A stretch of DNA of 64,000 nucleotides from an uncultured Candidatus Saccharibacteria bacterium (GTDB lineage: Bacteria; Patescibacteriota; Minisyncoccia; Phycocordibacterales; UBA918), in assembly GCA_964350985.1 (NCBI GenBank), contig CAYGLK010000001.1, forward strand, positions 158,636-222,635, read 5' to 3'. The notes beneath the pieces are model-generated. The model had not been told where the DNA came from, did no database searches, and was given only the letters and a program-made list of their open reading frames with translations. Below are positions 1-64,000 of the stretch, piece after piece. How positions within the stretch are numbered: the first letter of the stretch is position 1; every line of letters begins with the position of its first letter. A program made the position numbers and the translations under genes.

Positions 1-3000
1 TGTGAGGTACTGGCCATTTCAAACGCAACGCTCCCAACTACTCGTTGCCAGGATCCAACATTTTCGCAGGTTGTGATCTTAGTGCCATATTCAAGCCGCA
101 GTCTTGTATCAGTTGCTGTAATACTTCCATCATTTGAAATAGCCACACGAAGTCTTTGAGTACTCTTTTGAAATACTCCATTTACTTGGGTATTCTCAAT
201 ACCATTAGTGGCAGACGAGGCTGTCGCTTCATTTCCATTGTCATTTCGCCAGTGATAATTAGCCTGAGTTAGTGAAGGGGCTGCAATACTTGTAGTACCG
301 TCGATTTCTATAGTACTTCCTGGTCCAATAGAACCAGTACTAGCAACAACATCAAGAGAAGGGTTATTAATAGAAAGGTCAATTGTTTGACCGTCGGTAA
401 CTGATTTGTTGACTGAATATACCGTGTAAACACAGAGTGCCGAAGTATCTGTAATAGCTACTGATTGGTTAAATGTAGCAGTACCATCTGCCCCTGAGAA
501 GCTACTGGCAGTACTACCATACTGGCTTTCAGTTCCAGAGTAAGACTCACTAACACAGTTGTAGGGAGCAGAGGTGTCGAGTTCATAAAATAATTTAACT
601 GAAGTTAAATTAGTAGCGTCAACGGTTCCTGATTCTGTCAGAGTGATCTCAGTAATGTCTCGACTACCTGAATTGTCTGTAATAGAAAATACTCCACCAC
701 TGTAATTATCGACTGAGTCACTGTTGACTGTTGCGATTTGGGTACCGCTAGCACCAACAGATACATCAGAACTGAGCGTGGCTTCTGGATACTCCGAATA
801 ATTTTTTAAGGGGGTTCCCGCATCAGTTACTCTAAAACAATAGCCAACACCTTCAGTAGCATTGTTTGTAGCTTGGATTGAATACTCAAGTTCGACAAAC
901 TGACTTAAAGAAGTAGTCTCAATAAAATTTCCATTTGATTGAAAACTGATAACAGCTACTTCTTCAGCAGCGTGACCACGATCAGCTCCAAGTCCGTCTT
1001 CATCAGTTGATAGGGTAACAGCTGAAGCTGTCGGCGCTGTATCGGTATCTACTTGCGCAAATCCGCCATCAGCCCCGAGTTGGGTTAAGGCCTGTACGAT
1101 GATTACGGATGGGGTAGTGGAAAAAGCTGAACTGTAATTAATAGTAATTGGCGTATTAGAAACATTGGCGCTCCCTGAGGTAATAAAGTCGAAGTTAATT
1201 GAGTTGTTGGTTCCGTTGCTCTCTTCAAAAACAATAAAATCAATATCTTCAGCGGCGGTGTGCCCATCTGCGTCCCAGTTGTCATTTAAGAAGGCGGTTA
1301 GTCCGGAGCTGGTGGGAGGATTATCGACATTGGTTCCGTCATAGACTGTAGCGAAAGTCCAGTCTGAGTCGTTAGTGGTCACAACAGAAGCAAGGACAGT
1401 TGGATTAGTAAAGGTGCTTGGATAGGTCACAGCTGCTCCGCCAGGATTATCTGGTAGGGCGCGCCCGGCTGAAACACTGGTGCTGGTGGTACTAGCAAAA
1501 ACTTTAGTTCCAGTCCCACCATCATCTATAGTCCATTCTCCAGCCTCAATAACTAAATAATCCACCGTTGAAGTACCAGCAGAAAGAGAGCCGTCAAAGT
1601 TATCAACCAACACATCAAAAGCAGAAGTTGTTTTGTTGGAAATACGAACCGTTCTTTGGGTTGAGGTTCTAGGGTATCTAACAGAAGCAACAACTATTGG
1701 GTCAGTATAAGTATTATCTAAATTAATCGTTGTTGTAATTCCATTTGTAACTGATACGTTTTTAAATTCTGCTAAATTTGGAAATACGTCACTGTCCAGA
1801 ATAATTGAGCCAGTTTGCGCGGAAGTGTCACGTACTCCTCCGTTGGGGCTTAAAAACAAATCTGCTCCGTCAGTTACTCCGCCTGAAGCAACAGAAATGT
1901 TTGTGGTATTACTTGCTTCTGTTAGGAAGCTTGAGTCAAACATATTCCAGTCACTACCACCTGTCCCGACTTCAGTCCAGCCTGTAGCTAACGAACAGGT
2001 GGTGACTTTTTCAGAGTACTCGAGACGATAGTTATTGGATTCTGACTCAGAACCAAGAGCTGCTAGTCCGATTCGTAAGCGTTGCGGTGTTGAGGTTGAG
2101 AAAGAAAGTCCTGGTGTGTTTTCAGTCCCCCCGGTTGCGGAAGTAGCACCGACTTCACTACCATCATCATTGCGCCAATGATATCCAGTTTGTGTTATAG
2201 CAGCATCAACAATGGTGGTCAGCGAATTACCAACTGAACCAGCTGGATTTACAGTACCTCCAGCAGTAACCACAACATCAGACGATGGGTTTCCAATCTC
2301 AACGTTTATAGTTTCGCCATTTTGGGCTGTTGCCAAAACATCTGCCAAGATGTATCCACAAAACGCTTGTGTCTGCGAAATAGATTCACTGCTGGTAAAA
2401 GTGATAGTTCCATCTGCTCCACTGAAGGTTGAGGTTGCACCAAACTGTGCTTCGCTGCCTCCGTATGATTCACTGGCACAGTTGTATGGAAGAGTGGTGT
2501 CTAAGTCGTAGTACAAACGTACATTCTCCAAGTTGTTCTCTGCATCAATTGTTCCGTTTTCAGTAAAGATTATGTTCGTAATATTTCGACCGCCTTGATT
2601 TTCGATGATTGCAAATTGTTCTCCTAGATACAAGTCATCGGCTGGAATTGTAGTTGTTAGTACTTGATCTCCTGAGACAGTGACATCGGTAGTTGCTTCT
2701 CCAATCAATGTAGAAATCTCTACGGCTTGCAAGGCAATACGATCGGCAATAAAGTTCGACACCGGAGTACCAGTTGTTTCATCTGATTGAATTAATTCAA
2801 CCACCTGACCAGCGGTCAGGTTAGGGAAGAGTGCACCACCAGAAGAACCACTAGTATAAGCATCTTCAGAACCTTCATCACCTCGGTTGTAGCTACCATG
2901 TCCTCCATAGTTTTGAACAGAGCCATCAATTCGCCAGTCAAGTTTGGGAACATCTCGACCAGTACCAGCACTTCTGCTGGTGTAGGCAGTAGACAAGAAG

Positions 3001-4214
3001 AGGTAGTTTCCGTCACTGGCGATTTCAATATTGTCGTTGTTGGTACTGGTAGAGTGGGTAAAATAACTTGAAGCAGTGCGAAGTTGCGAATTCCAAGTCA
3101 TCACACTTTGGGAGGTGGTTAGTGCCTGGTCACTAGAACTAGTCAAGGAAATTACTTCTGCTCCAGTAGGCAGAGCAACCATAGTCAAGGCAGTCTCACC
3201 GCCAACAATATTTGTTGCCCCTGCAGCTTGTCCAGCGTTTCTTACTTCCACATTGAAAGTTTGGTCACCCGCAGAACTTTTCTTAACTATCCCGACATAC
3301 TGCAAGGTTCCGTTTGTGGTTCCATTATCAAATCGCAAATAACTACTACTGCGTGTACCAACTACTTCTGTACCATCAAGAGTTAATCTCAGTTCGTAGT
3401 TTTGTCTTGGTCCACTGCCATCAGTAACGTTTAGCTTAACGTTGGCTGTGACTAAGAAAAGTTGTTCAGATCCGCCTTTTAGTGTTACGTCAGCGGCGGT
3501 TGGGGTAAATGCAAAAGACCCAGTGTCAACCTCGTCAGTAGTGTCCCAAGTAACATCAGTAAAACTTGAGTTAGCACTAATATCGCTACTGTTTGAAGCT
3601 TTGTGTATTCGTAAATAATCTAAGTCGTCATCAAGTTTCAGGACACTAACGCCGTTGCTGTTGGCTCTAATGGCTGTGCCGGCAGAAGGATTTGCATCAT
3701 CTCGTTCTAGCTCCACTCGTAAATTTTGATTGGTAGTCGCGTCAATTATGGCAGCTCCAGAGTTGTAGGCAGATAAATTATTCTCAGTATCACGGATGTA
3801 CCCAGTAGCCCAACCTGCTTCAATGGGAGTACCGTCAAGTGTTAGGTATGAAGAAATCGAACGACGATTTGTGCCCCCGGTAGATCCTTCTTCGGTGTAG
3901 GTGTTATAAAGCACTAAGTATTTTCCACCATCAGTGAGGGCAATGTCGGCATCATTTACATTGAGTACTATGTTGGTACTCTCAGACAAGGTGGTGTCCC
4001 ATTTGACGTCAAAGCCAGTTCCGGCTACGACCTCGCCACCAGCCGCTTGACGAAAAACTGAAAAATCTCCAGCTACCGCTCCAACTTTGGCTGCGTTAAA
4101 TAAACCATGTTCTAACAACAAAAACGCATCTGTAAATACCATTGAAAAAATAAGAACAAATGAACAGTATGTACGCAGCCAATTAGCTGAGTTTTTTCCC
4201 GTCACCTTTCGCAT
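1..4214 (-). CDS. Giant secreted repeat-containing surface protein, putative adhesin-like. Partial: the N-terminal ~1400 aa are in the window and the C-terminus lies beyond the window start.
   Basis: Own translation of the minus strand from the ATG near 4214 gives MRKVTGKNSANWLRTYCSFVLIFSMVF..., a signal/anchor-like hydrophobic N-terminus, followed by a very long open frame rich in T/S/G/N/D. There are internal ~640-aa repeats, e.g. YHWRNDDGSE.. near 2180 and YHWRNDNGNE.. near 255, and LYYDLDTTLPYNCASESYGGSEAQFG vs LFYELDTSAPYNCVSESYSGTEAQFG. The ORF track shows no complete ORF over 1-4.2 kb, consistent with one open frame running off the edge. Confidence 0.6.
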   Translation of the reverse strand, partial: MRKVTGKNSANWLRTYCSFVLIFSMVFTDAFLLLEHGLFNAAKVGAVAGDFSVFRQAAGGEVVAGTGFDVKWDTTLSESTNIVLNVNDADIALTDGGKYLVLYNTYTEEGSTGGTNRRSISSYLTLDGTPIEAGWATGYIRDTENNLSAYNSGAAIIDATTNQNLRVELERDDANPSAGTAIRANSNGVSVLKLDDDLDYLRIHKASNSSDISANSSFTDVTWDTTDEVDTGSFAFTPTAADVTLKGGSEQLFLVTANVKLNVTDGSGPRQNYELRLTLDGTEVVGTRSSSYLRFDNGTTNGTLQYVGIVKKSSAGDQTFNVEVRNAGQAAGATNIVGGETALTMVALPTGAEVISLTSSSDQALTTSQSVMTWNSQLRTASSYFTHSTSTNNDNIEIASDGNYLFLSTAYTSRSAGTGRDVPKLDWRIDGSVQNYGGHGSYNRGDEGSEDAYTSGSSGGALFPNLTAGQVVELIQSDETTGTPVSNFIADRIALQAVEISTLIGEATTDVTVSGDQVLTTTIPADDLYLGEQFAIIENQGGRNITNIIFTENGTIDAENNLENVRLYYDLDTTLPYNCASESYGGSEAQFGATSTFSGADGTITFTSSESISQTQAFCGYILADVLATAQNGETINVEIGNPSSDVVVTAGGTVNPAGSVGNSLTTIVDAAITQTGYHWRNDDGSEVGATSATGGTENTPGLSFSTSTPQRLRIGLAALGSESESNNYRLEYSEKVTTCSLATGWTEVGTGGSDWNMFDSSFLTEASNTTNISVASGGVTDGADLFLSPNGGVRDTSAQTGSIILDSDVFPNLAEFKNVSVTNGITTTINLDNTYTDPIVVASVRYPRTSTQRTVRISNKTTSAFDVLVDNFDGSLSAGTSTVDYLVIEAGEWTIDDGGTGTKVFASTTSTSVSAGRALPDNPGGAAVTYPSTFTNPTVLASVVTTNDSDWTFATVYDGTNVDNPPTSSGLTAFLNDNWDADGHTAAEDIDFIVFEESNGTNNSINFDFITSGSANVSNTPITINYSSAFSTTPSVIIVQALTQLGADGGFAQVDTDTAPTASAVTLSTDEDGLGADRGHAAEEVAVISFQSNGNFIETTSLSQFVELEYSIQATNNATEGVGYCFRVTDAGTPLKNYSEYPEATLSSDVSVGASGTQIATVNSDSVDNYSGGVFSITDNSGSRDITEITLTESGTVDATNLTSVKLFYELDTSAPYNCVSESYSGTESQYGSTASSFSGADGTATFNQSVAITDTSALCVYTVYSVNKSVTDGQTIDLSINNPSLDVVASTGSIGPGSTIEIDGTTSIAAPSLTQANYHWRNDNGNEATASSATNGIENTQVNGVFQKSTQRLRVAISNDGSITATDTRLRLEYGTKITTCENVGSWQRVVGSVAFEMASTS

Positions 4215-4564
4215 GGGCCTACCTATTATAGTAAAAAATGAGGCGAATGCGAAAAATAGCCTTATTTAGAGCCTTCTTTCTGTGTATAACTTACTTGACG
4301 GTGAGAGGTCCTTTTATACAAAAGCCCATAGAGGGATTGGTAAAAAATATGTAAAAATTGGTCACTTATGCCCGTTTAGTACACAAGTAAACCCCAAGTT
4401 ATCCCAAGAGTTATACAGCTGTCTCCACAGGATTTTCCACAGAGTAATCCACATTTTTTTATTTGAGTTTTTATGGAAAATTATTATTAATTCCTCTATT
4501 TATTTGTACCCTATGAACAGCTTTTGTATAATTAGCAAATTAGTATTGCTGTAACTCAAAATAT
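4215..4564. promoter_or_regulatory. AT-rich divergent intergenic region between the giant surface protein gene (minus) and the 4565 gene (plus); presumably holds both promoters.
   Basis: A 350-bp non-coding AT-rich stretch between divergently oriented starts. The only ORF here (4282..4554) is low-complexity and probably spurious. Confidence 0.3.
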
Positions 4565-5086
4565 ATGGACTTTGAAATTGGAGATGTGAGATCAGAAAGT
4601 GAAGCTAGTGTTTTAAAAAGAAATATTGAGATGTTAAGAGATGAAGAGGTAAATAAATTGTCATTGTCTAGATTGGCAATGTATCGAAAGAAAATTGATG
4701 AATTGGTTGATGGGGAAGAAGCAGTATTACTTAATGCTCAGTTAGAACAATACGCTTTTGATTACGTGTCACATGAATTATCTACTCTAAAAGTTTCTCA
4801 GTTAGATTATCTGTCACTTGAGACCATAAAGCTGCAATTAGAAGGAGAGTTTCCTTTGCAAGATAAGGAAAAACATACAACACTTTTGTTAGAAATAGAC
4901 AAAAAAGTTTTAGAATATCTCCAGTATGCGTTGTTGTCTCCTGACTACAAACCATTACTTGCTAACCCTGAGACCTACGAACGAGAAAAATCATTGATCG
5001 CAGAATTTCCTTTCCACGATGAAAGCAAAATGGTAGAAGCTTTGAGATTTATCGAGGAAGTTAAGAGAGTGAATCTGATTACTTAA
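4565..5086 (+). CDS. hypothetical protein (173 aa), acidic and probably helical
   Basis: Complete ORF in the track; no family recognised. Confidence 0.5.
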   Translation: MDFEIGDVRSESEASVLKRNIEMLRDEEVNKLSLSRLAMYRKKIDELVDGEEAVLLNAQLEQYAFDYVSHELSTLKVSQLDYLSLETIKLQLEGEFPLQDKEKHTTLLLEIDKKVLEYLQYALLSPDYKPLLANPETYEREKSLIAEFPFHDESKMVEALRFIEEVKRVNLIT

Positions 5087-5114
5087 TATATTTCAATTAA
5101 TAAACTTTATAATT

Positions 5115-5460
5115 TAAATAACCTGATTAATTAAACCTTTAAAAGCTCGCTGGTCAATATCGGTAACTGAGAATATTTTTATGTGTCTAATAAATTTTCC
5201 ATCACCCTGGAGTAACTTGCGAGAGTCTCTTAACTGAGAGCCAAGGTAAAAACCAAGTTGGATATGGTCTGGCTTACAATGAATAAAGAGCTTATGATTT
5301 TTACCCTCAGTCCAACAACCTTGTCCCCATTTAACAGTTTTTTCTAACTTAGGAGCTATAGAGGATATTGTTTTGAAACTTCTGTAATAAGTTTTATATT
5401 TTTGCTTGATTGGTCTTTCTTCCAGTCAGAAAAAGAGGTGTATGATTTCATTTTTGGCAT
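5115..5460 (-). pseudogene. DUF1801 (YdhG/YdeI-like) domain gene disrupted by a frameshift
   Basis: Minus-strand translation gives MPKMKSYTSFSDWKKDQSSKNIKLITEVSKQYPL and then a stop. A frame shifted by one continues ..APKLEKTVKWGQGCWTEGKNHKLFIHCKPDHIQLGFYLGSQLRDSRKLLQGDGKFIRHIKIFSVTDIDQRAFKGLINQVI. This matches the DUF1801 pattern (YGMP.Y..GK..v.f...K.h..lyF). There is no intact ORF of 60 aa or more in the track. Confidence 0.45.
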
Positions 5461-5495
5461 ATAAAATATTGTATCTAAGTGATATCGTCCTTATT

Positions 5496-5942
5496 TTATT
5501 CAACAATAATTGAAGAGCTAAAGCGCGTACCGCTAACAGCTGGTATGACTTCAAAGTTATATTGTCCAAATTGATAAATAGTAAATACTTCGTAGACACT
5601 ACCGTTTTCATCTGCAGTAACTGTTCTTACATTAGACCCGCCATCTGGCCCACCCATGGTAACTTTCACATCTTCGCCAGGCTGTGCAGCTGTAAAAGCA
5701 ACAAAGATTTCACTATATTCACCTGGTTTGGTGTGTTCGTAGGTAATCCGTAGTTCTCGACCAGATTCAGCTATATTATTTGCAAAATCTTCACCTAAGG
5801 CTGGTTCGTTTTCTTGTACTGATTCTACTTCTGTCTCTGTGTTATTAGTAAATAGTAATGTCGCAACTACTGCTATAGCAATTACGAATAAAACAAAAAA
5901 CAAAATATTTTTATTCATAATTTTAGTATACCAAAAGTTCAA
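5496..5942 (-). CDS. hypothetical exported or membrane-anchored protein. The start is ambiguous: the internal Met MNKNIL near 5918 is more likely.
   Basis: N-terminal hydrophobic helix ILFFVLFVIAIAVVATLLF followed by a soluble domain. Confidence 0.5.
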   Translation of the reverse strand: MNFWYTKIMNKNILFFVLFVIAIAVVATLLFTNNTETEVESVQENEPALGEDFANNIAESGRELRITYEHTKPGEYSEIFVAFTAAQPGEDVKVTMGGPDGGSNVRTVTADENGSVYEVFTIYQFGQYNFEVIPAVSGTRFSSSIIVE

Positions 5943-5965
5943 AAAGATTTCCTTTTGAAATCAAC

Positions 5966-7309
5966 TTAATATATTCTTTCCATATCCGCACCGTCTGAGT
6001 AAATGATCTGAGCTCTACTGTCCTTAATTCTCTTGAATGTAATTACTTCTCCTGGTGAACCGTAACCAATCTTGTCTTGGTTTTTGAACGAGTGTTGTTT
6101 AACTTTTTTATACTTTGACCAAGCTTGCACAGGATTAGGTGCTGAAGCCCCAAATCCAACCAAATCATCTCCTGTACTTACAATCACCTTGTCACCCCAT
6201 CGGTTGCGATACAAGCCTGAGTAGGGCTCATTAGAAATAGATTTTATATCCTTTGTGTTCTTGAGGTCATAAATTAACCTCATTAAATTATCACTAACAG
6301 CTCCAGCAGTGTTTGATTGTGTATTGGTAAGGACAATTACCTGAACATTATCCTCAATATGGCTGATGGCATTAGTTACATATCCTGCAAAACCTCCTGA
6401 GTGTCCGTAGGTCTGTTGACCTGTGACCGCTTCGATGCAAAGCCCTAATCCATACATTTCGTCCTTATTCACAATACTTTGTACCTGACGCATCGCTTTT
6501 CTAGACTCTCTATTGAGTGCGCTCTTCTTACTATCAGGATGTAAAGATGATAAAAACAAAGCCAAGTCTTGCACATTTGAAATAAATCCAGTTGCAGGAG
6601 CATAGGCATTTGTTTTAATGTTAGGCTCTTTTTGTCGGTCTGTCACATCTGGTGTCCAGCGTTCATACCCTATAGTTAGTTTTGCTGGTATCTTATCCGG
6701 TAAATCTGGAAGAGTATTTTTTAATCCGAGTGGTTTGGTGATATTTTCAGTGACATATTTATCATAAGAGTCACCAGATACTTTCTCTATAACAGCTCCA
6801 AGTATGGAGTACCCATGATTTGAGTACTTCATGGTTGTAGCATTATCAAACACAATTGCTTTTGAAGAGACCGTACCCTCAAGCTTAGTTGGAAACTTAT
6901 CATTTACCCATTGCTGTGCCTCACCATCTCGGAAGAGTCCAGCACTATGCGAGAGTAGCTGCCGGATAGTGATGTTAGAAAGATCAGTTTCTTTAGTCTT
7001 ACCCTTAAACCAAGATAAATAATCAGAGACTTTATCATCGAGTTGAAGTTTACCTTTTTCTTGGAGCTGCATGATACTTACAGCTGTAAACATTTTAGAC
7101 ATTGAAGCAACTCGAAATTGTGCATCTTTCTTCATCTCGACATCTTTTTCAATATCAGATAGTCCAAAGGCATTAATATATTTCGGTACACCATTAACCG
7201 CAATGCAAACTACCGCACCCGGAGTATGATCGTAACGGATCTTCATCGGTAGCCAGTTGTCTACAATTTTACCTGCTACTTTGATTGCTTCAGCTAATTC
7301 TTTTTTCAT
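5966..7309 (-). CDS. beta-lactamase-related serine hydrolase (class-C beta-lactamase/esterase family, PF00144-like), cytoplasmic
   Basis: SxxK motif FRVASMSKMF, YxN motif YSNHGY, HxG motif HSGGFAGY. The track ORF starts at 7369 (GTG) inside repeat A; the MKKELAEAIK Met at 7309 is the more likely start. No signal peptide. Confidence 0.75.
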   Translation of the reverse strand: MKKELAEAIKVAGKIVDNWLPMKIRYDHTPGAVVCIAVNGVPKYINAFGLSDIEKDVEMKKDAQFRVASMSKMFTAVSIMQLQEKGKLQLDDKVSDYLSWFKGKTKETDLSNITIRQLLSHSAGLFRDGEAQQWVNDKFPTKLEGTVSSKAIVFDNATTMKYSNHGYSILGAVIEKVSGDSYDKYVTENITKPLGLKNTLPDLPDKIPAKLTIGYERWTPDVTDRQKEPNIKTNAYAPATGFISNVQDLALFLSSLHPDSKKSALNRESRKAMRQVQSIVNKDEMYGLGLCIEAVTGQQTYGHSGGFAGYVTNAISHIEDNVQVIVLTNTQSNTAGAVSDNLMRLIYDLKNTKDIKSISNEPYSGLYRNRWGDKVIVSTGDDLVGFGASAPNPVQAWSKYKKVKQHSFKNQDKIGYGSPGEVITFKRIKDSRAQIIYSDGADMERIY

Positions 7310-7324
7310 AATAAAAAGTATACC

Positions 7325-7420
7325 AGAGGTTCGAACCTTCGATAAAGGTATAAAAAAGAACCGCCACACCTTGAGGAAGGTGGGACGGCTATGTCCTTTC
7401 TTCCACTAGTGTGGTGGCCT
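7325..7420 (+). repeat. Family-1 intergenic repeat, copy A: tRNA-3'-end-like palindrome GGTTCGAACC + TATAAAAAAG + long GC hairpin. It reads as a Rho-independent terminator on the minus strand, downstream of the 7423..7881 gene.
   Basis: Shares gaggttcgaaccttcgataaaggtataaaaaagaaccgcc with copies D and F. The hairpin arms ccgccacac/gtgtggtgg and the inner arms aggaca/tgtcct are compensatory relative to copy B. A-run 7351-7357 is the U-tract on the minus strand. Confidence 0.55.
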
Positions 7421-7422
7421 TG

Positions 7423-7881
7423 TTATCCGCGTTGCAATTTTTGCGAGACCCTCATTTCGGTCAATCGACCAAGCCCCTCGTCGTCAGGCACAAGCAAAGG
7501 GTCCTCTACTTTCCGTCGCCCACGTTCGTCGGTGCTGATGTACGTGAGGATCCTAAAATCTATCCTCCACAAGCCATAAGTCACTGGCATTTCGGCACCG
7601 AGAGGATCGGTAACCTTTCTGGGGAAGCGGTGTGTCATCTCTCGAAAAAGGCCACTGCCGATATCTTTGCGGAATTGATTATCTGTCGGATTTGACCAAA
7701 AGTGGCTGGTGTCGATAACGATTCGATTGGGACAATTCTTGTCCATAAAGTCGTAACTGGCAGTATTGCCAGTGGTTAGACTCTCAAGTAACGCCTCTGT
7801 AAACTCTTTTTTTCTTATATGTACAGAGACTGTCACCATAAAAAATCTACGATTGCGTAGGGCGAGAGAAGGCTCGTCCAT
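7423..7881 (-). CDS. hypothetical protein (152 aa), relatively GC-rich
   Basis: Track ORF; no family recognised. The overlapping plus-strand ORFs 7391..7579 and 7411..7695 are judged spurious. Confidence 0.5.
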   Translation of the reverse strand: MDEPSLALRNRRFFMVTVSVHIRKKEFTEALLESLTTGNTASYDFMDKNCPNRIVIDTSHFWSNPTDNQFRKDIGSGLFREMTHRFPRKVTDPLGAEMPVTYGLWRIDFRILTYISTDERGRRKVEDPLLVPDDEGLGRLTEMRVSQKLQRG

Positions 7882-8057
7882 AATGTACTCCCTAGTGTTG
7901 GTTAAAGAACCGATTTATTTTAATCCTTGCGGGCATAAAGCTGCAAAGAATCTAAAGTTAATATCGCAAAAAAGAAACTCATCGTCAATACACAAATCAA
8001 GCCTTTCATGTTCAAAAACCTCCATGTTGTTAATATTGCATGGATTTGTTTGTAGGT

Positions 8058-8082
8058 TAGGGAAGTTCGAACTTTCTGCATG
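8058..8082 (+). repeat. Family-1 repeat, copy C (core only: GGGAAGTTCGAACTTT)
   Basis: ggttagggaagttcgaactttctgcatgcag contains the perfect palindrome AAGTTCGAACTT shared with D, E and F. Confidence 0.5.
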
Positions 8083-8110
8083 CAGAATGACAGCGTTCTG
8101 ATGTAGAAGT

Positions 8111-8527
8111 CTAGTTCAAATATGAACGTAACTTTTCAGTAATATTTTTCACCTCTGATATATACGGCTCTACACTTCTTTCGGCAGTAGCTGCGTTCAT
8201 AATTGGACGTACAGATTCAATTTTTCTACCAAATTTCTCCATCCAATCATGTCGGGGAAAAATCCAAACATGGAACCCGTGTTCAGTGTCTTCATTTTGG
8301 AAAATGTATACATCTTTGATATTCAAGACATGCTCCATTGCGACTCGAACTTTCTTCAAAATATCTGCTAGCTCGCGGAGTTCTTCGTCTGAAAAATCAG
8401 AAAATGAGCGTTTTGTTTTATCATTTGCTCCAATTACAAAAAAAGCTTCAATTGGAGTTTCCCAATCCTGGCCCACATTGAATGTTTCTGTCTTGAGAAT
8501 TGTACTGTCTGGGAATAATACTTTCAT
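8111..8527 (-). CDS. HIT-like superfamily protein (degenerate histidine-triad region)
   Basis: ...FSDEELRELADILKKVRVAMEHVL...TEHGFHVWIFPRH resembles the HIT-family layout (..PHLHVHVIPR), but the triad is not canonical. Confidence 0.4.
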   Translation of the reverse strand: MKVLFPDSTILKTETFNVGQDWETPIEAFFVIGANDKTKRSFSDFSDEELRELADILKKVRVAMEHVLNIKDVYIFQNEDTEHGFHVWIFPRHDWMEKFGRKIESVRPIMNAATAERSVEPYISEVKNITEKLRSYLN

Positions 8528-8581
8528 AAGATAAGTATATCAGTCCCAGACAAATAAATATCTTGCTAAAAATAGAGTGGT

Positions 8582-9079
8582 CTATAGTGGAATTTCACAC
8601 TCAATGTCGCCTTGGTCTATCATTAAACGCAAAACATCAGAATTGACTACAATCTCTTGTTCTGTTGGGACAGATTCATCCGAGTAAACTTCATAATGAT
8701 GGTTACCTTCACAAAAATTTGCAGGATCTAGTACATAAATATATCCTTCACCATTAAGCTGAATATTGTTAGTTTCACTCCAGATCCTAGCCTGTCCGTT
8801 TCGCTCGGATATCCGCAAACCCATTCGTTGTTCAGGATCAAGTGGTTTTGCAAGAGATAGAACTAGAGGGAGTAAAAAGTCTCCTGGAGCTCCATAAACC
8901 ACTTTCATATGTTTGTTGTGTTTTGATGAGTGGTCAAAAGCTAGATCCGGATCTAGTTTATTTAATCCTTTCTTTTTTGAACCGTGAAAATTTTTTCCTT
9001 CAGCTTTAGCTCGTTCAAGTAAATTCAATGATTTTATAGGATCAAATTTTTCAGGAGTATTGAATTTTTCTTTATTCAT
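8582..9079 (-). CDS. hypothetical protein (165 aa)
   Basis: Track ORF; no family recognised. Confidence 0.5.
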   Translation of the reverse strand: MNKEKFNTPEKFDPIKSLNLLERAKAEGKNFHGSKKKGLNKLDPDLAFDHSSKHNKHMKVVYGAPGDFLLPLVLSLAKPLDPEQRMGLRISERNGQARIWSETNNIQLNGEGYIYVLDPANFCEGNHHYEVYSDESVPTEQEIVVNSDVLRLMIDQGDIECEIPL

Positions 9080-9099
9080 AACAAAATTATAGCAGAAGT

Positions 9100-9160
9100 A
9101 AAAACCACACTTGCGTGTGGCCTAACTTTTATATGCTCCACATAGTGGACGAGATTAGAA
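9100..9160 (+). repeat. Family-2 modular repeat, copy J: type-b hairpin module + GCTCC-N6-TGGACGAG. Lies in a divergent promoter region.
   Basis: accacacttgcgtgtggcctaacttttatatgctcc is identical to the module in copy I (15650-15690), followed by acatagtggacgagattagaaac. Confidence 0.55.
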
Positions 9161-9194
9161 ACAGTATATCTAGTGTATAATTAAGCTCACAGAT

Positions 9195-9980
9195 ATGAAG
9201 ATTTACTCCTGGAACGTCTTATTCAAGAATAAGAAGCTCGACAACGTTCTTGCTTTCATTGAAAAGCTAGATTTTGATATTCTCACTCTCCAAGAAGTCT
9301 CTGAAGAGTTGTTGGAAAGACTAAAACAGCTTCCTTATAGTCTTGCATCCAGCACAGATAAGGTTCGTATAGATGAATTTGGAAAAAATTTCACTGATTC
9401 GCTCGTGATCCTTTCTCGATATTCTATAGTCCAGCAAGAATCTATTTTATTTCCAGCGGAGTGGTATCAAGAACCTGTCGCATGGCAGTCGAAGCTAGCG
9501 AGAAAATTATTGAGTTGGAGGCATTCGTATAAAAGCAGAAGCGGTCTCCGTGTCGAAGTATTTTTACCAGATTCTAAACGTATCCAAATAGTCTGTGCTC
9601 ATCTCGCAATCGTATTTGCTACCCCTGAAACTCGTCAGATGGAGTTTGATTTTTTGATGCAGAAGCGGAATAATGAACTACCCGTTATCTTTTGTGGAGA
9701 TTTTAATATCTTGGAACTACCTCACATAACTCTTCTGAATTGGCTATCTGGTGGAAAGTTAAGTGATTGGATGTTCTGGTGGGGAGAGCGACAAACCTTC
9801 GAGAATAAATTTCAGGAATATTTTTTGCAAAATCCTCTCAAAGGGATGATGACCCATCCCATCGCCATATCTCAGATTGATCACATTCTTATTCCAAAAG
9901 ATTTCCAAGTCATCTCGAAAAAAGTCTTGCGTAGCAAGTTCGGTTCCGATCATAATCCGGTGATGGTGGAAGTGGACTAG
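9195..9980 (+). CDS. endonuclease/exonuclease/phosphatase (EEP) family protein
   Basis: N-terminus MKIYSWNVL..DILTLQEV and C-terminus GSDHNPVMVEV are the classic EEP (PF03372) terminal motifs. Confidence 0.8.
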   Translation: MKIYSWNVLFKNKKLDNVLAFIEKLDFDILTLQEVSEELLERLKQLPYSLASSTDKVRIDEFGKNFTDSLVILSRYSIVQQESILFPAEWYQEPVAWQSKLARKLLSWRHSYKSRSGLRVEVFLPDSKRIQIVCAHLAIVFATPETRQMEFDFLMQKRNNELPVIFCGDFNILELPHITLLNWLSGGKLSDWMFWWGERQTFENKFQEYFLQNPLKGMMTHPIAISQIDHILIPKDFQVISKKVLRSKFGSDHNPVMVEVD

Positions 9981-10030
9981 AGAGCAAAAAAGAAACACAA
10001 TAGCCAGAAAGAATGCTTTTCATGTTGGAT

Positions 10031-10112
10031 GCTCCGCTGGGTGAGGGAAGTTCGAACTTTAGTATAAAAAGAAACCGCTCGTGAAGACGCGGTGTCTTAC
10101 GAACGGTTTTGC
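10031..10112 (+). repeat. Family-1 repeat, copy D: GCTCCGCTGGGTGAGGGAAGTTCGAACTTTAGTATAAAAAG + hairpin. Acts as a bidirectional terminator between the convergent genes 9195..9980 (+) and 10120..10389 (-).
   Basis: Motif conserved in copies E and F. Hairpin aaaccg..gaagacgcggtgtcttc..cggtttt is followed by TTTT on the plus strand and preceded by an A-run, which gives a U-tract on the minus strand. Confidence 0.55.
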
Positions 10113-10119
10113 AGACTCT

Positions 10120-10389
10120 TTAGAACATCTGATACGGCACTGCATTTCCTGGAATTCGAGTGAGAATCATTCCGCAGCCATATCGACCTTTAATGGTCGG
10201 CACAACAATGCGAGAACTGATCTGTCTCTTTCCCAGTCCGATGACTTGGTAGCTGGCTGCAGATACTGGGAAAACGGTTGCTATTCCCAGGATTACCAGC
10301 CCTCCTTTTGGAAGTCGTTCTTGCGCAACCGCTCCTGATTGGTACCACTTGCGCCAAAAACGGCGATCAGTTTTTTTGCTCTGGTTCAT
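10120..10389 (-). CDS. hypothetical small protein (89 aa) in a GC-rich segment
   Basis: Track ORF. An overlapping plus-strand ORF of similar size (10081..10338) exists, so the strand assignment is uncertain. Confidence 0.35.
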   Translation of the reverse strand: MNQSKKTDRRFWRKWYQSGAVAQERLPKGGLVILGIATVFPVSAASYQVIGLGKRQISSRIVVPTIKGRYGCGMILTRIPGNAVPYQMF

Positions 10390-10451
10390 GACACATTCTC
10401 CCTTTGGACAAATTTAACAATAGCACAATAAATGTATTATGTCAATATTTG

Positions 10452-10553
10452 TCCCGCTGAGTCAGGGGAAATGACGACAAGTTTTGTATAAAAAACCGCC
10501 GCACCGTGGGGAAGTCAGGACAGTTGTCCTTTCTTCCACTAGGTGTGGCGGCA
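10452..10553 (+). repeat. Family-1 repeat, copy B (degenerate 5' part + TATAAAAAA + long hairpin). A minus-strand terminator for the 10626..11225 gene.
   Basis: gctgagtcaggggaaatgacgacaagttttgtataaaaaaccgccgcacc...gtggggaagtcaggacagttgtcctttcttccactaggtgtggcggc. The hairpin is homologous to copy A with compensatory base changes. Confidence 0.5.
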
Positions 10554-10625
10554 TGTGTCAGGAACTGCCGGACAGCCCCAGATAGAGCATTTTGTCATTA
10601 GCAGCTGCGGTACATCATCTCACAA

Positions 10626-11225
10626 CTAATCCTCGTCGCCGATTTCGGATTTGATGTTGATCGTAATGACGTGCGGGGCAGTCTGCTGTCCTGAAAGGAA
10701 CAAGAGCCAAGAAAGACCGACGAGCTGTTGCTTGGTGTGTTCAACCCCCAGCAAATCAAGAGCAAGCGACAGTTGATCAGGTGAGTAATTAACCTCACCA
10801 TTTCTGATTATCCCTGCGATCGCCGGGAAGAGAGGACCGTTTTTGAAGCCGTCAACATCGCCCTGATTCAAGTGATGCCGCAACTGTTCCTCCCTGGGTA
10901 CAGCAGCGTATTCCGCTGCCGCATCTTGAGCACCACCTCGCTCATGAGTGATCTCTTCACTGTACCAAGGAGGTACGTCTCCGTCGCAGTCGACCAAGAC
11001 ATTGTCTTTATGGCTCCAAATGAATGGATTACATCTCACGTCCGGCGCGGAAATCGGAAGTTCAGTCGATGGAAATGACAAAAAGACTTCACCTTGGTCG
11101 CCGACACGGAGTACTGTGACTTGAAACATCGTTGCTTCGTCTGCACTCGGATCTGGCTTGAAAGGTACAATCAGCAGATCACCTGCTGAAAGTGAGGTGA
11201 ACAACTTTTTTGGGCTCGTTGGCAT
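10626..11225 (-). CDS. hypothetical protein (199 aa), GC-rich relative to its surroundings
   Basis: Track ORF; no family recognised. Confidence 0.5.
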   Translation of the reverse strand: MPTSPKKLFTSLSAGDLLIVPFKPDPSADEATMFQVTVLRVGDQGEVFLSFPSTELPISAPDVRCNPFIWSHKDNVLVDCDGDVPPWYSEEITHERGGAQDAAAEYAAVPREEQLRHHLNQGDVDGFKNGPLFPAIAGIIRNGEVNYSPDQLSLALDLLGVEHTKQQLVGLSWLLFLSGQQTAPHVITINIKSEIGDED

Positions 11226-11344
11226 CAGATTTTCCTCTAGTTGTGGCTGAGATGGCTTTGATTACGTGCACCATAAGGAGCACTTTGTTTTTATACTATA
11301 ATTTATATCTAATGTCAATTTAACATTGTAATGTCTAAACACAT

Positions 11345-11480
11345 CTGTCACTTTCTCCATTGGAGCACAGAAAAATCCCCAAGAGGGGATTTGTTCAATG
11401 CTCCCTCAACTGGACGCATTCAGAACCTCAAACTGGAGGCGAATACAACAAGAATTGGAAATGAGTGGAATTTTAGGACA
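11345..11480 (+). repeat. Family-2 modular repeat, copy H: partial 5' module + type-a hairpin module + GCTCC-N6-TGGACG..TTCAGAAC + tail AAGAATTGGA..GAGTGGAATTTT
   Basis: gtcactttctccattggagcacagaaaaatccccaagaggggatttgttcaatgctcc is identical to the module in copy G. Its tail matches copy I (agaattgga...gagtgggatttt). Confidence 0.55.
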
Positions 11481-11588
11481 GTTTGAAAATGTTCAACTTC
11501 AGAACTCGTAATTGGAGGAAAGCTCAAATGTAATAAAATTCACTGAATTAATTCTGTAATCTATAGTGGCAAATGCTATTATTTAACT

Positions 11589-12278
11589 ATGAAACTAGAG
11601 CAACTATTACCCAAGAAAGAAACAGCGGAAAAACTTTCGGTAGATTTAGAAACAGTTCTGGATGATCTTGAGGGATTGGATGCAGAAGATTTAATAAATG
11701 CACCCCGTGAATATATTCTCAAAGGAAAAATACTAGCTAGACAGCTCAAACAGATTAGAACACTCGGGGTAGAATTTACAGTCTCTGGAGAAAAGGATCG
11801 TTTAGTTTTATCTACAGGTTCAGTCGGTTGTACTGAGCCTGACCCCAGAGCGTATATACAAGCTCTGATAGACGATAATAAAGAGTTCCCATCGGTTACA
11901 GAAAGAATTCAAACATCTCCACTCAGTATGCATTCACACGACTCTGAGATTGGGGTTGTTCCAAGTATTCCAGATATCATTGCCCTGAGAAACGCTGTAA
12001 ATTCTGCAAGTCTACTTTTTACCAGCGAGGGAATACTGTCATACTCTTGGAATAAAGATTTTGATGTGGAGCAAAAGTTCTTGTCTTTTTTAGAGATAAA
12101 ATACCCAGTTGAAAATATTTTTGACGTCGATACGTTTTATGAACTAGACAAACCAAGACAGATAGAACTCCTTTCTGACTTTTACAATAATTTTGACGTA
12201 CTCATCAAAAAAGCGACTTGGGATGAAGAAGAAAAGTGCCAAGCTATATTAGATCAATATTTTAGTCAGAATAGCTAA
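11589..12278 (+). CDS. hypothetical protein (229 aa)
   Basis: Track ORF; no family recognised. Confidence 0.55.
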   Translation: MKLEQLLPKKETAEKLSVDLETVLDDLEGLDAEDLINAPREYILKGKILARQLKQIRTLGVEFTVSGEKDRLVLSTGSVGCTEPDPRAYIQALIDDNKEFPSVTERIQTSPLSMHSHDSEIGVVPSIPDIIALRNAVNSASLLFTSEGILSYSWNKDFDVEQKFLSFLEIKYPVENIFDVDTFYELDKPRQIELLSDFYNNFDVLIKKATWDEEEKCQAILDQYFSQNS

Positions 12279-12305
12279 AGTAACACTTTACAATTCTTTA
12301 CAAAA

Positions 12306-12345
12306 GCTCCGCTGGGTGAGGGATGTTCGAACTTTAGTGTAAAAT
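12306..12345 (+). repeat. Family-1 repeat, copy E (core without the hairpin)
   Basis: gctccgctgggtgagggatgttcgaactttagtgtaaaatt, almost identical to copy D. Confidence 0.55.
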
Positions 12346-12449
12346 TAGAAAGCAATACATGAAGAATTGGGGTTTATTCGCACTTCAGAATCTGTTTGTA
12401 TACAAGCCACACTAGTCTGATATACTTTAATCATAAATAACATTAAATT

Positions 12450-13388
12450 ATGGAAGAATTTTCAAGATCATCTAAAGAAATGAAATCTAATTATGAGAGG
12501 GCTATGGTCAATTATGGTGATGAAGACTTATCAAAAGATGGAACAATGGAGAAGGACCAAGTCTTTCCAACTGCTTTTATCACATCACGTTGTTTTGCGG
12601 AGCAGACTGATATTCCAAATGCCAAAGAGTTATACGCCTCATTCTGCGATCAAATGGGTTTCGTGAAAGGAGAGAATGAACCAGATCAAATAGATACACC
12701 ACATTTTATGGAACTCAGGTATCTGTCTACTGAAAAAGTATTAAAAGAGGCGGTTAAAAATGAAGGAGTTACTCAGGTTGTTGAATTAGCTTCTGGTTTC
12801 ACTCCACACTCAGTAAATTTACTTACTTCAGTAGAGGGAATTAATAATTACATTGAAAATGACTTTGCTGTTAATCTTGATGTGAAAAAGAAAGCCGTAA
12901 ATGATTTTGTAGGAGGTATTCCCGTAGCCTTTGTTCCTGGAAATGCAGTGGAACAGGAAACTTGGGAAAAAATCGAAGCTCAGTTAACAGATGAACCAGT
13001 GGCAATATTTTGTGAGGGTTTAATGATGTATCTCTCTCGCGATCAGCAAATAGAGTTTTTTAATAACATCAAAGAAGTACTTAAGAAAAAGGGTGGTTTC
13101 TTTATGCATGAAGATATTCTTAAATACCATCCAGAACTAAAAGAAAATCCAAGATTTGCCAGGATAACAAACAAATTGAAAGCTATAAGTAGTAATACTG
13201 CTTTAGACGAAGCCTTTACTCAAGAAGGAGTGACTCAATTCTATGAAAGTCTCGGTTTTGTTGTTGACCGTGTTCCAGAAGATGTCCCGTTAAGTATTGA
13301 TAGCTACCCTGAACACACTCGAGAGAACGCAAGAGAATTACAGACAGCTGGCTTTCAGATGTGGAAACTAAGTTTGCCTAAGGAGTAA
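12450..13388 (+). CDS. class I SAM-dependent O-methyltransferase, leucine-carboxyl-methyltransferase (LCM/TcmP)-like
   Basis: VVELASGFTPHS resembles LCM motif I (VVNLGAGLDTR), and PVAIFCEGLMMYLSRDQQIEFFNNIKEVLKKGGFFMHE resembles the LCM (EGLLMYL) region. Confidence 0.5.
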   Translation: MEEFSRSSKEMKSNYERAMVNYGDEDLSKDGTMEKDQVFPTAFITSRCFAEQTDIPNAKELYASFCDQMGFVKGENEPDQIDTPHFMELRYLSTEKVLKEAVKNEGVTQVVELASGFTPHSVNLLTSVEGINNYIENDFAVNLDVKKKAVNDFVGGIPVAFVPGNAVEQETWEKIEAQLTDEPVAIFCEGLMMYLSRDQQIEFFNNIKEVLKKKGGFFMHEDILKYHPELKENPRFARITNKLKAISSNTALDEAFTQEGVTQFYESLGFVVDRVPEDVPLSIDSYPEHTRENARELQTAGFQMWKLSLPKE

Positions 13389-14090
13389 TTCAGCTATTGC
13401 CTCAGGGTTGGAAAACATAGCCTCATGATCTGCATCAATTGTCATTATTTCTGCAGCGTTTGGTAAAAGAGAAATTATTTCATCAAAGGTTTCTTTTTGT
13501 AATGAGATATCATTTTGACACTTTACATAAATAACTGGAACTTTTGTTTGCTGGAAAGAATCAAGTACAACTATCTCCTCGTAGGGTTTAATTGGTTGAG
13601 GTTCAAGTTTAGATAAGAAGTCATTTAATTCATCAGAGTCCGGGCTGCTGTTAAATAAACCTTGTCTTATTTTCTCTATGTTTGGAGGAATTGATTTGTC
13701 AGCACGATTGGACGCAATTTGTCTGTATTTTTCTTGAACTTCGGAAGGAAGGAGTGAGGAAAAGGCTTTATTTTTTAAGATAACCGAAGTGAGAAAAAAC
13801 GCCTTGTTTATCTTTTCTGGTATTTTTTCAATTACTTTAGAAATAGTTATTCCACCTAGGCTATGACTTACTAATACAATATCATTCAATTTATTTGAAT
13901 TTATATAATCTATTACATAGTTTATATAATCATCTATACAAACATCTTCTTTTTTAATTGAGTCATTCAATCCGTTTCCTGGTAAATCCAGAGTATGGCA
14001 AATGAATTTGTCATTTGGTATCAAATTTATTACCTCATTCCAACACCATCCAGCATGATACGCACCGTGGACGAAAAGTATATTTTGCAT
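13368..14090 (-). CDS. alpha/beta-hydrolase, SABP2/methylesterase-like
   Basis: N-terminus ILFVHGAYHAGWCW is the SABP2/MES-family signature. GxSxG nucleophile elbow VSHSLGG. Catalytic His region DADHEAMFSNPE. The 3' end overlaps the 12450..13388 gene convergently by about 20 nt. Confidence 0.75.
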   Translation of the reverse strand: MQNILFVHGAYHAGWCWNEVINLIPNDKFICHTLDLPGNGLNDSIKKEDVCIDDYINYVIDYINSNKLNDIVLVSHSLGGITISKVIEKIPEKINKAFFLTSVILKNKAFSSLLPSEVQEKYRQIASNRADKSIPPNIEKIRQGLFNSSPDSDELNDFLSKLEPQPIKPYEEIVVLDSFQQTKVPVIYVKCQNDISLQKETFDEIISLLPNAAEIMTIDADHEAMFSNPEAIAELLLRQT

Positions 14091-14167
14091 AAATATAATT
14101 ATATCAAAAGTTTTATGTTCTGTTTTAGTAACAAAAAATAACCTTGTTTTGCAAGGTTATTTTTGTT

Positions 14168-14250
14168 GCTCCGTCATGGGATGAAGTTCGAACTTTAATA
14201 TAAAAAGACCGCCCAAAGGAAGTCTTCCCTTAAGCGGTTGATTGTGAGAA
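14168..14250 (+). repeat. Family-1 repeat, copy F: GCTCCGTCATGGGATGAAGTTCGAACTTTAATATAAAAAG + hairpin. A minus-strand terminator for the 40-aa peptide gene.
   Basis: Hairpin accgc..aggaag tc ttccct..gcggt preceded by an A-run on the plus strand, which is a U-tract on the minus strand. Confidence 0.5.
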
Positions 14251-14253
14251 GAG

Positions 14254-14376
14254 CTAGCCATCATCGTCGTCGTCATTCCACAGAAGAGAAAGAGCGACAC
14301 CAATAGCCACTCCGACAGTGATATTGTCCATTGCAACCCCGATGGCTATGCCTACAGCTAATCCTAAGGGATTCAT
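14254..14376 (-). CDS. small hydrophobic glycine-zipper membrane peptide (40 aa) with a poly-Asp C-terminal tail
   Basis: Own translation: MNPLGLAVGIAIGVAMDNITVGVAIGVALSLLWNDDDDDG. A GGAGG Shine-Dalgarno sits 5 nt upstream of the ATG, and a TTGACA-17-TATATT promoter lies about 35-60 nt upstream. The peptide is below the track's 60-aa cutoff. Confidence 0.45.
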   Translation of the reverse strand: MNPLGLAVGIAIGVAMDNITVGVAIGVALSLLWNDDDDDG

Positions 14377-14409
14377 TCCAGACCTCCATAACTTTTCTTG
14401 ACTACTCAA

Positions 14410-14452
14410 AATATATCATATTATTGTCATATTGTCAATTTGCTCCGGCAGT
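14410..14452 (-). promoter_or_regulatory. sigma70-like promoter (TTGACAATA-N-TATATT) for the 40-aa peptide gene, abutting a degenerate tRNA-Asn 3'-end-like segment (GCTCCGGCAGTAAG)
   Basis: Minus-strand reading: TTGACA (14438-14433), 17-nt spacer, TATATT. The same arrangement (tRNA-3'-like GCTCCGGC.GTA.G next to TTGACAATA) recurs at 16143-16203. Confidence 0.4.
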
Positions 14453-14602
14453 AAGCAAAGCTTTCTATCCTACACTCACAAGAACTAAGTAAAAGTGAAC
14501 TTTGACTTAGCTTGTTCGTTTGAATAGTAGGAATTTCTCTTGTTACACAAGCAGTACACCTTTTGGATTTTCTTTTCGTAAACTCAAGAAAATACTCAAA
14601 AG

Positions 14603-14716
14603 CTTTTCGAATCCTAACGAAAGTGACTTATGTCACTTTCTCCGCCGAAGCACAGAAAAATCCCCAAGAGGGGATTTGTTCAATGCTCCGCGTGCTGGAC
14701 GAGTTTCGAACCTTGG
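14603..14716 (+). repeat. Family-2 modular repeat, copy G, full length: TTTCGAATCCTAACGAA + hairpin AAAGTGAC/GTCACTTT + CTCCGCCGAAGCAC + type-a hairpin AAATCCCC/GGGGATTT + GCTCC-N6-TGGACGAG-TTTCGAACC
   Basis: The 5' two-thirds align with copy I with compensatory hairpin changes (AAAGTGAC..GTCACTTT vs AACGTGAC..GTCACGTT). The central hairpin is identical to copy H. Confidence 0.55.
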
Positions 14717-14771
14717 ATTGGTTAAATATTGAAAACGATTTGAGGTATTTTGATATTGCTCTAACGAAATG

Positions 14772-14800
14772 AGACCCTGCGGTGTATTGCAGGGTCTCGT
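14772..14800 (-). terminator. stem-loop terminator candidate downstream of the 14824..15405 gene
   Basis: gagaccctgc-ggtgtattg-cagggtctc is a 10-bp perfect stem right after the gene's stop, followed by a T-rich stretch on the minus strand (atttcgtt). Confidence 0.4.
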
Positions 14801-14823
14801 GTCGGTCTTACCGACGGGGTTAT

Positions 14824-15405
14824 TCAGGCATATGGACGGCGCAGTGGGTTTTGTCCCAACGGAGCACGAAGGTGTTCAGGGACTTCATTACCGAACAGCT
14901 CGCGATACTCCATTGGAGCAAGGCCGTAACGCCGCACAATGTCAGCGAAGACCCGCAGACCTACCTCGCTGTCGATGTGATACGACGTGACGAAAGGCTT
15001 GCCTTCGCTGGAGGGATCATCGACGAACCTGTTGCCTTGAGACTCTAGCAAGTTGACGAGGCTTTCGTCCGTCGGGCGCTCTGAATTGGCATACAAGACA
15101 TGGCCTTGGTCATCAAGACGCGTGATCCACTCTTCGGGGGGCAGGCAACCGCAGTGGCCAGCGACCCGAATGTCGGTTTTGCCAACAGGGTCGGCGTAGA
15201 GTGCCCGTGCGATTTCGAGTGGTACGCGACAGTTGACGACCCAGTAGCACCAGCCACGCTTGAAGGTCATATCGCCTAGCTTGCCGATGACCGAGTAGGG
15301 CACTTCTGTATTACCCCTCTTGATGTCCACGGCGTCGATGTAACTGCGAGCAAGCTCGCGTCGGATATCTTCGTCGCAGGTTGCGACACCAGCCAGGTTC
15401 TTCAT
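14824..15405 (-). CDS. hypothetical protein (193 aa), markedly GC-rich; probably recently acquired
   Basis: Longest ORF in the segment. The plus-strand ORFs 14769..14990 and 14782..15048 overlap it and are judged spurious. Confidence 0.55.
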   Translation of the reverse strand: MKNLAGVATCDEDIRRELARSYIDAVDIKRGNTEVPYSVIGKLGDMTFKRGWCYWVVNCRVPLEIARALYADPVGKTDIRVAGHCGCLPPEEWITRLDDQGHVLYANSERPTDESLVNLLESQGNRFVDDPSSEGKPFVTSYHIDSEVGLRVFADIVRRYGLAPMEYRELFGNEVPEHLRAPLGQNPLRRPYA

Positions 15406-15587
15406 GGTGCAGTCCTCTCTGTGGTGAACGGAAAATCAAACCAAATAATTCACTATTTATAGTGTATTGTCAATAGTGCTCCGCAGGTGGGAATTTCGGT
15501 CACGAGTTACTAAGCTTTTTATTTCACTTAGCTCATAAAAATCTAAGTACTCTCGACCCCGGCTCATTCGCCTACGGCATCATTCCG

Positions 15588-15780
15588 CCTTTCGAATCCT
15601 AACGAACGTGACGTTTAGTCACGTTCTCCGCCGGAGCATATAAAAGCAAAGACCACACTTGCGTGTGGCCTAACTTTTATATGCTCCCTAAGCTGGACGG
15701 GTTCAGAACTCTTGGTGCAGGAATTTAGACGAGCAAATTGGTCACTAATTCAGAAAGAATTGGATCGGAGTGGGATTTTG
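15588..15780 (+). repeat. Family-2 modular repeat, copy I, full length with the type-b hairpin module and a long tail
   Basis: tttcgaatcctaacgaacgtgacgtttagtcacgttctccgccggagcata + taaaagcaaagaccacacttgcgtgtggcctaacttttata + tgctccctaagctggacgggttcagaac + tail agaattggatcggagtgggatttt. Confidence 0.55.
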
Positions 15781-15879
15781 TATTTTTATCAAAGTCAGGT
15801 ACTTCAGAACTATATTGTATAAAAGAAAGAGGCCCGTTGATGTTATCGCAGGGCCCCGTGACGGCAATACCGTCGGGCG

Positions 15880-16101
15880 TCAGAAGCTGATGATCTCGCC
15901 CTGCGGACCCCAAACCATTCCCATGGTCATGGTCATCGTCATGCCATGACTGGTGTGACTGGTCGATGTCAGAGCGGCGGCCGCACCATTGAAGCCTGCT
16001 TCAGTGAGGCGACGACGGATCTCGTCATGAGACCCTCCCTTGCACTTCTTGGCAAGATCGGTCGCTTCGTCCTTGGTGAGTTTGTGAAAGGGCTTATCGG
16101 C
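15880..16101 (-). CDS. small protein (73 aa from MADKPF..). The N-terminus resembles a Rho_N/HeH-like helical DNA/RNA-binding fold, and the C-terminus carries an MTMTMTMGM tract.
   Basis: A GGAGA Shine-Dalgarno sits 6 nt upstream of the ATG at 16101, and a TTGACA-17-TATAGT promoter lies upstream. The track's longer start (16137) falls inside the promoter palindrome. The LTKDEATDLAKK...EIRRRLTEAGF layout is only weakly family-like. Confidence 0.45.
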   Translation of the reverse strand, partial: ADKPFHKLTKDEATDLAKKCKGGSHDEIRRRLTEAGFNGAAAALTSTSHTSHGMTMTMTMGMVWGPQGEIISF

Positions 16102-16131
16102 CATTCGTGTTCTCCGAGTTAATGGGTGAAA

Positions 16132-16171
16132 TGACAATACCTACTATATCATATATAGTAGGTATTGTCAA
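16132..16171 (-). promoter_or_regulatory. 39-bp near-perfect palindrome containing the sigma70-like promoter TTGACA-17-TATAGT for the 15880..16101 gene; a possible operator
   Basis: tgacaatacctactatat-ca-tatatagtaggtattgtca: arms of about 17 bp are perfectly complementary. The -35 and -10 elements read off the minus strand. Confidence 0.45.
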
Positions 16172-16177
16172 TATAAA

Positions 16178-16203
16178 GCTCCGGCGGTAGGATTCGAACC
16201 TAC
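16178..16203 (-). repeat. Perfect 26-nt direct repeat of the tRNA-Asn 3' end (T-arm + acceptor 3' strand), att-site-like
   Basis: gctccggcggtaggattcgaacctac is identical to 16309-16334 inside and abutting the tRNA, 131 bp away, in the same orientation. Confidence 0.8.
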
Positions 16204-16276
16204 TTGGACAAACGAAAAAGGACCTGAAAGTTTATTTTCAAGTCACTTTTGAGTGCAGTTCAAGAAAGCTATGCTT

Positions 16277-16292
16277 ACGACCAACTCGTTAA
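16277..16292 (-). repeat. 16-nt duplicate of the tRNA-Asn anticodon-arm region
   Basis: acgaccaactcgttaa is identical to 16335-16350 within the tRNA gene. Confidence 0.5.
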
Positions 16293-16309
16293 GGGGAATC
16301 ATTTTTGGG

Positions 16310-16381
16310 CTCCGGCGGTAGGATTCGAACCTACGACCAACTCGTTAACAGCGAGCTGCTCTACCGCTGAGCTACGCCGGA
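16310..16381 (-). tRNA. tRNA-Asn (anticodon GTT), 72 nt; CCA not encoded
   Basis: Manual cloverleaf: TCCGGCG-TA-GCTC-AGCGGTA-GAGC-A-GCTCG-CTGTTAA-CGAGT-TGGTC-GTAGG-TTCGAAT-CCTAC-CGCCGGA-G. It has a 7-bp acceptor stem, a D-loop with GG, a TTCGAAT T-loop and anticodon GTT. Confidence 0.88.
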
Positions 16382-16501
16382 GCCCAAAAATTATTCATTA
16401 TTTAAATTTTAACAGCTCACCTTCTTACAGAAGCTGTTCAGGTTGTCGCCATTGTCATGGCTGGCAACCTCTTGCGAAAGCCTACAAGGCTTTCTCACTC
16501 C

Positions 16502-16520
16502 ACCGCTCCGCTACGCCGGA
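16502..16520 (-). repeat. Degenerate partial copy of the tRNA-Asn 5' half (acceptor 5' strand + D-arm), located upstream of the intact gene
   Basis: caccgctccgctacgccgga vs the tRNA's taccgctgagctacgccgga: about 17/20 identical. Confidence 0.45.
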
Positions 16521-16601
16521 AAATGCTCATGTTTAGCTATTCTTTAGCTGAACGTCACCATTGTACAGAAAAGTAATGATTATTCAACTATTACTGTAAT
16601 C

Positions 16602-16640
16602 CACAGGTGAGGGAATCAGTAAAACGTAGTATAATGAAAT
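16602..16640 (+). repeat. Degenerate family-1-like segment carrying a perfect TATAAT about 20 nt upstream of the glutaredoxin-like gene; a probable -10 promoter element
   Basis: cacaggtgagggaatcagtaaaacgtagtataatgaaa vs family-1 cgctgggtgagggaagttcgaactttagtataaaaaga. Confidence 0.35.
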
Positions 16641-16663
16641 TATTAAAAGGTTAAATGTATTAT

Positions 16664-16969
16664 ATGCTTACACTTTACTACAAACCAACTTGCGCATTCT
16701 GCCGTCGAGTTTTAGCGGTCATTGACCGTCTGGAGCTAGAGGCAGAGCTAAAAGATATCAGTGAAGATACAGCACTTGAAGCTGAACTGATTGCTCTTGG
16801 AGGCAAGAAGGCAGTGCCTTACTTGGTAGACGCAGATAAGGGTGTCTCGATGTACGAATCAGATGATATCGTGAACCACCTACAAACTACTTATGGAAAA
16901 GCGACCACCACAGCGACACGACCACGTATGCATATTGGCGATAATGTCTGTGTTTCTTGCGAAGGTTAA
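16664..16969 (+). CDS. glutaredoxin-like thiol-disulfide oxidoreductase
   Basis: YYKPTCAFCRRV carries a CxxC motif near the N-terminus of a thioredoxin-fold-sized protein. The start is taken at MLTLYY (the track ORF begins 9 nt earlier). Confidence 0.6.
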   Translation: MLTLYYKPTCAFCRRVLAVIDRLELEAELKDISEDTALEAELIALGGKKAVPYLVDADKGVSMYESDDIVNHLQTTYGKATTTATRPRMHIGDNVCVSCEG

Positions 16970-16975
16970 TCTTGC

Positions 16976-17221
16976 ATGTATATAAGAGTGGCGGTTTGGC
17001 CCGGATCTAAAAAGGAAGAAGTTAAAAAAACAAAAGAAAACTACTTTGAAATCAGGGTAAAAGAACCAGCAGAGAGGAACCTGGCTAATAAAAGATTAAA
17101 AGAAATACTAGCCCAAGAATTTGAAGTCAGCACAGGCTCTGTACGTTTAGTCTCAGGGCATCAGTCAAGCAGAAAAATATTTTCATTACCAGATGAGGTA
17201 ACCGATAATAAAAAACAATGA
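16976..17221 (+). CDS. DUF167/YggU family protein
   Basis: MYIRVAVWPGSKKEEV...ANKRLKEILAQEFEVSTGSVRLVSGHQSSRKIF matches the UPF0235 pattern. Confidence 0.65.
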   Translation: MYIRVAVWPGSKKEEVKKTKENYFEIRVKEPAERNLANKRLKEILAQEFEVSTGSVRLVSGHQSSRKIFSLPDEVTDNKKQ

Positions 17222-17586
17222 TCTTCAAAAATATAACATTCAAACATACCAATATAGAGACCGATCAAAAACTGGACGCTTTGGTAGAACAAAAATTAGT
17301 CTCACTAGAAAAATATCTAGACCAAGGACATGAAGTAAGGGCCGAAGTAGAGTTTGAAAAAATACCTTCGCATAAAACGGGACTAATCTGTCGTCTGGAA
17401 ATAAATGTTTGGTCAGGAGGAACTTTGTACCGAGCTGAGACAACCGAAGAAACTTTTGAGATGGCGATAGACGTAGTCAGAAATGAATTAGATCAAGAAA
17501 TGCGTCGAGCTCACAAAAAACACCACAGTCTTATCAGAAGAGGAGGACGAAAAATTAAAGAGATGATGCGCTGGGGAGGGAAGTAG
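17218..17586 (+). CDS. hpf: ribosome hibernation promoting factor / RaiA family
   Basis: The N-terminus MIFKNITFKHTNIETDQKLDALVEQKLVSLEKY.. follows the YfiA/HPF pattern. Size 122 aa, with a basic C-tail. Confidence 0.75.
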   Translation: MIFKNITFKHTNIETDQKLDALVEQKLVSLEKYLDQGHEVRAEVEFEKIPSHKTGLICRLEINVWSGGTLYRAETTEETFEMAIDVVRNELDQEMRRAHKKHHSLIRRGGRKIKEMMRWGGK

Positions 17587-17601
17587 AAAAGCTTAATAAA
17601 A

Positions 17602-17640
17602 ACCAGTCTAAGGAAACTCCTTAGACTGGTTTTTATTTTG
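17602..17640 (+). terminator. Rho-independent terminator after hpf
   Basis: ccagtctaagg-aaactc-cttagactgg followed by TTTTTATTTTG. Confidence 0.6.
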
Positions 17641-17687
17641 TCCCCATAACTTTAAGGACGACTTATTTAAAGGGGTATAATTAGTCA

Positions 17688-18350
17688 ATGAAGAAAATCC
17701 TATCTTTTATCACGACACTATCACTCTTAGGTGGTGTTTTTCCAACCTTGGTTGTGCCAGAGATAGTCACGGCGCAAGGTGATGATTATTGTGCCGAGTA
17801 TTATGGTGACTATGTTCCGAGTAGCTCAAACTTTACCGCCCATGGTTTAACTAAGGTAGAAGTAGCTTTCTCGGATATTTGGAGCGTAGAACCAGGTATG
17901 GGCGGTGGTAATACTATGCCAGTACCCGGTCCGTTCTTGCCAGAAACTCAAGGACATTATTTGACTATACCAATTGTCTTTACTGGTGATCAGATAGGGA
18001 ATGGATCAGTTCAGACAAACTTTTCATTTGTAGAATGGCAGCCCCGGCCAAATATAGATTACCCGGTTGTGACCCATTCAATTTCTTACTCAATTAGTCC
18101 ATGTCCTGGAGATTTTCGACCAGTAGTACAAAATTCACCTGATCCATATCTACGTTTTTCTTGTCGTGGTGGATCTCCTACGATTTCTGGTAATTTTTCT
18201 TTAAGTAGCATTGCTTCTTTGGCAGGCTGTCCGACACCTAAAGGAAAAAAGCTTTACTTAAATATTGCTACTTACAATATGTTTTTGTCAGATTTGCCAT
18301 TTGACCAGTACTGTACAAGTACTTGTGGGGTAGCCTTAAGAGTGCAATAG
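17688..18350 (+). CDS. hypothetical secreted protein with a signal peptide
   Basis: MKKILSFITTLSLLGGVFPTLVVPEIVTAQG is a signal-peptide-like N-terminus; there are several Cys residues. Confidence 0.5.
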   Translation: MKKILSFITTLSLLGGVFPTLVVPEIVTAQGDDYCAEYYGDYVPSSSNFTAHGLTKVEVAFSDIWSVEPGMGGGNTMPVPGPFLPETQGHYLTIPIVFTGDQIGNGSVQTNFSFVEWQPRPNIDYPVVTHSISYSISPCPGDFRPVVQNSPDPYLRFSCRGGSPTISGNFSLSSIASLAGCPTPKGKKLYLNIATYNMFLSDLPFDQYCTSTCGVALRVQ

Positions 18351-18367
18351 AATTTTTAATTGGATAT

Positions 18368-19225
18368 TTAAGAGAAATAGACAGAGAAGTCCATTTCTTT
18401 TTTACCTTCGGGAACGATGCTTCCGATAACTAAATGTCCTCGATTATCTATTTCAGCACTTTTGATTTTTATTCTTTTTCCTTCATGAATAAAAAATGTT
18501 TCTGGCCAACCAGCAAAAGCGCGAATCTTGAGTAACATTTGATAGGCGTCTTTACCACTAGGTAAGTTGCGTGGGTCTATTTCAAGTTGACTCATTTCTT
18601 TGGTGATCTTGGTACAAAAAGTTGCTTCTTCGTGGTTCTGTTCAGTTGGGGTAATTTCAGCATTTAAATATTCAGTCAAAGTAACTGAAAGTAGATCACC
18701 ACCAAGTTCAGCTAAAATCTGATCCAAGACTAGTCCATCCATTGGCCATTCAGTCTCCGGAATACGAGCCTTCTCTTGAGTCAAAATTGGTCCGTGATCC
18801 ATTTTTTCATCAAGTAGCATTACTGATACGCCAGTGTTTCTTTCGTCATTTAAAATTGCACTACGAATTGGACTAGCGCCACGAAATTTTGGTAGTAAGG
18901 AAGGATGTACATTCAAGACTCCTTTTTTAGGTAAGTCTAAAAGCCACTTAGGCAAAATCTTGCCATATGCAACTACGATAAAAACATCCCAGTTAGTTTT
19001 ACTTAATTCTGCAGCTACACTTTCGTCCTTTAGAGTTTCTGGCTGAAGCAGTGAGATTGAGTTTTCACGTGCATAGAAAGCAGCGGGTGGGGGAGTAAGG
19101 ATACCTTTCCTTCCTACCTTAGCATCAGGATTACTGATAATAAGATCTGGAATTATATTAGCTAACTTGAGTCTTTTTAAAACAGTGACAGCAATTTCCG
19201 GAGTGCCAAAAAAAGCTATTTTCAT
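18368..19225 (-). CDS. fmt: methionyl-tRNA formyltransferase
   Basis: MKIAFFGTPEIAV... and HPSLLPKFRGASPI are Fmt signatures. It sits immediately downstream of def with a 4-nt overlap. Confidence 0.85.
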   Translation of the reverse strand: MKIAFFGTPEIAVTVLKRLKLANIIPDLIISNPDAKVGRKGILTPPPAAFYARENSISLLQPETLKDESVAAELSKTNWDVFIVVAYGKILPKWLLDLPKKGVLNVHPSLLPKFRGASPIRSAILNDERNTGVSVMLLDEKMDHGPILTQEKARIPETEWPMDGLVLDQILAELGGDLLSVTLTEYLNAEITPTEQNHEEATFCTKITKEMSQLEIDPRNLPSGKDAYQMLLKIRAFAGWPETFFIHEGKRIKIKSAEIDNRGHLVIGSIVPEGKKEMDFSVYFS

Positions 19226-19755
19226 GTAAGTGGAGCTTCGCTTCGATCTTTATCTTTCATGTCTTCTTTAGTCCAAATTTTTTCAGCGCGATCAGTAAAT
19301 AAGATTCCATCCAAGTGATCAGTTTCGTGTTGAATAATTTGAGCTAAAAGCCCACCAGCGCCACGAGAAAATGGTTTTCCATTTTCATCTAGTGCCTCTA
19401 GAGTGACATTTGTAGATCTTTTGACAGTGCCGTAGCGGTCAGGAATTGAAAGACAACCCTCACCGACTATGTGGGTTTTTTTAGAAAACTTAGTAATTTT
19501 TGGATTAACAGCAATGATAGTTGGTAGCCGGTCCTCTTCACCACTTTGGTCTTCGATGATAAACAGACGCTTACTAACTCCAATTTGTGGGGAAGCAATA
19601 GCAACAGCAGTATAGCCGTCTATTTTATAGGTTTTAATAGCTTGCCTCAGGTCTTTAAGGAGTTTTTTTACACTACCGTCAGCAAACTCTGCTGGTGTGA
19701 TTTCCTCAGCAATAGTATGTAAAGCAGGATGGTTTTCTGGTACTAATTTAGCCAT
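19222..19755 (-). CDS. def: peptide deformylase
   Basis: EGCLSIP and QHETDHLDG are the conserved Def motifs. Confidence 0.9.
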   Translation of the reverse strand: MAKLVPENHPALHTIAEEITPAEFADGSVKKLLKDLRQAIKTYKIDGYTAVAIASPQIGVSKRLFIIEDQSGEEDRLPTIIAVNPKITKFSKKTHIVGEGCLSIPDRYGTVKRSTNVTLEALDENGKPFSRGAGGLLAQIIQHETDHLDGILFTDRAEKIWTKEDMKDKDRSEAPLT

Positions 19756-19798
19756 ATTTATGTGTCTTAATTATAGCAAACTAACATAAGGAGTGAAA

Positions 19799-21724
19799 TT
19801 AGACAATTCTGCCGGGGTCAATTTCAATTCGGATATACGGCGGTAATTTTTTTAATTTTGTCATAAAGTCCTCCGCTTCTTTTCCACTACGATTTATTTT
19901 AAAGAGAGCGTGTCTGAGGATTTTATCGTCACTAGAATTAGGGTTGTTGTAGTAACTGGCTGTGTGCGGGCTAGCGATAGTCTCAATAACTTTCTCAGTG
20001 TTAGTGACCACCTCTTTATTTCCGGTCCAGCTGAGTAAGACAAAAGTAACCACTGGAGGGTACTGAAGGGCTTCTCTTAGTTGAATCTCCTCATTATAAA
20101 AAGCTTCTAAGCTACCATGTTTAGCGCTCTCTAAAACGGAGTCTGGTTTGATTCTGGTTTGAACCATCACTTCTTGGTTAGATAACTCGCGGAGTTCTAA
20201 AAGTAGTTTAAAGATATTCTCATCAGCTCGCCAAGTCGGATTTGACCTAGCTGCATCAAGAGAGACTATGGTACTTAGATCAACTCCGTTTAAAGCAAGG
20301 TAGGGAAGACACATCTGCGTTCCCACTAAAATAGAACTACGATTTTCATAAAATTCGGCTATTATTTTTTCAGCCCGTTTACGGGTGGAACCCATAATGT
20401 GATCTAGGAGGAATATCTTACTATTTGGGAATTGAGTAACAGCTTCGTCGTAAACGTGTTGAATACCAATGCCACGTGCTCGCAACCTCCAAGAGCCACA
20501 AGAAGGACAAGTATCAGCAGCGCGAATTTTCTTACCAGAAGTACCAGAAACAAACCAACGCTCCTCCTCACCTGACTTGTTGATTGTTTTAACTAGAGAG
20601 TATGGTGTTTCGGAGTCAGGGCAACGAAAGATGTATCCACAGTCAATACAAGTAACTACCGGAGCGATACCCCTTCTGGCACCATAAATAAAGACACGTC
20701 CCTTACCTTCAAGAATACTATTAACCCGTGCTGTCAGTTCCTTTGAAAATAAGACAAAAGGTTTTTCTGGGGTGGATTTATCTTTTTGTTCAATAATGGT
20801 TAAGGGAGAAGAAAAAGCAATTCTTTTAGTTTCGCTGTTGAAAGTGTTGTAAGTTTCCATTCGCCTGCGGTACTCGTCTTCTGTTCTAGGTAAAACATCA
20901 CCAAGAAGAATACTGCGACCAGTGATGGCAGCGTAAGTAGTGAGGGCGGTACGGTGATCAAAGTAGGGACGTAACTGACTACGGTAGGTTTCGTTGGCTG
21001 ATTTTTCAACTACCACAGATATGAGATCAACTCGATCAAGATAAGCATGAGATGGGGTAGTGATGATAAGACGAGCTAGGGTTGTATCTTCAAAGGCGGC
21101 GTAGGCTTTTTCTTGCTCGTGTTTACTAGCAGAAGGTGAGAAGACCACAACTCTGTCTTCGATACCTTGAGCAAGATGTTTTTTGGCGTATGCGATATGA
21201 GCTGAAGTGGGGACAATAAACATCACTGATCCACGTCTAGCTAAGACACTACGGATATGGCTCCGATATGAAATATAACGATCAGCAATAGCTGCTGTTA
21301 GTAGTTGAGGCACTGTATCCTCGTCATGAACGAGAGAAGAAACAATTGGATACTGATATTGGCCAGTGCGAACGTCAGGTGGAAGTAGTTGATACAAAAT
21401 AGCACCGATTGAGCTAGGATATATTTTTGTCAGTTTTTCAGCAGTTAACTGAATATTTTTTGGGACAACTGACTCTGGTGTTTGTTCTGGTAGTTTACGA
21501 AGTGTAAAAGAAGCTGTTTTAAGTGAACTTTTACTTTCACTAACCGGCTTTACTTCAGTCACAACAGCTCGGTGAGTTTTTCCGCGGATGGGTATGTTGA
21601 GAAAAGTACCTATCTGGTACTCCACCTTACTGTAATACGACAGCGAGTCGATTTTTGTGCCGCGAATTAGGGGAATTACCTGAATAACAAACATGTGAAG
21701 GTCATTGTAACAGACTTCCGCCAA
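19799..21724 (-). CDS. priA: primosomal protein N' (PriA)-like, with non-canonical helicase motifs
   Basis: The N-terminal 3'-DNA-binding-domain-like region and the Cys4 zinc region (CIDCGY..CPDSE...CPSCGSW) are typical of PriA. The expected Walker A (GxxGxGKT) and DExH are not seen: the aligned segments read ...RGSVMFIVPTSAHIAYAKK... and VVVEKSANETY. The gene order is the conserved priA-def-fmt. Confidence 0.65.
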   Translation of the reverse strand: MAEVCYNDLHMFVIQVIPLIRGTKIDSLSYYSKVEYQIGTFLNIPIRGKTHRAVVTEVKPVSESKSSLKTASFTLRKLPEQTPESVVPKNIQLTAEKLTKIYPSSIGAILYQLLPPDVRTGQYQYPIVSSLVHDEDTVPQLLTAAIADRYISYRSHIRSVLARRGSVMFIVPTSAHIAYAKKHLAQGIEDRVVVFSPSASKHEQEKAYAAFEDTTLARLIITTPSHAYLDRVDLISVVVEKSANETYRSQLRPYFDHRTALTTYAAITGRSILLGDVLPRTEDEYRRRMETYNTFNSETKRIAFSSPLTIIEQKDKSTPEKPFVLFSKELTARVNSILEGKGRVFIYGARRGIAPVVTCIDCGYIFRCPDSETPYSLVKTINKSGEEERWFVSGTSGKKIRAADTCPSCGSWRLRARGIGIQHVYDEAVTQFPNSKIFLLDHIMGSTRKRAEKIIAEFYENRSSILVGTQMCLPYLALNGVDLSTIVSLDAARSNPTWRADENIFKLLLELRELSNQEVMVQTRIKPDSVLESAKHGSLEAFYNEEIQLREALQYPPVVTFVLLSWTGNKEVVTNTEKVIETIASPHTASYYNNPNSSDDKILRHALFKINRSGKEAEDFMTKLKKLPPYIRIEIDPGRIV

Positions 21725-21760
21725 GCGGTCAGATTTTAGCTTTTTATTCTAGAATAGAGA

Positions 21761-23260
21761 CTAAACTTCGTCCAAGTAAGACAGTTTGGCGCCGATAGAT
21801 GATAGACGTTCAACTAAGTTCTCGTATCCGCGTTTGATGCTGTAGATGTTGCGTAAGACACTATGTCCTTCAGCTCCAAGCATGGCTACTAGAAGAATAG
21901 TGGCTGGCCGTAGGGCAGGTGGGCAGATCAACTCTGTAGACTTTAGTTTTGTTGGTCCAGTTATATAGATACGGTGCGGGTCAGCCAAAGCGGTGTCAGC
22001 TCCAAGTTTTTCAAGTTCGGTAAAGTAGATAGCTCTTTTTTCATACATCCAATCATGAATTAGAGTTTGTCCTTCAGCTTGTGTGGCGATAGCTGCAAAG
22101 AAAGGAAGGTTGTCTGCATTTAGTCCTGGGTAGGGTCTAGAGTGAATTTTTTCTGGAGAAGCAGTGAGCTTGCTGTTTTTTATTTTAAGGTCCACTAGTT
22201 TAGTTACACCGTTGTGTGAGAAGTAAACTTTTGACTTTGTGTATTCGAGTCCCATTTTTTCTAACACTAGTAATTCCAGTTCCAGAAACTCTATCGGGCA
22301 GCGGGTGATAGTTAAGTTTGATTTGGTGACAATGGCTGCTGCAATAAAAAACATACTATCGGTTGGGTCTTCAGCTAAGTTGTATTCTATCGGGGTGTTG
22401 ATTTCAGCTATACCGGTAACTGTCAGTGTAGTAGTACCAATTCCTTCGATTTTTACTCCTAGTTTTTGTAAGAAAATACAAATCTCTTGCACCATGTAGT
22501 TGGCTGAGGCGTATTTGATTATGGTTGTGGTTGGTGTTTTCGCTGCGGCAAAAAGAGCATTTTCAGTTACTGTGTCACCAGACTCATAAAGAATGATCTC
22601 ACTAGGAGTTGCTGGTACTTTAGTAACGTTATAAGAGGTTGCAGTGGTTTCAATATTGACGCCAAAGTTCTCCAGGGCGTAGAAATGAGGACGTACTGTT
22701 CGACTGCCAAGTTTGCAGCCACCAGTTTGAGGAAGACTGAATTTATCCATTAAGTGGATTAGTGGTCCGATAAACATCACAATACTTCGAGTTTTTTTGG
22801 CAGCTTCGATATCAATTTTCTTTAGGTCGATTTTCTTTGGTGGAGTAATCTTGAGATTGTTTCCTTGCCATTCTATTTTTACACCAATACTTTCAAGTAC
22901 TTCGATAATACGATGAACTTCTTCAATCCGAGGCATGTGATGCAAGGTGGTGGAGCTTCTGTTTAGAAGGCTGGCACAAAGGAGTCCAACAGCACCGTTT
23001 TTTGAAGTGTTTGTTTCGATGGTTCCAGAGAGTTTTTTACCACCATCAATTTGAATATTATAGCCACCAGGTGAGAGGCTGATAATGTTTTGTCCCAGAG
23101 CCTGACTGACCTTGGATAAGGTGTCAGTACTGATGTTTTGTTTACCTGACTCTAGTCTGGCGATAGCGCTTTGAGTAGTTTTCATTTTTTTGGCTAAAGC
23201 TGCTTGGGTGATACCCTTACTTTCTCTAACCTTAGTAATACGTTGTCCGATATTTTTCAT
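21761..23260 (-). CDS. murA: UDP-N-acetylglucosamine 1-carboxyvinyltransferase (MurA) with an N-terminal XRE-type helix-turn-helix domain
   Basis: The HTH reads MKNIGQRITKVRESKGITQAALAKKMKTTQSAIARLESGKQNISTDTLSKVSQALG. MurA motifs are LSGTIETNTSKNGAVGLLCASLL and the active-site region LPQTGGCKLGSRTVRPH. The track ORF starts 87 nt further upstream; MKNIGQ at 23260 is the more likely start. Confidence 0.8.
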   Translation of the reverse strand: MKNIGQRITKVRESKGITQAALAKKMKTTQSAIARLESGKQNISTDTLSKVSQALGQNIISLSPGGYNIQIDGGKKLSGTIETNTSKNGAVGLLCASLLNRSSTTLHHMPRIEEVHRIIEVLESIGVKIEWQGNNLKITPPKKIDLKKIDIEAAKKTRSIVMFIGPLIHLMDKFSLPQTGGCKLGSRTVRPHFYALENFGVNIETTATSYNVTKVPATPSEIILYESGDTVTENALFAAAKTPTTTIIKYASANYMVQEICIFLQKLGVKIEGIGTTTLTVTGIAEINTPIEYNLAEDPTDSMFFIAAAIVTKSNLTITRCPIEFLELELLVLEKMGLEYTKSKVYFSHNGVTKLVDLKIKNSKLTASPEKIHSRPYPGLNADNLPFFAAIATQAEGQTLIHDWMYEKRAIYFTELEKLGADTALADPHRIYITGPTKLKSTELICPPALRPATILLVAMLGAEGHSVLRNIYSIKRGYENLVERLSSIGAKLSYLDEV

Positions 23261-23273
23261 AATAGAGTTGATT

Positions 23274-23289
23274 ATAGCATATATGCTAT
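23274..23289. promoter_or_regulatory. Perfect 16-bp palindrome ATAGCATATATGCTAT 14 nt upstream of the HTH-MurA start, in the divergent murA/mreB region; a candidate operator
   Basis: Seen directly; it is its own reverse complement. Confidence 0.35.
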
Positions 23290-23355
23290 AAGTTGTAACT
23301 TTGTTATGTGGAGGAAAAACGTAGTATAGTATAGGACCTAATAACATGATAAATA

Positions 23356-24372
23356 ATGTTCTGGAATAACTTAACTCCTAAAATCGGTATTGATCTTGGT
23401 ACAACTAGTATCTTGGTTTTTGTTCCTGGACAAGGGATTATTCTAAACGAACCATCGGTGGTAGCAGTGTCAGATGATAATCAAGTTTTGGCAGTAGGAG
23501 TCGAGGCTAAAAGAATGATTGGTAGAACCCCTGATAGCATTAGAGCGTATCGTCCTATGAAAGATGGAGTGATTGCTGACTACAGAGTAACTGAAGTGAT
23601 GTTGCGTTATTTTATCAGGAAGGCTCTAAGCCGCTACAACCTCTTTAAGCCAGACGTGATGGTCTCTGTACCAGCGGGGGTTACTTCTACTGAAAGAAGA
23701 GCGGTTGTAGAGGCGACCATAAAAGCTGGAGCCAGAAATGCTTATGTAGTTAAAGAGCCGATCTTGGCGGCTATTGGTGCAGGAGTACCTATATATGAAC
23801 CTCAAGGTCATATGATCGTCGACATTGGGGGAGGAACAATAGACGTGGCAGTAATTTCTCTTGGAGGAATAGTAGCCGCTAACTCCGTGAAGTGCGCTGG
23901 AAATAGAATAGACGCTGCGATTATCGACTACGTCAAAAAAACTCGTAATCTGTCGATTGGAGATAAGACCGCTGAAGAAATTAAAATTAAAATCGGTTCA
24001 GCTTTACCTTTGGAAGAAGAGTTAATGATGGAGGTCAAAGGGAGAGATGTTTTGTCGGGCCTACCGCGTACAGCTGAAGTTCGTACTAATGAAGTGGTGC
24101 GAGCAATTGGGCGTGAATTACGTGAGATGATTAAAGCGATCAAAGACGTGTTCCAAAACACACCACCTGAGCTTGCTGCCGATATTATTGACGGCGGAAT
24201 TATTATGACTGGAGGAACTTCACAATTACGCAATTTTCCTGAGTTAGTAAAAAGGCGTTCGGGGGTTAAAGCTTTCTTGGCCGATCAGGCACTATTTTGT
24301 GTAGCGACTGGTACTGGAATCGCACTGGAACACTTAGATACATATAAACGAACTGTTTTAGCAAAGAGATAA
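23356..24372 (+). CDS. mreB: rod shape-determining protein MreB (actin homolog)
   Basis: IGIDLGTTSILVF..., DIGGGTIDVAV and other actin-fold motifs. Confidence 0.9.
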   Translation: MFWNNLTPKIGIDLGTTSILVFVPGQGIILNEPSVVAVSDDNQVLAVGVEAKRMIGRTPDSIRAYRPMKDGVIADYRVTEVMLRYFIRKALSRYNLFKPDVMVSVPAGVTSTERRAVVEATIKAGARNAYVVKEPILAAIGAGVPIYEPQGHMIVDIGGGTIDVAVISLGGIVAANSVKCAGNRIDAAIIDYVKKTRNLSIGDKTAEEIKIKIGSALPLEEELMMEVKGRDVLSGLPRTAEVRTNEVVRAIGRELREMIKAIKDVFQNTPPELAADIIDGGIIMTGGTSQLRNFPELVKRRSGVKAFLADQALFCVATGTGIALEHLDTYKRTVLAKR

Positions 24373-24465
24373 ATAAAAGAATCGCAGCCTTTGGCTGCGA
24401 TTCTTTTATTAAGACAGGGGATTTCAGGCAGACATATATTACTCCCTCCTGCTACACTAGAGTGA

Positions 24466-27228
24466 ATGATAGAAGGAACACCACAACAGTTTTCTTCGGC
24501 AGAAGAAGAGTTGAAATATTTGCGCAATAAAGTAGCTGAGCGTGAGCGCGAGTTATTAATGCGCAATCCAGAAAGTGATCATTCTGATACCGAAACTATT
24601 GCCAGACAAGAGATCAGAGAATATTCCAGCTTTACTCCTAAGATGATTTTGGATCAAGAACACGCTTTAGATGAGCCGACTCTAGCCGCGTCAGTAGAAC
24701 AAATAGGAATCTCACATGATCCGGCTCAGGATATTATTGATTTGGCTGGAGAAAAAGGAATTAGGAATGCGTTGTCCGTCTTAGATAAAGTTGATAATCC
24801 TTATGTGATTGATGAAGTCCATCGTCGGTTAGTTGAGTTAATAAAAGGAGGAGCGCAAATACAAGATCTTAAAGAAGGAGTTGAACCTTGGCATATACTT
24901 CACATGACTCTATACGAAGTGACTTTGCCCGAAATCACTGGAGAAGGTGGTAAAGAATATCAGCTGTCTGAGCTTGTCGGTATGATGGAGCAACTTTTCG
25001 CTGGACTTAGAACTATCGGTGCAAATCAATCGGCAAATCATTTTGTGATTGAGTTGGCTGTGGCAGACAATAGTGACGATATCGTTTTTTATGTAGCCGT
25101 ACCAACCAAGTTCGTCTCACTGTTTGAAAAACAAACTCTTTCTCTTTTTCCTCATGCAGAGTTAGCAATCCAAGCCCATGACTACAATATCTTTGTCGAT
25201 CAGGGGACTACCTATGTGGCTGAAGCAAAACTCAAAAAGAATCCTATCTACCCACTTCGAACCGCGGATGGTTTTTCAGCTGATCCACTAGCAGTTATTT
25301 TAAATGCTTTCTCAAAGATTGAACGAGAAGGTGGTGGAGCAGCAGTGCAGTTTGTTATCCGTCATCCACAAAAGAAATATCGTAAGACCTACGAAGAGGT
25401 AATAAAAAATATTCAAAAAGGAATGAAAGCTAGTGAAGCGATATCTCGTAGTTCTATTGGAGGTGAGATTTTAGGATCAGTGTCAGACTTCCTGTTTAAG
25501 AAAGAGAAAAAAGATGAAGTTGATACGAGTTCAACAGATACTGACAAAATTGAAATATTCAATCGCAAAATAAAGACAGATTTAGTGGAGACAAATATTA
25601 GAATAGCTGTCTCAGCTCAGAATCCTGATCGAGCTGAACAAATTTTAACTGAGATTGAATCAACTTTTAATCAGTTTGATTTGGTAGAAGGTAATGCTTT
25701 TTCTTTTAAGCGAGCAAAGGGTAGTGCTCTAAAGCAGGCCCAGAAAGCCTTTTCTTTCCGTGAATTTAATAGGGGTGTCAATATACCTTTGTCTTTAAGT
25801 GAATTAGCGACGCTAATTCACTTCCCAAGCAATGGTATTAGTGGATCACCGCAGTTTAAACAGTCTCAGTCCAATACAGCCGCCGCACCAAACGACATGC
25901 CAACTAGCGGTACCATCTTGGGTATCAACAAACATAGAAATTCTGAGAAAGAGATTTATATGACCGAGCTTGATCGAATGCGTCACTTGTATGTCATTGG
26001 TCAAACAGGTACTGGTAAGTCAAAGTTTTTAACTAACTTGATCATTCAAGATATTCAAGCAGGAAACGGAGTTTGTATGATTGACCCTCACGGGACAGAT
26101 ATTGAAGATGTGCTGGGTGCGATACCGCCAGAGCGAGAAAAAGATGTAATTTACTTTGATCCTTCAAATCTAGACCACGTTGTTGGGTTAAACATGCTCG
26201 AGTATGACGAAAGTAAGCCAGAGCAGAAAACTTTTGTAGTCAATGAACTCTTCTCAATTTTTCAAAAACTTTATGGAGCCAATCCAGAAAGTATGGGGCC
26301 GATGTTTGAGCAGTATTTCCGTAACGCTACTTTACTCGTGATGGAAGACCCGTCTACTGGTAGTACTTTGATGGATATCTCCAGAGTAATGGTAGACGCT
26401 TCGTTTAGAAGAATGAAATTAGAAAAAGCTACTAACCCAGTAGTGGTTCAGTTTTGGAAAGAAATTGCGACTAAGGCGGGTGGGGAAGCAGCACTAGAAA
26501 ATATCGTTCCTTATATTGTGTCCAAGTTTGATGTATTTACTGCCAATGACTACATGCGTCCAATTATTGGACAGCAAAAATCCGCTTTCAACTTCAGGCA
26601 AGTAATGGATGAGCGAAAGATCTTGCTTGTAAATCTATCTAAGGGACGACTAGGAGAGATAAATGCCAATCTAATCGGAATGATTTTTGTAGGGAAGATT
26701 TTGATGGCAGCATTATCACGAGTAGATGATCCAACTAAAAGCTTTCCGCCTTTTTACTTACATATAGATGAGTTTCAAAACGTTTCTACTCCAGCTATCG
26801 CTTCGATTTTGTCTGAGGCCCGTAAGTACAAACTAAGTCTTACTGTAGCGCACCAGTTTATTGCGCAGCTAGATGAAAATATTCGTGATGCAGTTTTTGG
26901 TAACGTTGGTTCGATGGCTGCTTTCCGAGTTGGTTCGGAAGACGCTCAGTTCTTGGAGCAACAATTTTCTCCTGTCTTTGAAGCGAAGGATTTGATGAAT
27001 GTACCAAACTACAATGCCTTAGTCCGCATGTTGACAAATGGTACTCCAACCAAACCTTTCTCAATGGCCACCTTAGCTCCAATTGTATCTGACCCAGCAA
27101 GACTAGCTGAATTAATCAGACAAAGTGCTGAACGGTATGGACGACCACGAGCGGAAGTAGAAGCAGAGATTGCTGAGCGCTATGTAAAAAAGCCAATGAT
27201 GCCCCGAGACCCAAGTGCTATGATGTAG
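24466..27228 (+). CDS. HerA/FtsK-superfamily (DUF87/AAA_10, TraD/VirB4-like) P-loop NTPase with a ~500-aa N-terminal extension
   Basis: Walker A plus a HerA-like segment: LYVIGQTGTGKSKFLTNLIIQDIQAGNGVCMIDPHG. Walker B region: FYLHIDEFQNV...LTVAHQ. No TM segments. Confidence 0.6.
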   Translation: MIEGTPQQFSSAEEELKYLRNKVAERERELLMRNPESDHSDTETIARQEIREYSSFTPKMILDQEHALDEPTLAASVEQIGISHDPAQDIIDLAGEKGIRNALSVLDKVDNPYVIDEVHRRLVELIKGGAQIQDLKEGVEPWHILHMTLYEVTLPEITGEGGKEYQLSELVGMMEQLFAGLRTIGANQSANHFVIELAVADNSDDIVFYVAVPTKFVSLFEKQTLSLFPHAELAIQAHDYNIFVDQGTTYVAEAKLKKNPIYPLRTADGFSADPLAVILNAFSKIEREGGGAAVQFVIRHPQKKYRKTYEEVIKNIQKGMKASEAISRSSIGGEILGSVSDFLFKKEKKDEVDTSSTDTDKIEIFNRKIKTDLVETNIRIAVSAQNPDRAEQILTEIESTFNQFDLVEGNAFSFKRAKGSALKQAQKAFSFREFNRGVNIPLSLSELATLIHFPSNGISGSPQFKQSQSNTAAAPNDMPTSGTILGINKHRNSEKEIYMTELDRMRHLYVIGQTGTGKSKFLTNLIIQDIQAGNGVCMIDPHGTDIEDVLGAIPPEREKDVIYFDPSNLDHVVGLNMLEYDESKPEQKTFVVNELFSIFQKLYGANPESMGPMFEQYFRNATLLVMEDPSTGSTLMDISRVMVDASFRRMKLEKATNPVVVQFWKEIATKAGGEAALENIVPYIVSKFDVFTANDYMRPIIGQQKSAFNFRQVMDERKILLVNLSKGRLGEINANLIGMIFVGKILMAALSRVDDPTKSFPPFYLHIDEFQNVSTPAIASILSEARKYKLSLTVAHQFIAQLDENIRDAVFGNVGSMAAFRVGSEDAQFLEQQFSPVFEAKDLMNVPNYNALVRMLTNGTPTKPFSMATLAPIVSDPARLAELIRQSAERYGRPRAEVEAEIAERYVKKPMMPRDPSAMM

Positions 27229-27236
27229 ATAATAAT

Positions 27237-29885
27237 ATGGAGAATGAACCCAAAATAATAAATTCCAAACCAGAAAAAATAAATCGTCGTGAATTCGTAG
27301 GGGATTTGTTGATAGATTTTTCTGAGTATGACGATGACGGACCTGCTTTTCGTAGTTTTGATTCCATAAAAGGTGTCGTTGAAGCAGAGCTCGAAAATAC
27401 AGGATTAGACCCAGATAAGATAGCTGTTTTCAAAAAAGAAGTCTTAGATCGTACTGGTTACCAGGTCAGACAATTTGGCGACAAGCTTGGTTATGAAGAA
27501 TTAAGGCAACTTTATAAAAGTCTGGCTCAGAATCTAGTCCAATTAATTGAACAAAATGATGAGACTGAGAAAAAGGATGAAATTAATAATATACCAGATA
27601 ACCTACCAGGTGCAGATGAAGTAGAAATCACTTTACCTAAAAAATATGAAGTATCTCAGGAATACAAAGACTGGCGAGAGAATCTAATTAGTGCTAAGAG
27701 AGCATATTCAGAAACAGAAAGTAAATATAATCTAGCTTTACAAAAGTATTACCATAACTCTGTTATTTCTGATCTGAGAAGAATTGGCTCAGGAGTCAAG
27801 GATATATTTGGACTGAAAACAAAATTATCTCCTGAATTAGATAATCTCAAAAAAGAATTAATTTTACACAGACAGCAATATGCAGAATCCCTAAGTGCTG
27901 TTTTGCAGGCTCGTGGACTTAAAAATTTTGATTACGAAAGTGAAAAAACAAAAATACATTTTGTTGAAAAATTTATCATAAAACCAAATAAGAAGCTGTT
28001 GGAATATCAAGAGAACAATCAGTCAAAAGAAAATAGGTCAATAACAGCTAATATTTTAGAAAGGTTTGCGGGAGGTTTTAATAAAAACAAACAATTGATT
28101 CGATATGGTGCGATGACGATCGGAATCACTGCGGCAGGCGTGGCTGCTGCTGCCGTTGCTCCAACAGCAGCGGTAGGGGCTTTCATAGGAGGAGCTTCTT
28201 TTAAGGCTTCTAAAATATTCGCTTCTTTATATCTTGGAGCTGAGGTAGGTGTTAAAACTCATAACGCTATGGGTAAATTTGTCACTAAAGCAGAGAATGA
28301 GTTTGGTAATACAGAAAAGAAGATTAAGTCTGACTTCAGTCTTGATAATCTTAGTCGTGATGCAGAAATTTATGAAAAAACCAAAAAAGATATTAGAGTC
28401 GCACAAAAGCGGCAAACTGCGGCTACGGTTTTTTCTGGTGTGGCAGCTGGTGGCGCAACATATGGTTTGGGTAATGTACTTGAGTCGCAATTTTCAGGTC
28501 CAGAAGTAAGTGAGAAAATTACTTGGGAAACTGATACAGATTTCGAAGCAGAAACAAATATGATTGAGACTCAACAGACACTGCCTGGAGTCCAGGTCAC
28601 ATTAGACAACAGCTCTTTTGGTGAAAGTAACTATCTAATCTCTAGCGAAATAGGATTTAACGGTTCAGAACTACCGGAAGATGCTAAAGAACAGCTGGAT
28701 GATTTGATTAAAAAAGAAGTTACAAAAGCTCATATAGACAACCATCACTTTAATATAGATAGACTTGAAGGTGTTTTACCAGGAGAATTAGAAAGAAAGT
28801 TCGGTAAAATGGATTGGTGGCCAGAAGGTGGAGTTGTTGTTGATTTAGAGGCAAGGGAAGTAAGTAACCCGTTAGAAAATAATGCTGAAGAGACACCTCC
28901 AGTGCAAGCTGATTTACACGAGCCCGAACCAGAAACAGAACCTGAACCTGAACCTGAACCTGAAGCAGTATCTGAGCCTGAAAGTGCTGATATTCATGTA
29001 GTAGAAGAACTAGATACTTTATCTAAAATTGTAAATGATCATTTCAGGACCCAGTTAGATCAATTACCTAAAGAAGATTACAATAAAGTGCTTTATGAGT
29101 TATTGGATCGGGTAAAAGAAGACTCAGATTTGCGAGAATCTTTAGGGATGAGAAGCACTAACATAAATGAAATTTTTGTTGGTGAGGAATTAAATTTGTC
29201 TAGCTTAGATGCTGAATTTGCGGATATTATTTCTGAAGACAATCAGGTTGGAGCTCCAGAGGTTGAAACTGTTGAAAGTCCAAAAGTCGATGCAAATAAA
29301 TTTTACACCGGGGATATAGAACTTGAATCGACGGCTGCGCTCGAAGTAGATGATTCAAGGGTGTCAGATTCTGCTGAGACCATACCTTCTAGTGTAGAAA
29401 ATGAAGCAAAGTATACGCAGACAAACTATGAAGTTGAGCGATTAGTTCCACCTACCGGCAACTTTCCAATATCTGGTCAGTATTTAAATGATCCTGCATA
29501 CGTTGAATATAGGCAACAAATATTCCCAGACGAGAAATCTTTCCTTAAAGCAGTAGATCAATCTGCAAAGCTAATAGATAATTCTACCAGTGGTTTCCTG
29601 GATCGGTTTTTTGGAGAAAGTTATAAGAGTCCTTACGAAGTAATGTCATCTATGACTTTGTCTGAACTAGAAGAGCTAGAAGAAGCTCCGCGAGATCTTG
29701 CTCGAGGTTTTTGTGAGCAAAATAACCTCAAGTATGAATCTTACCGTAATTGGCAAGATCAGATTCAGCAAATGAAAGATCTTCCGCATCAGGACAGTAC
29801 GACCTTAAAAGATTTATTCTCTCGCCAGGTTGTACAAAATGCTGCGGAAAATTATGATCCTTTAAATAGAACAATAACTACATAA
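27237..29885 (+). CDS. large (882 aa) hypothetical protein with central hydrophobic segments and a highly acidic PE-rich region
   Basis: A/G-rich TM-like segments are GAMTIGITAAGVAAAAVAPTAAVGAFIGG and AATVFSGVAAGGATYGLG. The acidic tract is PEPETEPEPEPEPEAVSEPE. There is a 9-nt gap after the ATPase gene. Confidence 0.5.
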   Translation: MENEPKIINSKPEKINRREFVGDLLIDFSEYDDDGPAFRSFDSIKGVVEAELENTGLDPDKIAVFKKEVLDRTGYQVRQFGDKLGYEELRQLYKSLAQNLVQLIEQNDETEKKDEINNIPDNLPGADEVEITLPKKYEVSQEYKDWRENLISAKRAYSETESKYNLALQKYYHNSVISDLRRIGSGVKDIFGLKTKLSPELDNLKKELILHRQQYAESLSAVLQARGLKNFDYESEKTKIHFVEKFIIKPNKKLLEYQENNQSKENRSITANILERFAGGFNKNKQLIRYGAMTIGITAAGVAAAAVAPTAAVGAFIGGASFKASKIFASLYLGAEVGVKTHNAMGKFVTKAENEFGNTEKKIKSDFSLDNLSRDAEIYEKTKKDIRVAQKRQTAATVFSGVAAGGATYGLGNVLESQFSGPEVSEKITWETDTDFEAETNMIETQQTLPGVQVTLDNSSFGESNYLISSEIGFNGSELPEDAKEQLDDLIKKEVTKAHIDNHHFNIDRLEGVLPGELERKFGKMDWWPEGGVVVDLEAREVSNPLENNAEETPPVQADLHEPEPETEPEPEPEPEAVSEPESADIHVVEELDTLSKIVNDHFRTQLDQLPKEDYNKVLYELLDRVKEDSDLRESLGMRSTNINEIFVGEELNLSSLDAEFADIISEDNQVGAPEVETVESPKVDANKFYTGDIELESTAALEVDDSRVSDSAETIPSSVENEAKYTQTNYEVERLVPPTGNFPISGQYLNDPAYVEYRQQIFPDEKSFLKAVDQSAKLIDNSTSGFLDRFFGESYKSPYEVMSSMTLSELEELEEAPRDLARGFCEQNNLKYESYRNWQDQIQQMKDLPHQDSTTLKDLFSRQVVQNAAENYDPLNRTITT
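28926..28961 (+). repeat. Hexanucleotide tandem repeat, (GAACCT)x4 preceded by two degenerate units, inside the 882-aa gene (PE dipeptide repeat)
   Basis: gaaccagaaacagaacctgaacctgaacctgaacctgaa seen directly. Confidence 0.7.
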
Positions 29886-29888
29886 TGT

Positions 29889-30188
29889 ATGATAGACGAA
29901 ACTAATGACAACCTTCCGCCAATAATGCCAGATCTCTCTGAAGATGAACAAAACGCTTTCTTAGAAGAGGTTGGTACTTTGATTTTTAAAAGCACAGTGA
30001 TGCGTTATCTTTCGGTGTTATCTCCAGAGCAAGCGCAAGTTTTTGAAACTTTTGTAAAAGTGCATTCTGAGTCAGATAATTTTATTGAAGAACTGTCTAA
30101 ACAGTATCCAGAATTTAAAATACTACTAGACGAAGAGATGGAAGCGTTCAATAATGAACTTGGAGAAAATAATACACAGAAACTTTAA
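29889..30188 (+). CDS. small acidic hypothetical protein (99 aa)
   Basis: Track ORF, 3 nt after the previous gene. Confidence 0.4.
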   Translation: MIDETNDNLPPIMPDLSEDEQNAFLEEVGTLIFKSTVMRYLSVLSPEQAQVFETFVKVHSESDNFIEELSKQYPEFKILLDEEMEAFNNELGENNTQKL

Positions 30189-30225
30189 TGCTTAGCAGAG
30201 AGCGGGGTGTTATGATGTAGAAGTT

Positions 30226-31761
30226 ATGGACTCAAATAGTTCTTTAGGTTTTGATCTTAATTCTCAAAAAGGAGTTGCAGTTCTTTTGGCATCTTTACGT
30301 GCTAGTGATTTGACTGGTGCTCAAAAAAACGAGATTCGTGATTTAATTTTTTCATATACAAATGGTGGAGGAGACGTTTCAATAAAAATTGCTTTAGAAC
30401 AAAAACTACGCGCACACAATATTAAACCTGTTAGTCCAGTTGGTGGCGCTCAAACTTCAGCTGCAAAAATAGCACCTACACCGGTGTTGCCGTTTGGTAG
30501 TTCAAGGCCGTCTCCAGTCTTTAAGGTGCCCGTTTTTTCAAATGCTAATTCCAAACCATCACCAGCGCCAACTGAGCAAAAAACAGCACCAGAAATTAAA
30601 AAAGCTGAACCAGCTCCAGTAGTAGAGAAGAAAAATGAAGAAGTAAAAATACCAACTCCAACTCCAACCCCGCAGTCAAGGCCAGAACCTAAACCAGCGG
30701 CTACAAAAGTTGAGGTAAAGCCAGTAGTAAATGGCAGTAGTGTTGCTAATTCTAATGACTATATAGATAGAATTCGAGAAATAAAAAGTGCTGTTAACAG
30801 CAAGGTTGGTAATCCGGTAAATCTAGTAGATATAGACAACGAAGTTGGTCGTGAATACATGAATGCTCTACTTGAAGCGATGAAGCGTTTGAGCGGAGGA
30901 GCGTCTGGACAAATGGAGGCAGCTATGAAGAGACTAGAAACAGCTTTTTCTGCGGTTGAAAAAGCTGTAGAAGGACACAAACCAAAGGCTGACGTACCTC
31001 AAGTAGAACCAGCTCGTCCAATAACTCCAGCACCTGCACCTACCCACACTCAAGCGCCAGCGCCAAAACCAACAGCTCCAGAAGTAGATACATCACCGGT
31101 CTTGGGAAGTAATTTTGCAAGTGCTCCAAAACCTCCATCAATACCCACACCCACAGCTCCGGCTTCAAAACCACTTCCACCTCCTCCACCTCCTCCACAA
31201 ACCCAACCAAAGACAGAGCAAAAAAAAACTGATAGCGAATCAAACCCTTGGCAAGCAGCTAGAGAAACAGTTGCTGCAGCAGCAGTCGCTACACCACCTC
31301 CAGTAAAACCTGTAGCACAAGCACAAAGCCAAGCTCAAACTTATCAGGCTAAGTCTATCTTGGGGGAAGACCGTCTTGCTACACCAGCAGACCTTCCACT
31401 TAAACATGCTTCTGATACTAGTGATTCAACAGACCCTCTTTATAGTAATGAAGTAAATACTGGCCTTGATCAACTACTCTCTGACTGGAGTCTGTTTAAG
31501 AAAAGTGGGTTGTTTGGAACTGGCCCAAAAGGGAAAGACCACCCATTGTTTGTTAAGATTGCTGGACTCCAAATACCGCTACTATTAGCAGGACGCTTTG
31601 AAGGATCAACTCAAGAAATAAAACAGAGTATTACAGACTATATGAATGGTTGGCGCTATGAACAGGGAATTATCTACGAAAAAGGCGAGACTTTTGAGCG
31701 TTATCTAAGACGAGTCATTAAACTGATTCTAGATTTACAAAAAAAGCGCATACCTTCATAA
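30226..31761 (+). CDS. proline-rich hypothetical protein (511 aa) with a conserved-looking C-terminal ~130-aa domain
   Basis: PTPTPTPQSRPEPKP and PPPPPPPQTQP tracts. Last gene of the ATPase operon, immediately before the holB-like gene. Confidence 0.5.
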   Translation: MDSNSSLGFDLNSQKGVAVLLASLRASDLTGAQKNEIRDLIFSYTNGGGDVSIKIALEQKLRAHNIKPVSPVGGAQTSAAKIAPTPVLPFGSSRPSPVFKVPVFSNANSKPSPAPTEQKTAPEIKKAEPAPVVEKKNEEVKIPTPTPTPQSRPEPKPAATKVEVKPVVNGSSVANSNDYIDRIREIKSAVNSKVGNPVNLVDIDNEVGREYMNALLEAMKRLSGGASGQMEAAMKRLETAFSAVEKAVEGHKPKADVPQVEPARPITPAPAPTHTQAPAPKPTAPEVDTSPVLGSNFASAPKPPSIPTPTAPASKPLPPPPPPPQTQPKTEQKKTDSESNPWQAARETVAAAAVATPPPVKPVAQAQSQAQTYQAKSILGEDRLATPADLPLKHASDTSDSTDPLYSNEVNTGLDQLLSDWSLFKKSGLFGTGPKGKDHPLFVKIAGLQIPLLLAGRFEGSTQEIKQSITDYMNGWRYEQGIIYEKGETFERYLRRVIKLILDLQKKRIPS

Positions 31762-31765
31762 TAGG

Positions 31766-32386
31766 ATGATGTTAGATCATCATGCCTATCTATATCGACT
31801 CAAAGAAGTTGATATAACTAAAGTTACTCAAGCTGTAGAGAAATTTGAAATAAATGAAATCGAAAAGTTTGATCTAAGTAATTTTGGTATTGACGATTCA
31901 AGAGCGCTAGTAGAAACTGCTTACAAAAGACCAAATTCAGGAGAGAAAAAATTAATCATTGTCGCTTTAAAGAATATTACAGTTGAAGCACAGCAGGCTT
32001 TGCTTAAAATCCTCGAAGAGCCTCCAAAAACTGCCGTCTTTGTATTTTGTGTACCAGTAAGTTTATATCTTCTACCGACTCTTTTATCTCGTTTTTATAT
32101 AGATCAAGAGTTTGAATTTTTAGATCTAGAGAATGACCAACCTAACTTCTTAAGTTTTAAAACTCTCTCCAGAGCAGAAAGGATTACCGAAGTTACAGCC
32201 AGAATGACAGCTAAAGATACAGATTGGGTTGCTTCAATCAAGGCTGGTCTCATTAGTTACTTGTCTACTCAATCTTCCACAGACAAAGCTGATAATGGGG
32301 AAGTGTTGCTTTGGATCGCTAAGCATCTTCAGACCAGAGGCGCTTCAAATAAGCATCTTTTGGAAGAACTGGCTTTGACACTTTAA
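31766..32386 (+). CDS. holB: DNA polymerase III delta-prime-like clamp-loader subunit (degenerate, no P-loop)
   Basis: KLIIVALKNITVEAQQALLKILEEPPKTAVFVFCV matches the clamp-loader signature (NALLKtLEEPP). Confidence 0.55.
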   Translation: MMLDHHAYLYRLKEVDITKVTQAVEKFEINEIEKFDLSNFGIDDSRALVETAYKRPNSGEKKLIIVALKNITVEAQQALLKILEEPPKTAVFVFCVPVSLYLLPTLLSRFYIDQEFEFLDLENDQPNFLSFKTLSRAERITEVTARMTAKDTDWVASIKAGLISYLSTQSSTDKADNGEVLLWIAKHLQTRGASNKHLLEELALTL

Positions 32387-32446
32387 GTCAGCTGCAGAAA
32401 AATGAGAAAATGTTACACTGTATTAAATTGATAAAATAATGTTTTT

Positions 32447-32989
32447 ATGAACCCGGAAATTAAAAAAAGACTAGATGAGGTCGTGGTGTGGTTACAAAAA
32501 GAATACTTAGGAATTAGAACTGGACAAGCTAGTCCTAGCTTGCTTGATTCAGTAAAAGTTGAGACTTATGGATCTTTTTTACCAATTCAGCAAGTTGGAT
32601 CTGTTGGGATTGAGGACGCCCGAACTATCCGTGTCTCAGTATGGGACGTTAGTCAGGTAGCTGCAGTAGAGAAGGCTATTAGAGACGCTGACTTGGGTGT
32701 TTCTGTTGTCGGGGATTCTTCTGGTTTACGAGTTATTTTTCCTGAGTTAACTAGCGAGAGAAGAGTTCAGTTACTGAAGTTGGCCAAAGCGAAGTTAGAG
32801 GATAGTCGTATCTCTGTTCGAGCTGTGCGTGACGAAGAAATGAAAGAACTAGAAAGAGCTTTTAAAGCAAATGAGTTTGGTGAGGATGAAAAATTCACTC
32901 GTAAAGAACAGATTCAAAAGAATGTTGAAGAGACAAATTCAAAACTAGAAAGTCTGTTTATGAGTAAAGAACGAGAGCTTCAGCAATAG
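32447..32989 (+). CDS. frr: ribosome recycling factor
   Basis: VRDADLGVSVVGDSSGLRVIFPELTSERRVQL...RAVRDEEMKEL is the RRF pattern; size 180 aa. Confidence 0.9.
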   Translation: MNPEIKKRLDEVVVWLQKEYLGIRTGQASPSLLDSVKVETYGSFLPIQQVGSVGIEDARTIRVSVWDVSQVAAVEKAIRDADLGVSVVGDSSGLRVIFPELTSERRVQLLKLAKAKLEDSRISVRAVRDEEMKELERAFKANEFGEDEKFTRKEQIQKNVEETNSKLESLFMSKERELQQ

Positions 32990-32998
32990 GTTAGTTAT

Positions 32999-34099
32999 AT
33001 GTCAATTATTATATTTTTTCTCGTTCTCTTTGTTTTGATTTTGGTCCATGAATGGGGGCATTACATTACTGCTAAAAAAACCGGCATGCGAGTTGATGAG
33101 TTTGGTATTGGTTTTCCACCAAAACTCTTTGGTATTAAAAAAGGAGAAACTGAATACACTTTTAATGCTCTACCGATAGGTGGTTTTGTGAGAATATTTG
33201 GCGAGAATCCAGAAGCTTTACTCGATGAGGAACAGTCCGATAAAGATCGCTCTTTTGGTTCTAGACCACTTTGGGCACAAGCTGTCGTTTTAGTGGCTGG
33301 AGTTACCATGAACGTGATCTTTGCTTGGTTTCTGTTTGTCATTACTTTTATGATCGGTGTACCGACGGCTGTTGAGGAGAGCACAGCTTCAGATGAAGCT
33401 GTCTTATATGTATCTGGTGTTTTAGCTAGCAGTCCACTCTCTGGTCAAATTCCTCCTGGTTCAGAGATTGTGAGCCTCGCTAGTAGCCAAGGAGAATTAA
33501 TGGCACCAAGCCCAAGTCAATTTAGTGAGTTTATTCAAAACAGTGCTGACGAAGAAGTTGAAATTACTTACAAATCAAATGAAGTTGAGAGTACTATCAG
33601 CGTACAACCGGTATCAGGACTAATAGAAGGTGATCAAGAGAAAGCAGCTGTTGGTGTTGCCTTAGCTTATGTAGAGACGAGAAATTATTCTTTTCTTGAA
33701 TCGCTTGTAGCAGCAAGTTCAGCTACCTATAATGGACTAATAAACATTACTGTCGGTCTTGGTACACTCTTAGCTAATACTTTCATGGGAACAGCTGACT
33801 TTTCTCAAGTAGCTGGTCCAGTAGGAATTGTTGGTATGGTGGGTGATGCTGCTGCTTTTGGTTTGACAGCTCTTCTGACTTTCACGGCCATGATTTCACT
33901 TAACTTAGCGGTAATAAACTTACTTCCAATTCCAGCTCTGGATGGCGGTCGTTTAGTTTTTGTCGCTTATGAAGCTATAACTTCAAAGAAATTAAACCCA
34001 GTCTGGGTAGGGCGAATGAACTTAATTGGCTTTGTATTACTAATGGCTTTGATGATTGCAGTGACTTATAGCGACGTTCTCAGAATTATTAATTCCTAG
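32999..34099 (+). CDS. rseP: RIP metalloprotease RseP (site-2 protease, M50)
   Basis: HExxH motif in LVHEWGHYITAK; multiple TM segments; C-terminal LNLLPIPALDGG. Confidence 0.85.
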   Translation: MSIIIFFLVLFVLILVHEWGHYITAKKTGMRVDEFGIGFPPKLFGIKKGETEYTFNALPIGGFVRIFGENPEALLDEEQSDKDRSFGSRPLWAQAVVLVAGVTMNVIFAWFLFVITFMIGVPTAVEESTASDEAVLYVSGVLASSPLSGQIPPGSEIVSLASSQGELMAPSPSQFSEFIQNSADEEVEITYKSNEVESTISVQPVSGLIEGDQEKAAVGVALAYVETRNYSFLESLVAASSATYNGLINITVGLGTLLANTFMGTADFSQVAGPVGIVGMVGDAAAFGLTALLTFTAMISLNLAVINLLPIPALDGGRLVFVAYEAITSKKLNPVWVGRMNLIGFVLLMALMIAVTYSDVLRIINS

Positions 34100-34131
34100 A
34101 AGTATTATTAGATTTCTTTAACTTATTATTT

Positions 34132-35397
34132 ATGCGACAGTCACAACTATTTACCAAGACAAGAAAAGAGGCTCCAGCTGATGAGGTGTCAAAAAATGCA
34201 CAACTCTTGATCAGAGCTGGTTATATTTCTAAAGAAATGGCTGGGGTGTACGCATACTTACCGCTAGGTTTAAGAGTACAAGAAAAAATAAAACAAATAG
34301 TTAGAGAAGAAATGGATGCTATCGGTGGCCAAGAGCTGATCATGACTGCGCTACAAAATAAGCAGATCTGGGAACAGACTGGGCGTTGGGACGATAAGGC
34401 TGTTGATGTTTGGTTTAAGTCAGAATTAAATGCCGGTGGTGAAGTTGGTTTTGGCTGGAGTCATGAAGAACCAATCGGTAACATGATGAAGACTTACATC
34501 AGTAGTTACAAAGATTTACCAAAAACTGTCTATCAGTTTCAAACTAAACTCCGCAATGAATTAAGAGCAAAAAGTGGCATTATGCGCGGCCGGGAGTTCG
34601 TCATGAAAGATGCTTACTCATTTTCTGTGGGCGAAGAAGACCATAATGTTATCTACGAAGCGATGAAAGTTTCTTATATGAATGTTTTTAGGCGAACAGG
34701 AGTAGGTGATGACACCTTCATTACTTTTGCTTCAGGTGGAGCTTTCACGGAGTTCAGTCATGAATTTCAAACTATTTGTGACGCAGGGGAAGATATTTGT
34801 TATGTTTCAAAAGAAAAAAACATCGCTATTAATGAGGAGGTATATTCACCGGAGACTTTAAAGGAGCTCGGAGTTAGCGAGTCAGAATTAGAAAAAACTA
34901 GCACTGCAGAAGTTGGTAACATCTTCAATTTCGGCAGACAAAAAGGTGAAGATATCGGACTTCATTACAAAAATGAAGCAGGAGAAAATGTGGCTGTTTG
35001 GATGGGTTCATACGGAATTGGAATTACTAGACTCATGGGTGTGATCGCTGAAAAATTTGCTGACGAAAAGGGATTAGTATGGCCAGAGAGCATCGCTCCA
35101 TTTAAGGTTCATTTAGTAGCTTTAAATACTGATAACCAAGAACTGGTTGACTGGGCTGATGGTCTTTATACTTCTCTTAAAGAAAAGGGAGTTGAGGTTC
35201 TATACGATGACCGTGATGCTAGGGCCGGGGAAAAGTTTGCTGACAGTGACTTGATCGGTATCCCTTACCGGATTGTGGCTAGCAAAAAGAATAAAGAGGA
35301 GGGAAAATTTGAGGTTGTCACACGAGCTACTGGTGAAGTTAGAAACTTAACTGAAGAGGAAATATTTACTGATTTTGATAGTAATCCAGATACGTAG
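34132..35397 (+). CDS. proS: proline--tRNA ligase (short form, 421 aa)
   Basis: The N-terminus MRQSQLFTKTRKEAPADEVSKNAQLLIRAGYI and the class II motifs are typical of ProRS. Confidence 0.85.
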   Translation: MRQSQLFTKTRKEAPADEVSKNAQLLIRAGYISKEMAGVYAYLPLGLRVQEKIKQIVREEMDAIGGQELIMTALQNKQIWEQTGRWDDKAVDVWFKSELNAGGEVGFGWSHEEPIGNMMKTYISSYKDLPKTVYQFQTKLRNELRAKSGIMRGREFVMKDAYSFSVGEEDHNVIYEAMKVSYMNVFRRTGVGDDTFITFASGGAFTEFSHEFQTICDAGEDICYVSKEKNIAINEEVYSPETLKELGVSESELEKTSTAEVGNIFNFGRQKGEDIGLHYKNEAGENVAVWMGSYGIGITRLMGVIAEKFADEKGLVWPESIAPFKVHLVALNTDNQELVDWADGLYTSLKEKGVEVLYDDRDARAGEKFADSDLIGIPYRIVASKKNKEEGKFEVVTRATGEVRNLTEEEIFTDFDSNPDT

Positions 35398-35411
35398 TAC
35401 AATCCTTACCC

Positions 35412-36485
35412 ATGAGTCGCATCTCCAAATACTTAAATAAAATACTAGCCTCAGTCTCTACTGATATTGCTATTGACCTAGGGACTGCAAATACTTTGGT
35501 TTATGTAAAAGGAAAAGGGATTGTTTTAAATGAACCTACTATTGTAGCGATCAATAAAAAAACCGGACAATTAGTAGCAGTTGGCCATGAAGCGAAGACA
35601 ATGCAAGGAAGAACCCCGCAGCATATTGAAGTAGTGCGCCCACTAGTAGACGGAGTGATTTCTGACTTTGAAGTTACAGAAGAAATGCTTGGTTATTTAA
35701 TTAATAAAGTTCATAGCGATATCCGAACTTTTATTGCACCAAGAATTCTAATTGGTGTACCTTCTGGTATTACAAATGTAGAAATGCGTGCCGCTAGAGA
35801 TGCTGCCAAGAATGCTGGAGCACGCGAAGTACTTTTGATTGAAGAACCAATGGCAGCTGCTATTGGAGCAAAGCTTCCTATTGGTAAGGCAGTCGGAAGC
35901 ATGATTATTGATATTGGTGGAGGCACTACTGATATTGCGGTAATTTCTCTAAGTGGACTGGTGGTTTCTAAGAACTTGCGTGTCGCTGGGGATCATCTAA
36001 GTGCTTCAATAACTTCATATGTCCGAGATCAGTTTAAGATTTATGTTGGTGAAAAGACGGCCGAGGAAGCGAAAATAAACTTAGCCAATGTTAGAGAGAC
36101 TAATGAAAGTGGAGAAATGGTTGTTCGTGGTAGAGACGTTATGACAGGACTTCCACGAGAAGTAATTATTACCGCTAGAGATATTCATGACGCTATCGAA
36201 AATCAAGTTGATATTATTGTTGAATCTGTGAAGTTGGTCTTAGAAAAAACACCACCAGAAGTTCTGGCTGATATAATGCAGAGAGGTATTCATCTCTCTG
36301 GTGGAGGAGCTCTTATTCCAGGCCTAGCTTCTTTCTTGGAAGAAGCTCTTGAAGTACCAGTGATCGTTGTGCCTGACCCACTGCGAGCAGTGATCCGAGG
36401 GGCTGGTATCGTAATTGAAAACCTAGAATTATATGAACAAGTACTCATCGACAACGAAGGCGAACTATCGCCACAACTCAACTAA
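35412..36485 (+). CDS. mreB: rod shape-determining protein MreB (second paralog)
   Basis: IAIDLGTANTLVYVKGKGIVLNEPTIVAI, DIGGGTTDIAV. Confidence 0.9.
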   Translation: MSRISKYLNKILASVSTDIAIDLGTANTLVYVKGKGIVLNEPTIVAINKKTGQLVAVGHEAKTMQGRTPQHIEVVRPLVDGVISDFEVTEEMLGYLINKVHSDIRTFIAPRILIGVPSGITNVEMRAARDAAKNAGAREVLLIEEPMAAAIGAKLPIGKAVGSMIIDIGGGTTDIAVISLSGLVVSKNLRVAGDHLSASITSYVRDQFKIYVGEKTAEEAKINLANVRETNESGEMVVRGRDVMTGLPREVIITARDIHDAIENQVDIIVESVKLVLEKTPPEVLADIMQRGIHLSGGGALIPGLASFLEEALEVPVIVVPDPLRAVIRGAGIVIENLELYEQVLIDNEGELSPQLN

Positions 36486-37365
36486 GACCAAGTCAAAATC
36501 AAGGTGGTTAATTATATTGATTGGCTTGGTTATTCTGGGGCTTATTTTCCCGTGGTTTTTCCCTAAGATCTCAGCTGTAATTCTTTATCCCTTTCACGCT
36601 ACTTCTACATGGATAAAGACATCAGAAGGAGTATTTCCATTGTATTTAAGATCAAGAGGTGAGTTACTTCAGGAGGTTGAGGATATGCGAGTGCAGTTAT
36701 CGACTGGGGTTGGTACACAGCAATCAATTCAACGTCTGCTGGAAGAAAATATGAGCCTACGTTCTTTACTTAAGATGGGTAAGGATGAGGAGCGTCTTGT
36801 AGCTCGTGTATTGCAGAGACCAAATATCTTACCTTATGATTTATTACAGATTGATCAAGGTAGTCAAAATGGAGTTGTATTAGGAGCACCAGTTTATAGT
36901 GGAGTCGATTCACTAATCGGTATTGTGGTTAGTGTGGACACAACTTATTCTTTCGTTGATTTGTTTACTTCTCCTGGTTTTATTTCTACGGCCTATATCT
37001 TTGGCCCTGATGTTTTTGCACCTTTAGAGGGTGTTGGTGGTGGTGTAGCTAGGGTAAAACTGCCTCAAGGTGTACCGATTGAAGTTGGTCAGTTGGTTAT
37101 CTTACCTGGAGTCTCAAGTGCTATTTATGGTGAAATTATTGAAGTTCAAAATGAACCAACTCAACCAGAACAGTATGGATACATCACACCTCCGTTGGCG
37201 ATCAATAATTTACTATATGTATCAGTTGGAAGACAGTCAGTGACTGAAACCGATAATGTGATTATTGATGATGAGGTTAGAAAATCTTTGCGCCAAGAAA
37301 CTATTATTACAAACGCTTCAACAACCGCTGCAACGACAAGTACTACGACTGTACCTGAGAATTAA
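36433..37365 (+). CDS. mreC: rod shape-determining protein MreC
   Basis: N-terminal TM, a coiled-coil, a beta-domain motif (GAPVYSGVDSLIGIVVSV), and its position after mreB. The start may be downstream of the track start; the 5' end overlaps mreB. Confidence 0.65.
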   Translation: MNKYSSTTKANYRHNSTKTKSKSRWLIILIGLVILGLIFPWFFPKISAVILYPFHATSTWIKTSEGVFPLYLRSRGELLQEVEDMRVQLSTGVGTQQSIQRLLEENMSLRSLLKMGKDEERLVARVLQRPNILPYDLLQIDQGSQNGVVLGAPVYSGVDSLIGIVVSVDTTYSFVDLFTSPGFISTAYIFGPDVFAPLEGVGGGVARVKLPQGVPIEVGQLVILPGVSSAIYGEIIEVQNEPTQPEQYGYITPPLAINNLLYVSVGRQSVTETDNVIIDDEVRKSLRQETIITNASTTAATTSTTTVPEN

Positions 37366-37366
37366 T

Positions 37367-37621
37367 ATGAACATGATTACTCGACTAATATTTATTTTAA
37401 TTATTATTTGGAGCTTAGTTGCAGGGTTTCTTTGGTTGAGCGCACCTTTGGTTATTTGGTATCTATTTAAATATGACGCCGTGGAGTTACTTTTTGTTGG
37501 GGTATTAATAGATGCTTATTATCAACTCTTCTACCAAGTGCCAATTTTTACCATAACTATGACCGGACTCTATCTTTTCTTTGATTTTATCAAGCCTCAA
37601 TTATTGATGTATACTGAATAG
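37367..37621 (+). CDS. mreD: MreD-like small polytopic membrane protein
   Basis: MNMITRLIFILIIIWSLVAGFLWLSAPLVIWYLF...; identified only by its position between mreC and pbp2 and its hydrophobicity. Confidence 0.35.
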   Translation: MNMITRLIFILIIIWSLVAGFLWLSAPLVIWYLFKYDAVELLFVGVLIDAYYQLFYQVPIFTITMTGLYLFFDFIKPQLLMYTE

Positions 37622-39313
37622 ATGAAGTGGTTTTTCAAAAAGAAAAAAATCAACCTAGATCTTGAAGAAGTTTTGTTAGATTCTTCTAATATTCCTGCTT
37701 TTAATCAAGCTCGTCTAGAAGGAAAGCGGGAACTGCCAATCCTGCCAAGAACTGTTGGTTTTGTAGGTTTGGTGGCCATTATGTTTGGCTTGCTTTTCTT
37801 TGGTAAAATTTTTGACCTCCAGGTAACTCAAGGAGCTGAGTTTAAACAAATTGCTGAAAGAAATAGTGTCGATAAAGCACTTATCATTGCAGAACGAGGA
37901 GTTATTTATGATCGAAATGGAGAGTTGGTTGTCTGGAACGAAGTAGACCAGCGGGGGATTCATGACTTTCCGATTAGAGCTTACACCAACCGTCTAGGTC
38001 TAGGCCAAGTTTTAGGTTATGTAAGTTATCCAAAGACAGATAGTCGAGGTTTTTATTTTAGAACAGAGTACCTGGGTCGAAGTGGGGTGGAGCTAGCCTA
38101 TGACGATCAGCTCAGAGGCCAGAATGGTGGAAAGATTGTGGTGGTAGATGCGCTCTCTGATGTGGTCGGCGAACATGCTATTTCTGGCGCACTGCCAGGT
38201 AAGGCCATTAATTTATCCATTGATGCTGAGCTTTCTGAGGCGATGTATCAGATTATCTCTACTTCAACCACTCAAGCAAACTTTCGTAGCGGTGCCGGAG
38301 CGATTATGGATATCTACACGGGTGAATTGATAGCCATGACTAGTTTTCCTACTTATGACCCTGAAGTAATGGCTAATGGTTTTGATGTTGAGACTATTGA
38401 TTCATACAATAACGATGACAGGTTACCGTTTTTAAATAAGATGATCAGCGGCGCTTATACTCCTGGATCTGTAGTAAAGCCTTTTTTGGCTTATGCAGCT
38501 TTAGCTGAAGATGTTATTGATCCTAACAAAGAGATTGTCAGTACCGGCGAGATCATAGTTCCAAACCGTTTTAATCCAAGCAACCCAGCTCACTTTACGG
38601 ACTGGCGGGCACACGGAGTAATGACTATGCGTGAAGCTATCGCTTTTTCATCAAATGTCTATTTTTATATTATTGGTGGAGGTTTCGGTGATCAAAAAGG
38701 TCTAGGTATTACAAAAATGGCTGAGTACTACAGACTCTTTGGTTTAGGTACAACAACCGGCATTACTATCGCTCCTGAGCAAGCTGGAGTCGTGCCAGAC
38801 CCAGAATGGAAACAAGAAGTTTTCCAAGATGATTGGCGGCTCGGCGACACCTACTTCACTGCCATTGGACAGTTTGGTTTTCTAACAACTCCAATACAAA
38901 TGTTAAGAGCATATGCAGCACTGGCAAATGGAGGCATGCTTGTCGAGCCACATGTCATAAAAGACAAACAGGGAACTGTCAAAAATTTAGCTTTAGACAA
39001 ATCTTATCTAAAGATTGTTCACGAAGGAATGAGAAAGACAGTAAATTTTGATGGTGGTACAGCTAGAGCCTTTGATCGTAAAGATGTAGCTATAGCAGCT
39101 AAGTCTGGAACAGCCGAAGTTGGCGCCGGAAACGCCTATGTTAACTCTTGGGCAGCCGGATTTTTTCCATACGAAGAGCCTCGTTACGCTTTTATTTTGA
39201 TGATGGATAAAGCACCAAGAAGTAATGCACTTGGAGCTACTCGGATCATGGGAGATGTGGTGGAATGGATGTCAAAAAATCGTCCAGAATATTTAGGAAT
39301 AGAAATTGAGTAG
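37622..39313 (+). CDS. mrdA: penicillin-binding protein 2 (elongasome transpeptidase)
   Basis: SxxK in GSVVKPF, SxN in SSNVYF, KSG in KSGTAE; N-terminal TM anchor. Confidence 0.85.
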   Translation: MKWFFKKKKINLDLEEVLLDSSNIPAFNQARLEGKRELPILPRTVGFVGLVAIMFGLLFFGKIFDLQVTQGAEFKQIAERNSVDKALIIAERGVIYDRNGELVVWNEVDQRGIHDFPIRAYTNRLGLGQVLGYVSYPKTDSRGFYFRTEYLGRSGVELAYDDQLRGQNGGKIVVVDALSDVVGEHAISGALPGKAINLSIDAELSEAMYQIISTSTTQANFRSGAGAIMDIYTGELIAMTSFPTYDPEVMANGFDVETIDSYNNDDRLPFLNKMISGAYTPGSVVKPFLAYAALAEDVIDPNKEIVSTGEIIVPNRFNPSNPAHFTDWRAHGVMTMREAIAFSSNVYFYIIGGGFGDQKGLGITKMAEYYRLFGLGTTTGITIAPEQAGVVPDPEWKQEVFQDDWRLGDTYFTAIGQFGFLTTPIQMLRAYAALANGGMLVEPHVIKDKQGTVKNLALDKSYLKIVHEGMRKTVNFDGGTARAFDRKDVAIAAKSGTAEVGAGNAYVNSWAAGFFPYEEPRYAFILMMDKAPRSNALGATRIMGDVVEWMSKNRPEYLGIEIE

Positions 39314-39374
39314 TAGTTTTACCTGTTATTTACTAGATATTATATTTCTTAAAAAGCAATATATTTATCAAAAT

Positions 39375-39402
39375 TTGACCTATGGTTTCAAGTGCGTATA
39401 AT
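39375..39402 (+). promoter_or_regulatory. sigma70-like promoter for greA: TTGACC-16-TATAAT
   Basis: Seen directly, about 20 nt upstream of the greA ATG. Confidence 0.45.
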
Positions 39403-39422
39403 TGGGTAAATTAAATTGTATT

Positions 39423-39893
39423 ATGAATGACACACAAGCTTTTTTAACCGCTGAAAAGTTCGAGGAATTAAAAAAAGAGCTCGACCACTTAAAAACAGTA
39501 AGACGAAAAGAAGTCGCTGAATCTTTAGAATACGCACGTAGTTTGGGAGACTTATCAGAAAATGCTGAATATCAAGAAGCTCGCGATATGCAGGCTGCTA
39601 TCGAAGAAAGAATTGGTTACCTAGAAAAGACAATCAAAGAAGCAAAGATTGTTGCTCACGAAAAGAAAGGAGGTGTAATTGGTTTAGGGTCAGTTGTAAC
39701 AATAGAAAAGGATAAGGAAAAAGGTGGAAGAGTTTACACTATTGTTGGTTCAGACGAAGCTAATATTCACGAAAAGAAGCTTTCATATCTTTCACCGCTT
39801 GGAGAAGCTTTAATGGGAAAGAGTAAGGGAGATGATTTTAATTTTGAGACGCCAGCAGGGAAGCAGAAATATAAAGTATTAAAGGTCGAGTAG
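39423..39893 (+). CDS. greA: transcription elongation factor GreA
   Basis: LTAEKFEELKKELDHLKTVRRKEVAESLEYARSLGDLSENAEYQEARD is the GreA N-terminal coiled-coil signature. The track start at 39402 is a TTG; the ATG at 39423 is preferred. Confidence 0.85.
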   Translation: MNDTQAFLTAEKFEELKKELDHLKTVRRKEVAESLEYARSLGDLSENAEYQEARDMQAAIEERIGYLEKTIKEAKIVAHEKKGGVIGLGSVVTIEKDKEKGGRVYTIVGSDEANIHEKKLSYLSPLGEALMGKSKGDDFNFETPAGKQKYKVLKVE

Positions 39894-40055
39894 TTTAAAC
39901 TATTCAAAATTCCCATCTACTTTGTTGCGTTCGTCGCTCACAAATTCACTGTACACTTGTACACCTCATGTGTTTGCTCCTCCGCGCCGCGTAGCTGGAA
40001 ATTTTTAATTAGTTTAAATAACTTGCGAATCGTAAAATTCTTTGTTGCACCAAGA

Positions 40056-40094
40056 AAAAGACCGGCGCCTTACGGCGCCGGTCTTTTGCGTTTC
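40056..40094 (+). terminator. Rho-independent terminator about 160 nt after greA and 30 nt before lysS
   Basis: aaaagaccggcgcc-ttac-ggcgccggtctttt followed by GCGTTTCG. Confidence 0.6.
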
Positions 40095-40124
40095 GATCAT
40101 TAACACGCTATCATTGAGCTACTT

Positions 40125-42011
40125 ATGTCAGGATTAGATGAAGTGCGCGCAGAGCGCCTCAAAAAACTAGAATTACTAAAATCAAAAGGAATTAACCCTT
40201 ATCCAGGAAAGGTAAATCGCACACACGAAATCAGTCAATTATTGGCTGACTTTAGTAAGATTGAAGCCAATAAAGAAATCGTTACTATTGCGGGAAGAGT
40301 TATGGTTGTTCGAGGTCAAGGAGCAATCATGTTTGTAGTGCTTCAGGACGCCTCAGGTAAGCTCCAAGCAGTTTTTAAGGAAGATGGTATCGATGCTGAG
40401 CTATTCCAACTTTTTAAGGATGTGGTTGATGGTGGGGACTTTATCGAAGTAACCGGAAGTCTCTTTGTTACCCAAAGAGGAGAGAATTCTGTCTTAGTAG
40501 AATCATGGCGCATGATCACAAAGAGTATTTTACCTTTACCTGACAAATACCATGGTCTGCAAAACGAAGAAGAACGTTTTCGTAAGCGTTACCTAGATCT
40601 TCTTGGGCGAGACGAATTAAGAGAGATGTTCAAACGAAAAGAAAAGTTCTGGGATGTTACTCGGTCGTTCTTGAAGGATCAGGGCTTTACTGAAGTTGAA
40701 ACACCAACTCTAGAGATAACTACTGGCGGAGCTGAAGCTAGACCTTTTGCAACCCATCACAATGACTTCGATCTTGAGGTCTATCTCCGGATCTCTATCG
40801 GTGAACTTTGGCAGAAGAGACTACTGGCTGCTGGTTTTGAAAAAATATTCGAAATAGGACGAGCTTACCGAAATGAAGGCAGTAGTCCAAACCATCTACA
40901 AGAATTTACGAACCTAGAATTCTATCAAGCTTTTGCTGATTACGAAGATGGTATGAGGTTAGTTGAAAGCCTGTATCGGACAGTAGCCGAAGAGGTTTAC
41001 GGTACAACTAAATTCACTAGAGGGGAGCATACTTTTGATCTAGCAGATGACTGGGTACGAGTTGACTATGCTGGTGAAATCAAAAAACAAACTGGAGTAG
41101 ATATTACTACTGCCACTGAAGCAGAAATAAAAGAGAAGCTCAATACACTAAATGTAAAATACGATGGCGAAAATCTAGAAAGATTAACTGACTCTTTGTG
41201 GAAGTATTGTCGAAAGAATATTTCTGGACCAGCTTTCTTAATTAATCATCCAAAGTTAGTTTCACCACTAGCTAAAGCAGTCGTCGGTAATGAAACAGCC
41301 ACGCAACGTTTCCAACCGATCATTGCCGGAACAGAAGTAGGGAATGGGTACTCAGAGCTGAATGACCCAATAGATCAGCGGGCACGGTTTGAAGAACAAC
41401 AAACTCTGATTGATCGAGGTGACGCTGAAGCGATGATGCCTGACTTCGAATTTGTTGAGATGCTTGAGCATGGAATGCCGCCGGCATGTGGGTTTGGTTT
41501 CGGTGAAAGACTCTTCTGTATCTTTGAAGATAAGCCAATTCGCGAGACACAATTTTTCCCGTTGATGAAGCCAAAGGAATCAGAATCAGCTTTGTTAAAC
41601 AAGGAAAAAGAAGTTGCTGTAGTGATAATTGACACTAGTAAGTTAACAGAATCCTGGCAAATATTAAATACAGTGGCTCATCTTTCTGCATCTTTTGCAG
41701 CTCGCGATGGTAAAAAACTTTTTTTCACAGATAGCGCTAAAACAAGTGACGGAAAAAATGTTCCAATGAATATTCAACATGCAATTATGATAAAAAAAGG
41801 AGTTGGATTATCTTTAAATATTTCCGATTTACCAGCGAACTGTGATTTTTTCCCATTTACTCGTGAAATGATCGAAACAACAAATGATAAAAAAATTATC
41901 ATTTCTTTGAAAGAAAAAAAATCTGCTGATGTTGAGTTACTGGGAGTGTTAATCTTTGGACCACGAAGTGTAGTAGAGAATTATACAAAAGATTACGAAC
42001 TATATTCTTAA
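40125..42011 (+). CDS. lysS: lysine--tRNA ligase (class II) with a ~140-aa C-terminal extension of unknown function
   Basis: N-terminal anticodon-binding OB fold (GRVMVVRGQGAIMFVVLQDASGKLQAVF) and class II motifs. The protein is 628 aa vs about 500 aa typical. The C-terminal tail is not similar to anything recognised. Confidence 0.85.
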   Translation: MSGLDEVRAERLKKLELLKSKGINPYPGKVNRTHEISQLLADFSKIEANKEIVTIAGRVMVVRGQGAIMFVVLQDASGKLQAVFKEDGIDAELFQLFKDVVDGGDFIEVTGSLFVTQRGENSVLVESWRMITKSILPLPDKYHGLQNEEERFRKRYLDLLGRDELREMFKRKEKFWDVTRSFLKDQGFTEVETPTLEITTGGAEARPFATHHNDFDLEVYLRISIGELWQKRLLAAGFEKIFEIGRAYRNEGSSPNHLQEFTNLEFYQAFADYEDGMRLVESLYRTVAEEVYGTTKFTRGEHTFDLADDWVRVDYAGEIKKQTGVDITTATEAEIKEKLNTLNVKYDGENLERLTDSLWKYCRKNISGPAFLINHPKLVSPLAKAVVGNETATQRFQPIIAGTEVGNGYSELNDPIDQRARFEEQQTLIDRGDAEAMMPDFEFVEMLEHGMPPACGFGFGERLFCIFEDKPIRETQFFPLMKPKESESALLNKEKEVAVVIIDTSKLTESWQILNTVAHLSASFAARDGKKLFFTDSAKTSDGKNVPMNIQHAIMIKKGVGLSLNISDLPANCDFFPFTREMIETTNDKKIIISLKEKKSADVELLGVLIFGPRSVVENYTKDYELYS

Positions 42012-42030
42012 TTAATCATTACTTAAAAAA

Positions 42031-42072
42031 CAGCCGGATTTTCTTTCAGAAAATCCGGCTGTTTTTTATTTT
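42031..42072 (+). terminator. Rho-independent terminator after lysS
   Basis: cagccggattttct-ttc-agaaaatccggctg followed by TTTTTTATTTT. Confidence 0.65.
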
Positions 42073-42100
42073 CCAAAATATATTGCTACTTATACACAGA

Positions 42101-42167
42101 AAGTGTGAATAAGTGATTGCTTGTGGGTTGAAGTGGTATACAATGTAGGAGTGGTGGGAGATAGTGG
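42101..42167 (+). promoter_or_regulatory. mraZ promoter (TTGCTT-16-TACAAT) with a series of about 10-bp-spaced (A)GTG(G/T) direct repeats; a candidate MraZ operator
   Basis: gaAAGTGTGaatAAGTGATtgcttGTGGGttgaAGTGGTatacaatgtaggaGTGGTGGGagatAGTGGaa seen directly, about 40 nt upstream of mraZ. Confidence 0.4.
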
Positions 42168-42201
42168 AATAAACGGCGCAAGTCGTATAGACTAGTCGAA
42201 T

Positions 42202-42636
42202 ATGTTAATAGGTGAATACAAACATACGTTGGATCCCAAAAAACGGCTGTCCTTGCCGTCTAGATGGCGCAAGGAACTTGGGAAAAAGCTTGTAGTCACC
42301 CGTGGACTCGACAACTGTCTCTTTGTATATCCGCTCCGGGAGTGGCAGAAGATCACTGAAAAAATTGGTCAACTGCCGCTCGGACAGGCGGATACAAGAA
42401 GTTTCAATCGATTCTTCTTATCAGGAGCTGTGGAAGTGGAGGTAGATTCAGTTGGACGTATTCTCGTGCCAGACTTTTTGAAAGACTTTGCAACCTTGAG
42501 TACCGGAGTGGTACTTGCAGGAATCCATAGTCGGATCGAAATTTGGGATGAGAACAAATGGACAGAGTATAAACGCAAAATCGAATCACAAGCTGATGCA
42601 CTCGCAGAGAAGCTTGGAGAAATTGGCGTCCTTTAA
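42202..42636 (+). CDS. mraZ: transcriptional regulator MraZ
   Basis: MLIGEYKHTLDPKKRLSLP... with the duplicated DXXXR-type MraZ domains; first gene of the dcw cluster. Confidence 0.9.
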   Translation: MLIGEYKHTLDPKKRLSLPSRWRKELGKKLVVTRGLDNCLFVYPLREWQKITEKIGQLPLGQADTRSFNRFFLSGAVEVEVDSVGRILVPDFLKDFATLSTGVVLAGIHSRIEIWDENKWTEYKRKIESQADALAEKLGEIGVL

Positions 42637-42648
42637 CTCATCTACACC

Positions 42649-43548
42649 ATGAAGCACATCACAGTACTACAGCAAGAAGCGGTAGAGTCTCTATCACTTA
42701 AATCAAACAGTGTCATCGTTGACGCTACGTATGGTGCTGGTGGTCACGCAAAACTAATTTGCGAAGAGTTAGGGAAGAAGGGAGTTTATGTCGGCATAGA
42801 TGCTGATAAGCAAGCATTTGCAGAAAATTCTTTGTCAGAAATAAAAAATGGACCGACGGTTCATTTAGTTAATGACAATTTTGCAAATTTATCGAACATA
42901 TTAAGTTCTTTGAATATTAAAGAAGTAGACGGGATTCTGGCTGACCTTGGTTGGCGTACTGATCAATTCACTGATGGAGGAAAAGGTTTCTCTTTCAATG
43001 CTGATGAGTCGCTACTGATGACTTATGGTAACCCAGAAGACTATATTTTCACTGCCCTAGATATTGTAAATTCTTGGGACGAAGAAAATATAGCTGACAT
43101 CATCTACGGCTACGCTGAAGAGCGTCACTCAAGAAGAATTGCAAAGAGTATCGTTGAGGCTCGCAAGAAAATTGAGATAAAGACATCAAGCCAGTTAGCC
43201 AAGATAATCAATGACTCAGTACCAGGGTTTTATAGGGCAGGGAAGATCCATCCTGCTACAAAAACTTTTCAGGCTCTACGGATTGCGGTTAACGACGAAT
43301 TCGGAGTACTAGAAAAATTCATCAATCAAGCTTTGGATTCATTGAAAGATAATGGCGTCCTATCAATCATTAGCTTCCATAGCCTAGAAGACAGAATCAT
43401 TAAGCTACGTTTTAGAGAAGCGGCTAAGAGTGAAGATTTTATTTTAATCAACAAGAAGCCGATTGTAGCCAGTAGAGAAGAGCTAGTAGAGAACCCAAGA
43501 GCTAGAAGCGCAAAGTTAAGAACAATTATGAAGATAGCCTCCACTTAA
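42649..43548 (+). CDS. rsmH: 16S rRNA (cytosine1402-N4)-methyltransferase RsmH
   Basis: HITVLQQEAVESL...VDATYGAGGHA is the RsmH/MraW signature. Confidence 0.9.
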   Translation: MKHITVLQQEAVESLSLKSNSVIVDATYGAGGHAKLICEELGKKGVYVGIDADKQAFAENSLSEIKNGPTVHLVNDNFANLSNILSSLNIKEVDGILADLGWRTDQFTDGGKGFSFNADESLLMTYGNPEDYIFTALDIVNSWDEENIADIIYGYAEERHSRRIAKSIVEARKKIEIKTSSQLAKIINDSVPGFYRAGKIHPATKTFQALRIAVNDEFGVLEKFINQALDSLKDNGVLSIISFHSLEDRIIKLRFREAAKSEDFILINKKPIVASREELVENPRARSAKLRTIMKIAST

Positions 43549-43551
43549 TTC

Positions 43552-43866
43552 ATGAAAATATCATTTACACATAAACAAAATAATCACTTAATTACATCAG
43601 TCTGTATCGCTTTCTTTATTGTAAGTGTCATAGCTTATATGTATTTTTTAAGTCTTTCGGTTGTTCATGTGGTAATGCGTAAAGAAGCTGATCAAAAAAT
43701 CAGTCTAATGCGCTCAGAAATCTCAAACCTAGAATCTTCATACATCGAAGCAAAACACCAAATAAGTGCTAAGGTTGCTAGTTTAGATGGATACAAGAAT
43801 AATCAAGAAAAAATATTTATCAGTCGTGTTGAGCCGAGTTTGGTACTTCGGACTCCAAATTTTTAG
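43552..43866 (+). CDS. ftsL: FtsL-like cell division protein (bitopic membrane protein with a coiled-coil)
   Basis: Position between rsmH and ftsI; one TM helix followed by a helical region. No sequence signature. Confidence 0.4.
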   Translation: MKISFTHKQNNHLITSVCIAFFIVSVIAYMYFLSLSVVHVVMRKEADQKISLMRSEISNLESSYIEAKHQISAKVASLDGYKNNQEKIFISRVEPSLVLRTPNF

Positions 43867-43872
43867 TACTCC

Positions 43873-45591
43873 ATGAGAAAACAAATGGTTCTTCGGATAC
43901 GTATCATAACCGGCGCCATTTTGCTTTTGGTAATTTTGTTGATTGGTAGACTTTACCAAGTTCAGGTAATGAACAATGACCACTATACTGATTTGGCTGA
44001 AAGTCAGTATGTTTATACTAAACAAGATCTTTATTCCAGAGGTTCTATTTTTTTTACAACTAAAGAAGGAGAGAAGGTGTCAGCGGCCTCTATCCGGTCT
44101 GGTTTTGTTTTAGCTTTAAATCCAAAACTAATTAAAGACGCTAATAGTCTTTGTGAGCAGATCATTCCACATTTAGATATAAGCCAAGAAAAATGTATCG
44201 ACAGAGCGAGTTTAAGCGAAAGAACCTATGTTGAAGTCGCTACCACTCTATCTAAAGAGGCATCTGACGAAATAGATAAACTAGACTTAGATGGCGTTAG
44301 TTTGTATCGCAATCAATGGCGCTATTATCCTGGCGACAGTATGTCAGCTAGAAGTATTGGTTTTGTCGGCTATACGGACAAATCTGACAATGAACTTTAT
44401 GGAAAGTACGGCTTAGAAAGGTATTACGACTCAGTCCTAGTCAAAGAAAAAGAAGAAAGATCGGTTAACTTTTTTGCTGAGATTTTTAGTAATCTAGGTG
44501 ATTTGGTTTACCGCAAAGATAAGACATCACAAGGAGACATCATCACAACCATGGAACCGACAGTGGCGCGAATGTTGGACTCGGTCTTACTTGAGACAAA
44601 TGATAAATACGATTCAAAATTAACTGGCGCGATTATTATGAATCCGCAAAATGGGGAGATCTACGCCATGAATGCTGTCCCAGGATTTGATTTAAATGAT
44701 CGTGGCACTAGTACAGTAGAGCACTTTCAGAATCCAATGGTTGAAAACGTTTATGAGTTTGGTTCGACTATTAAGGCACTGACAGTGGCTGCTGGGCTAG
44801 ATAGTGGAGCTATCACTGCCAGATCAACTTACTACGACGCTGGTTTTATTACCTTAGATAAATTTACTATCAAGAACTATGATGGTCGGGGAAGAGGTAC
44901 AGTAGAAATGCAAGAGATCTTAAACCAATCTCTTAATACGGGAGTTTCTCATATTGTCCAAAAAATGGGCAAGGAAAAATTCCGTGATTATTTTCTTAAT
45001 TTAAAATTAGGGAGTGAAACTGGTATTGATTTACCAAACGAAGCTTATGGTCTAGTTGATAACCTTCAGTCTCCACGGGATGTTGAGTACGCCACTGCCT
45101 CTTTCGGACAGGGAATTGCCTTTACGCCAATCGCTGCAACTAGAGCATTGGCCACCTTAGGTAACGGGGGTTATTTAGTGACTCCACACTTAGTTAAAAA
45201 GATTGAGTATCAAGATGGAACTAGTAGGGATGTGTTGTATCCTAAAGGTAGTCAGGTATTTTCTGAAGAGACTAGTGAAGAAATATCGCGCATGTTAGTT
45301 GAGGTGGTGGACGACGCCCTAGGTGGTGGTAAGTTTGCTTTACCAAACCATACTATCGGAGCTAAGACAGGAACTGCTCAAATCTCTGACTCAGTCGGAG
45401 GAGGGTACTATGAAGATAAGTTCTTGCACTCATTTTTTGGCTATTTTCCTGCCTTTAATCCACAATTTATCGTCTTCATGTATACTGTAGAGCCACAGGG
45501 GGTAAAATATGCGTCAGAGACTTTAAGTGAGCCGTTTATGGATATTACTCGTTTCTTGATCAATTATTACTCAGTACCACCTGATAGATAA
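43873..45591 (+). CDS. ftsI: penicillin-binding protein, FtsI/PBP3-like (divisome transpeptidase)
   Basis: SxxK in FGSTIKAL, SxN in NQSLNTG, KTG in KTGTAQ; N-terminal TM. Confidence 0.8.
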   Translation: MRKQMVLRIRIITGAILLLVILLIGRLYQVQVMNNDHYTDLAESQYVYTKQDLYSRGSIFFTTKEGEKVSAASIRSGFVLALNPKLIKDANSLCEQIIPHLDISQEKCIDRASLSERTYVEVATTLSKEASDEIDKLDLDGVSLYRNQWRYYPGDSMSARSIGFVGYTDKSDNELYGKYGLERYYDSVLVKEKEERSVNFFAEIFSNLGDLVYRKDKTSQGDIITTMEPTVARMLDSVLLETNDKYDSKLTGAIIMNPQNGEIYAMNAVPGFDLNDRGTSTVEHFQNPMVENVYEFGSTIKALTVAAGLDSGAITARSTYYDAGFITLDKFTIKNYDGRGRGTVEMQEILNQSLNTGVSHIVQKMGKEKFRDYFLNLKLGSETGIDLPNEAYGLVDNLQSPRDVEYATASFGQGIAFTPIAATRALATLGNGGYLVTPHLVKKIEYQDGTSRDVLYPKGSQVFSEETSEEISRMLVEVVDDALGGGKFALPNHTIGAKTGTAQISDSVGGGYYEDKFLHSFFGYFPAFNPQFIVFMYTVEPQGVKYASETLSEPFMDITRFLINYYSVPPDR

Positions 45592-45594
45592 AAT

Positions 45595-46884
45595 ATGAAA
45601 AATCTTTTTAAGAAAATTGTTGTTTCTATCCTAAATTTTGAAGCTAAGATTTTATTGGCTCGACATAAGCCGAAGATTATCGCTATTACCGGAAGTGTCG
45701 GCAAAACTTCCATGAAAGATGCTATCTACAGTATCTTAAAAAAGCATTACCCAACTCGTAAGAGTGAAAAAAGTTTCAACTCTGATATTGGAGTCCCTTT
45801 AACTATTCTTGGTCTACCAAATGCGTGGAGTAATCCTCTCTTATGGATTAAGAATATTATTGATGGTTTTTTTACCGCTTTCTTTAGTCGTGAATATCCA
45901 ACTCACTTAATTCTAGAAACCGGTGTTGATCGCCCGGGGGACATGCAAAAGTTAGCTAAGTGGATTAAGCCAGAAATAGTGGTCTTGACTCGTTTTCCAG
46001 ACGTTCCAGTGCATGTTGAATTTTTTAGTACTCCAGAGGCTGTTGTTGAAGAAAAGATGGCTCTTGTTGGAGCTCTAAAACCAGACGGTGTTGTGGTCTA
46101 TAACAGCGACGATCAGATCATTCTTTCACAGTTACCAAACATAAGACAACAAGCAATAGGATATGGTCGTTACCTTAATTCTCATTTTAAAGCGACATCA
46201 GATAAGATTGTTTACCGTGACGATGTACCAACAGGAGTTGAGTTTTTAATAGAGCACATTGAAGAACAAGTACCCGTTAGAGTCCTTGGTGCTATCGGTG
46301 AACCGGTAGTTTATACCTGTGCTGGAGCAATAGCCGTAACAGTGCAGTGTGGTATCTCGCTTACAGATGCAGCAGAAGCTTTAAAAACACATGAACCCCC
46401 ACGTGGCCGGCTTCGAATCATAAGTGGCTTAAAAGGGAGTGTTATAATCGACGATACATACAACTCTTCACCAATTGCAGTAGCAAATGCGCTTTCAACC
46501 TTAGGTGAGATGAAATACGCCAAAAGAAAGATTGCTGTTTTAGGAGACATGTTAGAGCTGGGTCGGTTTTCTGCACGTGAGCATGAAAAGGCTGGAGAAT
46601 TAGCAGCTAAGAGTGTTGATGTGCTTTTTACTCTTGGCATCCGAGCCAGAAAAATTGCTGAAGCGGCTTTAGCTCACGGTATGGATGAAGCTAAAATTTT
46701 TCAGTATGAAGATGTAATGAAGGCCGGGAAAGAACTTCAAGTTTTTCTCAAGGCTGGAGATGTGGTTTTAGTAAAAGGCTCGCAAAGTATTAGAGCAGAG
46801 AAAGTAATCGAAGAGGTGATGGCTGAACCAGAACTGGCTTCTAGTCTACTGGTACGACAAGACAGAGCTTGGCAAAAACGTTAG
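45595..46884 (+). CDS. murF: UDP-N-acetylmuramoyl-tripeptide--D-alanyl-D-alanine ligase (Mur ligase)
   Basis: Mur ligase P-loop IIAITGSVGKTSMK; SFNSDIGVPLTILGL; the C-terminus DDTYNSSPIAVANAL is typical of MurF. Confidence 0.75.
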   Translation: MKNLFKKIVVSILNFEAKILLARHKPKIIAITGSVGKTSMKDAIYSILKKHYPTRKSEKSFNSDIGVPLTILGLPNAWSNPLLWIKNIIDGFFTAFFSREYPTHLILETGVDRPGDMQKLAKWIKPEIVVLTRFPDVPVHVEFFSTPEAVVEEKMALVGALKPDGVVVYNSDDQIILSQLPNIRQQAIGYGRYLNSHFKATSDKIVYRDDVPTGVEFLIEHIEEQVPVRVLGAIGEPVVYTCAGAIAVTVQCGISLTDAAEALKTHEPPRGRLRIISGLKGSVIIDDTYNSSPIAVANALSTLGEMKYAKRKIAVLGDMLELGRFSAREHEKAGELAAKSVDVLFTLGIRARKIAEAALAHGMDEAKIFQYEDVMKAGKELQVFLKAGDVVLVKGSQSIRAEKVIEEVMAEPELASSLLVRQDRAWQKR

Positions 46885-46894
46885 TCATATTTAA

Positions 46895-46948
46895 AAAAGC
46901 TCTGCTGAAAAAATAAATTTTGACAGCAGAGCTTTTCAGATTTATAAT
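46895..46948 (+). promoter_or_regulatory. Consensus sigma70 promoter TTGACA-17-TATAAT for grpE-dnaK-dnaJ, overlapped by a 13-bp inverted repeat (AAAAGCTCTGCTG-N16-CAGCAGAGCTTTT). The transcript would be nearly leaderless.
   Basis: -35 at 46920-46925 and -10 at 46943-46948; the grpE ATG is at 46955. The inverted repeat could double as the murF terminator and/or an operator. No CIRCE consensus is seen. Confidence 0.5.
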
Positions 46949-46954
46949 GCTGTC

Positions 46955-47554
46955 ATGGTGAATAAAAGCAATAAAGATACACATCAGGACGACGTAAATA
47001 TCACCACGGAAGACATTGAAATTACCGAACCTGATCTTGAAGAGGTTGAGGCAAAACAAGATTCATTTAACAATACCTTAAGAGACAAGCTTAAAGCTTG
47101 CGAAGCTGAAAAGCGGGAAATTTTAGAAGAAACCCAAAGAGCTAAAGCTGACTTTCTCAACGCTAGACGCAGACTGGAAGAAGAAAAGAAGCGAGAACGT
47201 GAAAAGACAACTGTAAAACATATCGAGGATCTTATACCTCTGTGTGACAGCTTTCATGTCGCTATGTCAAACAAAGAAGTTTGGGAGAAGGCTGACGAAA
47301 ACTGGCGTAAAGGAATCGAAGGAATTAATTCTCAGTTACAGAAAATTCTTTCAAACAATAAAGTTTTAGCTATTGATCCGATCGGAGAAAAATTTGATCC
47401 GCATCAACATGAAGCTCTATCTACAGTTAAAGCCAGCGAGGCAGAGAACGATAAGGTAATGACAGTAATTCAGATGGGTTACGTATTAAAGAGAGATGAC
47501 AACACCACAGAACTGATCAGGCCAGCACGAGTCATAATCGGAAGTCACGAATAA
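46955..47554 (+). CDS. grpE: nucleotide exchange factor GrpE
   Basis: Coiled-coil N-terminus and the C-terminal GYVLKRDDNTTELIRPARVIIGS pattern; located upstream of dnaK. Confidence 0.85.
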   Translation: MVNKSNKDTHQDDVNITTEDIEITEPDLEEVEAKQDSFNNTLRDKLKACEAEKREILEETQRAKADFLNARRRLEEEKKREREKTTVKHIEDLIPLCDSFHVAMSNKEVWEKADENWRKGIEGINSQLQKILSNNKVLAIDPIGEKFDPHQHEALSTVKASEAENDKVMTVIQMGYVLKRDDNTTELIRPARVIIGSHE

Positions 47555-47594
47555 AATTAGTATTGAAAACTTAAACATTGAATAAAAAATTATT

Positions 47595-49496
47595 ATGGCA
47601 AAAATTTTAGGAATTGACCTTGGAACAACAAACTCAGCAATCGCAATCATTGAAGCTGGGGAACCGACAATTATTGAAAACGCAGAAGGGAATCGAACTA
47701 CACCATCTATTGTAGCGATTTCTAAAACCAACGAGCGCCTAGCGGGACAAATCGCTAAGAGACAAGCTGTCACAAACCCAACCAACACTATCTACGGTAT
47801 CAAGCGCTTCATGGGACATACTTATGAAGAAGAAGCAGTCCAGAAAGATAAAGCGATTGTGCCTTATGAAGTAAAGAGAGGAGCTGATGGCGGGGCAGTG
47901 GTAGTTATGGGTGGAAAGGAATATCGTCCAGAAGAAGTTTCAGCGATGATCCTGTCTAAGCTTAAGGCAGATGCGGAAGCAAAGCTTGGTGAAAAAATCA
48001 CTGAAGCGGTTATTACTGTACCAGCGTACTTTAACGATACACAACGAAAGGCTACTCAAGACGCTGGTAAGATCGCTGGACTAACAGTTCGACGAATCAT
48101 CAATGAACCAACAGCAGCTGCGCTAGCTTACGGCTTTAATAAAAAGAAAGACGAAAAGATAGTAGTTTACGACTTTGGAGGTGGAACTTTTGATGTCTCA
48201 GTCCTTGAAGTAGGTGACGATGTTATCGAAGTACAGTCTACTGACGGAGACGCTCACATGGGAGGGCGTGACATTGACCAAGAAATCGTTCGCTTTTTGA
48301 TTGCAGAATTTAAAAAGAGTAGTGGTGTTGATCTAAGTAAAGACAAGCTAGCGCTACAACGTCTAGACGAAGCAGCTGAAAAAGCGAAGCATGATCTTTC
48401 TTCAACTCCAGAATCAGATATCAATATTCCATTTATCTCACAAGGAGCTGATGGCCCACTACACATGGATGTTAAACTTTCTCGCGCAAAGCTTGAAGAA
48501 ATTTCACATGAATACATTGATCGTTCTATCGAGATCACTAAAAGAGCTCTGGAAGCTTCTGGTATTAAAAAAGAAGATGTAGACGAGATTATTCTAGTCG
48601 GAGGTCAGACACGAATGCCAGCTATTCAGAAGGCTGTTAAAGATCTCTTTGGTAAGGAGCCAAACAAGAGTGTAAACCCTGACGAAGTAGTGGCTTTAGG
48701 AGCAGCTATTCAAGCTGGTATTTTCCAGGGAGATGTTCAAGATATTACTCTTGTAGATGTTATTCCACTTTCTCTTGGTATCGAAACTATGGGAGGAGTA
48801 AATACTAAGTTGATTGAAAAGAATACTCACATCCCAACAAAGAAGCAGCAAGTCTTTTCAACTGCTGCTGACAACCAAACTTCAACTGAAATTCACATCG
48901 TTCAAGGTGAGCGACCAATGTCAGTAGACAACAAGTCACTGGGTAAGTTTGTTCTAGATGGCATCCCACCAGCACCACGGGGCGTACCACAAGTAGAAGT
49001 TACTTTTGACGTTGATAGTAACGGAGTCTTAAATGTAACTGCTAAAGATAAATCGACTGGAAAAGAACAATCTATCCGTATTGAAGCAAGTTCAGGTTTA
49101 ACAGAAGAAGAGATTGAGCGAATGAAAAAAGAAGCTGAAGAACATGCTTCAGATGACGAAGCTAAGAAAGCTTTAATTGATTCTCGAAACATGGCTGAAC
49201 AATTAATCTACACTGCTGAAAAATCTCTAAAGGATCATGGAGAAAAAGTACCAGCTGAAACAAAAACTGAGATTGAAGGAAAGGTTTCAGCTCTGAAAGA
49301 AGCACGAGAGAAAGATGATAAGGCTGTTATCGACACTAAGACAGAAGAGCTTTCAGCTGCACTACAAAAAATCGGTGAGATTATGCAAAAAGAAGCTGAG
49401 GCAGCTAGTAAAGAAGCCGCTCCAGATCAGGCAACAGCTACTGACGCAGAAGTAAAAGAAGAAGAGAAGCCAAAAGACGCTGACGAGACAAAATAG
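47595..49496 (+). CDS. dnaK: chaperone DnaK (Hsp70)
   Basis: [18 protein letters not shown]..., [10 protein letters not shown] and other Hsp70 signatures throughout. Confidence 0.95.
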
Positions 49497-49566
49497 GAAG
49501 CTGTTTTGCAGACACTGGCTATCTGTGCCATAATCGCCCGTATATTAAGATCTAAGCCACTGTACT

Positions 49567-50646
49567 ATGAATGACTACTACAAAGTTCTTGGACTACAAA
49601 AAGGAGCTTCAAAAGATGAAGTAAAGAAGGCTTTTCGTAAGCTGGCTGCTCAGTATCACCCAGATAAAAAGACTGGTGACGAAGCTAAATACAAAGAGAT
49701 AACAGAAGCTTATTCTGTCCTAGGTGACGATAAGAGAAAGGCTGAATACGATAGCTACGGACATGCTTTCAATGGGCAAGGAGGAGGTGGGGCAGCTGGA
49801 GGCTTCGGTGGCTTCAACTGGTCAGACTTTGCTCAGCAAGGTGGTTTTGGTAACGGACAAGGTTTTGAGTTTGATATCAATGATATCTTTCAGAATTTTG
49901 GTTTTGGAGGAGGACAGGCCAAGCAAGCACGTGGACGCGATATTTCAATTGAGATTAATCTAAACTTTAAAGAAGCTGTCTTTGGTGTAGCTCGAAAAGT
50001 TTTGATTACTAAGAATTCACTTTGTGATACTTGTAAAGGAACAGGAGGGAAACCTGAGAGTGGCACCACTGACTGTACTACTTGTAGTGGTAACGGAAAG
50101 ATCCGCGAGACTAGACAAAGTGTCATGGGAAGCTTTACAACTGTACGTGAATGTAATGTTTGTCACGGAAAAGGAAAAATACCAAAAGAGCGTTGTGCCA
50201 AATGTGCTGGAGCAGGTATTCTCCGAGCTCAAGAGGAAATTGAAGTTAAGGTTCCTGCTGGAATTGAAAATGGGGAAGTGATCCGTATGACAGGACGCGG
50301 AGAAGCGATGCCTAACGGACAGCCCGGAGATCTATATATTAAGATTCATGTAGAGGGACACCAGACAATCAAACGAGACGGTACGACTTTATTCACTACA
50401 CTACCAGTAAAGCTTACAGATGCGATGTTGGGCGGAGATTATTCAGTTGAAACTTTAGATGGACCAGTTCAGATTAAAGTACCAGCCGGGATCACTCACG
50501 GAGAATTACTCCGCATTCGAGAGAAAGGAGTACCGACAGAAAGAGGTCGTGGTGACTTTATGGTCAAAATCAATATTGAGATCCCAAAAAAGTTATCCAG
50601 AAAAGCAGAGAAATTAGTCGAAGAATTGAGGGAAGAGGGAATATAA
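49567..50646 (+). CDS. dnaJ: chaperone DnaJ
   Basis: J-domain ([31 protein letters not shown]), G/F region and four CxxCxGxG zinc-finger repeats. Confidence 0.9.
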
Positions 50647-50648
50647 TA

Positions 50649-50676
50649 GAAGGGCGGGCACAAGTGCCCGCCCTTC
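50649..50676 (+). terminator. GC hairpin after dnaJ; weak terminator with no clear U-tract
   Basis: aagggcgggcac-aa-gtgcccgccctt. Confidence 0.35.
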
Positions 50677-50686
50677 CTCGTATATC

Positions 50687-51172
50687 ATGGACACAGCTAC
50701 TATTCTTACATTTCTATCTGAGTCAGCTTACTTACTTATAGTTCTCGGAGTCTTCATGTTCTTGGCTTTACTGAAAGGGAGACAAGCCTTGATCAATATT
50801 ATTTGCGGTCTATACCTAGCGCTTTTGATTACAATCCAATTTCCATACTACGATGTCTTGCTTGGTAACATTTCCCAAACTTCAGTCTTGGCAGCAGTGA
50901 AGTTAATCTTTTTTGGTATCATCGCTTTCCTCAGTACTCTTCTATTCAAACGAATCATGCCCGACGAGTATCGTGAAGGGAAGTTTGAAAGTTTTGGTAA
51001 AAAGCTAATGCTCTCTACGGGAGCGACTATTTTAGTGATGATCTTTAGCTTTAATGTTCTACCAGTAACTGAGTTCCTAACTCCCGGCACCCCAATTCAG
51101 AACCTCTTTGCAGCTGAGCAATTCTACTTCTGGTGGCTGATGGTCCCGCTGGTGTTTTTGTATATAAATTAA
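50687..51172 (+). CDS. hypothetical polytopic membrane protein (161 aa)
   Basis: Four or five hydrophobic helices; no family recognised. Confidence 0.45.
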   Translation: MDTATILTFLSESAYLLIVLGVFMFLALLKGRQALINIICGLYLALLITIQFPYYDVLLGNISQTSVLAAVKLIFFGIIAFLSTLLFKRIMPDEYREGKFESFGKKLMLSTGATILVMIFSFNVLPVTEFLTPGTPIQNLFAAEQFYFWWLMVPLVFLYIN

Positions 51173-51307
51173 GATATACAGTTTTTTAGTTATAGTATTT
51201 AACATATTAAAATTTAAACTTGAATTATGTTAATATCACCTAGTGTTAATCAAAACTCCACAGATGTTACTAAAGGTAATGTAAAATAGGAGCAATATCT
51301 TATTCAT

Positions 51308-52123
51308 ATGAAATTTTCTGATCAATACAGCAACATAAGTGATGAGATTCTAATGATCCGAAAGAAAATTTTTACTCCATTAGATCAAGCTGTGGAGCAG
51401 ATCGCCATAAACCGAAGTCAGAGTAAAGTCTTGGAGAGTGTAAAAGACTTTTTAGATAATGACATACCGATCCATTTTGACAACGATGAGTTTGTTTTTT
51501 ATCTATCAAGGTTTATAGCGACGCCAAATTTGGAGCTTCTTAAAACACTTTCATTAATAAATTCTTACCCCAACAAGCTTGTGATAGGTGAAGATTTAGA
51601 CAGCATCTTTGTTAGTAATAATAAATTAAAAAAAGCTTTAGGTAAATTATCAGTGATCGCTAAGTCTACGAATAGAAAAGATGATATTTTAGAAAATTTC
51701 ACAATACTAGATTTCCATAATTCGAATGGGAAAAAGATCTCAACTTTAAAGAATAATCATGGTGAAAACTTAGTTAATTTTCACCATGATTTGTTTAAAC
51801 AAATTAATTTTAAGAATGAAATACGTATTTGTGACGAATCGAAATGGATCGACAGGAATTTTAGAGATGATATCTCAAAACAGTATGAACGTATGTTAGC
51901 CTTGCTATGTTACCACGGTATTATGTTTGAATCATATCCTACAGAAGAACACAATTTTCTAAAAACAATCGTTTATCCCGCCTTTATGAAAGTTTATGAA
52001 AAAACAGGAGTCAAACCTTTGATCGTAGAGCATATATCTGATGAAGAGGAATTAGATACAAATTGGAATGCTTATCCTATTGAATTGTATGAGACGATAA
52101 AAATTAAATCATTATTACTATGA
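51308..52123 (+). CDS. hypothetical protein (271 aa), AT-rich
   Basis: Track ORF; no family recognised. Confidence 0.45.
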   Translation: MKFSDQYSNISDEILMIRKKIFTPLDQAVEQIAINRSQSKVLESVKDFLDNDIPIHFDNDEFVFYLSRFIATPNLELLKTLSLINSYPNKLVIGEDLDSIFVSNNKLKKALGKLSVIAKSTNRKDDILENFTILDFHNSNGKKISTLKNNHGENLVNFHHDLFKQINFKNEIRICDESKWIDRNFRDDISKQYERMLALLCYHGIMFESYPTEEHNFLKTIVYPAFMKVYEKTGVKPLIVEHISDEEELDTNWNAYPIELYETIKIKSLLL

Positions 52124-53037
52124 GTTGGTTTCTGATAGCCCTGTTAGCTCCATTTTTATACTCAATTACTAACCATATTGATAAAGTTTTGCTTGAAAAG
52201 CATTTCAAGGAAGGTGGTGTTGGTACATTAATTCTATTTTCCTCACTCCTAACAGCAGTTGCTTTACCTGTCTTATATTTCATAGACCCCGCAGTTATAG
52301 ATGTCGGATTAATTAATGGACTTATATTGTTATTTGTCGGCTTTTTAAATATTTTAGTTCTATGGCTTTATTTAATTGCCTTAAAGGACGAAGAAGCCTC
52401 AATTATTGTTGTGTTTTACCAATTAGTTCCTGTAATCGCTCTTATTCTCGGTTATTTTATTTTAGGAGAAACTCTTACTGTAAGTGAACTTTTTGCAATG
52501 GCAGTTATTATTTTCGGAACGACGTTAGTGTCGTTTGAAATTGATGACGACAATAATTTTAAGTTACGCAAGCAAACAATCTACCTGATGACAGCGGCAT
52601 CATTTTTTTGGGCCGCCGAATCAGTTATTTTTAAGATGGTAGCACTTGAGGAAAATCTTTGGCGTTCCTTATTTTGGGAGCATGTTGCGATGACTGTAAT
52701 TGGTATCATTATATTTATTGCAGCCGCAAAATATCGAGAACATTTTATGCGAGCAATTAAACATAACTCACAAGCGGTTTTGTCATTAAATTTTGCAAAT
52801 GAGGGCATCTACATGATAGGGAATTGGATCAGCTCTTATGCGTACTTCTTGGCACCGATCGCCTTAATTCTTTTGACAGAATCTTTTCAACCAATATTTG
52901 TATTCATGATCGGTATTTTTATGACTGTTTTCTTTCCAAAAATTACTTCTGAAAAAATTATACTTAGGGACATCATCCAAAAGTTAGTAGCAATCTTAAT
53001 AACAGGAATTGGTACCTACTTACTTCTAGGATTCTAG
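52120..53037 (+). CDS. EamA-like drug/metabolite transporter (DMT superfamily), about 10 TM
   Basis: Duplicated 5-TM hydrophobic pattern; N-terminus MSWFLIALLAPFLYSITNHIDKVL. Confidence 0.5.
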   Translation: MSWFLIALLAPFLYSITNHIDKVLLEKHFKEGGVGTLILFSSLLTAVALPVLYFIDPAVIDVGLINGLILLFVGFLNILVLWLYLIALKDEEASIIVVFYQLVPVIALILGYFILGETLTVSELFAMAVIIFGTTLVSFEIDDDNNFKLRKQTIYLMTAASFFWAAESVIFKMVALEENLWRSLFWEHVAMTVIGIIIFIAAAKYREHFMRAIKHNSQAVLSLNFANEGIYMIGNWISSYAYFLAPIALILLTESFQPIFVFMIGIFMTVFFPKITSEKIILRDIIQKLVAILITGIGTYLLLGF

Positions 53038-53091
53038 TTTATTCACCTAAAGACACATTCCCTCCATCCCCTAGTGTTATAATTTAGCTAA

Positions 53092-53487
53092 ATGAAAAAA
53101 GATCCATCACTATTTAGCAGACACTTTTTAACTATCGTACTCGTTCCTTTTTTGATACTAGCTGTAGTGACTAGTTTTTATCGTTTTATGATCTTAGGTG
53201 ATTATGAAGTCACATATGAAGTTGAGTGCGATCCCTATGGTCAGAGTTGTTATGTTTGGTGTGAAGATGATGTGTGTGAAGAGCCTTTTTATTATAGTTA
53301 TGTATCCAGGTCAGCGAATGATGTTGAACAACTTTGTGGAGAAGATATAACTGATTGTGAGTTGGCGTCCGTGTGTACATCTACCGAATCGTCATGTCTT
53401 ATTACATATTGTGATGATGAGGAGTGTGACACACTGTCCCCCGAAGATGAGTCATTAGAAGAATTTAGTAGCGAAAATAATATCTAA
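53092..53487 (+). CDS. membrane-anchored Cys-rich acidic protein (131 aa, about 12 Cys)
   Basis: N-terminal TM helix, then CDPYGQSCYVWCEDDVCEEP...CGEDITDCELASVCTSTESSCLITYCDDEECD. It ends 1 nt before the histidine kinase gene. Confidence 0.45.
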   Translation: MKKDPSLFSRHFLTIVLVPFLILAVVTSFYRFMILGDYEVTYEVECDPYGQSCYVWCEDDVCEEPFYYSYVSRSANDVEQLCGEDITDCELASVCTSTESSCLITYCDDEECDTLSPEDESLEEFSSENNI

Positions 53488-53488
53488 T

Positions 53489-55168
53489 ATGATTTGTCAT
53501 TACTACGAAGCTCCAACCTATCTTTTCTTTGCGGCGGACTTGCCAGCTCTTTTGTATTACTCACATATTCCAACCGCAATCCTAGCCTTACTGATAGGCA
53601 TGGTTTTACTAGTAAACAACCCCGGTAGACTAGTAAACAGACTCCTTTTCTCAGTTACTGCATTATTCGGAGTGTGGACTATCCTGAACTTAATTACTTG
53701 GACAGCCATTAATAGCGGCATGATCCTTTTCTCATGGTCAATGATGGCAGTCGTAGATTCGTTAATTGCAATTTTTTCAATTTATTTTGTATATGTTTTT
53801 ACGCACGAAAAGGATGCCCCTCTGCGACTAAAGGCCGCGTTAGTTGCGTTAGTTCTGCCGGTAATTTTATTTGTTCATACAAATTTAAATTTAAGTGGCT
53901 TTAATATCTCTGATTGTGACGCTTTTGGTTATGAGGGTTTTTGGTATGATATTTATTACACCTCGCTCAGCGCTGTAGCTATAATATGGTCACTGTACTT
54001 TTTTATTAAAAGATATAAACAGGCCGACAGACAATTTAGAAAACAAATTATAATGATGGCTGTTGGAATCAATTTTTTCCTGCTTACCTTTTTCTCAGTT
54101 GTTTGGTTAGCAGGGTATCTAACCACTATCGGAGTTTTTGAGGATTCAGATCTTGAATTGTACGGAATGTTTGGAATGTCAGTTTTTATGGTCTTAATTG
54201 GAGTGTTGGTGGTAAAATTTAAGACCTTTAGAGTAGGTATATTAGCTTCACAAGCATTGGTTGTCTTACTCTTGATATTGTTAGGAGCCCAATTTACCTA
54301 CCTTGATCTTAGCTTGACCTCAAGTATTCTCAATGGTGTTGCACTCATAATCACTGCAGTGATTGGGTTCTTGTTGGTTAAGAGTGTAAAGAAAGAAGTT
54401 CAACAGCGTAAAAATTTACAGAATCTAACAGAAGAATTAGCATTTGCTAATGAAAAACTGATGAAAATAGATAAACTTAAATCAGAGTTCGTTTCAATAG
54501 CTTCTCACCAATTACGTAGCCCTCTTACAACAATCAGAGGTTACGCCTCACTATTGGTAGAAGAAAGTTTTGGTAAGTTGCCTGAAAAAGCTTTAGAATC
54601 AGTTAACCGAATTGCTGAATCAGCAAGGCTTATGACCCTGTCTATTGAGGATTTCTTGAACGTTTCTCGAATTGAGTCAGGAAATATGAAGTACAATTTA
54701 AGCGAATTTAACGTTCGAGATAAAGCAGAAGAGGTTTGTGATGATTTACGTCCAGTTGCCTTGAAGAAAAGTTTAATATTACTATTCAAAAATGACCTTA
54801 AGGGTAGAGGTCTGGTAAATGCAGACGTTGGTAAAACTGTACAAATTATTCATAATCTTATAAATAATTCAATAAAATATACGGAAAAAGGGACTATCAC
54901 TGTATTTGTCCACGACGAAGAAAAGAATAAAAAAATCTTTATTGAAATTATTGATACTGGTATTGGAATGAGTCAAAAGACCATTAGTTCCTTGTTTGGT
55001 AAATTTTCAAGAGCAGATAATGCTAATTCTGTTAATGTATCTGGTACAGGCTTAGGTCTTTTCGTTGCAAGGAGAATGGCAGAAGCCATGGGGGGTGATA
55101 TTACTGCATACTCTGAAGGAGACGGAAAAGGCTCTCGCTTTGTCCTGACAATGCCTTACGTGATGTAA
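53489..55168 (+). CDS. sensor histidine kinase with an N-terminal multi-TM (about 7-8 helices) sensor domain; no adjacent response regulator
   Basis: HisKA H-box FVSIASHQLRSPLTTIRGY; HATPase_c motifs IIDTGIGM and GTGLGLFVARRMAEAMGG. Confidence 0.85.
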   Translation: MICHYYEAPTYLFFAADLPALLYYSHIPTAILALLIGMVLLVNNPGRLVNRLLFSVTALFGVWTILNLITWTAINSGMILFSWSMMAVVDSLIAIFSIYFVYVFTHEKDAPLRLKAALVALVLPVILFVHTNLNLSGFNISDCDAFGYEGFWYDIYYTSLSAVAIIWSLYFFIKRYKQADRQFRKQIIMMAVGINFFLLTFFSVVWLAGYLTTIGVFEDSDLELYGMFGMSVFMVLIGVLVVKFKTFRVGILASQALVVLLLILLGAQFTYLDLSLTSSILNGVALIITAVIGFLLVKSVKKEVQQRKNLQNLTEELAFANEKLMKIDKLKSEFVSIASHQLRSPLTTIRGYASLLVEESFGKLPEKALESVNRIAESARLMTLSIEDFLNVSRIESGNMKYNLSEFNVRDKAEEVCDDLRPVALKKSLILLFKNDLKGRGLVNADVGKTVQIIHNLINNSIKYTEKGTITVFVHDEEKNKKIFIEIIDTGIGMSQKTISSLFGKFSRADNANSVNVSGTGLGLFVARRMAEAMGGDITAYSEGDGKGSRFVLTMPYVM

Positions 55169-55198
55169 TAAGACGGAAACTTTGCTAAGATACTGGAT

Positions 55199-56161
55199 AT
55201 GGTAAAAAAACGAGTCCTAACAGGATTACAGCCTTCTGGCGTATTGCATATCGGAAACTACTTCGGTTCACTTAAACCTTTGGTTGATTTAGCTGGCGAT
55301 AAGAATAATGAGACCTTCTTAATGGTGGCTGATTATCACGCTTTAACTTCACTTAAGGATGCTGAACTCCTCCGAAAATATATTTACGATATAGTAAAAG
55401 ATTATCTCGCTGCCGGAGTAAATCCTGACGAGGTTGTCCTCTTTAGACAATCTGATAATCCAGACCATATGGAATTAGGTTGGATTTTAAACTGTCTAGT
55501 AACAGTACCTTTTTTGATGCAAGCACACTCATATAAAGATAAGGTGGCTAAGGGCTTAGATGCTAATGCTGGACTCTTTACTTACCCGATGCTCATGGCT
55601 GCAGACATCTTGCTCTACGATACAGATATGGTTCCAGTGGGCGAAGACCAGAGGCAGCATATTGAATACGCACGTGAAGCAGTGACTAAATTTAATAATG
55701 CATTCGGTGAAGTCTTAAAAGAGCCAAAAGAATTGATTGTTCAAGGAGTCGGTGTTGTTCCTGGCACAGACGGACAGAAAATGAGCAAGAGTTACAAAAA
55801 CACTATCCCTCTTTTTGGTACTAAAGATGAAATAGAAAAAGCAGTTATGAGTATTGTGACTGATTCATCTGGAGAGCGTCCTCAGCACGTCTATAACATT
55901 CATAATGTTATTTACCGAGCCTTAGGTAAAAGTCAAAGTGATTTAGTTACTCTATACGAAGACCATAAAGGGAAGTACAAGATTCTTAAATATATCCTAG
56001 TAGAAGATATTGAAACTGTTGTTGGACCAATGCGAGAAAAACGAAATACAATTACTGATGAAGAGGTTAAAGAGTTGCTAGAAAAAGGAGCTAAAAAGGC
56101 TAGAGCAGTCTCTAAGGAAAAGATGGAGACAATTAGAAAAGCTGTTGGTATATCGCTTTAG
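55199..56161 (+). CDS. trpS: tryptophan--tRNA ligase
   Basis: Class I motifs: the HIGH region (GLQPSGVLHIGNY) and KMSKS. Confidence 0.9.
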   Translation: MVKKRVLTGLQPSGVLHIGNYFGSLKPLVDLAGDKNNETFLMVADYHALTSLKDAELLRKYIYDIVKDYLAAGVNPDEVVLFRQSDNPDHMELGWILNCLVTVPFLMQAHSYKDKVAKGLDANAGLFTYPMLMAADILLYDTDMVPVGEDQRQHIEYAREAVTKFNNAFGEVLKEPKELIVQGVGVVPGTDGQKMSKSYKNTIPLFGTKDEIEKAVMSIVTDSSGERPQHVYNIHNVIYRALGKSQSDLVTLYEDHKGKYKILKYILVEDIETVVGPMREKRNTITDEEVKELLEKGAKKARAVSKEKMETIRKAVGISL

Positions 56162-56168
56162 TTTCTCC

Positions 56169-56197
56169 TTGACCAAGTACAGTTCTGTTTATACAAT
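56169..56197 (+). promoter_or_regulatory. sigma70-like promoter TTGACC-17-TACAAT driving the aspS leader
   Basis: Seen directly; it places the transcription start about 187 nt upstream of the aspS ATG. Confidence 0.5.
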
Positions 56198-56203
56198 CAA
56201 GTA

Positions 56204-56391
56204 AACCAAAGAAGCAGCTGACACTGCTGAGGTGAGAGCAGAAAAGCCTGTCGGGCTTAGTAGACCTCTCCGTCTTTTGCACGAAACGCATATCTCAAAG
56301 CGCTCTACCTTATAAGTAGAGAAGTAGGGTGGCACCGCGGTTCTACCGCCCCTATATTACTAACTAGTTAATATACAAACCCTAAAAAGAT
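56204..56391 (+). ncRNA. T-box riboswitch-like leader upstream of aspS
   Basis: AGGGTGGCACCGCGG at about 56326-56340 is an exact match to the conserved T-box sequence AGGGUGGNACCGCG. N=C would pair with the G discriminator of tRNA-Asp/Asn. It is immediately preceded by a perfect stem III-like hairpin (ctctac-cttataa-gtagag). Upstream helices contain a GAC (Asp) codon in a loop. A small hairpin gcggt-tct-accgc follows; no strong U-tract terminator is seen. Confidence 0.55.
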
Positions 56392-57789
56392 ATGCAAAGA
56401 ACAATGATAAGCTCACTCAGTGAGCAGGTAGGAAAGGAAGTTAAAATCTGTGCCTGGGTAGACGTATCACGTCTGCAAGGGAAGATGGCTTTTTTTGATT
56501 TTCGAGATCGAAGTGGGAAAGTGCAAGGAGTTGTTTTCGGAAAGCCTGAAGTATTGGAGGTGGCTAAGTCTCTTAGAACAGAGTTCGTGGTGGCAGTTAC
56601 CGGAATGGTTAATGCTCGTCCAGAAAAAATGCGAAATGATAAAGTTCAGAATGGTGACATTGAACTTGAGATTACTGGAATTGAAGTACTAAACGAAGCA
56701 GAAACAACACCATTTGAAATTACTGAGAATTCTATCAATAAAGATGAGGAAATGCGTTTAAAGTATCGCTACCTTGATCTTCGGACTGAGAGAATGCAAA
56801 AGAATATAAAAGTTAGAAGTGAGTTCGTACGACGCTGTCGAGAGTTTTTGATGAAGCAAGACTTTGTTGAAATTGAGACACCACTTTTGACAGAATCAAC
56901 ACCAGAAGGTTCACGTGACTTTGTGGTACCAAGTCGTCATCATCCAGGTAAGTTTTACGCATTGCCACAATCACCGCAACAGTACAAGCAGCTCCTAATG
57001 AATGCTGGTTTTGAACGCTATGTACAAATTGCTCGTGCTATCCGTGACGAAGACCTCCGAGCTGATCGAGGATATGAACATACTCAAGTCGACGTTGAAA
57101 TGTCTTTTGTTGAGCGCGATGACGTGATGCAGATGATTGAGGACATGATTACAGAAGTAGTTGAATCAATGGGTCATACAATCAAACAAAAGCCTTTTCC
57201 ACGTGTTACTTATGCTGAGTCAATGGCAAAATATGGAGCCGATAAGTTTGATATGCGAGACGAAGAGGATAAAAAGAATGGAGTGCTGGCTTATGCTTGG
57301 GTAATTGATTTCCCTTTCTTTGAAAAGACTGATAAAGGTACTTGGACATTTACACACAATCCATTCTCAATGCCAAAGGAAGAACATCTTTCAGACTTGA
57401 TGGAAGGAAAGAATATCGAGAATATTTTAACCTCTCAGTACGACTTGGTTTGTAATGGATTTGAAGCTGGAGGGGGAAGTATCCGTTCACATAAACCAGA
57501 GATCTTAAAAGCAGTTTACAAAGTGATGGGTAATACAGACGAAGAGACGGCAGAAAAGATCGGACACATTCTAGAAGCATTTACTTTTGGTACTCCACCA
57601 CATGGAGGTATCGCTCTTGGGGTTGAAAGAAATGTTATGAATCTAACTGGAGAAGATGCCTTACGTGAAGTTCAGGCTTTCCCAATGACACGAAAAGGAC
57701 AAACCGCTGTGATGAATGCTCCTAAAGCGCTGACTGTTGAACAGATGCTAGAGCTGGGTCTTTCAGTTAATAAAAAGAAAGGGGAGTAG
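56392..57789 (+). CDS. aspS: aspartate--tRNA ligase, short form lacking the GAD insertion
   Basis: ARAIRDEDLRADRGYEHTQVDVEMSF matches the bacterial AspRS motif-2 region (FRDEDLRADRQPEFTQID.EMSF). 465 aa. Confidence 0.8.
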   Translation: MQRTMISSLSEQVGKEVKICAWVDVSRLQGKMAFFDFRDRSGKVQGVVFGKPEVLEVAKSLRTEFVVAVTGMVNARPEKMRNDKVQNGDIELEITGIEVLNEAETTPFEITENSINKDEEMRLKYRYLDLRTERMQKNIKVRSEFVRRCREFLMKQDFVEIETPLLTESTPEGSRDFVVPSRHHPGKFYALPQSPQQYKQLLMNAGFERYVQIARAIRDEDLRADRGYEHTQVDVEMSFVERDDVMQMIEDMITEVVESMGHTIKQKPFPRVTYAESMAKYGADKFDMRDEEDKKNGVLAYAWVIDFPFFEKTDKGTWTFTHNPFSMPKEEHLSDLMEGKNIENILTSQYDLVCNGFEAGGGSIRSHKPEILKAVYKVMGNTDEETAEKIGHILEAFTFGTPPHGGIALGVERNVMNLTGEDALREVQAFPMTRKGQTAVMNAPKALTVEQMLELGLSVNKKKGE

Positions 57790-57874
57790 AGATCTAGTGG
57801 GGTAGAAAAAGGGTGTCAGGCTTTGCCTGACACCCTTTTCTCGTTTATAAGCGACATAGGGTATAATCTTCAAT

Positions 57875-59305
57875 ATGCTTAAAATCCAGACATCAAACAA
57901 ATCAATTGATCAACTTCCAAAAAATATTTGCCGCTTTATTTTTACTGAAAATCCAGCTACGTACCACCGTTTTGTTGAAACTAGCTCAGGTGAGACAGAA
58001 TATAGAATGGGTCTAGGTAAATGGAACAAAATTAATCAGCGAACTTTTCGAACGCTAGTTCGAACAATTATCCAGACAGCCAAAAGCCATAAAGTAGAAT
58101 CTCTTGCTCTAGATTTTTCTGCTTTAAATTTCCCTAAACTAGAAAATTACGGCGATAAGTGGCTTGCTTCAACCTTGGTAGAAAATCTTCTTTTGGCTGA
58201 CTATGAGTTTACTACCTACAAAACTAAAACAAAGGACAAAGAATCTCTTAAACAAGTCACTGTTACTAACTTAACTAGCAAAGAAGCAAAAGCTGGTTTT
58301 GCTCGAGGTTTAGTTTTGGGTGAACAAATAAATAAGGTCCGGGATATCGCCAATGCTCCAGGGTGCGATATGACTCCAACTCAATTTGGAGAAGCAGCCA
58401 AAGATTTAGCTAAAGGAACTAAAGTATCTATAAAAGTTCTCGGCGAAAAAGAAATCAAAAAACTAAAAATGGGTGCATTGTTGGCGGTGGGGCAAGGAAC
58501 CAAGAGTGAGACTAAATTTATCATTGCTGAATACTGGGGAGCAGGGAAGGCGGCTGGTAAAAATATTCCTGACTCAAAGAAGCCAATTGTCTTGATTGGA
58601 AAAGGAATTACCTACGATAGTGGAGGACTAAATGTAAAACCTTCAGGTTTTATGCATGAAATGCACATGGATATGTCTGGCGGTGCTTCAGTCTTGGCAG
58701 CGATAGTTGCAGCGGCAAAGCTTGGCCTAAAAAAGAATATTGTGGCGCTAGTTCCTTCTGCTGAGAACGCTATTTCAGATGATTCTATGCGGGCTGGAGA
58801 TATTGTTACTTCAATGAGTGGTAAAACGATTGAGGTGCTCCACACAGACGCTGAGGGGAGAATGGTCTTGGCAGACGCTCTTACATACAGTGAGAGATAT
58901 TCACCAAAAGTTATTTTAGATGTGGCTACTTTAACTGGAGCAGCGTTGTCAGCTTTAGGTCAGATGGCTAGTGCTGTTATGACTAAAGATGATGCTTTGG
59001 CAGCAAAGCTAGTTACCTTAGGTGAAACCAGTGGAGATTTAACTTGGCCATTGCCACTATGGGAAGAATATAAGCAAGCCCTAAAAGGTTATAGAGCTGA
59101 TGTTAGCAATATAGCCACAAACTTCTCACGTTTCGGCGGTGCGATTGAGGGAGGTACATTTTTGTCATTTTTTGCACCAAAAAATGTTTCTTGGGCACAT
59201 ATTGATATGGCACCACGAATGAATAGTGTGACTGGAGATAAACTTGCCAAAGGCTCAACCGGAGAACCAGCAAGACTACTTGTAGCTTTTATTGAACAGG
59301 CTTAA
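57875..59305 (+). CDS. pepA: leucyl aminopeptidase (M17 family)
   Basis: HTDAEGRMVLADAL is the M17 signature (NTDAEGRL); two-domain size. Confidence 0.85.
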   Translation: MLKIQTSNKSIDQLPKNICRFIFTENPATYHRFVETSSGETEYRMGLGKWNKINQRTFRTLVRTIIQTAKSHKVESLALDFSALNFPKLENYGDKWLASTLVENLLLADYEFTTYKTKTKDKESLKQVTVTNLTSKEAKAGFARGLVLGEQINKVRDIANAPGCDMTPTQFGEAAKDLAKGTKVSIKVLGEKEIKKLKMGALLAVGQGTKSETKFIIAEYWGAGKAAGKNIPDSKKPIVLIGKGITYDSGGLNVKPSGFMHEMHMDMSGGASVLAAIVAAAKLGLKKNIVALVPSAENAISDDSMRAGDIVTSMSGKTIEVLHTDAEGRMVLADALTYSERYSPKVILDVATLTGAALSALGQMASAVMTKDDALAAKLVTLGETSGDLTWPLPLWEEYKQALKGYRADVSNIATNFSRFGGAIEGGTFLSFFAPKNVSWAHIDMAPRMNSVTGDKLAKGSTGEPARLLVAFIEQA

Positions 59306-59317
59306 AATAATCCTATA

Positions 59318-59932
59318 ATGAATTTAGAAAACTATACACCTGAAGTTATTATGGAGGATCTTAAAAGACTCCAGTATCTTTATGGTTTAAAAAGGGAGGT
59401 TCGCTATGCTCAAACAAGGACTCAAGAAGATAGTACAGAGTCTGTAGCTGAGCATGTCTACGGGATGCATATTTGTGCACTGTATTTTTTACACCTTGAA
59501 AATCCTGAAGGTAATTGGGATAAGACTCGTATTTACGAAATGATGACCCTGCATGATATTGATGAGATCGAAACTGGCGATATATTAGGTTACTTGAAAA
59601 ACGATGCTATGAAAGCCGCTGAAGTAGATGCGATGCGTATAGTATTGGAGAAAGCACCAAACAACATGAGGGAGCAAATGACAGGATTAATAAATGAGTA
59701 TTCTGCCAGAGAGACCCCTGAGGCGAAATTTGCTAAGGCGATAGATAAGATTGAGCCAATGGTACATTGCTACAATGAAAAGGGTAAGGCAATCTTCTTA
59801 AAAAACAAGACAACTGAAAAAGACTCACGATCAATGAAGGAACCATATTTTGATGATTTTCCATATATCACTGCTTTTAGTGAAGCTATACATTCAGCAA
59901 TGGTTAACGAAGGTTTTTTCTACAAAGATTAA
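59318..59932 (+). CDS. HD-domain phosphohydrolase (YfbR-like 5'-deoxynucleotidase family)
   Basis: H...HD motif: AEHVYGMHICALYF ... MTLHDIDEIETGD. Confidence 0.6.
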   Translation: MNLENYTPEVIMEDLKRLQYLYGLKREVRYAQTRTQEDSTESVAEHVYGMHICALYFLHLENPEGNWDKTRIYEMMTLHDIDEIETGDILGYLKNDAMKAAEVDAMRIVLEKAPNNMREQMTGLINEYSARETPEAKFAKAIDKIEPMVHCYNEKGKAIFLKNKTTEKDSRSMKEPYFDDFPYITAFSEAIHSAMVNEGFFYKD

Positions 59933-59968
59933 TTTTGGAACAAAAGAGCGTGGTATTATTAATCCATT

Positions 59969-60718
59969 ATGACAGCTGCTATAGCTAATTCTAATTCTGC
60001 GTTTTCAGTAAAAACCTCAGTCTTTGAGGGGCCGCTTGAGCTATTACTTGATTTAGTTGAGAGACGCAAGCTTCTTATCAATGACATTTCTTTGGCTGCG
60101 GTAACTGATGAATACATGCGACAGGTAAGTGAGATGCAGGAACTTTCACTTCCTAACACGGCTCAGTTTATCACTCTAGCGGCAACGTTACTTTTAGTTA
60201 AGTCAAAGTCACTTCTTCCAGTACTCGAGCTCACTGAAGAAGAGGAGTCTAGTATTGAAGATTTAGAGGAGAGATTACGTTACTATCAAATTATTCGTGA
60301 CGCTTCTTTGGTATTGCAGGAAAATTTTGGAAAAAATATTTTATACACACCTCAATTCACTCCAATCAAAGAACCTCTCTTTGTTCCAGATGATTACTGT
60401 AATTTAGAAAATCTAAAAGAAGCAATTTTTAACGTGCTCCGAGATCTACCAAAAAAAGAAGCTCCGGCCAAAGCTCAGATCAAGATAACTATCTCACTAG
60501 AAGACATGATGCTTCGACTTCAAGATCGTATTTCCAAACAACTCCAAGTCCGTTTTTCTGAATTACACATCGGTGAACCAGAAAGGAAAATAGTCATTGT
60601 CGGTTTTTTGGCAGTATTAGAGCTATTCAAACAAGGAAACTTACTCATTCGACAAGACAGCCTGTTTTCTGACATGGAAATTGAGCTAGATAAGGGCCAA
60701 ACTCCTTCATACCACTAA
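59969..60718 (+). CDS. scpA: segregation and condensation protein A
   Basis: FEGPLELLLDLVERRKLLINDISLAAVTDEYM is the ScpA N-terminal signature. Confidence 0.8.
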   Translation: MTAAIANSNSAFSVKTSVFEGPLELLLDLVERRKLLINDISLAAVTDEYMRQVSEMQELSLPNTAQFITLAATLLLVKSKSLLPVLELTEEEESSIEDLEERLRYYQIIRDASLVLQENFGKNILYTPQFTPIKEPLFVPDDYCNLENLKEAIFNVLRDLPKKEAPAKAQIKITISLEDMMLRLQDRISKQLQVRFSELHIGEPERKIVIVGFLAVLELFKQGNLLIRQDSLFSDMEIELDKGQTPSYH

Positions 60719-60809
60719 ATTTAGCTATCCTAGGGTGCTAGGGACTACCTTATTATTTAAGTGGTTAATTACTTAAAATAAGGCTATTTCTTGTGTTAGA
60801 ATATAACAT

Positions 60810-61352
60810 ATGCCTATAGACGTCCTGATAGAAGGATTGCTTTTTTATAAATCTGCTCCGCAAAAAAAGCAGACTATTTTGAAGTTGTTTGAAATTTCTC
60901 CTGAAGAAATGACAAGTGCTATTGCTGTATTACATGAAAGACTTTCAACTGGCGCTACTAGACTAGTAGAAACAAATGAAGAATTACAGTTGGTTACTTG
61001 TTCAGAATTAGCGCCAGTGATCGAAGCTTTACGAAAAAGTGAAATGAAAGCTGATATTGGAAAGGCAGGTGCAGAAACTTTGGCAATTATTTTATACCAA
61101 GAGCCAGTATCTCGAGCTGAGATAGATCGTATTCGTGGTGTGAACTCTTCTTTTATTTTACGCAACCTAATGATCAGAGGATTGGTCGATAGAACTCATA
61201 ATAAAAATCGAGGTGCTTTTGAGTTTACTATTAGTCCAGCACTGTTAAATTACTTGAGTATTACTCAGAAACATGAATTGCCTGACTTTGCTGTTATAGC
61301 TAATGCCTTGGAAAAATTTAACCAAAGTAATACTGAGGTAGAAAATGTATGA
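60810..61352 (+). CDS. scpB: segregation and condensation protein B
   Basis: IEGLLFYKSAP...ILYQEPVSRAEIDRIRGVNSSFILRNLMIRGLV is the ScpB winged-helix pattern; it follows scpA. Confidence 0.8.
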   Translation: MPIDVLIEGLLFYKSAPQKKQTILKLFEISPEEMTSAIAVLHERLSTGATRLVETNEELQLVTCSELAPVIEALRKSEMKADIGKAGAETLAIILYQEPVSRAEIDRIRGVNSSFILRNLMIRGLVDRTHNKNRGAFEFTISPALLNYLSITQKHELPDFAVIANALEKFNQSNTEVENV

Positions 61353-62383
61353 TAGACGAAGAAAACTACATTATTGAAAGTCCGGAAGAGGTTACCGAAG
61401 ATCCGGAGCCAGAGAAAGGAAAACCTCGATTTCCTGTTAAAAAGCAACTTATTTTAATAGCTGCTTTTCTGCTTATTTTGTTTGGTAGTGTAGTGATTCC
61501 ACAGACCATGGCCATTTTTGATGGTACTAATAATGAACTCAAAGTGCCACAAAATTCTACTTTAACAATTGATACAGAAGTGGTGTCGGTACCACAAAAA
61601 ATTGAGTCAGTAAATCTTCGGGCTAAGTCAGCCTATGTTTGGGATATTGTTGGTCAAAGAATGTTGTACGAAAAAAATCCAGATGAAGTTTTACCACTAG
61701 CTTCAATTACAAAGTTGATGACAGCCTTGGTGGCTTATGAATTAGTTCCAGATGAGACTCTGGTAACTATCTCTAGTTCTGCTGCAGCTGAACAAAGTGG
61801 GGGAGGTATTGCCGCTGGGGAAGTCTTTGTTGTAAAAGAGTTGGCGGACTTTGCGCTAGTGTCTTCGTATAATAGTGCTGCTCATACTTTGGCTGAGTCT
61901 GTGGGAAAAAAACTTGGTAGCGGAGACCCAATGGCACAGTTTGTCGCAGCAATGAACATTAAAGCAGAAGAATTAAGTCTAAAAAGTCTAGAATATTTAA
62001 GTACTACTGGCTTAGATATTTCAACTACTAAAGCTGGTGCATATGGTAGCGCTAGAGATACTAGTTTTCTAATGGAATATATTTATTTAACTTATCCTGA
62101 AATATTATTGCCGACAGTTTCTCCTAGTACTCGGTTGTATAACCAATCTGGAAAACATCATGACGCTGATAATACTAATGACATTATTGGTGAAATTCCA
62201 AATCTGCTTGGATCTAAAACTGGCTACACTGATTTGGCTGGGGGTAATTTAACTATAATTTTTGATACTGGATTTAATCGACCAATAGTCGTGACTGTCC
62301 TTGGTTCTACTCGAAACGAAAGATTTGCCGATATAAAAAAGTTAGTAGCAGCGGTACAAGACTCAATGTTTAATTCACAATAA
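61349..62383 (+). CDS. D-alanyl-D-alanine carboxypeptidase (S11 family, low-molecular-weight PBP)
   Basis: SxxK in ASITKLMTA; KTG in KTGYTDLAGGNL; N-terminal TM anchor. Confidence 0.75.
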   Translation: MIDEENYIIESPEEVTEDPEPEKGKPRFPVKKQLILIAAFLLILFGSVVIPQTMAIFDGTNNELKVPQNSTLTIDTEVVSVPQKIESVNLRAKSAYVWDIVGQRMLYEKNPDEVLPLASITKLMTALVAYELVPDETLVTISSSAAAEQSGGGIAAGEVFVVKELADFALVSSYNSAAHTLAESVGKKLGSGDPMAQFVAAMNIKAEELSLKSLEYLSTTGLDISTTKAGAYGSARDTSFLMEYIYLTYPEILLPTVSPSTRLYNQSGKHHDADNTNDIIGEIPNLLGSKTGYTDLAGGNLTIIFDTGFNRPIVVTVLGSTRNERFADIKKLVAAVQDSMFNSQ

Positions 62384-62389
62384 ATTATT

Positions 62390-63448
62390 ATGGAAACTCT
62401 CATCATCAAACTACTTTTACCCTCTGTAATGACTTTTTGTGTTGGGATTCTTATTTCTCCGATTTTGACTCATTACCTTTATAAATATAAAGTTTGGAAA
62501 AAGGAAGGTGGCAAGTTAGCTATCGGTGGACACACGGCCGTTGAATTTAACCGACTTAAAGGAGTTAATGAAACAAAAACACCTAGAATGGGAGGTATAG
62601 TTATTTGGGGAAGTGTTTTTATTACTTTTGCATTACTTTATATCTTGGCTGCACTTAGTAGTAATACCTTTTTCTCAGAATTATTTTTCTTGAGCCGCTC
62701 ACAAAACTGGATACCGGTAGCTAGTCTGTTAGTAGGAGCACTACTAGGTTTTTTGAATGATTTTTATGATGTTCAACATGGGGGTAATGGAGTTAGGCTG
62801 TCTGTACGTTTAGGCTTAATTACTCTCTTGTCTACTTTTATGGGGTGGTGGTTTTATGCAAAACTAGGAGTAGATAGCATCGGAATTCCATTTTTTGATC
62901 CGCTTTACATTGGCTTTTTAATTATCCCTTTCTTTGTCCTGCTGACAATGGGACTTTATGCTAGTGGAGTGATTGATGGAATTGACGGCCTGTCAGGCGG
63001 AGTCTTTGCTATTATATTTTTTGCTTATGGTGGAGTGGCAGTACTTCAGTCTCAGTTTGATCTAGCTGCTTTCTGTTTGATGGTTACTGGTGGAATTTTA
63101 GCTTTTCTTTGGTTTAACGTTCCTCCGGCTCGTTTTTGGATGACTGAGACAGGTTCGATGGCCTTAACGCTGTCACTCGCCGCGGTGGTGATGATGACAG
63201 ATGATTTGGTCTCAGGTCATGGGATCGCATTGTTGCCTGTAATTGGTTTCCTTTTAGTACTTACTGTTTTGTCCAATGTGGTTCAGATTTTTTATCGAAA
63301 ATTAACTGGTAAGAAACTACTCCGAATCGCACCTTTACATCATCATTTTGAAGCTATTGGTTGGCCGTCATATAAAGTAACCATGCGGTATTGGATTATA
63401 AGTATGATCTGCGCTGGTGCCGGACTGGTTTTAGTCGCTATTATCTAG
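62390..63448 (+). CDS. mraY: phospho-N-acetylmuramoyl-pentapeptide-transferase
   Basis: Polytopic; conserved DG(I/L)DGL region (VIDGIDGLSGG) and C-terminal PLHHHFE motif. Confidence 0.9.
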   Translation: METLIIKLLLPSVMTFCVGILISPILTHYLYKYKVWKKEGGKLAIGGHTAVEFNRLKGVNETKTPRMGGIVIWGSVFITFALLYILAALSSNTFFSELFFLSRSQNWIPVASLLVGALLGFLNDFYDVQHGGNGVRLSVRLGLITLLSTFMGWWFYAKLGVDSIGIPFFDPLYIGFLIIPFFVLLTMGLYASGVIDGIDGLSGGVFAIIFFAYGGVAVLQSQFDLAAFCLMVTGGILAFLWFNVPPARFWMTETGSMALTLSLAAVVMMTDDLVSGHGIALLPVIGFLLVLTVLSNVVQIFYRKLTGKKLLRIAPLHHHFEAIGWPSYKVTMRYWIISMICAGAGLVLVAII

Positions 63449-63449
63449 T

Positions 63450-64000
63450 ATGAGTAGTCGCAATCCAAAAGCAGTAGATTCAACTTTAGCTATATTGGTT
63501 GTTTTGCTAGTGGTTGGTGGCTTTTTTATTTTCTCTTCAGCCTCACTTGGTTTACTCGCTAGAGGTGGAGCTAGTTTTGGATCTGTGGCATTTAGTCAAT
63601 TTTTCTTTGGGATTGTTGGCGGGGGACTGGCGATGCTGGTTACTAGCAATATCTACTATCGTAACTGGCGACAATATGCTTTTTATATTTTTGTCGCTAC
63701 TGCTCTATTTACCTTAGCGGTTTTTATTCCGGGCTTGGGTATGTCACATGGTGGAGCGACTAGGTGGATTGACCTCGGTTTTACAACAATCCAACCATCA
63801 GAGTTATTTAAGATTGGCTTCATTATTTACGTGGCAACACTATTTTCTGGAACTCATCGTCAGATTGAAACTTGGCGATATGGAGTAGTACCATTCGTAG
63901 GAGTATTGTTTGTCACTGCTTTGATAATGCTAGCCTTACCAGATACAGATACTTTTCTGCTAATGGCTACAGCTGGAGTAGCAATGTTTGTTACAGCCGG
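63450..64000 (+). CDS. ftsW: SEDS-family peptidoglycan glycosyltransferase FtsW/RodA (partial; continues beyond the window end)
   Basis: Own translation from the ATG at 63450: MSSRNPKAVDSTLAILVVLLVVGGFFIFSSASLG... is the typical FtsW/RodA N-terminus. The frame is open to the window end and is not in the track because it is incomplete. Confidence 0.7.
   Translation, partial: MSSRNPKAVDSTLAILVVLLVVGGFFIFSSASLGLLARGGASFGSVAFSQFFFGIVGGGLAMLVTSNIYYRNWRQYAFYIFVATALFTLAVFIPGLGMSHGGATRWIDLGFTTIQPSELFKIGFIIYVATLFSGTHRQIETWRYGVVPFVGVLFVTALIMLALPDTDTFLLMATAGVAMFVTA

What the first reader, a model, noticed from the sequence alone, without database searches (positions are those of the whole stretch)
7300..16400. 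About 9-kb accessory island at tRNA-Asn, built from ~2-kb modules bounded by same-orientation repeats resembling the tRNA 3' end
About 12 small cargo genes, mostly unknown or loosely enzymatic and on both strands, lie between the core genes and a tRNA-Asn(GTT). At roughly 2-kb intervals (7325, 8058, 10031, 12306, 14168, 14442, 16178) the plus strand carries GCTCC...TTCGAAC-type segments. All are in the same orientation, and each is a more or less degraded version of the reverse complement of the tRNA-Asn 3' end: a perfect 26-nt copy at 16178, diverging to GCTCCGCTGGGTGAGGGAAGTTCGAAC. Segments at 10.1-11.3 kb and 14.77-16.14 kb are visibly GC-richer than the rest of the locus. This is the classic footprint of serial site-specific integrations at a tRNA gene, each leaving an att-core remnant. 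No integrase gene remains in the window.
Basis: partly seen in the sequence, partly recalled or inferred. Interest (0 to 1): 0.7.

Follow-up and report, generated by a model that had tools for sequence, protein, structure and literature searches.

The report
Gene-cassette array anchored at tRNA-Asn
In this ultra-small (CPR/Patescibacteria) bacterium, a run of about a dozen foreign single-gene cassettes has been stacked onto the 3' end of the tRNA-Asn gene, each ending in the same 26-base signature. The junctions also carry a previously undescribed, strongly conserved folded element that mimics part of the tRNA.

Summary
tRNA-Asn(GTT), a perfect 26-nt copy of its 3' end, about 12 small cargo genes, GC-rich patches and same-orientation GCTCC...TTCGAAC segments are all there, and the segments are confined to this locus.

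The repeats are not decayed tRNA ends. They are a conserved 26-nt motif (TTCGAAC-N14-GGAGC), exactly 5 nt longer than the tRNA's own TTCGAA-N10-GGAGC. The motif recurs downstream of tRNA-Asn in distant relatives, in arrays of up to ten.

One cassette is shared with a sister species at 89.6% identity, against 68.5% for a neighbouring core gene. The homology stops exactly at the motif's final GGAGC.

In relatives, large serine recombinase genes abut the same tRNA end. Two strains diverge immediately after GGAGC. The +5 offset matches the published attP versus attB half-site geometry of these enzymes.

Best reading: serial integration of small cassettes at the tRNA terminus, probably by a serine integrase acting in trans. 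The window itself encodes no recombinase.

The junctions also contain a ~135-nt structured tRNA-like module that is absent from Rfam. It shows very strong covariation, and its core is found beside many tRNA genes in CPR metagenomes. Its function is unknown.

The parts
16306..16382 (-). tRNA-Asn(GTT), the anchor. Its terminal ...CGGAGC is the integration point.
   Evidence: ARAGORN. Rfam RF00005, 73 bits. The junction was mapped in relatives.
16408..16520 (-). Upstream structured element (U). It consists of a pseudo-copy of the tRNA 5' half (16498-16520), then the conserved core P2/P4/P5/P6 inserted at tRNA position 25/26, then an anticodon-arm-like remnant.
   Evidence: Repeat D16. Partial covariance-model hit at 16421-16470, 24.7 bits. 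Sequence comparison with L030, L013, L066 and 15+ metagenome loci.
16178..16292 (-). Displaced partial tRNA-Asn copy, starting 14 nt after the tRNA. The anticodon-loop-to-variable segment is at 16276-16292 and the T-arm plus acceptor is at 16178-16203 (perfect 26 nt). A ~72-nt insert separates the two.
   Evidence: (D12). This is the one classic displaced-tRNA-fragment footprint in the locus.
16132..16171 (-). Promoter (TTGACA-17-TATAGT on the minus strand) overlapping a perfect 18-nt inverted repeat that looks like an operator. It drives cassette c85.
   Evidence: Inverted repeat I10. Sequence reading. -35 box position.
15683..16137 (-). Cassette 1: GC-rich ORF c85 (15880-16137), terminator, AT-rich spacer and 26-nt motif (15683-15709, TTCAGAAC variant).
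15478..15637 (-). tRNA-like structured module (TLM) copy W1. It is preceded by a bidirectional terminator hairpin whose stem includes GGAGC/GCTCC (15633-15687). Its 3' arm is at 15478-15493, followed directly by a TTGACA promoter.
   Evidence: Covariance-model hit, 49.2 bits, E 4e-8. DNA fold z = -6.7 to -7.1.
14685..15433 (-). Cassette 2: 5' UTR, GC-rich ORF c193 (14824-15405), terminator, AT-rich spacer and 26-nt motif (14685-14711). This is the unit shared with a sister species.
   Evidence: 89.6% identity over 750 nt to L172 9972-10721, ending exactly at GGAGC. The grx region is only 68.5% identical.
14518..14651 (-). TLM copy W2, followed by an extra segment and a 3' arm at 14442-14455, then a TTGACA promoter.
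   Evidence: Covariance-model hit, 89.3 bits, E 2.5e-17. 84.7% identical to the L172 TLM at 9819-9916.
14168..14409 (-). Cassette 3: small membrane-like ORF c51 (14254-14409), terminator and 26-nt motif (14168-14193).
12306..14090 (.). Cassette 4: convergent alpha/beta-hydrolase (13368-14090, minus) and LCM-like methyltransferase (12450-13388, plus), ending in the 26-nt motif at 12306-12332.
   Evidence: Pfam. Motif.
11341..12278 (.). Cassette 5: ORF c229 (11589-12278, plus strand, inverted relative to the tRNA), 26-nt motif (11400-11426), terminator hairpin and a truncated TLM 5' arm (11341-11374).
   Evidence: Repeats D1 and D4..
10031..11225 (-). Cassettes 6 and 7. Cassette 6 is GC-rich c199 (10626-11225) with a degenerate motif at 10451-10478. 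Cassette 7 is c89 (10120-10389) with a terminator and the 26-nt motif at 10031-10057.
   Evidence: -35 boxes at 11313 and 10440.
7319..9980 (.). Older cassettes:
- EEP-family nuclease/phosphatase c261 (9195-9980, plus strand)
- motif variant at 9135-9162
- c165 (8582-9079)
- c138 (8111-8527)
- truncated motif at 8055-8072
- c152 (7423-7881, GC 0.48)
- TTCGAA-centred palindrome/extended -10 site at 7319-7350
5496..7309 (-). Both sit behind TTCGAAC/TTTGAAC-N4-GGTATACT promoter sites.
   Evidence: Pfam. Site search. No homologs in 160 related loci. Low GC.

Best explanation
The locus is a tRNA-Asn-anchored cassette array.

Small circular DNA units integrate one after another at the terminal GGAGC of the tRNA-Asn gene, or at a tRNA-end mimic further into the array. 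Each unit usually carries one gene with its own promoter and terminator. Each insertion pushes older cassettes away from the tRNA. It leaves the element's own P-arm fused to GGAGC at the distal junction, and that fusion is the conserved 26-nt motif TTCGAAC-N14-GGAGC.

The recombinase is most likely a large serine integrase supplied in trans, of the kind that occupies this same tRNA end in related genomes. The window has none.

Shown:
- the array anatomy and its conservation across the class
- the exact 3' cassette boundary
- horizontal sharing of one cassette
- serine integrases at the same junction in relatives
- the exact +5 spacing

Inferred:
- that the serine integrase moves the integrase-less cassettes
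- that TTCGAA is the zinc-ribbon-domain (ZD) motif
- that each integration regenerates a usable target

The ~135-nt tRNA-like modules at several junctions belong to a wider family of structured elements embedded in pseudo-copies of tRNA genes. Their role here is unknown. They could be a landing pad, an RNA, or a folded single-stranded DNA form.
For: 1. The motif is far over chance and confined to the locus.
2. The same architecture lies downstream of tRNA-Asn in distant relatives with 40-55% Fmt identity: L012, L030, L049. L138 has ten motifs and L144 has three.
3. TTCGAA-N-GGAGC spacing over 1.84 Mb gives N=10 x43 (tRNA ends) and N=15 x26 (motif). All other spacings occur 0-3 times.
4. An identical motif sequence occurs in genomes with different tRNA-Asn acceptor stems, so it comes from the element.
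5. Cassette c193 is 89.6% identical to a sister species against 68.5% for grx, and the homology ends exactly at ...GCGGAGC.
6. Large serine recombinases (Resolvase + Recombinase + Zn_ribbon_recom) are encoded antisense, overlapping the tRNA-Asn 3' end, in L001, L009, L029, L038, L065, L007 and L028.
7. L097 and L125, from the same species, are identical through ...CCGGAGC. After that each carries a different recombinase element.
8. L144 has a truncated recombinase remnant next to the tRNA, followed by a motif-delimited array with the TLM at the far end.
9. In published serine-integrase sites, the ZD motif sits at positions 16-24 in attP half-sites and 5 bp closer to the crossover in attB (PMC3783163). 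With the crossover at the GG of GGAGC, AAG-TTCGAA falls at 16-24 in the motif and AGG-TTCGAA at 11-19 in the tRNA.
10. Cargo is non-syntenic while the tRNA side is conserved. Contigs often break at this tRNA.
Against: - There is no recombinase gene or remnant in the window.
- No circular cassette form and no strain pair differing by one cassette was recovered.
- The right-hand half-site of the presumed att sites was not identified, and the left flanks of the motif show little inverted symmetry.
- For canonical serine integrases, attL is not a substrate for a further attP. Repeated use of the same tRNA end therefore needs the incoming P' arm to resemble the resident B' arm, which is assumed rather than shown.
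- The distal ends of the seven recombinase elements from genome assemblies lay outside the fetched sequence. Only L125 (direct, imperfect), L097 (inverted) and L144 link the recombinase to the motif.
- The left cassette boundary is not resolved; homology fades about 28 nt upstream of the ATG.
- The second cassette tested, c199, has no relatives in comparable arrays.
Confidence: 0.6

Rival explanations
1. This is the first reader's version: classic serial integration by tyrosine integrases. Each event leaves a displaced copy of the tRNA 3' end (att core), and the copies then decay to different degrees.
For: - A genuine displaced tRNA fragment lies right next to the tRNA (16178-16292).
- The general principle is documented for tycheposons in Prochlorococcus (10.1101/2020.12.28.424599).
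- All segments share the tRNA's orientation.
Against: - Spacing is strictly bimodal (10 versus 15 nt), not a decay continuum.
- The 26-nt form is conserved across distant genomes and is identical in genomes with different tRNA acceptor stems.
- No tyrosine-recombinase signature was found in the window or in 1.25 Mb of related loci, though this was only a regex test and is weak.
- The integrases found at the site are serine recombinases.
Confidence: 0.12
2. This is an integron-like system. The composite of 26-nt motif, hairpin and inverted tRNA-end arm (with or without the TLM) folds as single-stranded DNA into a structured recombination site analogous to attC or CTX-phage attP. A recombinase encoded elsewhere recognises it, perhaps acting on DNA taken up by natural transformation.
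For: - The composite palindromes fold far better than shuffles, z = -4.5 to -7.1.
- Structure is conserved while sequence is not: 42/43 pairs are compensatory.
- One strand is favoured: G.U 43 against A.C 17, p = 5e-4.
- The array consists of single-gene cassettes of unknown function.
Against: - Many junctions have the 26-nt motif alone, with no inverted arm or TLM. Examples are all ten in L138 and the window copies at 10031, 12306 and 14168.
- Apart from GGAGC, the motif does not pair with the inverted arm (reading).
- No IntI-like gene was found.
- The cassettes have their own promoters and lie in both orientations.
Confidence: 0.1
3. The repeats act mainly at the RNA or transcription level: as tRNA-like punctuation or processing signals, terminator-promoter insulators, or a tRNA-binding small RNA. 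On this view the island grew by unrelated means such as homologous recombination of transformed DNA.
For: - TLM and U are strongly structured with strand asymmetry.
- They sit between terminators and promoters.
- U lies between a good promoter-like site and the tRNA.
- The core occurs beside many tRNA types.
Against: - This does not explain why cassette homology ends exactly at GGAGC.
- It does not explain why different integrase elements start there.
- It does not explain why the motif is exactly 5 nt longer than the tRNA end.
- The core occurs in both orientations relative to the neighbouring tRNA.
Confidence: 0.1
4. The repeats are a generic dispersed repeat family (REP/MITE-like) in an otherwise vertically inherited locus.
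For: The structured core is itself a multi-copy element in CPR metagenomes: 118 hits in 488 kb.
Against: - Within 64 kb the motif and the TLM occur only at this locus.
- The cargo is not syntenic.
- One cassette is far more similar between species than the core genes are.
Confidence: 0.04

Closest known systems
Tycheposon-built genomic islands of Prochlorococcus (Hackl et al., bioRxiv 10.1101/2020.12.28.424599)
   Same: - Streamlined genome.
- Island seeded at a tRNA gene.
- Successive integrations push older elements inward.
- Degenerate elements without integrase, fragmented integrases, and small adaptive or unknown cargo.
   Different: - Tycheposons mostly use a dedicated tyrosine recombinase (910 of 937) and carry replication modules. 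Their scars are partial tRNAs.
- Here the units are single genes and the scar is a non-tRNA 26-nt motif 5 nt longer than the tRNA end.
- The integrases at the site are large serine recombinases.
- The junctions carry a structured tRNA-like module.
Staphylococcal cassette chromosome (SCC/SCCmec) composite islands at rlmH (orfX). This comparison rests on established knowledge; it was not tested here.
   Same: - Large serine recombinases (Ccr) integrate elements at the 3' end of a conserved gene.
- Arrays of several elements, including recombinase-less pseudo-SCC units, accumulate in tandem. Short direct repeats carrying the integration-site sequence delimit them, and recombinases supplied in trans can move them.
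   Different: - The target here is a tRNA gene end rather than a protein gene.
- The units are about 0.3-2 kb single-gene cassettes rather than 10-60 kb elements.
- The lineage is CPR.
- A structured tRNA-mimic module is present.
Integrons (attI/attC cassette arrays; CALIN arrays lacking the integrase)
   Same: Arrays of many small, mostly single-gene cassettes of unknown function, each ending in a recognisable site. Arrays can exist without a nearby integrase. Some junction sites are conserved in structure rather than sequence.
   Different: - There is no IntI tyrosine recombinase.
- The motif is a short conserved sequence, not an attC palindrome.
- The cassettes have their own promoters and terminators and occur in both orientations.
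- The anchor is a tRNA gene.
Large serine integrase attP/attB sites (A118/LI integrase model, PMC3783163)
   Same: A distal motif is shared by the two partner sites but lies exactly 5 bp further from the crossover in one (P type, positions 16-24) than in the other (B type, positions 11-19). The recombinase gene lies next to the att site.
   Different: - Only one half-site can be recognised here.
- The crossover dinucleotide and the second half-site are not defined.
- Repeated use of the same target is not typical of canonical phage serine integrases.
Group I introns in Patescibacteria tRNA-Asn genes (PMC13011429)
   Same: Same gene, same phylum. Several relatives here (L007, L028, L050, L066, L097/L125, L172) have the intron in the anticodon loop.
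   Different: The window's tRNA-Asn has no intron. That paper does not mention arrays, recombinases or pseudo-tRNA copies. The structured core found here is about 105 nt and does not match Rfam's intron models or any other Rfam model.

Membership tests
tRNA-anchored genomic island built by serial site-specific integration | Lies directly next to an intact tRNA gene, with the tRNA-side flank syntenic and the other side variable among relatives | tested here: met
   tRNA-Asn is intact. grx, DUF167 and hpf are found in 27-59 related loci. The 16 island and left-flank proteins are found in none.
tRNA-anchored genomic island built by serial site-specific integration | Each unit is bounded by a direct repeat that is a displaced copy of the tRNA 3' segment | tested here: not met
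   Only 16178-16292 is a true tRNA copy. All other boundaries carry the 26-nt motif (spacing 15, not 10) or TLM arms.
tRNA-anchored genomic island built by serial site-specific integration | An integrase is encoded in the island, or units can be shown to be gained or lost at the repeat boundaries | tested here: inconclusive
   There is no integrase in the window. In relatives, integrases sit at the site and one cassette is shared with its boundary at GGAGC. No single-cassette presence/absence pair was found.
Large serine recombinase (serine integrase) att system | A recombinase with Resolvase + Recombinase + zinc-ribbon domains is encoded next to the att site | tested here: inconclusive
   Met in relatives L001, L009, L029 and L065 (all three domains; L038 Resolvase only). 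A remnant is present in L144. Absent from the window.
Large serine recombinase (serine integrase) att system | The distal (ZD) motif lies 5 bp further from the crossover in attP half-sites than in attB half-sites | tested here: met
   TTCGAA to GGAGC spacing is 15 nt in the motif and 10 nt in the tRNA, with an exact bimodal distribution. The geometry is taken from PMC3783163. That TTCGAA is the ZD motif is an inference.
Large serine recombinase (serine integrase) att system | Two inverted half-sites flank a 2-bp crossover, giving a 40-50 bp site | tested here: inconclusive
   The junction maps to the shared CGGAGC. No convincing second half-site was found. A TCGAAAG-like motif lies about 20-28 nt downstream in some recombinase elements, but this rests only on reading.
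Large serine recombinase (serine integrase) att system | Catalytic activity on these sites, and a recombination directionality factor for excision | not testable with these tools
   Needs in vitro or in vivo recombination assays.
Integron | An IntI-type tyrosine recombinase adjacent to attI | tested here: not met
   No tyrosine-recombinase box II/tail signature in the window or related loci. This was a regex test only and is weak. The genes next to the tRNA are grx, DUF167 and hpf.
Integron | attC sites: imperfect palindromes with R''/L''-L'/R' boxes at the 3' end of promoterless, co-oriented cassettes | tested here: not met
   The motif is a 26-nt non-palindromic sequence. The cassettes have TTGACA-17-TATAAT or extended -10 promoters and lie on both strands.
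Known RNA families (Rfam 15), for the TLM and U structured element | A match to a curated covariance model at its gathering score | tested here: not met
   Only tRNA (RF00005) matched, in the window and in seven relatives. At E<=5, only chance-level hits overlapping the tRNA and terminator were found.
Canonical tRNA, for the TLM | Cloverleaf with D arm, anticodon arm, 7-nt T loop and acceptor stem | tested here: not met
   The TLM has an acceptor-like stem and a T-like stem copied from the local tRNA-Asn. A single hairpin replaces the D and anticodon arms, and a ~65-nt insertion follows TTCGAA. ARAGORN and Rfam do not call it a tRNA.

The most novel reading that the evidence does not exclude
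The ~105-nt conserved core would be a new class of functional structured RNA, or folded single-stranded DNA, specific to CPR bacteria. It consists of P2, P4/P5 and P6, with invariant ACAG and a CUUCUGUAAGAAG hairpin. It is always embedded in a pseudo-copy of the neighbouring tRNA gene, so it combines a constant scaffold with flanks that match a particular tRNA.

In this reading the core works as a target-specifying or target-mimicking module. It would mark or create landing pads at tRNA genes for cassette capture, acting as a programmable attB mimic or a guide-like RNA. The tRNA-Asn array would then be an integron-like gene-capture platform for organisms with minimal genomes.
Probability: 0.2. 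Interest if true: 0.9.

Novelty: new variant of a known kind. Interest (0 to 1): 0.7.

Why it matters
CPR/Patescibacteria have tiny genomes and few recognisable mobile elements, so how they acquire accessory genes is poorly understood.

This locus, with its counterparts in many relatives, points to a dedicated gene-capture hotspot at tRNA-Asn. Single-gene cassettes are stacked there with base-pair-precise boundaries, apparently by serine integrases. It resembles a miniature version of SCC or tycheposon islands, with integron-like granularity. The motif and the +5 geometry give a directly testable attP/attB pair for new serine integrases, which are useful genome-engineering enzymes.

Separately, the strongly covarying tRNA-mimicking element is a candidate new RNA or DNA structural family. 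It is absent from Rfam and lies beside at least 12 different tRNA types in metagenomes. It could explain pseudo-tRNA duplications and frequent assembly breaks at tRNA genes in CPR genomes.

Tried and rejected
- **Same-strain contig.** The exact-protein look-up of the window's glutaredoxin returned only the same strain (L081, 100% identical). Its contig is broken inside the repeat at 15658, so it gave no comparison.
- **Apparent strain variants L172-L177.** These turned out to be one sequence with different gene calls.
- **Viral collection.** No relatives of two recombinases and no match to the core 24-mer were found.
- **Tyrosine recombinases.** Regex scans found nothing anywhere. This is a weak test.
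- **Distal ends of recombinase elements.** The seven elements from genome assemblies continue beyond the fetched sequence.
- **Loose search for tRNA-end copies.** A fuzzy pattern search gave only noise.
- **Second cassette, c199.** Its homologs are distant and lie near tRNA-Asp in another lineage, without the motif.
- **Cargo function.** PADLOC and NCBIfam gave no hits.
- **Motif as part of a helix.** I considered that the 26-nt motif pairs with the inverted arm. Only GGAGC/GCTCC pairs.
- **TLM as a known RNA.** I considered tmRNA-like, YrlA-like and intron-like identities. Rfam shows no support.
- **Left-flank ORF.** An assumed large plus-strand ORF at 1-4269 was the wrong frame or strand, with 43 stops. 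It was not pursued.

Full report
**Organism and setting**

The window comes from a CPR/Patescibacteria bacterium of the Paceibacteria/Parcubacteria type. Its Fmt protein is at most 63% identical to any species representative. tRNA-Asn(GTT) lies at 16306-16382 on the minus strand. To its right is a dense core block of co-oriented genes: grx, DUF167, hpf, fmt, def and onward. To its left are small ORFs on both strands, mostly without any Pfam, NCBIfam or PADLOC family. Several of these are markedly GC-rich: c193 0.57, c85 0.55 and c199 0.51, against 0.40 for the core.

**Checking the observation**

The reported segments exist. The strict pattern GCTCC-N12-24-TTCGAAC gives 4 hits against 0.08 expected, all in the locus. 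GTTCGAAC occurs 6 times against 0.75 expected, and 5 of the 6 are in the locus. The perfect 26-nt tRNA copy at 16178-16203 is real.

Some details differ from the report:
- Copies were missed at 9135, 11400, 14685 and 15683, and there is a degenerate copy at 10451.
- Spacing between copies is irregular, 0.3-2.3 kb.
- The 7325 site is a different element: a TTCGAA-centred palindrome with an extended -10 promoter.
- The 14442 segment is the 3' arm of a structured module.

**The repeats are not decayed tRNA ends**

On the tRNA strand the motif reads TTCGAAC-N14-GGAGC, 26 nt. The tRNA's own end reads TTCGAA-N10-GGAGC, 21 nt.

I measured TTCGAA-N-GGAGC spacing across 1.84 Mb, covering the window plus 173 related loci. 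It is strictly bimodal: N=10 occurs 43 times (true tRNA ends), N=15 occurs 26 times, and every other spacing occurs 0-3 times, which is the chance level.

The 26-nt form recurs downstream of tRNA-Asn, in the tRNA's orientation, in relatives whose Fmt is only 40-55% identical: L012, L030 and L049. In metagenome contigs it occurs ten times in L138 and three times in L144.

L144's first copy is identical to the window's 10031 copy, although the two tRNA-Asn acceptor stems differ. The motif therefore belongs to the incoming elements rather than to the local tRNA.

**Anatomy of the array**

Reading along the tRNA strand, each unit has these parts in order:
- a promoter, either TTGACA-17-TATAAT or an extended -10, sometimes with a palindromic operator as at 16132-16170
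- one gene, rarely two
- an intrinsic terminator
- an AT-rich spacer
- the 26-nt motif

Some cassettes are inverted. At several junctions the motif, or the tRNA end itself, is followed by further parts:
- a bidirectional terminator hairpin whose stem includes GGAGC/GCTCC
- an inverted copy of the local tRNA 3' end, with a hairpin inserted between the acceptor and T-stem segments
- a ~65-nt spacer
- a short direct tRNA 3' fragment that abuts the next promoter

**Evidence for mobility and the boundary**

The cargo protein c193 has 253 homologs. An 87%-identical copy lies in a sister species with the same synteny: MreB...def-fmt-hpf-DUF167-grx-tRNA-Asn.

At the DNA level, window 15433-14685 matches L172 9972-10721 at 89.6% over 750 nt. 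The adjacent grx region is only 68.5% identical. The block covers the 5' UTR, ORF, terminator, spacer and motif, and it ends exactly at ...GCGGAGC. Beyond that the two genomes are unrelated.

The cassette is therefore much younger than the species split, and its 3' boundary is the motif's GGAGC. None of the 16 proteins left of the tRNA has a homolog in 160 related loci, whereas the right-flank genes are found in 27-59 loci. Many relatives' contigs end at or just after this tRNA. The only other assembly of this strain breaks inside a junction repeat.

**The recombinase**

The window has no recombinase.

In relatives, a large serine recombinase with Resolvase, Recombinase and Zn_ribbon_recom domains is encoded antisense directly after tRNA-Asn. 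Its last codons are the antisense of the tRNA 3' end. This is seen in L001, L009, L029, L038 and L065, and in L007 and L028.

Three further observations tie it to the arrays:
- L097 and L125 come from one species. They are identical through ...CCGGAGC and then carry different recombinase elements. The junction is therefore the same one that bounds the cassettes.
- L144 has a truncated recombinase remnant on the tRNA, followed by three motif-delimited cargo segments. The hairpin and structured module sit at the far end. This is what insertion between the tRNA and its original downstream neighbour would produce.
- L125 has an imperfect motif, and L097 an inverted one, just beyond the recombinase's 5' end.

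**Geometry**

For serine integrases, the zinc-ribbon-domain (ZD) motif occupies positions 16-24 of an attP half-site. [quoted passage not shown]

If the crossover is placed at the GG of GGAGC, AAG-TTCGAA falls at 16-24 in the cassette motif and AGG-TTCGAA at 11-19 in the tRNA. The exact +5 offset is thus what a P-type versus B-type half-site predicts. This is an inference: the second half-site and the crossover dinucleotide were not identified.

**Model**

A circular cassette carries attP, made of a P arm (...AAAG-TTCGAAC-N14) and a P' arm (the cassette's left end). It integrates at the tRNA's terminal GGAGC, or at a TLM 3' arm ending in GGAGC. The tRNA stays intact. The distal junction becomes P arm + GGAGC + the older material, which is the 26-nt motif.

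Repetition stacks cassettes, with the newest nearest the tRNA. This is the principle known from tycheposon islands and from SCC composite islands (established knowledge). Here the units are single genes and the enzyme is most likely a serine integrase acting in trans.

**The structured module**

I aligned eleven copies from relatives and built a covariance model. It finds two full copies in the window, at 14518-14651 (89 bits) and 15478-15637 (49 bits). It also finds a partial copy upstream of the tRNA at 16421-16470.

Covariation is very strong:
- On the first set, 89.5% of cells are paired against 39-45% in the slid controls, and 38 of 43 pairs show double changes.
- On 74 metagenome copies not used to build the model, 91.5% are paired against 43-48%, 42 of 43 pairs show double changes, and the covariation score is 0.42 against at most 0.08.
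- RNAalifold on a plain MAFFT alignment independently recovered three helices.

G.U pairs exceed A.C mismatches 43 to 17 (p = 5e-4) in the helices unrelated to the tRNA, so one strand is the folding strand. No Rfam 15 family matches.

**The core is a general tRNA-associated element**

A 24-nt stretch of the core is identical in three species. Used as a probe, it retrieved 90 metagenome stretches. In these, the ~105-nt core is always embedded in a pseudo-copy of the adjacent tRNA gene, with the intact tRNA 40-100 nt away.

Insertion points recur:
- position 25/26 in Asn and Val
- the T loop after TTCGA in Arg, Leu, Cys and Lys
- the anticodon loop in Ile

The core occurs in either orientation relative to the tRNA. 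The module downstream of tRNA-Asn is a derived variant of this family. What it does is unknown. Candidates are a landing pad or attB mimic, a tRNA-related RNA, or a folded single-stranded DNA site.

**Verdict**

The island is best filed as a new variant of tRNA- or gene-end-anchored accretion islands. It has integron-like granularity and probable serine-integrase chemistry. The embedded structured element may be new in kind.

Noticed in passing
window 16408-16520 (minus strand); also L030 7877-8009, L013 12040-12145, L066 3530-3662, L032 390-490: A structured element lies upstream of tRNA-Asn. It is a pseudo-copy of the tRNA 5' half (acceptor strand plus D arm) followed by the conserved core, which contains the invariant 24-mer AACCTGAACAGCTTCTGTAAGAAG. 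A good promoter-like site (TTGAAT-16-TACAAT) lies upstream of it, so it may be co-transcribed as a tRNA leader.
   Followed up: partly
metagenome loci L082-L161 (for example L129 Val, L099 Arg, L157 Leu, L146 Cys, L140 Lys, L088 Ile, L118 Ser, L111 Gln): The same ~105-nt core sits inside pseudo-copies of many different tRNA genes, next to the intact gene. The insertion points recur (25/26, T loop, anticodon loop) and resemble archaeal non-canonical tRNA intron positions. The core occurs in either orientation. The constant scaffold with tRNA-matching flanks looks like a guide RNA or a miniature tRNA-targeting mobile element.
   Followed up: partly
L007 ~2800-3095, L028 ~11500-11790, L050 ~18960-19100, L066 ~11850-12095, L097/L125 ~6180-6525 (oriented coordinates), L172 ~9200-9525: tRNA-Asn genes in several relatives are interrupted in the anticodon loop by a group I-like intron (GAGACTATCC...GATATAGTCC), and ARAGORN misses them. 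This is already described for Patescibacteria (PMC13011429). The window's tRNA-Asn has no intron.
   Followed up: yes
L097 (oriented coordinates) 6521-6640 and 8090-8215: A serine recombinase gene is bracketed by ~125-nt near-perfect inverted repeats that include the tRNA's terminal CGGAGCCA. An inverted 26-nt-type arm follows. The layout is the same as tRNA, hairpin, inverted arm, but with the whole recombinase gene in the loop. This may show how the short junction hairpins arose.
   Followed up: partly
L172 9570-9925: Three tRNA-like modules lie in tandem directly after the intron-containing tRNA-Asn of the sister species, with no cargo between them. The c193 cassette follows.
   Followed up: no
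window 16132-16170; L012 ~12935-12955; L030 ~9768-9790: Perfect palindromes overlap the first promoter after a junction. The sequence ATAGCACACTTnGTGTGCTAT occurs in two different species in front of unrelated cargo genes. This suggests a shared repressor that controls cassette expression from the platform side.
   Followed up: no
window 7355-7420 and 10490-10555: Two GC-rich cargo genes, c152 and c199, are followed by homologous ~70-nt terminator-like segments (GTCCTTTCTTCCACTAG(G)TGTGG.GGC). The genes themselves are unrelated.
   Followed up: no
window 1-4270: No ORF of 110 aa or more is listed in the first 4.3 kb. A long gene probably runs off the window's left edge on the minus strand. My plus-strand frame-1 translation had 43 stops. 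It was not examined further.
   Followed up: no
L178 160-1836; L179 5680-8636: Homologs of cargo protein c199 lie about 1 kb downstream of tRNA-Asp in a GC-rich lineage; in L179 this follows an Ala-Ile-Met-Met-Asp tRNA cluster. This hints that the same cargo family also travels in tRNA-linked islands elsewhere.
   Followed up: partly

Follow-up and report, generated by a model that had tools for sequence, protein, structure and literature searches.

In integrons, a tyrosine recombinase, IntI, is accompanied by an adjacent attI site and a Pc promoter, and the captured cassettes are promoterless. Their attC sites consist of inverted R''/L''...L'/R' boxes, of which R' reads GTTRRRY at the cassette boundary; clusters of attC sites without an integron integrase are referred to as CALINs. 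CIMEs, described alongside the ICEs and IMEs of Streptococcus, are cis-mobilisable, att-flanked elements without recombination genes, which are formed by accretion and represent decay products of larger ICEs or IMEs. Genomic islands in tDNA, as defined by Islander, have an intact tRNA gene at one end, a displaced identical 3' fragment of it at the other, and an integrase inside (PMC4383910), and the tycheposon islands of Prochlorococcus comprise tandem integrations at tRNA genes with partial tRNA repeats in their flanks (bioRxiv 10.1101/2020.12.28.424599).

The window (the whole 64-kb stretch of DNA that was analysed) carries an array of genes and short repeats anchored at a tRNA-Asn(GUU) gene. 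All copies of the repeat called Family-1 lie within 7.3-16.7 kb and are co-oriented, with none in the window's other 47 kb, and the conserved cores divide 7.3-16.3 kb into 13 intervals, ten of them gene-bearing (eight with a single gene). The cargo includes GC-rich, foreign-looking genes. The Family-1 repeat is real but composite: it consists of a terminator and a separate core of about 33-40 nt, which reads AAGTTCGAAC-N14-GGAGC(A) on the minus strand, or (A)AGTTCGAAC-N14-GGAGC(A). The copies are:

7312-7358, minus strand: core of copy A, with the palindrome AGGTTCGAACCT at 7327-7338, then GTATAAAAAAG
8055-8075, minus strand: core of copy C, without terminator and without TATAAAAAG
10031-10071, minus strand: core of copy D, the reference 41-mer
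10451-10495, minus strand: core of copy B, degenerate; the TTGACA promoter of gene 10120-10389 follows directly on the minus strand
12306-12344, minus strand: core of copy E, without hairpin
14168-14207, minus strand: core of copy F, a Family-1 core
15790-15828, minus strand: copy H, with T-run, ATAC and AGTTCTGAAGTAC; left boundary of a long-form spacer ending in the core 15683-15710
16598-16636, plus strand: copy G, the native glutaredoxin promoter region, of doubtful membership

A sequence-only reading of this DNA had defined the family by a perfect 12-bp palindrome, a common motif and a GC-rich hairpin. The palindrome AAGTTCGAACTT is indeed exact at 8063, 10048 and 14184 (with up to one mismatch, four matches against 0.31 expected), but the match at 12323 has one mismatch and copy A has a different perfect 12-mer. 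The 41-mer said to be common to D, E and F is exact in D only: E matches at 37/39 positions, and F requires an indel (64% ungapped). Copy B is degenerate, as claimed, having lost the palindrome, and TATAAAAAG plus ACCGC is confined within the 64 kb to the hairpin-bearing copies A, B, D and F. The proposed seventh copy, G, is significantly similar to D (p ~0.0025-0.0075), but its membership is doubtful: it is the native glutaredoxin promoter, whose CACAGGTGAG and -10 boxes are also conserved among relatives without Family-1. Copy H (~15790-15828) had been overlooked. REP- or MITE-like repeats would be expected to show genome-wide dispersal and terminal inverted repeats; inverted partners are absent among the Family-1 copies of the 64-kb window. 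The Rfam 15 covariance models yield nothing overlapping repeats or hairpins up to an E-value of 10, the tRNA-Asn being the sole match at gathering threshold.

The hairpins adjoin copies A, B, D and F, as originally described, and copy H as well:

7361-7417, minus strand: hairpin A and T-run, candidate terminator of gene 7423-7881
10072-10109, minus strand: hairpin D and T-run, candidate terminator of gene 10120-10389; -23.2 kcal/mol on the minus versus -18.1 on the plus strand
10496-10551, minus strand: hairpin B and T-run, candidate terminator of gene 10626-11225
14208-14238, minus strand: hairpin F and T-run, candidate terminator of the small gene 14254-14376; -19.4 kcal/mol on the minus versus -12.8 on the plus strand
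15829-15874, minus strand: tandem hairpins of copy H, candidate terminators of gene 15880-16104, with homologues in the c2 cassette

On the minus strand, the hairpins of A, B, D and F run into a U-tract (GCGGU(y)yUUUUUAUAC) and start 5, 73, 10 and 15 nt past the stop codons of minus-strand genes in A, B, D and F, respectively, which bears out both statements of the sequence-only reading. Folding energies of these four on the minus strand range from -19.4 to -34.5 kcal/mol (z -3.9 to -5.7); for hairpin A, the minus-strand value is -31.7 kcal/mol (z -3.9) and the plus-strand value -36.2, and UUCUUUUUUAUAC follows it on the minus strand. The hairpins of H and c2 fold in a similar manner. The U tails read UUCUUUUUU in A, UUUUUU in B, UUUCUUUUU in D and CUUUUU in F. 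A GC stem-loop with a U-run within 0-2 nt is present in A, B, D, F and H, and hairpin F was additionally flagged by a separate terminator scan, while no stem-loop with U-run was found in C, E or G. The five elements thus look like canonical intrinsic terminators of the minus-strand genes, where transcription is predicted to end. They share with Rho-independent terminators the GC stem-loop, the U-run directly after it and the position downstream of a stop codon; unlike in such terminators, the Family-1 core and its palindrome sit beyond the U-run, outside any terminator. The proposal of terminators at module boundaries is thereby upheld for hairpin and U-tract, which do lie at boundaries, but not for the core.

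Selection on the hairpin had been argued from compensatory changes between A and B. The differences are two one-sided transitions at different pairs rather than double changes. They appear as G-U pairs on the plus strand; on the minus strand they produce A-C mismatches, and there both hairpins are 4.5-5 kcal/mol less stable than on the plus strand. As they affect one side only and destabilise the helix of the minus strand, this argument fails. Real double-sided changes occur only between the terminators of H and c2 (2/17 pairs, five sequences compared).

The core is situated downstream of the U-tract, in the spacer ahead of the next promoter. Since C and E have a core without a hairpin, and since the hairpins of A and B are homologous (18 nt identical) while the genes that they end are unrelated, the core is an entity separate from the terminator. 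It is one subtype of a superfamily, TTC(N)GAA-N14-GGAGC, which resembles the segment from T-loop to 3' end of tRNA-Asn and is oriented like the tRNA-Asn gene, whichever strand the neighbouring genes use. Further members are:

9135-9162, minus strand: sister core of the GCTCC-N15-TTAGAA type
11400-11427, minus strand: sister core, TTCTGAA-N14-GGAGC
14685-14712, minus strand: sister core that ends the c2 cassette, with a switch from cassette to native flank directly after GGAGC
15683-15710, minus strand: sister core

The pattern GCTCC-N8-17-TTYNRAA has eight co-oriented matches from 10031 to 16309; in the relatives L002-L029, searched near the tRNA on the same strand, it is found at the tRNA itself only. 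Loci totalling 206 kb contain 29 occurrences of the core pattern, versus 1.95 in shuffled sequence. In the 13 non-tRNA cores, the distance from TTCGAAN to GGAGC is nearly constant at 13-14 nt (9 nt in the tRNA), and all are oriented as the local tRNA-Asn where the contig carries that gene. Copy A is the best match to the T-arm of tRNA-Asn (AGG-TTCGAACCTTCGA versus AGGATTCGAACCTACGA; p=0.002, and 0/400 shuffles in a separate test). Copy D resembles the tRNA 3' end (p=0.005), and also the 5' end of a structured element, RNA-X copy 1 (15478), and the 14685 sister core (0/400 shuffles each). With stricter gap costs, D and E resemble the tRNA weakly (p ~0.12), and the cores exceed the true tRNA segment by 5 nt; both points count against the cores being attachment sites.

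The array also comprises the tRNA gene with tRNA-derived parts, the structured element RNA-X and the c2 cassette:

16306-16382, minus strand: tRNA-Asn(GUU) gene, the array anchor
16178-16203, minus strand: tRNA-Asn fragment, an exact 26-nt copy from T-arm to 3' end; the TTGACA promoter of gene 15880-16104 follows directly
16498-16520, minus strand: 5' remnant, 23 nt of the original tRNA-Asn in its native position
15478-15641, plus strand: RNA-X copy 1, a tRNA-Asn-mimicking structured element whose 5' end abuts the c2 promoter
14519-14653, plus strand: RNA-X copy 2, possibly starting at 14442
14685-15478, minus strand: c2 cassette, with promoter, gene 14824-15405, tandem hairpins, spacer and core

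Besides the 5' remnant, anticodon-arm remnants of the tRNA are present, and the GGAGC motif is common to the tRNA-Asn 3' end, the cores and RNA-X. Six GC-rich cassettes follow one grammar: GGAGCA is followed, 2-5 nt on, by a TTGACA-17-(-10) promoter and the gene, after which come a GC hairpin with its T-run and finally a core. No minus-strand promoter follows D or E, which again speaks against attachment at these sites.

The same grammar is found on related Paceibacterota contigs (short metagenome contigs throughout), including Family-1-type cores in L050. The c2 cassette (14685-15433) is 89.6% identical to its counterpart in L031, and its 139-nt non-coding 3' part 95.7%, versus 48% over the next 140 nt and about 65% DNA identity for neighbouring backbone genes (proteins 54-81%); constraint, instead of recent transfer, could explain why this 3' module is so highly conserved. 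The core 14685-14712 is of the cassette type, L031-like save for one base, through GCGGAGC, after which the sequence is of the native tRNA-Asn flank type, as L029 has it at its empty site. L050 shows the same kind of junction between a Family-1-type core, GGTTCGAACGTCATCTACCCAGCGGAGCA, and the native flank type of L024; its second such core, AGGTTCGAACATCCCCTATCCAGTGGAGC, 25/29 identical to E, comes after the c2 homologue with terminator and T-run. In L042 and L044, single-gene cassettes form arrays with either an exact 3' fragment of tRNA-Asn or a core between neighbours, followed in each case by TTGACA. L031 carries further cassettes with a terminator of the same type and no recognisable core, an observation that counts against the attachment reading.

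In four relatives (L002, L003, L022, L023), the tRNA-Asn gene borders directly on large serine recombinase genes. In the window, Pfam detected no recombinase gene among all ORFs of at least 150 aa and the ORFs of the island, and tBLASTn with the serine recombinases of the relatives gave no match across the 64 kb. Exact-protein look-ups returned only the same sample or identical strains, with no strain variant; neither a circular form nor polymorphism between empty and occupied sites within the population was seen, and mobility was not directly observed.

Anatomy, co-orientation, a grammar common to several genomes and a sharp homology switch at GGAGC characterise the locus, and we infer that the underlying recombination is site-specific and enzyme-mediated. 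On balance we lean towards Family-1 being a composite junction, the downstream end of small cassettes accreted at the 3' end of tRNA-Asn, with the core as attachment site. The unit would be [promoter - gene - terminator - core]: hairpin and T-run would close the cassette transcript as a Rho-independent terminator, and the core, between this terminator and the promoter of the next cassette, would serve as the recombination site. The core spacer should stay untranscribed, because the upstream terminator, if working, ends the transcript. Site-specific recombination, with a crossover within or beside the common (C/G)GGAGC motif, may join a cassette to one of three partners: the 3' end of tRNA-Asn, the end of RNA-X that mimics a tRNA, or a further core; repeated insertion would displace older cassettes from the tRNA and leave co-oriented cores in between. 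The broader proposal that these Paceibacterota possess a hitherto undescribed, integron-like platform for gene capture (self-contained cassettes, a ~33-nt tRNA-Asn-mimicking core, a putative recombinase, crossover at GGAGC, and RNA-X as a possible part) is put forward tentatively, as a possibility short of probable.

The cores could instead be passive scars, i.e., decayed or rearranged fragments of tRNA-Asn (and RNA-X) from serial integration of larger, integrase-bearing elements and subsequent deletion that spared few cargo genes, so that there would be neither a cassette system nor a present function of the core. The exact displaced fragment at 16178-16203 and the anticodon-arm and 5' remnants fit such a history, as do a window without integrase, the serine recombinase elements at the same tRNA in the four relatives, and the same following sequence at the L044 core at 538 and the recombinase-end junction of L022; islands of Prochlorococcus show tandem integrations and scattered partial tRNAs, too (bioRxiv 10.1101/2020.12.28.424599). 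However, random decay would yield neither the nearly constant 13-14-nt spacing nor near-identical core subtypes across genomes (the 14685 type in the window, L031 and L042, the Family-1 type in the window and L050), nor six neat units with a promoter 2-5 nt past one core and a terminator abutting the next; a non-coding c2 3' module that is 95.7% identical speaks against decay as well. We consider this explanation unlikely, although it deserves serious attention.

Two further readings give the repeat a function in transcription. According to the sequence-only reading, palindrome, TATAAAAAG and hairpin form a single terminator module, deployed repeatedly at gene ends and maintained by selection for its RNA structure. 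In A, B, D, F and H, five copies in all, a core is indeed paired with hairpin and U-run at the 3' ends of minus-strand genes, a GGCGGT-T(n)-ATAC type of terminator recurs in L031, and H and c2 differ by the two double-sided changes; yet the core lies past the U-run and hence outside the terminated transcript, the C and E cores lack a hairpin, core orientation is constant even beside plus-strand genes, sister cores lie 70-130 nt from a terminator, and the A/B differences are one-sided with A-C mismatches on the minus strand, all of which makes a single module improbable. More improbable still would be a plus-strand promoter or operator, with TATAAA as -10, GTGAGG as a weak -35 and the palindrome as a repressor or activator site, related to the glutaredoxin promoter and driving short hairpin RNAs antisense to the 3' ends of minus-strand genes. 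Copy G is a genuine promoter region that shares the GGTGAGGGAA...TAGTATAA arrangement, TAGTATAAAAAC forms the -10 region of a bona fide island promoter (11287-11300), and hairpins A and B, with their G-U pairs, are stabler on the plus strand. None of the Family-1 copies, however, passes a plus-strand sigma-70 scan (at least 9/12 matches, 16-18 nt spacing); a plus-strand gene lies downstream of G only, or possibly E, whose gene has its own extended -10 promoter, and G alone combines such a gene with a conserved -10 box. Family-1-type cores of L050 and L044 lack the TATAAA box, and in sister cores the 12-bp palindrome is reduced to GTTCGAAC or lost.

The genomes of CPR/Patescibacteria are very small, and the routes by which they acquire accessory genes are poorly understood. 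If accretion of cassettes at attachment cores is true, the locus would represent a compact and ordered store at a single tRNA gene, in which individual genes are collected and exchanged; it would offer a short, defined attachment sequence, a crossover predicted precisely at GGAGC and a minimal cassette design. If it is wrong, the locus nevertheless exemplifies clearly a hotspot of integration at tRNA-Asn, with scars of unusual regularity. The analysis also brings to light RNA-X, a conserved, unannotated, tRNA-Asn-mimicking structured element beside the tRNA.

Compared with the systems introduced above, the array shares with CIMEs its putatively att-flanked segments without an integrase of their own, which would depend on one in trans, but CIMEs are not regular single-gene arrays with a conserved grammar. 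As in integrons and CALINs, mostly single-gene cassettes stand beside a fixed platform and carry short, co-oriented sites at their 3' ends; site subtypes vary among cassettes, and the same cassette gene has other neighbours in other genomes. Unlike in integrons, there is no IntI gene in the window, the cassettes bring their own promoters (TTGACA-17-(-10)) and terminators, a tRNA gene forms the platform, and the sites look like the 3' end of a tRNA. As read directly from the sequence, the cores lack the R''-L''/L'-R' hairpin architecture and the GTTRRRY box of attC: the boundary motif is GGAGC, GTTCGAA fails at the RRR positions, and the two TTC(N)GAA boxes of long-form spacers are direct rather than inverted.

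The likeness to tDNA islands and tycheposons lies in the tRNA anchor, the exact displaced 3' fragment at 16178-16203, co-oriented, partial-tRNA-like repeats between cargo blocks, the proposed outward displacement of older by newer insertions, and the integrase-bearing elements at the same tRNA in relatives. By the Islander definition, the fragment is identical to the tRNA at 26/26 positions, the Family-1 cores are only distantly similar and 5 nt longer (p=0.005-0.12, depending on gap costs), and no recombinase domain was found in island ORFs or in window ORFs of at least 150 aa. In contrast to such islands, the units are tiny (0.3-1.9 kb, mostly one gene), without integrase or replication genes, and most repeats, rather than being tRNA fragments, represent a conserved variant that exceeds the tRNA segment by 5 nt. 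The GC-rich units are complete promoter-gene-terminator units fitted exactly between the repeats, and the locus has a second conserved, putative target, RNA-X, beside the tRNA.

Family-1, the repeat of the 7.3-16.3 kb island that consists of a core and, in some copies, a GC hairpin with a T-run, is real: AAGTTCGAACTT is found without mismatch at 8063, 10048 and 14184 and with a single one at 12323, i.e., 4 matches where 0.31 are expected. The 41-mer that the sequence-only reading assigned to copies D, E and F does connect the three, but it is exact in D only (10031-10071), with 37/39 positions in E and an indel in F. Copy A carries its own perfect palindrome, AGGTTCGAACCT, which differs from that of the other copies; copy B is degenerate; and an additional copy, H, lies at about 15790-15828, at the 3' end of gene 15880-16104. 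Copy G, proposed as a further degenerate member, turned out to be the native glutaredoxin promoter. Relatives that lack Family-1 retain both its CACAGGTGAG box and its -10 box, and copy G is therefore not counted as a secure member. The strict IUPAC pattern GAWGTTCGAACTTTARTRTAAAA gave 0 matches in genome, viral and metagenome collections because it was too strict, its TATAAAA part not being kept outside this genome.

Within the 64 kb, TATAAAAAG followed by ACCGC occurs in copies A, B, D and F only. On the minus strand, the hairpins of these copies fold with -31.7 (A), -34.5 (B), -23.2 (D) and -19.4 kcal/mol (F), at z-scores between -3.9 and -5.7; they lie 5-73 nt past a minus-strand stop codon, and the U-run behind each of them ends in AUAC or AUAU. 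As predicted structures, they thus show textbook features of intrinsic terminators. The minus strand gives the more stable fold for D and F, the plus strand for A and B (by 4.5-5 kcal/mol). The A and B hairpins are homologous (18 interior bases are the same in both), and the genes upstream of them are unrelated. Their arm differences had been taken as compensatory, an argument that fails for this pair because the changes are one-sided: two transitions in the outer arms, which on the plus strand make G-U pairs and on the minus strand A-C mismatches. Another terminator pair, the hairpins of H and of cassette c2 (gene 14824-15405), has double-sided changes in 2/17 pairs (five sequences). That the A/B hairpin travels with its gene was rejected, as the homologues that gene 10626-11225 has in GC-rich contigs lack a core and are followed by different terminators. 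The hairpin pattern had 0 matches in a viral scan, and the loose pattern GGTGAGGGAA-N8-13-TAGTRTAA had 10 viral matches, all in unrelated coding sequences.

The core is an entity separate from the hairpin: copies C and E have the core and lack the hairpin. It begins past the U-run; where a further minus-strand promoter comes next (copy B), 2-5 nt lie between the end of the core and the -35 box of that promoter. The core is therefore expected to lie in an untranscribed spacer. On the minus strand it reads (A)AGTTCGAAC-N14-GGAGC(A), and other repeat families of the island (9135, 11400, 14685, 15683) have the same architecture and length. The tRNA-Asn gene that anchors the array (16306-16382, minus strand) ends in TTCGAAT-N9-GGAGC, and a 26-nt exact duplicate of this 3' end lies at 16178-16203. 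Copy D shows significant similarity to three sequences, namely the tRNA 3' end, 14685 and the one at 15478, and of the copies A comes nearest to the tRNA T-arm, with the limit that the similarity of D and E to the tRNA is not significant under stricter gap costs. All cores have the orientation of the tRNA gene, regardless of the strand of neighboring genes. The core pattern has 8 co-oriented matches between 10031 and 16309, while on that strand near the tRNA of relatives L002-L029 only the tRNA itself matches; across 206 kb of comparison loci there are 29 occurrences vs. 1.95 in shuffles. Long-form spacers of 115-135 nt begin with AGTTCTGAAGTAC and finish with a core (window 11515-11400 and L044 are about 85% alike, judged by eye), and Family-1 resembles a short form that has only one TTCGAA box. 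Plain decay of a tRNA fragment is insufficient as an explanation, given the conserved extra 5 nt and the conservation across genomes, and an attC reading is ruled out by the box architecture.

Relatives retrieved via the neighboring HPF gene show the native state of this locus. The ancestral layout (L024, L027, L029) comprises a conserved structured element of about 135 nt, here called RNA-X, a bidirectional terminator, tRNA-Asn and the glutaredoxin promoter; RNA-X is convergent with tRNA-Asn and shares the terminator with it. The 5' end of RNA-X pairs with its 3' end; these ends mimic the T-stem and acceptor strand of tRNA-Asn and co-vary with the local tRNA, and 16/27 predicted pairs have double-sided changes (five sequences).

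Locations of RNA-X
Window, full: 15478-15641 and 14519-14653
Window, partial: 11347-11374
Relatives: L024 1301-1438; L027 9177-9309; L029 about 186-396
Relatives, tandem copies: L031 7570-7925; L050 235-553

The sequences at 15478 and 14442 are RNA-X 5' ends. Rfam searches of the window and relatives at gathering and permissive thresholds returned tRNA only, leaving RNA-X without a match; its 3'-end pattern had 0 matches in the viral scan, and identification as tmRNA or a Y-RNA-like molecule found no support from ARAGORN or Rfam. From the window's original tRNA-Asn, a 23-nt 5' remnant alone is left at the native position (16498-16520). The present gene is off that position; the stretch upstream of it, 16383-16520, comprises a hairpin-rich spacer and, beyond this and 115 nt from the gene, the remnant.

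In four relatives, large serine recombinase genes adjoin or overlap the tRNA-Asn 3' end, which makes this site a hotspot in the lineage; these genes mark elements integrated at the same hotspot.

Serine recombinase genes at tRNA-Asn
L002: 3105-4718
L003: 3059-4684
L022 and L023: immediately left of the tRNA

The recombinases of L002 and L003 have Resolvase, Recombinase and Zn-ribbon domains. In all four relatives, the recombinase gene stops at the 3' half of tRNA-Asn or runs on into it. As a separate observation, the anticodon loop of tRNA-Asn is interrupted by 260-590 nt in L003 (4672-5261), L031 (7230-7490), L039 and L042. These interrupted genes were missed by ARAGORN, and an ORF in the L003 insert matches HNH weakly, below the threshold; the interruptions look like introns with a homing endonuclease. 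Two class II aminoacyl-tRNA synthetase genes of the Asp/Lys/Asn type lie elsewhere in the window, at 40125-42011 (fused to a DUF2000 domain) and 56392-57789.

Fourteen junction sequences, including two RNA-X 5' ends, together with the tRNA divide 7.3-16.3 kb into 13 intervals, which contain one gene (8 intervals), two genes (2) or none (3). Six cargo genes are GC-rich.

GC-rich cargo genes (n = 6; 0.48-0.57 GC vs. about 0.40 for the genome)
7423-7881, followed by hairpin A
10120-10389
10626-11225
14254-14376
14824-15405
15880-16104

All six are built to a common grammar: GGAGCA, 2-5 nt, (A)TTGACA(A/T)(T/A)A-17-(-10), gene, GC hairpin, T-run, core. No homologue of the orphan 7423-7881 turned up among 5.8 billion protein clusters, and 14824-15405 has many homologues. 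Those of 10626-11225 were found only on contigs whose genes look like ordinary, non-CPR bacterial ones, a distribution that suggests acquisition from other bacteria. No recombinase domain was found in any island ORF or in window ORFs of at least 150 aa, and tBLASTn with the relatives' serine recombinases gave nothing in the window; the island cargo genes are shared neither with the relatives' serine-recombinase elements nor with their left flanks. Several island genes look leaderless (minus-strand starts 7309, 9079 and 14090): a Shine-Dalgarno sequence is absent, and just 7 nt separate the ATG from a -10 box, which in some cases is an extended one (TGn). The TTGACA...TATAGT promoter of gene 15880-16104 overlaps an inverted repeat of 39 nt (16129-16174) that is near-perfect and may be an operator. 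Outside the island, a minus-strand ORF of >1421 aa (3-4265) runs off the left window end.

Cassette c2 is present at the same hotspot in L031 (L031-L038 are essentially identical to one another), with 89.6% identity over window 14685-15433 vs. 65% for the adjoining Grx-YggU-HPF DNA. Its 139-nt non-coding 3' module of terminators, spacer and core is 95.7% identical, the coding part 88.3%, the 140 nt past the core 48%, and the backbone proteins 54-81%. At core 14685, the window matches L031 bar one base up to GCGGAGC and from there on has the sequence that follows tRNA-Asn in the empty site of L029; L050 likewise has a Family-1-type core (GGTTCGAACGTCATCTACCCAGCGGAGCA) joined to a flank of the L024 type. 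A second such core in L050 (25/29 vs. copy E) follows the terminator and T-run of a c2 homologue. L042 has, in order, the tRNA-Asn 3' exon, a gene, an exact 24-nt tRNA fragment with TTGACA, a gene, a 14685-type core with TTGACA, and a c2 homologue; L044 has a short-form core, a gene, a core with TTGACA, a c2 homologue, terminators, a long spacer and a core. Exact-protein look-ups for strain variants brought up nothing but contigs from the window's own sample, ERR3534985, which break off at the repeats.

We conclude that Family-1 is a cassette 3' end, composed of a predicted terminator and a putative attachment-type core. Crossover would take place in or beside (C/G)GGAGC, because every core has this motif in common with the ends of the tRNA and of RNA-X, and two switch points fall exactly there. 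The nearly constant distance to TTC(N)GAA (13-14 nt) suggests a protein that reads both boxes. We infer a recombinase that acts in trans and would make the cassettes mobile; its gene could lie in another part of the genome or on the serine-recombinase elements that integrate at this tRNA. That the cores are instead passive scars, left by ordinary integrations and subsequent deletion, is unlikely though worth some weight; the fixed spacing, the conservation between genomes and the way transcription units fit exactly from core to core are hard to square with it. A pure terminator function of the whole repeat accounts for the hairpins, but for these only, and seems quite improbable. There is very little to commend a plus-strand promoter or operator: it fails a consensus scan, the gene context is against it, and Family-1-type cores elsewhere lack the TATAAA box.

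A literature search found no published description of such cassette arrays in Patescibacteria. The closest known systems to this array of terminator-and-core cassettes are tandem tRNA integrations and integron/CALIN arrays, and it lacks defining features of both. With tandem integrations at tRNA genes that leave partial-tRNA repeats (Islander definition), it shares the tRNA anchor and the displaced fragment (16178-16203); however, the window island has no integrase, and most of its repeats are not tRNA fragments. Whereas its cores lack attC architecture and its cassettes carry their own promoters, the array resembles integron/CALIN arrays in being built of single-gene cassettes.

Follow-up and report, generated by a model that had tools for sequence, protein, structure and literature searches.

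The four copies of the family-2 repeat are probably the seams between adjoining mobile single-gene cassettes that are stacked behind the tRNA-Asn gene of a Patescibacteria (CPR) chromosome of Paceibacteria/Parcubacteria type. This gene-capture arrangement is integron-like and apparently undescribed, and literature searches returned nothing matching it. The island occupies 4.2-16.3 kb of the window (the whole 64,000-nucleotide stretch that was analysed), downstream of a tRNA-Asn that the earlier note had overlooked, and contains at least 11 small cassettes of 0.13-1.9 kb with GC contents from 33 to 57% (Table 1). Most of them hold a single gene with its own promoter and terminator, the exceptions being one with two convergent genes and another with two co-directional genes. 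Strong promoters directly adjoin the GCTCC sites, and the terminator calls coincide with the central hairpins. The cassette genes are mutually unrelated, the flanking proteins of the island having no similarity to each other, and the repeat is thus no promoter that members of a duplicated gene family have in common. Contigs of many independent assemblies break at the tRNA-Asn 3' end.

Table 1. Features of the tRNA-Asn island and its flank (window coordinates)
Feature	Position	Strand	Basis or composition
Copy J	9096..9161	.	hairpin type 2 (9096-9133), B-module (9134-9161)
Family-1 site, GCTCCGCTGGGTGAGGGAAGTTCGAAC-TTTAG-TATAAAA	10031..10069	-	repeat search, cross-locus conservation
Copy H	11345..11426	.	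truncated alpha 3' end (11345-11367), hairpin type 1 (11368-11398), B-module (11399-11426)
Alpha element, copy G	14441..14652	+	covariance model R1 match, 115.7 bits; covariation
Central hairpin type 1, copy G, AAAAATCCCC-AAGA-GGGGATTT	14653..14683	.	folding, comparison with L005
Complete mobile cassette	14685..15477	-	89.6% nt identity over 750 nt with L041 3972-4721
Beta element, copy I	15477..15638	+	covariance model R1 match, 63 bits; gene-less
Central hairpin type 2, copy I	15639..15681	.	minus-strand terminator scan; folding
B-module of copy I	15682..15710	-	pseudo-tRNA 3' end, TTCTGAA CCCGT CCAGCTT A + GGGAGCA (tRNA sense)
Exact 26-nt copy of tRNA-Asn 3' end	16178..16203	-	100% identity; repeat search, sequence reading
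tRNA-Asn(GTT), island anchor	16306..16382	-	ARAGORN; Rfam tRNA, 73 bits
Alpha-like element fragment	16420..16520	+	covariance model R1 match, 20.9 bits

The copies G, H, I and J all lie where they had been reported, and they are confirmed as real and non-random. The pattern TGCTCC-N6-TGGACG-N3-TYMGAA has exactly four mismatch-free matches on the plus strand, at 9134, 11399, 14684 and 15682 (none expected from 100 shuffles). G and H share 83% identity across 88 nt and I and J 85% across 65 nt, while G and I have in common a 26-nt start, TTTCGAATCCTAACGAA, at 92%. The compensatory pair described for the first hairpin is true (AAAGTGAC/GTCACTTT in G, AACGTGAC/GTCACGTT in I), and both versions fold at -13 to -15 kcal/mol (z = -5 to -7.6); the central hairpins are, as described, identical within G/H and within I/J and fold strongly (z = -4.8 to -8.6). 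The architecture is less uniform than had been claimed. The supposedly conserved CTCCGCCGGAGCA is exact in I only, G reading CTCCGCCGAAGCA and H CTCCATTGGAGCA, and H retains only the 3' half of the first hairpin, whereas J is devoid of any A-module, the part that precedes the central hairpin. The conserved element also starts about 90-165 nt further upstream than had been given, at 14441 in G and 15477 in I.

Identity between copies falls from 82-91% to 52-67% exactly at TGCTCC, hence the mosaic look of the repeat, and its description as a mosaic of separable modules holds, as does the covariation of the first hairpin. A-module and hairpin are parts of one cassette, and the B-module is part of the one after it; the central hairpin is the intrinsic terminator of the neighbouring cassette. 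The earlier note had favoured a single structured ncRNA or regulatory cassette made of A-module, one of two swappable central hairpins, B-module and tail. The same module order does recur four times, the first hairpin covaries and every hairpin is stable, but this reading is extremely improbable, contradicted by the identity break at TGCTCC and by a cross-species homology of the right-hand cassette that stops there, at the point where in L041, one of the loci compared, a B-module ends a protein-coding cassette. Moreover, the B position is filled in L005 by a real, complete tRNA-Asn, which the A-module and hairpin 1 face, so that the hairpin stands between an alpha element and the tRNA, and the A side is joined in L006 and L008 to a different class of site. 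Relative to the polarity of the tRNA, A and B lie on opposite strands, and the unit matches no Rfam family. The other option raised, that of recombinogenic element ends, was essentially right.

Each cassette, read in tRNA sense, likely ends in about 20 nt that take the shape of the 3' end of a tRNA and precede (N)GGAGC(A). The layout of these pseudo-tRNA ends is a T-loop of 7 nt, a T-stem strand of 5 nt, an acceptor strand of 7 nt and a discriminator of 1 nt, and the motif is the one that ends the real tRNA-Asn, whose 3' end (reverse complement GCTCCGGCGGTAGGATTCGAAC) is the prototype of all B-type sites. The B-module is such an end, from T-loop to discriminator, plus GGAGC(A); that A- and B-modules are both copies or mimics of the tRNA 3' end had passed unnoticed. 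On the plus strand GCTCC-N4-20-TTCRRAM has nine matches at 8.3-16.3 kb against 1.3 expected, and intergenic GCTCC sites number 11 in one orientation versus 5 in the other. The B-module of copy I is the terminal site of the cassette 15683-16177, where an 85-aa gene (15880-16137) has its own promoter (16171-16143, scoring 11/12) and operator; the tail of this module, to about 15812, is common to copy H, in which it runs to about 11530. The B-module of H begins the cassette 11400-12305, with a 229-aa gene on the plus strand, and that of J the cassette 9135-10030, with an endonuclease/exonuclease/phosphatase-family gene (9195-9980). The family-1 site is another class of pseudo-tRNA 3' end (TTCGAAC TTCCC TCACCCA G + CGGAGC in tRNA sense), with further copies at 12306-12344 and 14167-14205 and a degenerate one at 10452-10494, and it is conserved in L006, L008, L039 and L040. 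In several cassettes (H, L008, L029, L041 alpha2/3) a recognisable GGAGC end is absent or the junction is degenerate or truncated, and therefore illegitimate deletions also shape the array; the alpha remnant of copy H is broken within the P5 hairpin. The left half of the crossover site is unconserved and there are no obvious inverted core sites, which is atypical for tyrosine recombinases.

The cassette borders are fixed at GCTCC by one clean insertion polymorphism between strains and by one cassette common to two species. The shared cassette comprises a TTGACA promoter, a 193-aa gene (14824-15405, 57% GC), a terminator (14771-14798) and a conserved spacer, and it ends in the B-module of copy G (14684-14711). 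Its counterpart lies in the tRNA-Asn island of another species (L041), and the homology stops exactly at GCGGAGC on one side; on the other side the aligned promoters come after a shared GGAGCA motif, BLAST homology beginning about 45 nt inside, near the ribosome-binding site. In a related species, the sole difference between L018/L020 and L016/L019 is a 1.5-kb beta-lactamase-family cassette at the tRNA-Asn 3' end, flanked by TTTGCTC; the distal side of this cassette has a B-like end (TGCTCGAATGGAGGGACGCTTTCCGAAC), the proximal side a T-loop-like motif and a terminator.

Around the tRNA itself, the exact 26-nt copy of its 3' end bounds a 105-nt insert without a gene, in which part of the anticodon arm is found as well (16279-16294), and the alpha-like fragment (P3 CTTC-TTACA-GAAG, P4 and P5-like GAAAGCCT/AGGCTTTC) is fused with what is left of the 5' part of an earlier tRNA-Asn copy (16498-16520), positions 16498-16698 being syntenic with the tRNA 5' flank in other species. 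Such remains would be expected of an ordinary tRNA-anchored island, in which tRNA-Asn was the repeated target of large elements with integrases (phage-, ICE- or tycheposon-like) that then decayed, leaving partial tRNA copies as attL/attR scars beside surviving cargo and no cassette-level recombination system. Additive islands close to a tRNA and containing partial tRNAs have been well described (tycheposon preprint, 10.1101/2020.12.28.424599). However, such an origin is unlikely here: the B-sites keep the tRNA-like geometry and GGAGCA across species with differing tRNA-Asn, and in most of them the acceptor strand differs, so that they can at no time have formed the 3' end of a tRNA-Asn. The strain insertion is a single 1.5-kb gene with its crossover 3' of the tRNA and not in the T-loop or anticodon loop, the unit of cross-species homology is one cassette of 790 bp, and the Pfam-tested ORFs of the island contain neither integrase nor phage remnants.

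The A-module is the 3' end of a gene-less alpha/beta element of roughly 135-210 nt. In copy G the alpha element begins with TGCTCCGGCAG, followed by a 75-nt insertion and a conserved core (14517-14652), which contains P1b, a P3 hairpin with a TTACA loop, P4 with a variable inner hairpin and the T-loop-like TTCGAATCC, together with the P5 hairpin and a 3' end that is acceptor-like; only the last 50 nt had been described, as the A-module. Beta, in copy I, starts with the tRNA-3'-end-like TGCTCCGCAGGTGGGAATTTC in B orientation and ends in the A-module (TTCGAATCCTA, a 26-nt hairpin and CCGCCGGAGCA), and its 5' region has homologues in L009 and L010. A structured family, as suspected earlier, does exist in alpha, which contains the A-module, and its covariation is strong in three helices (P3, P4 and P5). 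In the alignment of 13 distinct sequences 86% of cells are paired (40-49% in slid controls), compensatory double changes occur in 23 of 36 pairs (5-8 in the controls), and the covariation score is 0.41 (at most 0.12 in the controls). The two ends of the element imitate the acceptor/T-arm minihelix of the tRNA in front of it, matching the adjacent gene in every context seen: tRNA-Asn (CCTA/CCGCCGGAGC), a tRNA-Asn variant (CCTG/CCCGGGGAGC), tRNA-Arg (GCGGAAGCA) and tRNA-Gly (TTCGATTCTCC/TACGCCGCA). Wherever a full tRNA shares the contig, the element faces its 3' end. The model search of the 64-kb window confined the copies to the tRNA-Asn locus, at 14.4-16.5 kb, the sole other match, at 35.6 kb, being at chance level (E 0.87).

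Alpha/beta, taken without the B-module, might be a true gene for a small RNA that mimics a tRNA minihelix and whose transcription converges with that of the tRNA and stops at a bidirectional terminator common to both; its place in the array would be that of cargo. Such an RNA might influence the biology of tRNA 3' ends, be a decoy, or guide a recombinase. This possibility, doubtful but not slight, is compatible with the cassette model and competes only with the view that alpha is a recombination structure made of DNA. The strong covariation of P3, P4 and P5 argues for it, and so do the RNA-typical invariant unpaired GGAATTTC, GTAYAC, TTCGAATCC and loop TTACA, the RNA-typical inner hairpin of variable length, and A- and T-tracts on both sides of the hairpins after alpha (L005, L030, L039). 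G-U exceeds A-C by 5:1 in alpha-sense helices, weakly favouring that strand, and a possible promoter, TTGACT-18-TATTGT, lies upstream of copy G (14398-14427). Other copies, however, show no consistent upstream promoter, the L030 alpha begins directly after a terminator, and the central hairpins are stabler in tRNA sense than in alpha sense; that of type 2 in copy I, which is intrinsic-terminator-like, folds at -29.3 versus -21.1 kcal/mol. Tandem and truncated copies (L041, L007) resemble mobile DNA, and ends that follow the neighbouring tRNA gene are needless for a free-standing RNA helix.

The end geometry of IS200/IS605 elements may resemble the subterminal placement of hairpins in alpha, which lie about 20 nt from the 5' end and about 11 nt from the 3' end, and alpha has inverted-repeat ends. 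It is nevertheless highly improbable that these are miniature transposon-like elements (MITE/PATE of IS200/IS605, IS110 or IS91 type) unrelated to cassette exchange. The two subterminal hairpins are unlike each other, and P3 covaries freely and therefore is not a sequence-specific transposase site. The ORFs tested against Pfam in the window, and the neighbouring ORFs tested in L004 and L006-L008, include no tnpA, tnpB or DEDD genes. Within the window the copies occur at the tRNA-Asn locus only, on every contig with a full tRNA the element faces the 3' end of that tRNA, and the element ends change with the tRNA.

In the cassette model, an additive, integron-like array would grow downstream of tRNA-Asn, new cassettes entering by recombination in or beside the GGAGC/GCTCC core of either the tRNA 3' end or a pseudo-end already present, and therefore the newest cassette would adjoin the tRNA. 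The first part of a seam would be the start of one cassette in tRNA sense, an intrinsic terminator hairpin, to which G and I would add a whole gene-less alpha/beta element; the second part would be the abutting pseudo-tRNA end (B-module) of the next cassette. The modules would look shuffled because they have separate histories. Alpha/beta would be a cassette without cargo, whose ends may pair in imitation of the minihelix that acceptor and T-arm form in the adjacent tRNA, with the P5 hairpin inserted in the T-stem strand and the covarying hairpins P3 and P4 replacing the 5' side of the T-loop. The role of alpha could be that of a small RNA or, in folded form, that of a recombination substrate or a decoy attachment site. 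Integrases and transposases are absent from the tested ORFs of the 12-kb island, from ten further ORFs of the window (271-429 aa) and from ORFs near the elements in L004, L006, L007 and L008, the one exception being an rve transposase in L040 without evident link. The catalytic step is therefore one that we purely infer: the joining would be accomplished by a site-specific recombinase encoded elsewhere. Between strains, cassettes could also be transferred by homologous recombination after DNA uptake, without a dedicated enzyme.

Integrons (attI x attC; sedentary chromosomal, CALIN) likewise have arrays of small, mostly single-gene cassettes of heterogeneous GC, a cassette-end site in one orientation, insertion beside a fixed primary site, gene-less cassettes and a site family conserved more in shape than in sequence. 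Folded alpha resembles attC in its closing stem with the crossover motif, extrahelical element and variable terminal structure. Unlike integrons, the array has no adjacent intI among the island ORFs tested, and the attC R''/R' pattern (RYYYAAC...GTTRRRY) has 0 matches in the island. Here a tRNA gene provides the primary site with its 3' end, pseudo-tRNA 3' ends take the place of palindromes as cassette sites, and the cassettes have their own strong promoters and terminators, with genes in either orientation. The pdif/Xer-dependent modules of Acinetobacter plasmids are small, lack a recombinase of their own, are bounded by short sites (28-bp XerC/XerD sites in alternating orientation) and are presumably moved by a host enzyme in trans. 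They would share with the cassettes the layout of small recombinase-free gene modules between short sites, but the cassette sites mimic tRNA 3' ends, stand in direct orientation and lie at a tRNA gene of the chromosome.

The tRNA-proximal islands of Prochlorococcus, formed by tycheposons, also grow from the tRNA 3' side, with partial tRNA 3' copies at their borders and heterogeneity peaking beside the tRNA, in a streamlined host genome with few classical mobile elements (10.1101/2020.12.28.424599). Tycheposons have an integrase and hallmark genes of replication as their defining features and extend over several kb (10.1101/2020.12.28.424599), whereas the units described here measure 0.13-1.9 kb and the island ORFs tested contain no integrase. 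Here the crossover falls beyond the tRNA body on its 3' side, the tRNA mimics that form the border sites are not identical, and an inverted, structured tRNA-mimic element accompanies the tRNA. In common with tRNA-like RNAs (the tRNA-like domain of tmRNA, YrlA/Y-RNA-like RNAs, viral TLS), alpha has an acceptor-like stem stacked on a T-stem and carries the T-loop sequence TTCGAAT. Unlike them, it is detected neither by ARAGORN nor by any Rfam model and has no equivalents of the D- or anticodon-arm; a hairpin is inserted inside its T-stem strand, and its acceptor sequence varies with the neighbouring tRNA gene.

The arrangement beside the tRNA-Asn(GTT) gene of the window is best read as one of site-specific cassette accretion at a tRNA gene, and it contains a structured element. 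The gene, which the earlier note had overlooked, is bordered at the right by housekeeping genes (glutaredoxin-like, S30AE, fmt, def, mreB, aminoacyl-tRNA synthetases and mur genes) and at the left, from 4.2 to 16.3 kb, by an island of 15 small unrelated genes with a GC content of 33 to 57%, followed further left by an ORF of very large size on the minus strand. Proteins homologous to the glutaredoxin-like one carry the names Parcubacteria, Paceibacterota or Nomurabacteria. Reverse-complemented, the 3' end of the tRNA reads GCTCCGGCGGTAGGATTCGAAC, a sequence with one exact repeat within the island, and these 26 nt are the only exact partial copy of the tRNA, the remaining border sites all being non-identical mimics. 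From 8.3 to 16.3 kb the plus strand has nine matches to the looser site GCTCC-N4-20-TTCRRAM, where 1.3 would be expected. Because the island proteins are mutually unrelated, the alternative that the repeats are the shared promoter of one duplicated gene family was discarded.

Coordinates of the features discussed, in the window and in the comparison loci
Feature	Sequence	Position	Strand
tRNA-Asn(GTT)	window	16306-16382	minus
Exact repeat of the tRNA-Asn 3' end	window	16178-16203	
Older tRNA-Asn 5' remnant	window	16498-16520	
Gap with alpha-like fragment, and the remnant	window	16383-16520	
18-nt inverted repeat and promoter	window	16132-16170	
Strong promoters abutting GCTCC sites	window	16171, 15473, 14438, 10445	minus
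End of short-read contig L001	window	~15658	
Cassette of the 193-aa protein	window	14685-15477	
Aligned DNA of that cassette	window	15433->14685	
Aligned DNA of that cassette	L041	3972-4721	
Tail modules	window	11427-11530, 15711-15812	
Partial third tail module	window	12342-12406	
Family-1 site preceding it	window	12306	
PF00144 gene	window	5966-7369	
PF00144 gene	L016	8244-9587	
~70-nt hairpin	window	7345-7420, 10490-10560	
~70-nt hairpin	L039	1925-1990, 5170-5240	
Cassette beside alpha	L006	1052-2441	
Cassette beside alpha	L008	1949-3382	
rve-family (DDE) transposase gene	L040	8007-9029	
Interrupted tRNA-Asn	L041	3196-3525	
Interrupted tRNA-Asn	L040	9030-9760	
Convergent tRNA-Gly/tRNA-Arg locus	L010	203-1202	

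The tRNA-Asn now intact is not the original one; the 5' remnant of an older copy lies 116 nt further right, at the tRNA's own position in other species, and an alpha-like fragment (with P3, P4 and a hairpin resembling P5) lies in the gap between them. Two related species have tRNA-Asn interrupted in the anticodon loop, by about 270 nt in L041 and by about 650 nt, containing a 106-aa ORF, in L040, a Nomurabacteria genome. ARAGORN reported no tRNA at either place, and the inserts are probably group I introns.

The four repeat copies of the earlier note (G, H, I and J) are all present where it placed them, and a repeat search pairs G with H (88 nt, 83% identity), I with J (65 nt, 85%) and, at the TTTCGAATCCTAACGAA start, G with I (26 nt, 92%). 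The compensatory stem change claimed between G and I was upheld, the hairpins folding stably. From the claimed mosaic with swappable hairpins, the separable modules stand but the single unit does not. Identity is 41/45 between G and H and 37/45 between I and J, each up to TGCTCC, and past it 52-67% in all pairings, regardless of the hairpin at the left. Hence, hairpin and B-module have separate histories and were joined at TGCTCC. The B-module, with four perfect plus-strand matches to TGCTCC-N6-TGGACG-N3-TYMGAA and none expected in 100 shuffles, is one class of tRNA-Asn-3'-end-like sites, and the A-module, TTCGAATCCTA-26-nt hairpin-CCGCCGGAGCA, is that tRNA 3' end read from the other strand. 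The geometry of the B-sites, read from the sequences directly, fits a tRNA end in all of them: T-loop (7), T-stem strand (5), acceptor strand (7) and discriminator (1), followed by (N)GGAGCA. A second class, the family-1 site, consists of GCTCCGCTGGGTGRRGGAWGTTCGAAC, followed by ...TATAAAAA and a terminator, and is kept in the window, L006, L008, L039 and L040 though their tRNA-Asn differs. The tail that the earlier note attached to the repeats (AAGAATTGG...GAGTGGRATTTT) belongs to a module of about 130 nt that closes with another ACTTCAGAAC motif. The module has a partial third copy behind a family-1 site and may be a further gene-less mini-unit.

The anatomy of the cassettes emerges from two comparisons. 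Loci from strains of a related species (L016-L025) are collinear apart from the region adjoining the tRNA-Asn 3' end. In L018 and L020 the junction is hairpin-TTCTT followed by TGCTCCCCGGG, which belongs to the tRNA, and precisely there L016 and L019 hold a 1.5-kb insert made, in order, of TGCTCGAATGGAGGGACGCTTTCCGAAC (a relative of the B-module), a promoter, a beta-lactamase-family gene, AAGTTCGAATCCTCG, a terminator and TTTTATTT, which adjoins TGCTCCCCGGG; the repeat at the junction reads TTTGCTC. In a third haplotype among these strains, a polysaccharide deacetylase gene stands in place of the beta-lactamase-family gene. In the second comparison, a homologue of the 193-aa protein of a window cassette, 87% identical, is encoded in the tRNA-Asn island of another species (L041), the DNA being 89.6% identical over 750 nt. 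The homology ends at GCGGAGC precisely, where B-module G ends; past it, the window continues with hairpin 1 and alpha, and L041 with another cassette's promoter. On their upstream side, both cassettes start with a TTGACA promoter directly after GGAGCA. Therefore, a cassette in tRNA sense is composed of promoter, gene, terminator, spacer, pseudo-tRNA end and GGAGC(A). Intergenic GCTCC sites in one orientation number 11 and, together with the L016/L018 difference and the L041 border, describe an array whose sites run one way and whose primary site of insertion is fixed. On the minus strand, four GCTCC sites directly adjoin a strong promoter. Both types of central hairpin are predicted terminators, G+C-rich stem-loops followed by a T-run that score as such and are more stable in tRNA sense; hairpin 2 (copies I and J) was called on the minus strand in both, and hairpin 1 (copies G and H; -15 to -18 kcal/mol, flanked by A- and T-runs) was absent from the terminator scan because its T-run lies partly within the stem.

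The A-module was found in six metagenome loci. In L005, syntenic with the window, A-module and hairpin 1 face a complete tRNA-Asn directly; in L006 a family-1 site occupies the B position, and in L008 the A-module is fused to a family-1 site inside a common CTCCGC. Degenerate or truncated junctions (H, L008, L029 and L041) show that illegitimate deletion acts on the array too.

The A-module forms the final 50 nt of a conserved element of greater length, alpha, present in copy G of the window and in L004, L005, L006, L008, L007 (two copies), L029, L030, L039 and L041 (three tandem copies). The 5' end of alpha equals the tRNA 3' end in reverse complement (TGCTCCGGCGGTAGGA) and is followed by AATTTC, the P3 hairpin with a TTACA loop, CAGTAYAC, helix P4 around a variable hairpin, TTTTCGAATCC-TA, the P5 hairpin and an acceptor-like 3' end. 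The P3 stem occurs as CTTG/CAAG, TCCA/TGGA, CATC/GATG, GATCC/GGATC, GAAGC/GCTTC, CCCA/TGGG, CGGC/GCCG and GAAAC/GTTTC. A covariance-model search and a covariation test, of the kinds proposed in the earlier note, gave positive results: a model built from nine copies recovered 15 matches and, in 13 distinct sequences, pairs are kept by compensatory change beyond slid and shuffled controls. With an alignment that was fitted to the model and several related sequences among the 13, 86% of cells are paired (40-49% with partners slid), 23 pairs are changed on both sides (5-8 in slid controls) and the covariation score is 0.41 (at most 0.12 in controls), values attained by 0 of 500 shuffles. P5 is 98% paired, with seven of nine pairs compensatory; the closing helix P1 is less regular (67% paired). 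An invertible promoter switch was rejected, as a convincing internal promoter is missing and the covarying hairpins argue for structure. The 5:1 ratio of G-U to A-C counts speaks weakly for the alpha-sense strand, and no consistent promoter for alpha was identified.

A second form, beta (copy I of the window, L009 and L010), has its ends and P5 in common with alpha and a different interior. The ends of both track the tRNA faced, whose 3' end is CCTA/CCGCCGGAGC for Asn, CCTG/CCCGGGGAGC for an Asn variant, CCTA/GCGGAAGCA for Arg and TTCGATTCTCC/TACGCCGCA for Gly, and in most copies the P5 insertion follows base four of the T-stem 3' strand. Alpha thus mimics the acceptor/T-arm minihelix of the adjoining tRNA. 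An intron-bearing or split tRNA gene was discarded, for alpha lacks both the D and the anticodon arm and was not recognised by ARAGORN. With one end of B type, oriented as in the array, and a terminator at the opposite end, alpha has the border features of a cassette and so is a cargo-less one. In L010, where tRNA-Gly and tRNA-Arg genes converge on a single 112-aa gene, a separate beta element faces each tRNA and is tuned to it, so the arrangement is not confined to tRNA-Asn.

Integrons are likewise arrays of cassettes with one-orientation end sites, inserted at a fixed primary site, and their folded attC is an analogue for alpha as a folded recombination substrate. However, integrons carry IntI beside the primary site, and by Pfam no recombinase, Phage_integrase included, was found in 19 island and flanking ORFs (most ORFs of at least 80 aa), in 10 further ORFs of the window or in the neighbouring ORFs tested in L004 and L006-L008. 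Integron attC was rejected, since the R''(RYYYAAC)...R'(GTTRRRY) pattern occurs 0 times in the 12.1-kb island versus 8 in the remaining 47.7 kb. Tycheposons are defined by an element-encoded site-specific integrase and hallmark replication genes (10.1101/2020.12.28.424599), and neither kind of domain was found in the island ORFs tested; the arrangement works like an additive tRNA-anchored island, but lacks, in those ORFs, the element-borne integrase and hallmark genes. Such elements also lie between the full tRNA and an identical partial copy of its 3' end, a layout that the 26-nt repeat alone shows here. TnpA, TnpB and DEDD transposases were not found in the tested ORFs of the window or in tested neighbouring ORFs of L004 and L006-L008. 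IS200/IS605-like ends or PATEs were discarded on that account and because P3 and P5 are dissimilar, and an IS110 bridge or seek RNA because, besides the absence of its genes in the ORFs tested, both target-like segments span the same tRNA stretch and not adjacent halves. Helitron-like ends and retrons did not fit in geometry or associated genes. Rfam gave only tRNA-Asn in the window at the gathering threshold and, in seven element-bearing loci at E<=1, only tRNAs and chance-level matches (families including tRNA, tmRNA, YrlA and HEARO/omega RNAs). The A-module had 0 matches in viral contigs and a single one in the genome collection scan, in Patescibacteria bacterium UBA661. Five matches to the P5 hairpin pattern, all in one phage structural-gene family, have no tRNA context and were treated as coincidence. 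Neither such arrays nor the alpha/beta element turned up in the literature searched, and alpha may be something new in kind. The rve gene of L040, inside the tRNA-Asn island, is the only recombinase-like gene in any island seen and has no evident link to cassette borders.

It is rather probable that a recombinase encoded elsewhere joins a circular cassette to the tRNA 3' end or an existing pseudo-end, with strand exchange in or adjoining the GCTCC core; the junction repeat of 7 nt in L016/L019 and the exact borders (TGCTCC break, L041) are its best support. For alpha two roles come into question, that of a folded substrate of recombination or decoy attachment site and that of a small RNA. A more tentative reading, which we hold as possible though somewhat doubtful, is an integron-like gene-capture system of Paceibacteria (CPR) based on tRNA mimicry, in which the tRNA 3' end would be the primary site, pseudo-end plus GGAGCA the cassette site, the recombinase would act in trans and alpha/beta would be an active component. 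Alpha/beta, a conserved folded copy of the acceptor/T-arm minihelix of the neighbouring tRNA that re-tunes to Asn, Arg or Gly, would then provide the recombinase with a folded single-strand substrate or decoy attachment site, or else with an RNA that guides or scaffolds it.

The genomes of CPR/Patescibacteria are tiny and have few recognised mobile elements, so their route of accessory-gene acquisition is, to our knowledge, largely unknown. A compact tRNA-anchored array of promoter-bearing single genes (beta-lactamase-family, hydrolase, methyltransferase, toxin-antitoxin), with borders conserved across species, would offer a concrete and testable route of gene flow in a large part of the bacterial tree. 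Alpha is a new structured family with an unusual trait, ends that co-vary with the neighbouring tRNA gene, and as a recombination substrate or guide it would represent a new means of specifying an integration site. The array would also explain the breaks of metagenome assemblies at tRNA-Asn in such organisms: many independent assemblies stop at the tRNA-Asn 3' end, as expected of a hypervariable site. Repeats break assemblies as well; a short-read contig of the same organism (L001, Logan ERR3534985_64076) ends inside hairpin 2 of copy I, and its other island fragments are separate contigs of 1-2 kb. Exact look-ups of the window cassette proteins gave matches only among same-sample fragments.

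As to the cargo, PADLOC found nothing in 10 island proteins. The cassettes beside alpha in L006 and L008, from a related metagenome, carry an AbiEii toxin gene and an AAA_14/DUF4143 ATPase gene; the 206-aa gene upstream of the AbiEii gene has no Pfam match and resembles an AbiEi antitoxin. Defence- or addiction-type cargo is common to these cassettes and integron arrays. A beta-lactamase-family (PF00144) cassette gene occurs in the islands of two species (window and L016, 68% amino acid identity), in opposite orientation, at a different distance from the tRNA and with unrelated flanks. The 85-aa cassette gene has a perfect 18-nt inverted repeat (TGACAATACCTACTATAT/ATATAGTAGGTATTGTCA) overlapping its strong promoter, which looks like a candidate operator for autoregulation. 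Finally, downstream of GC-rich cassette genes of two species, a long imperfect hairpin of about 70 nt (ACCGCCRCACC...GTCCTTTCTTCC...GTGTGGYGG) follows TATAAAAA, and its conservation is above what a plain terminator needs.
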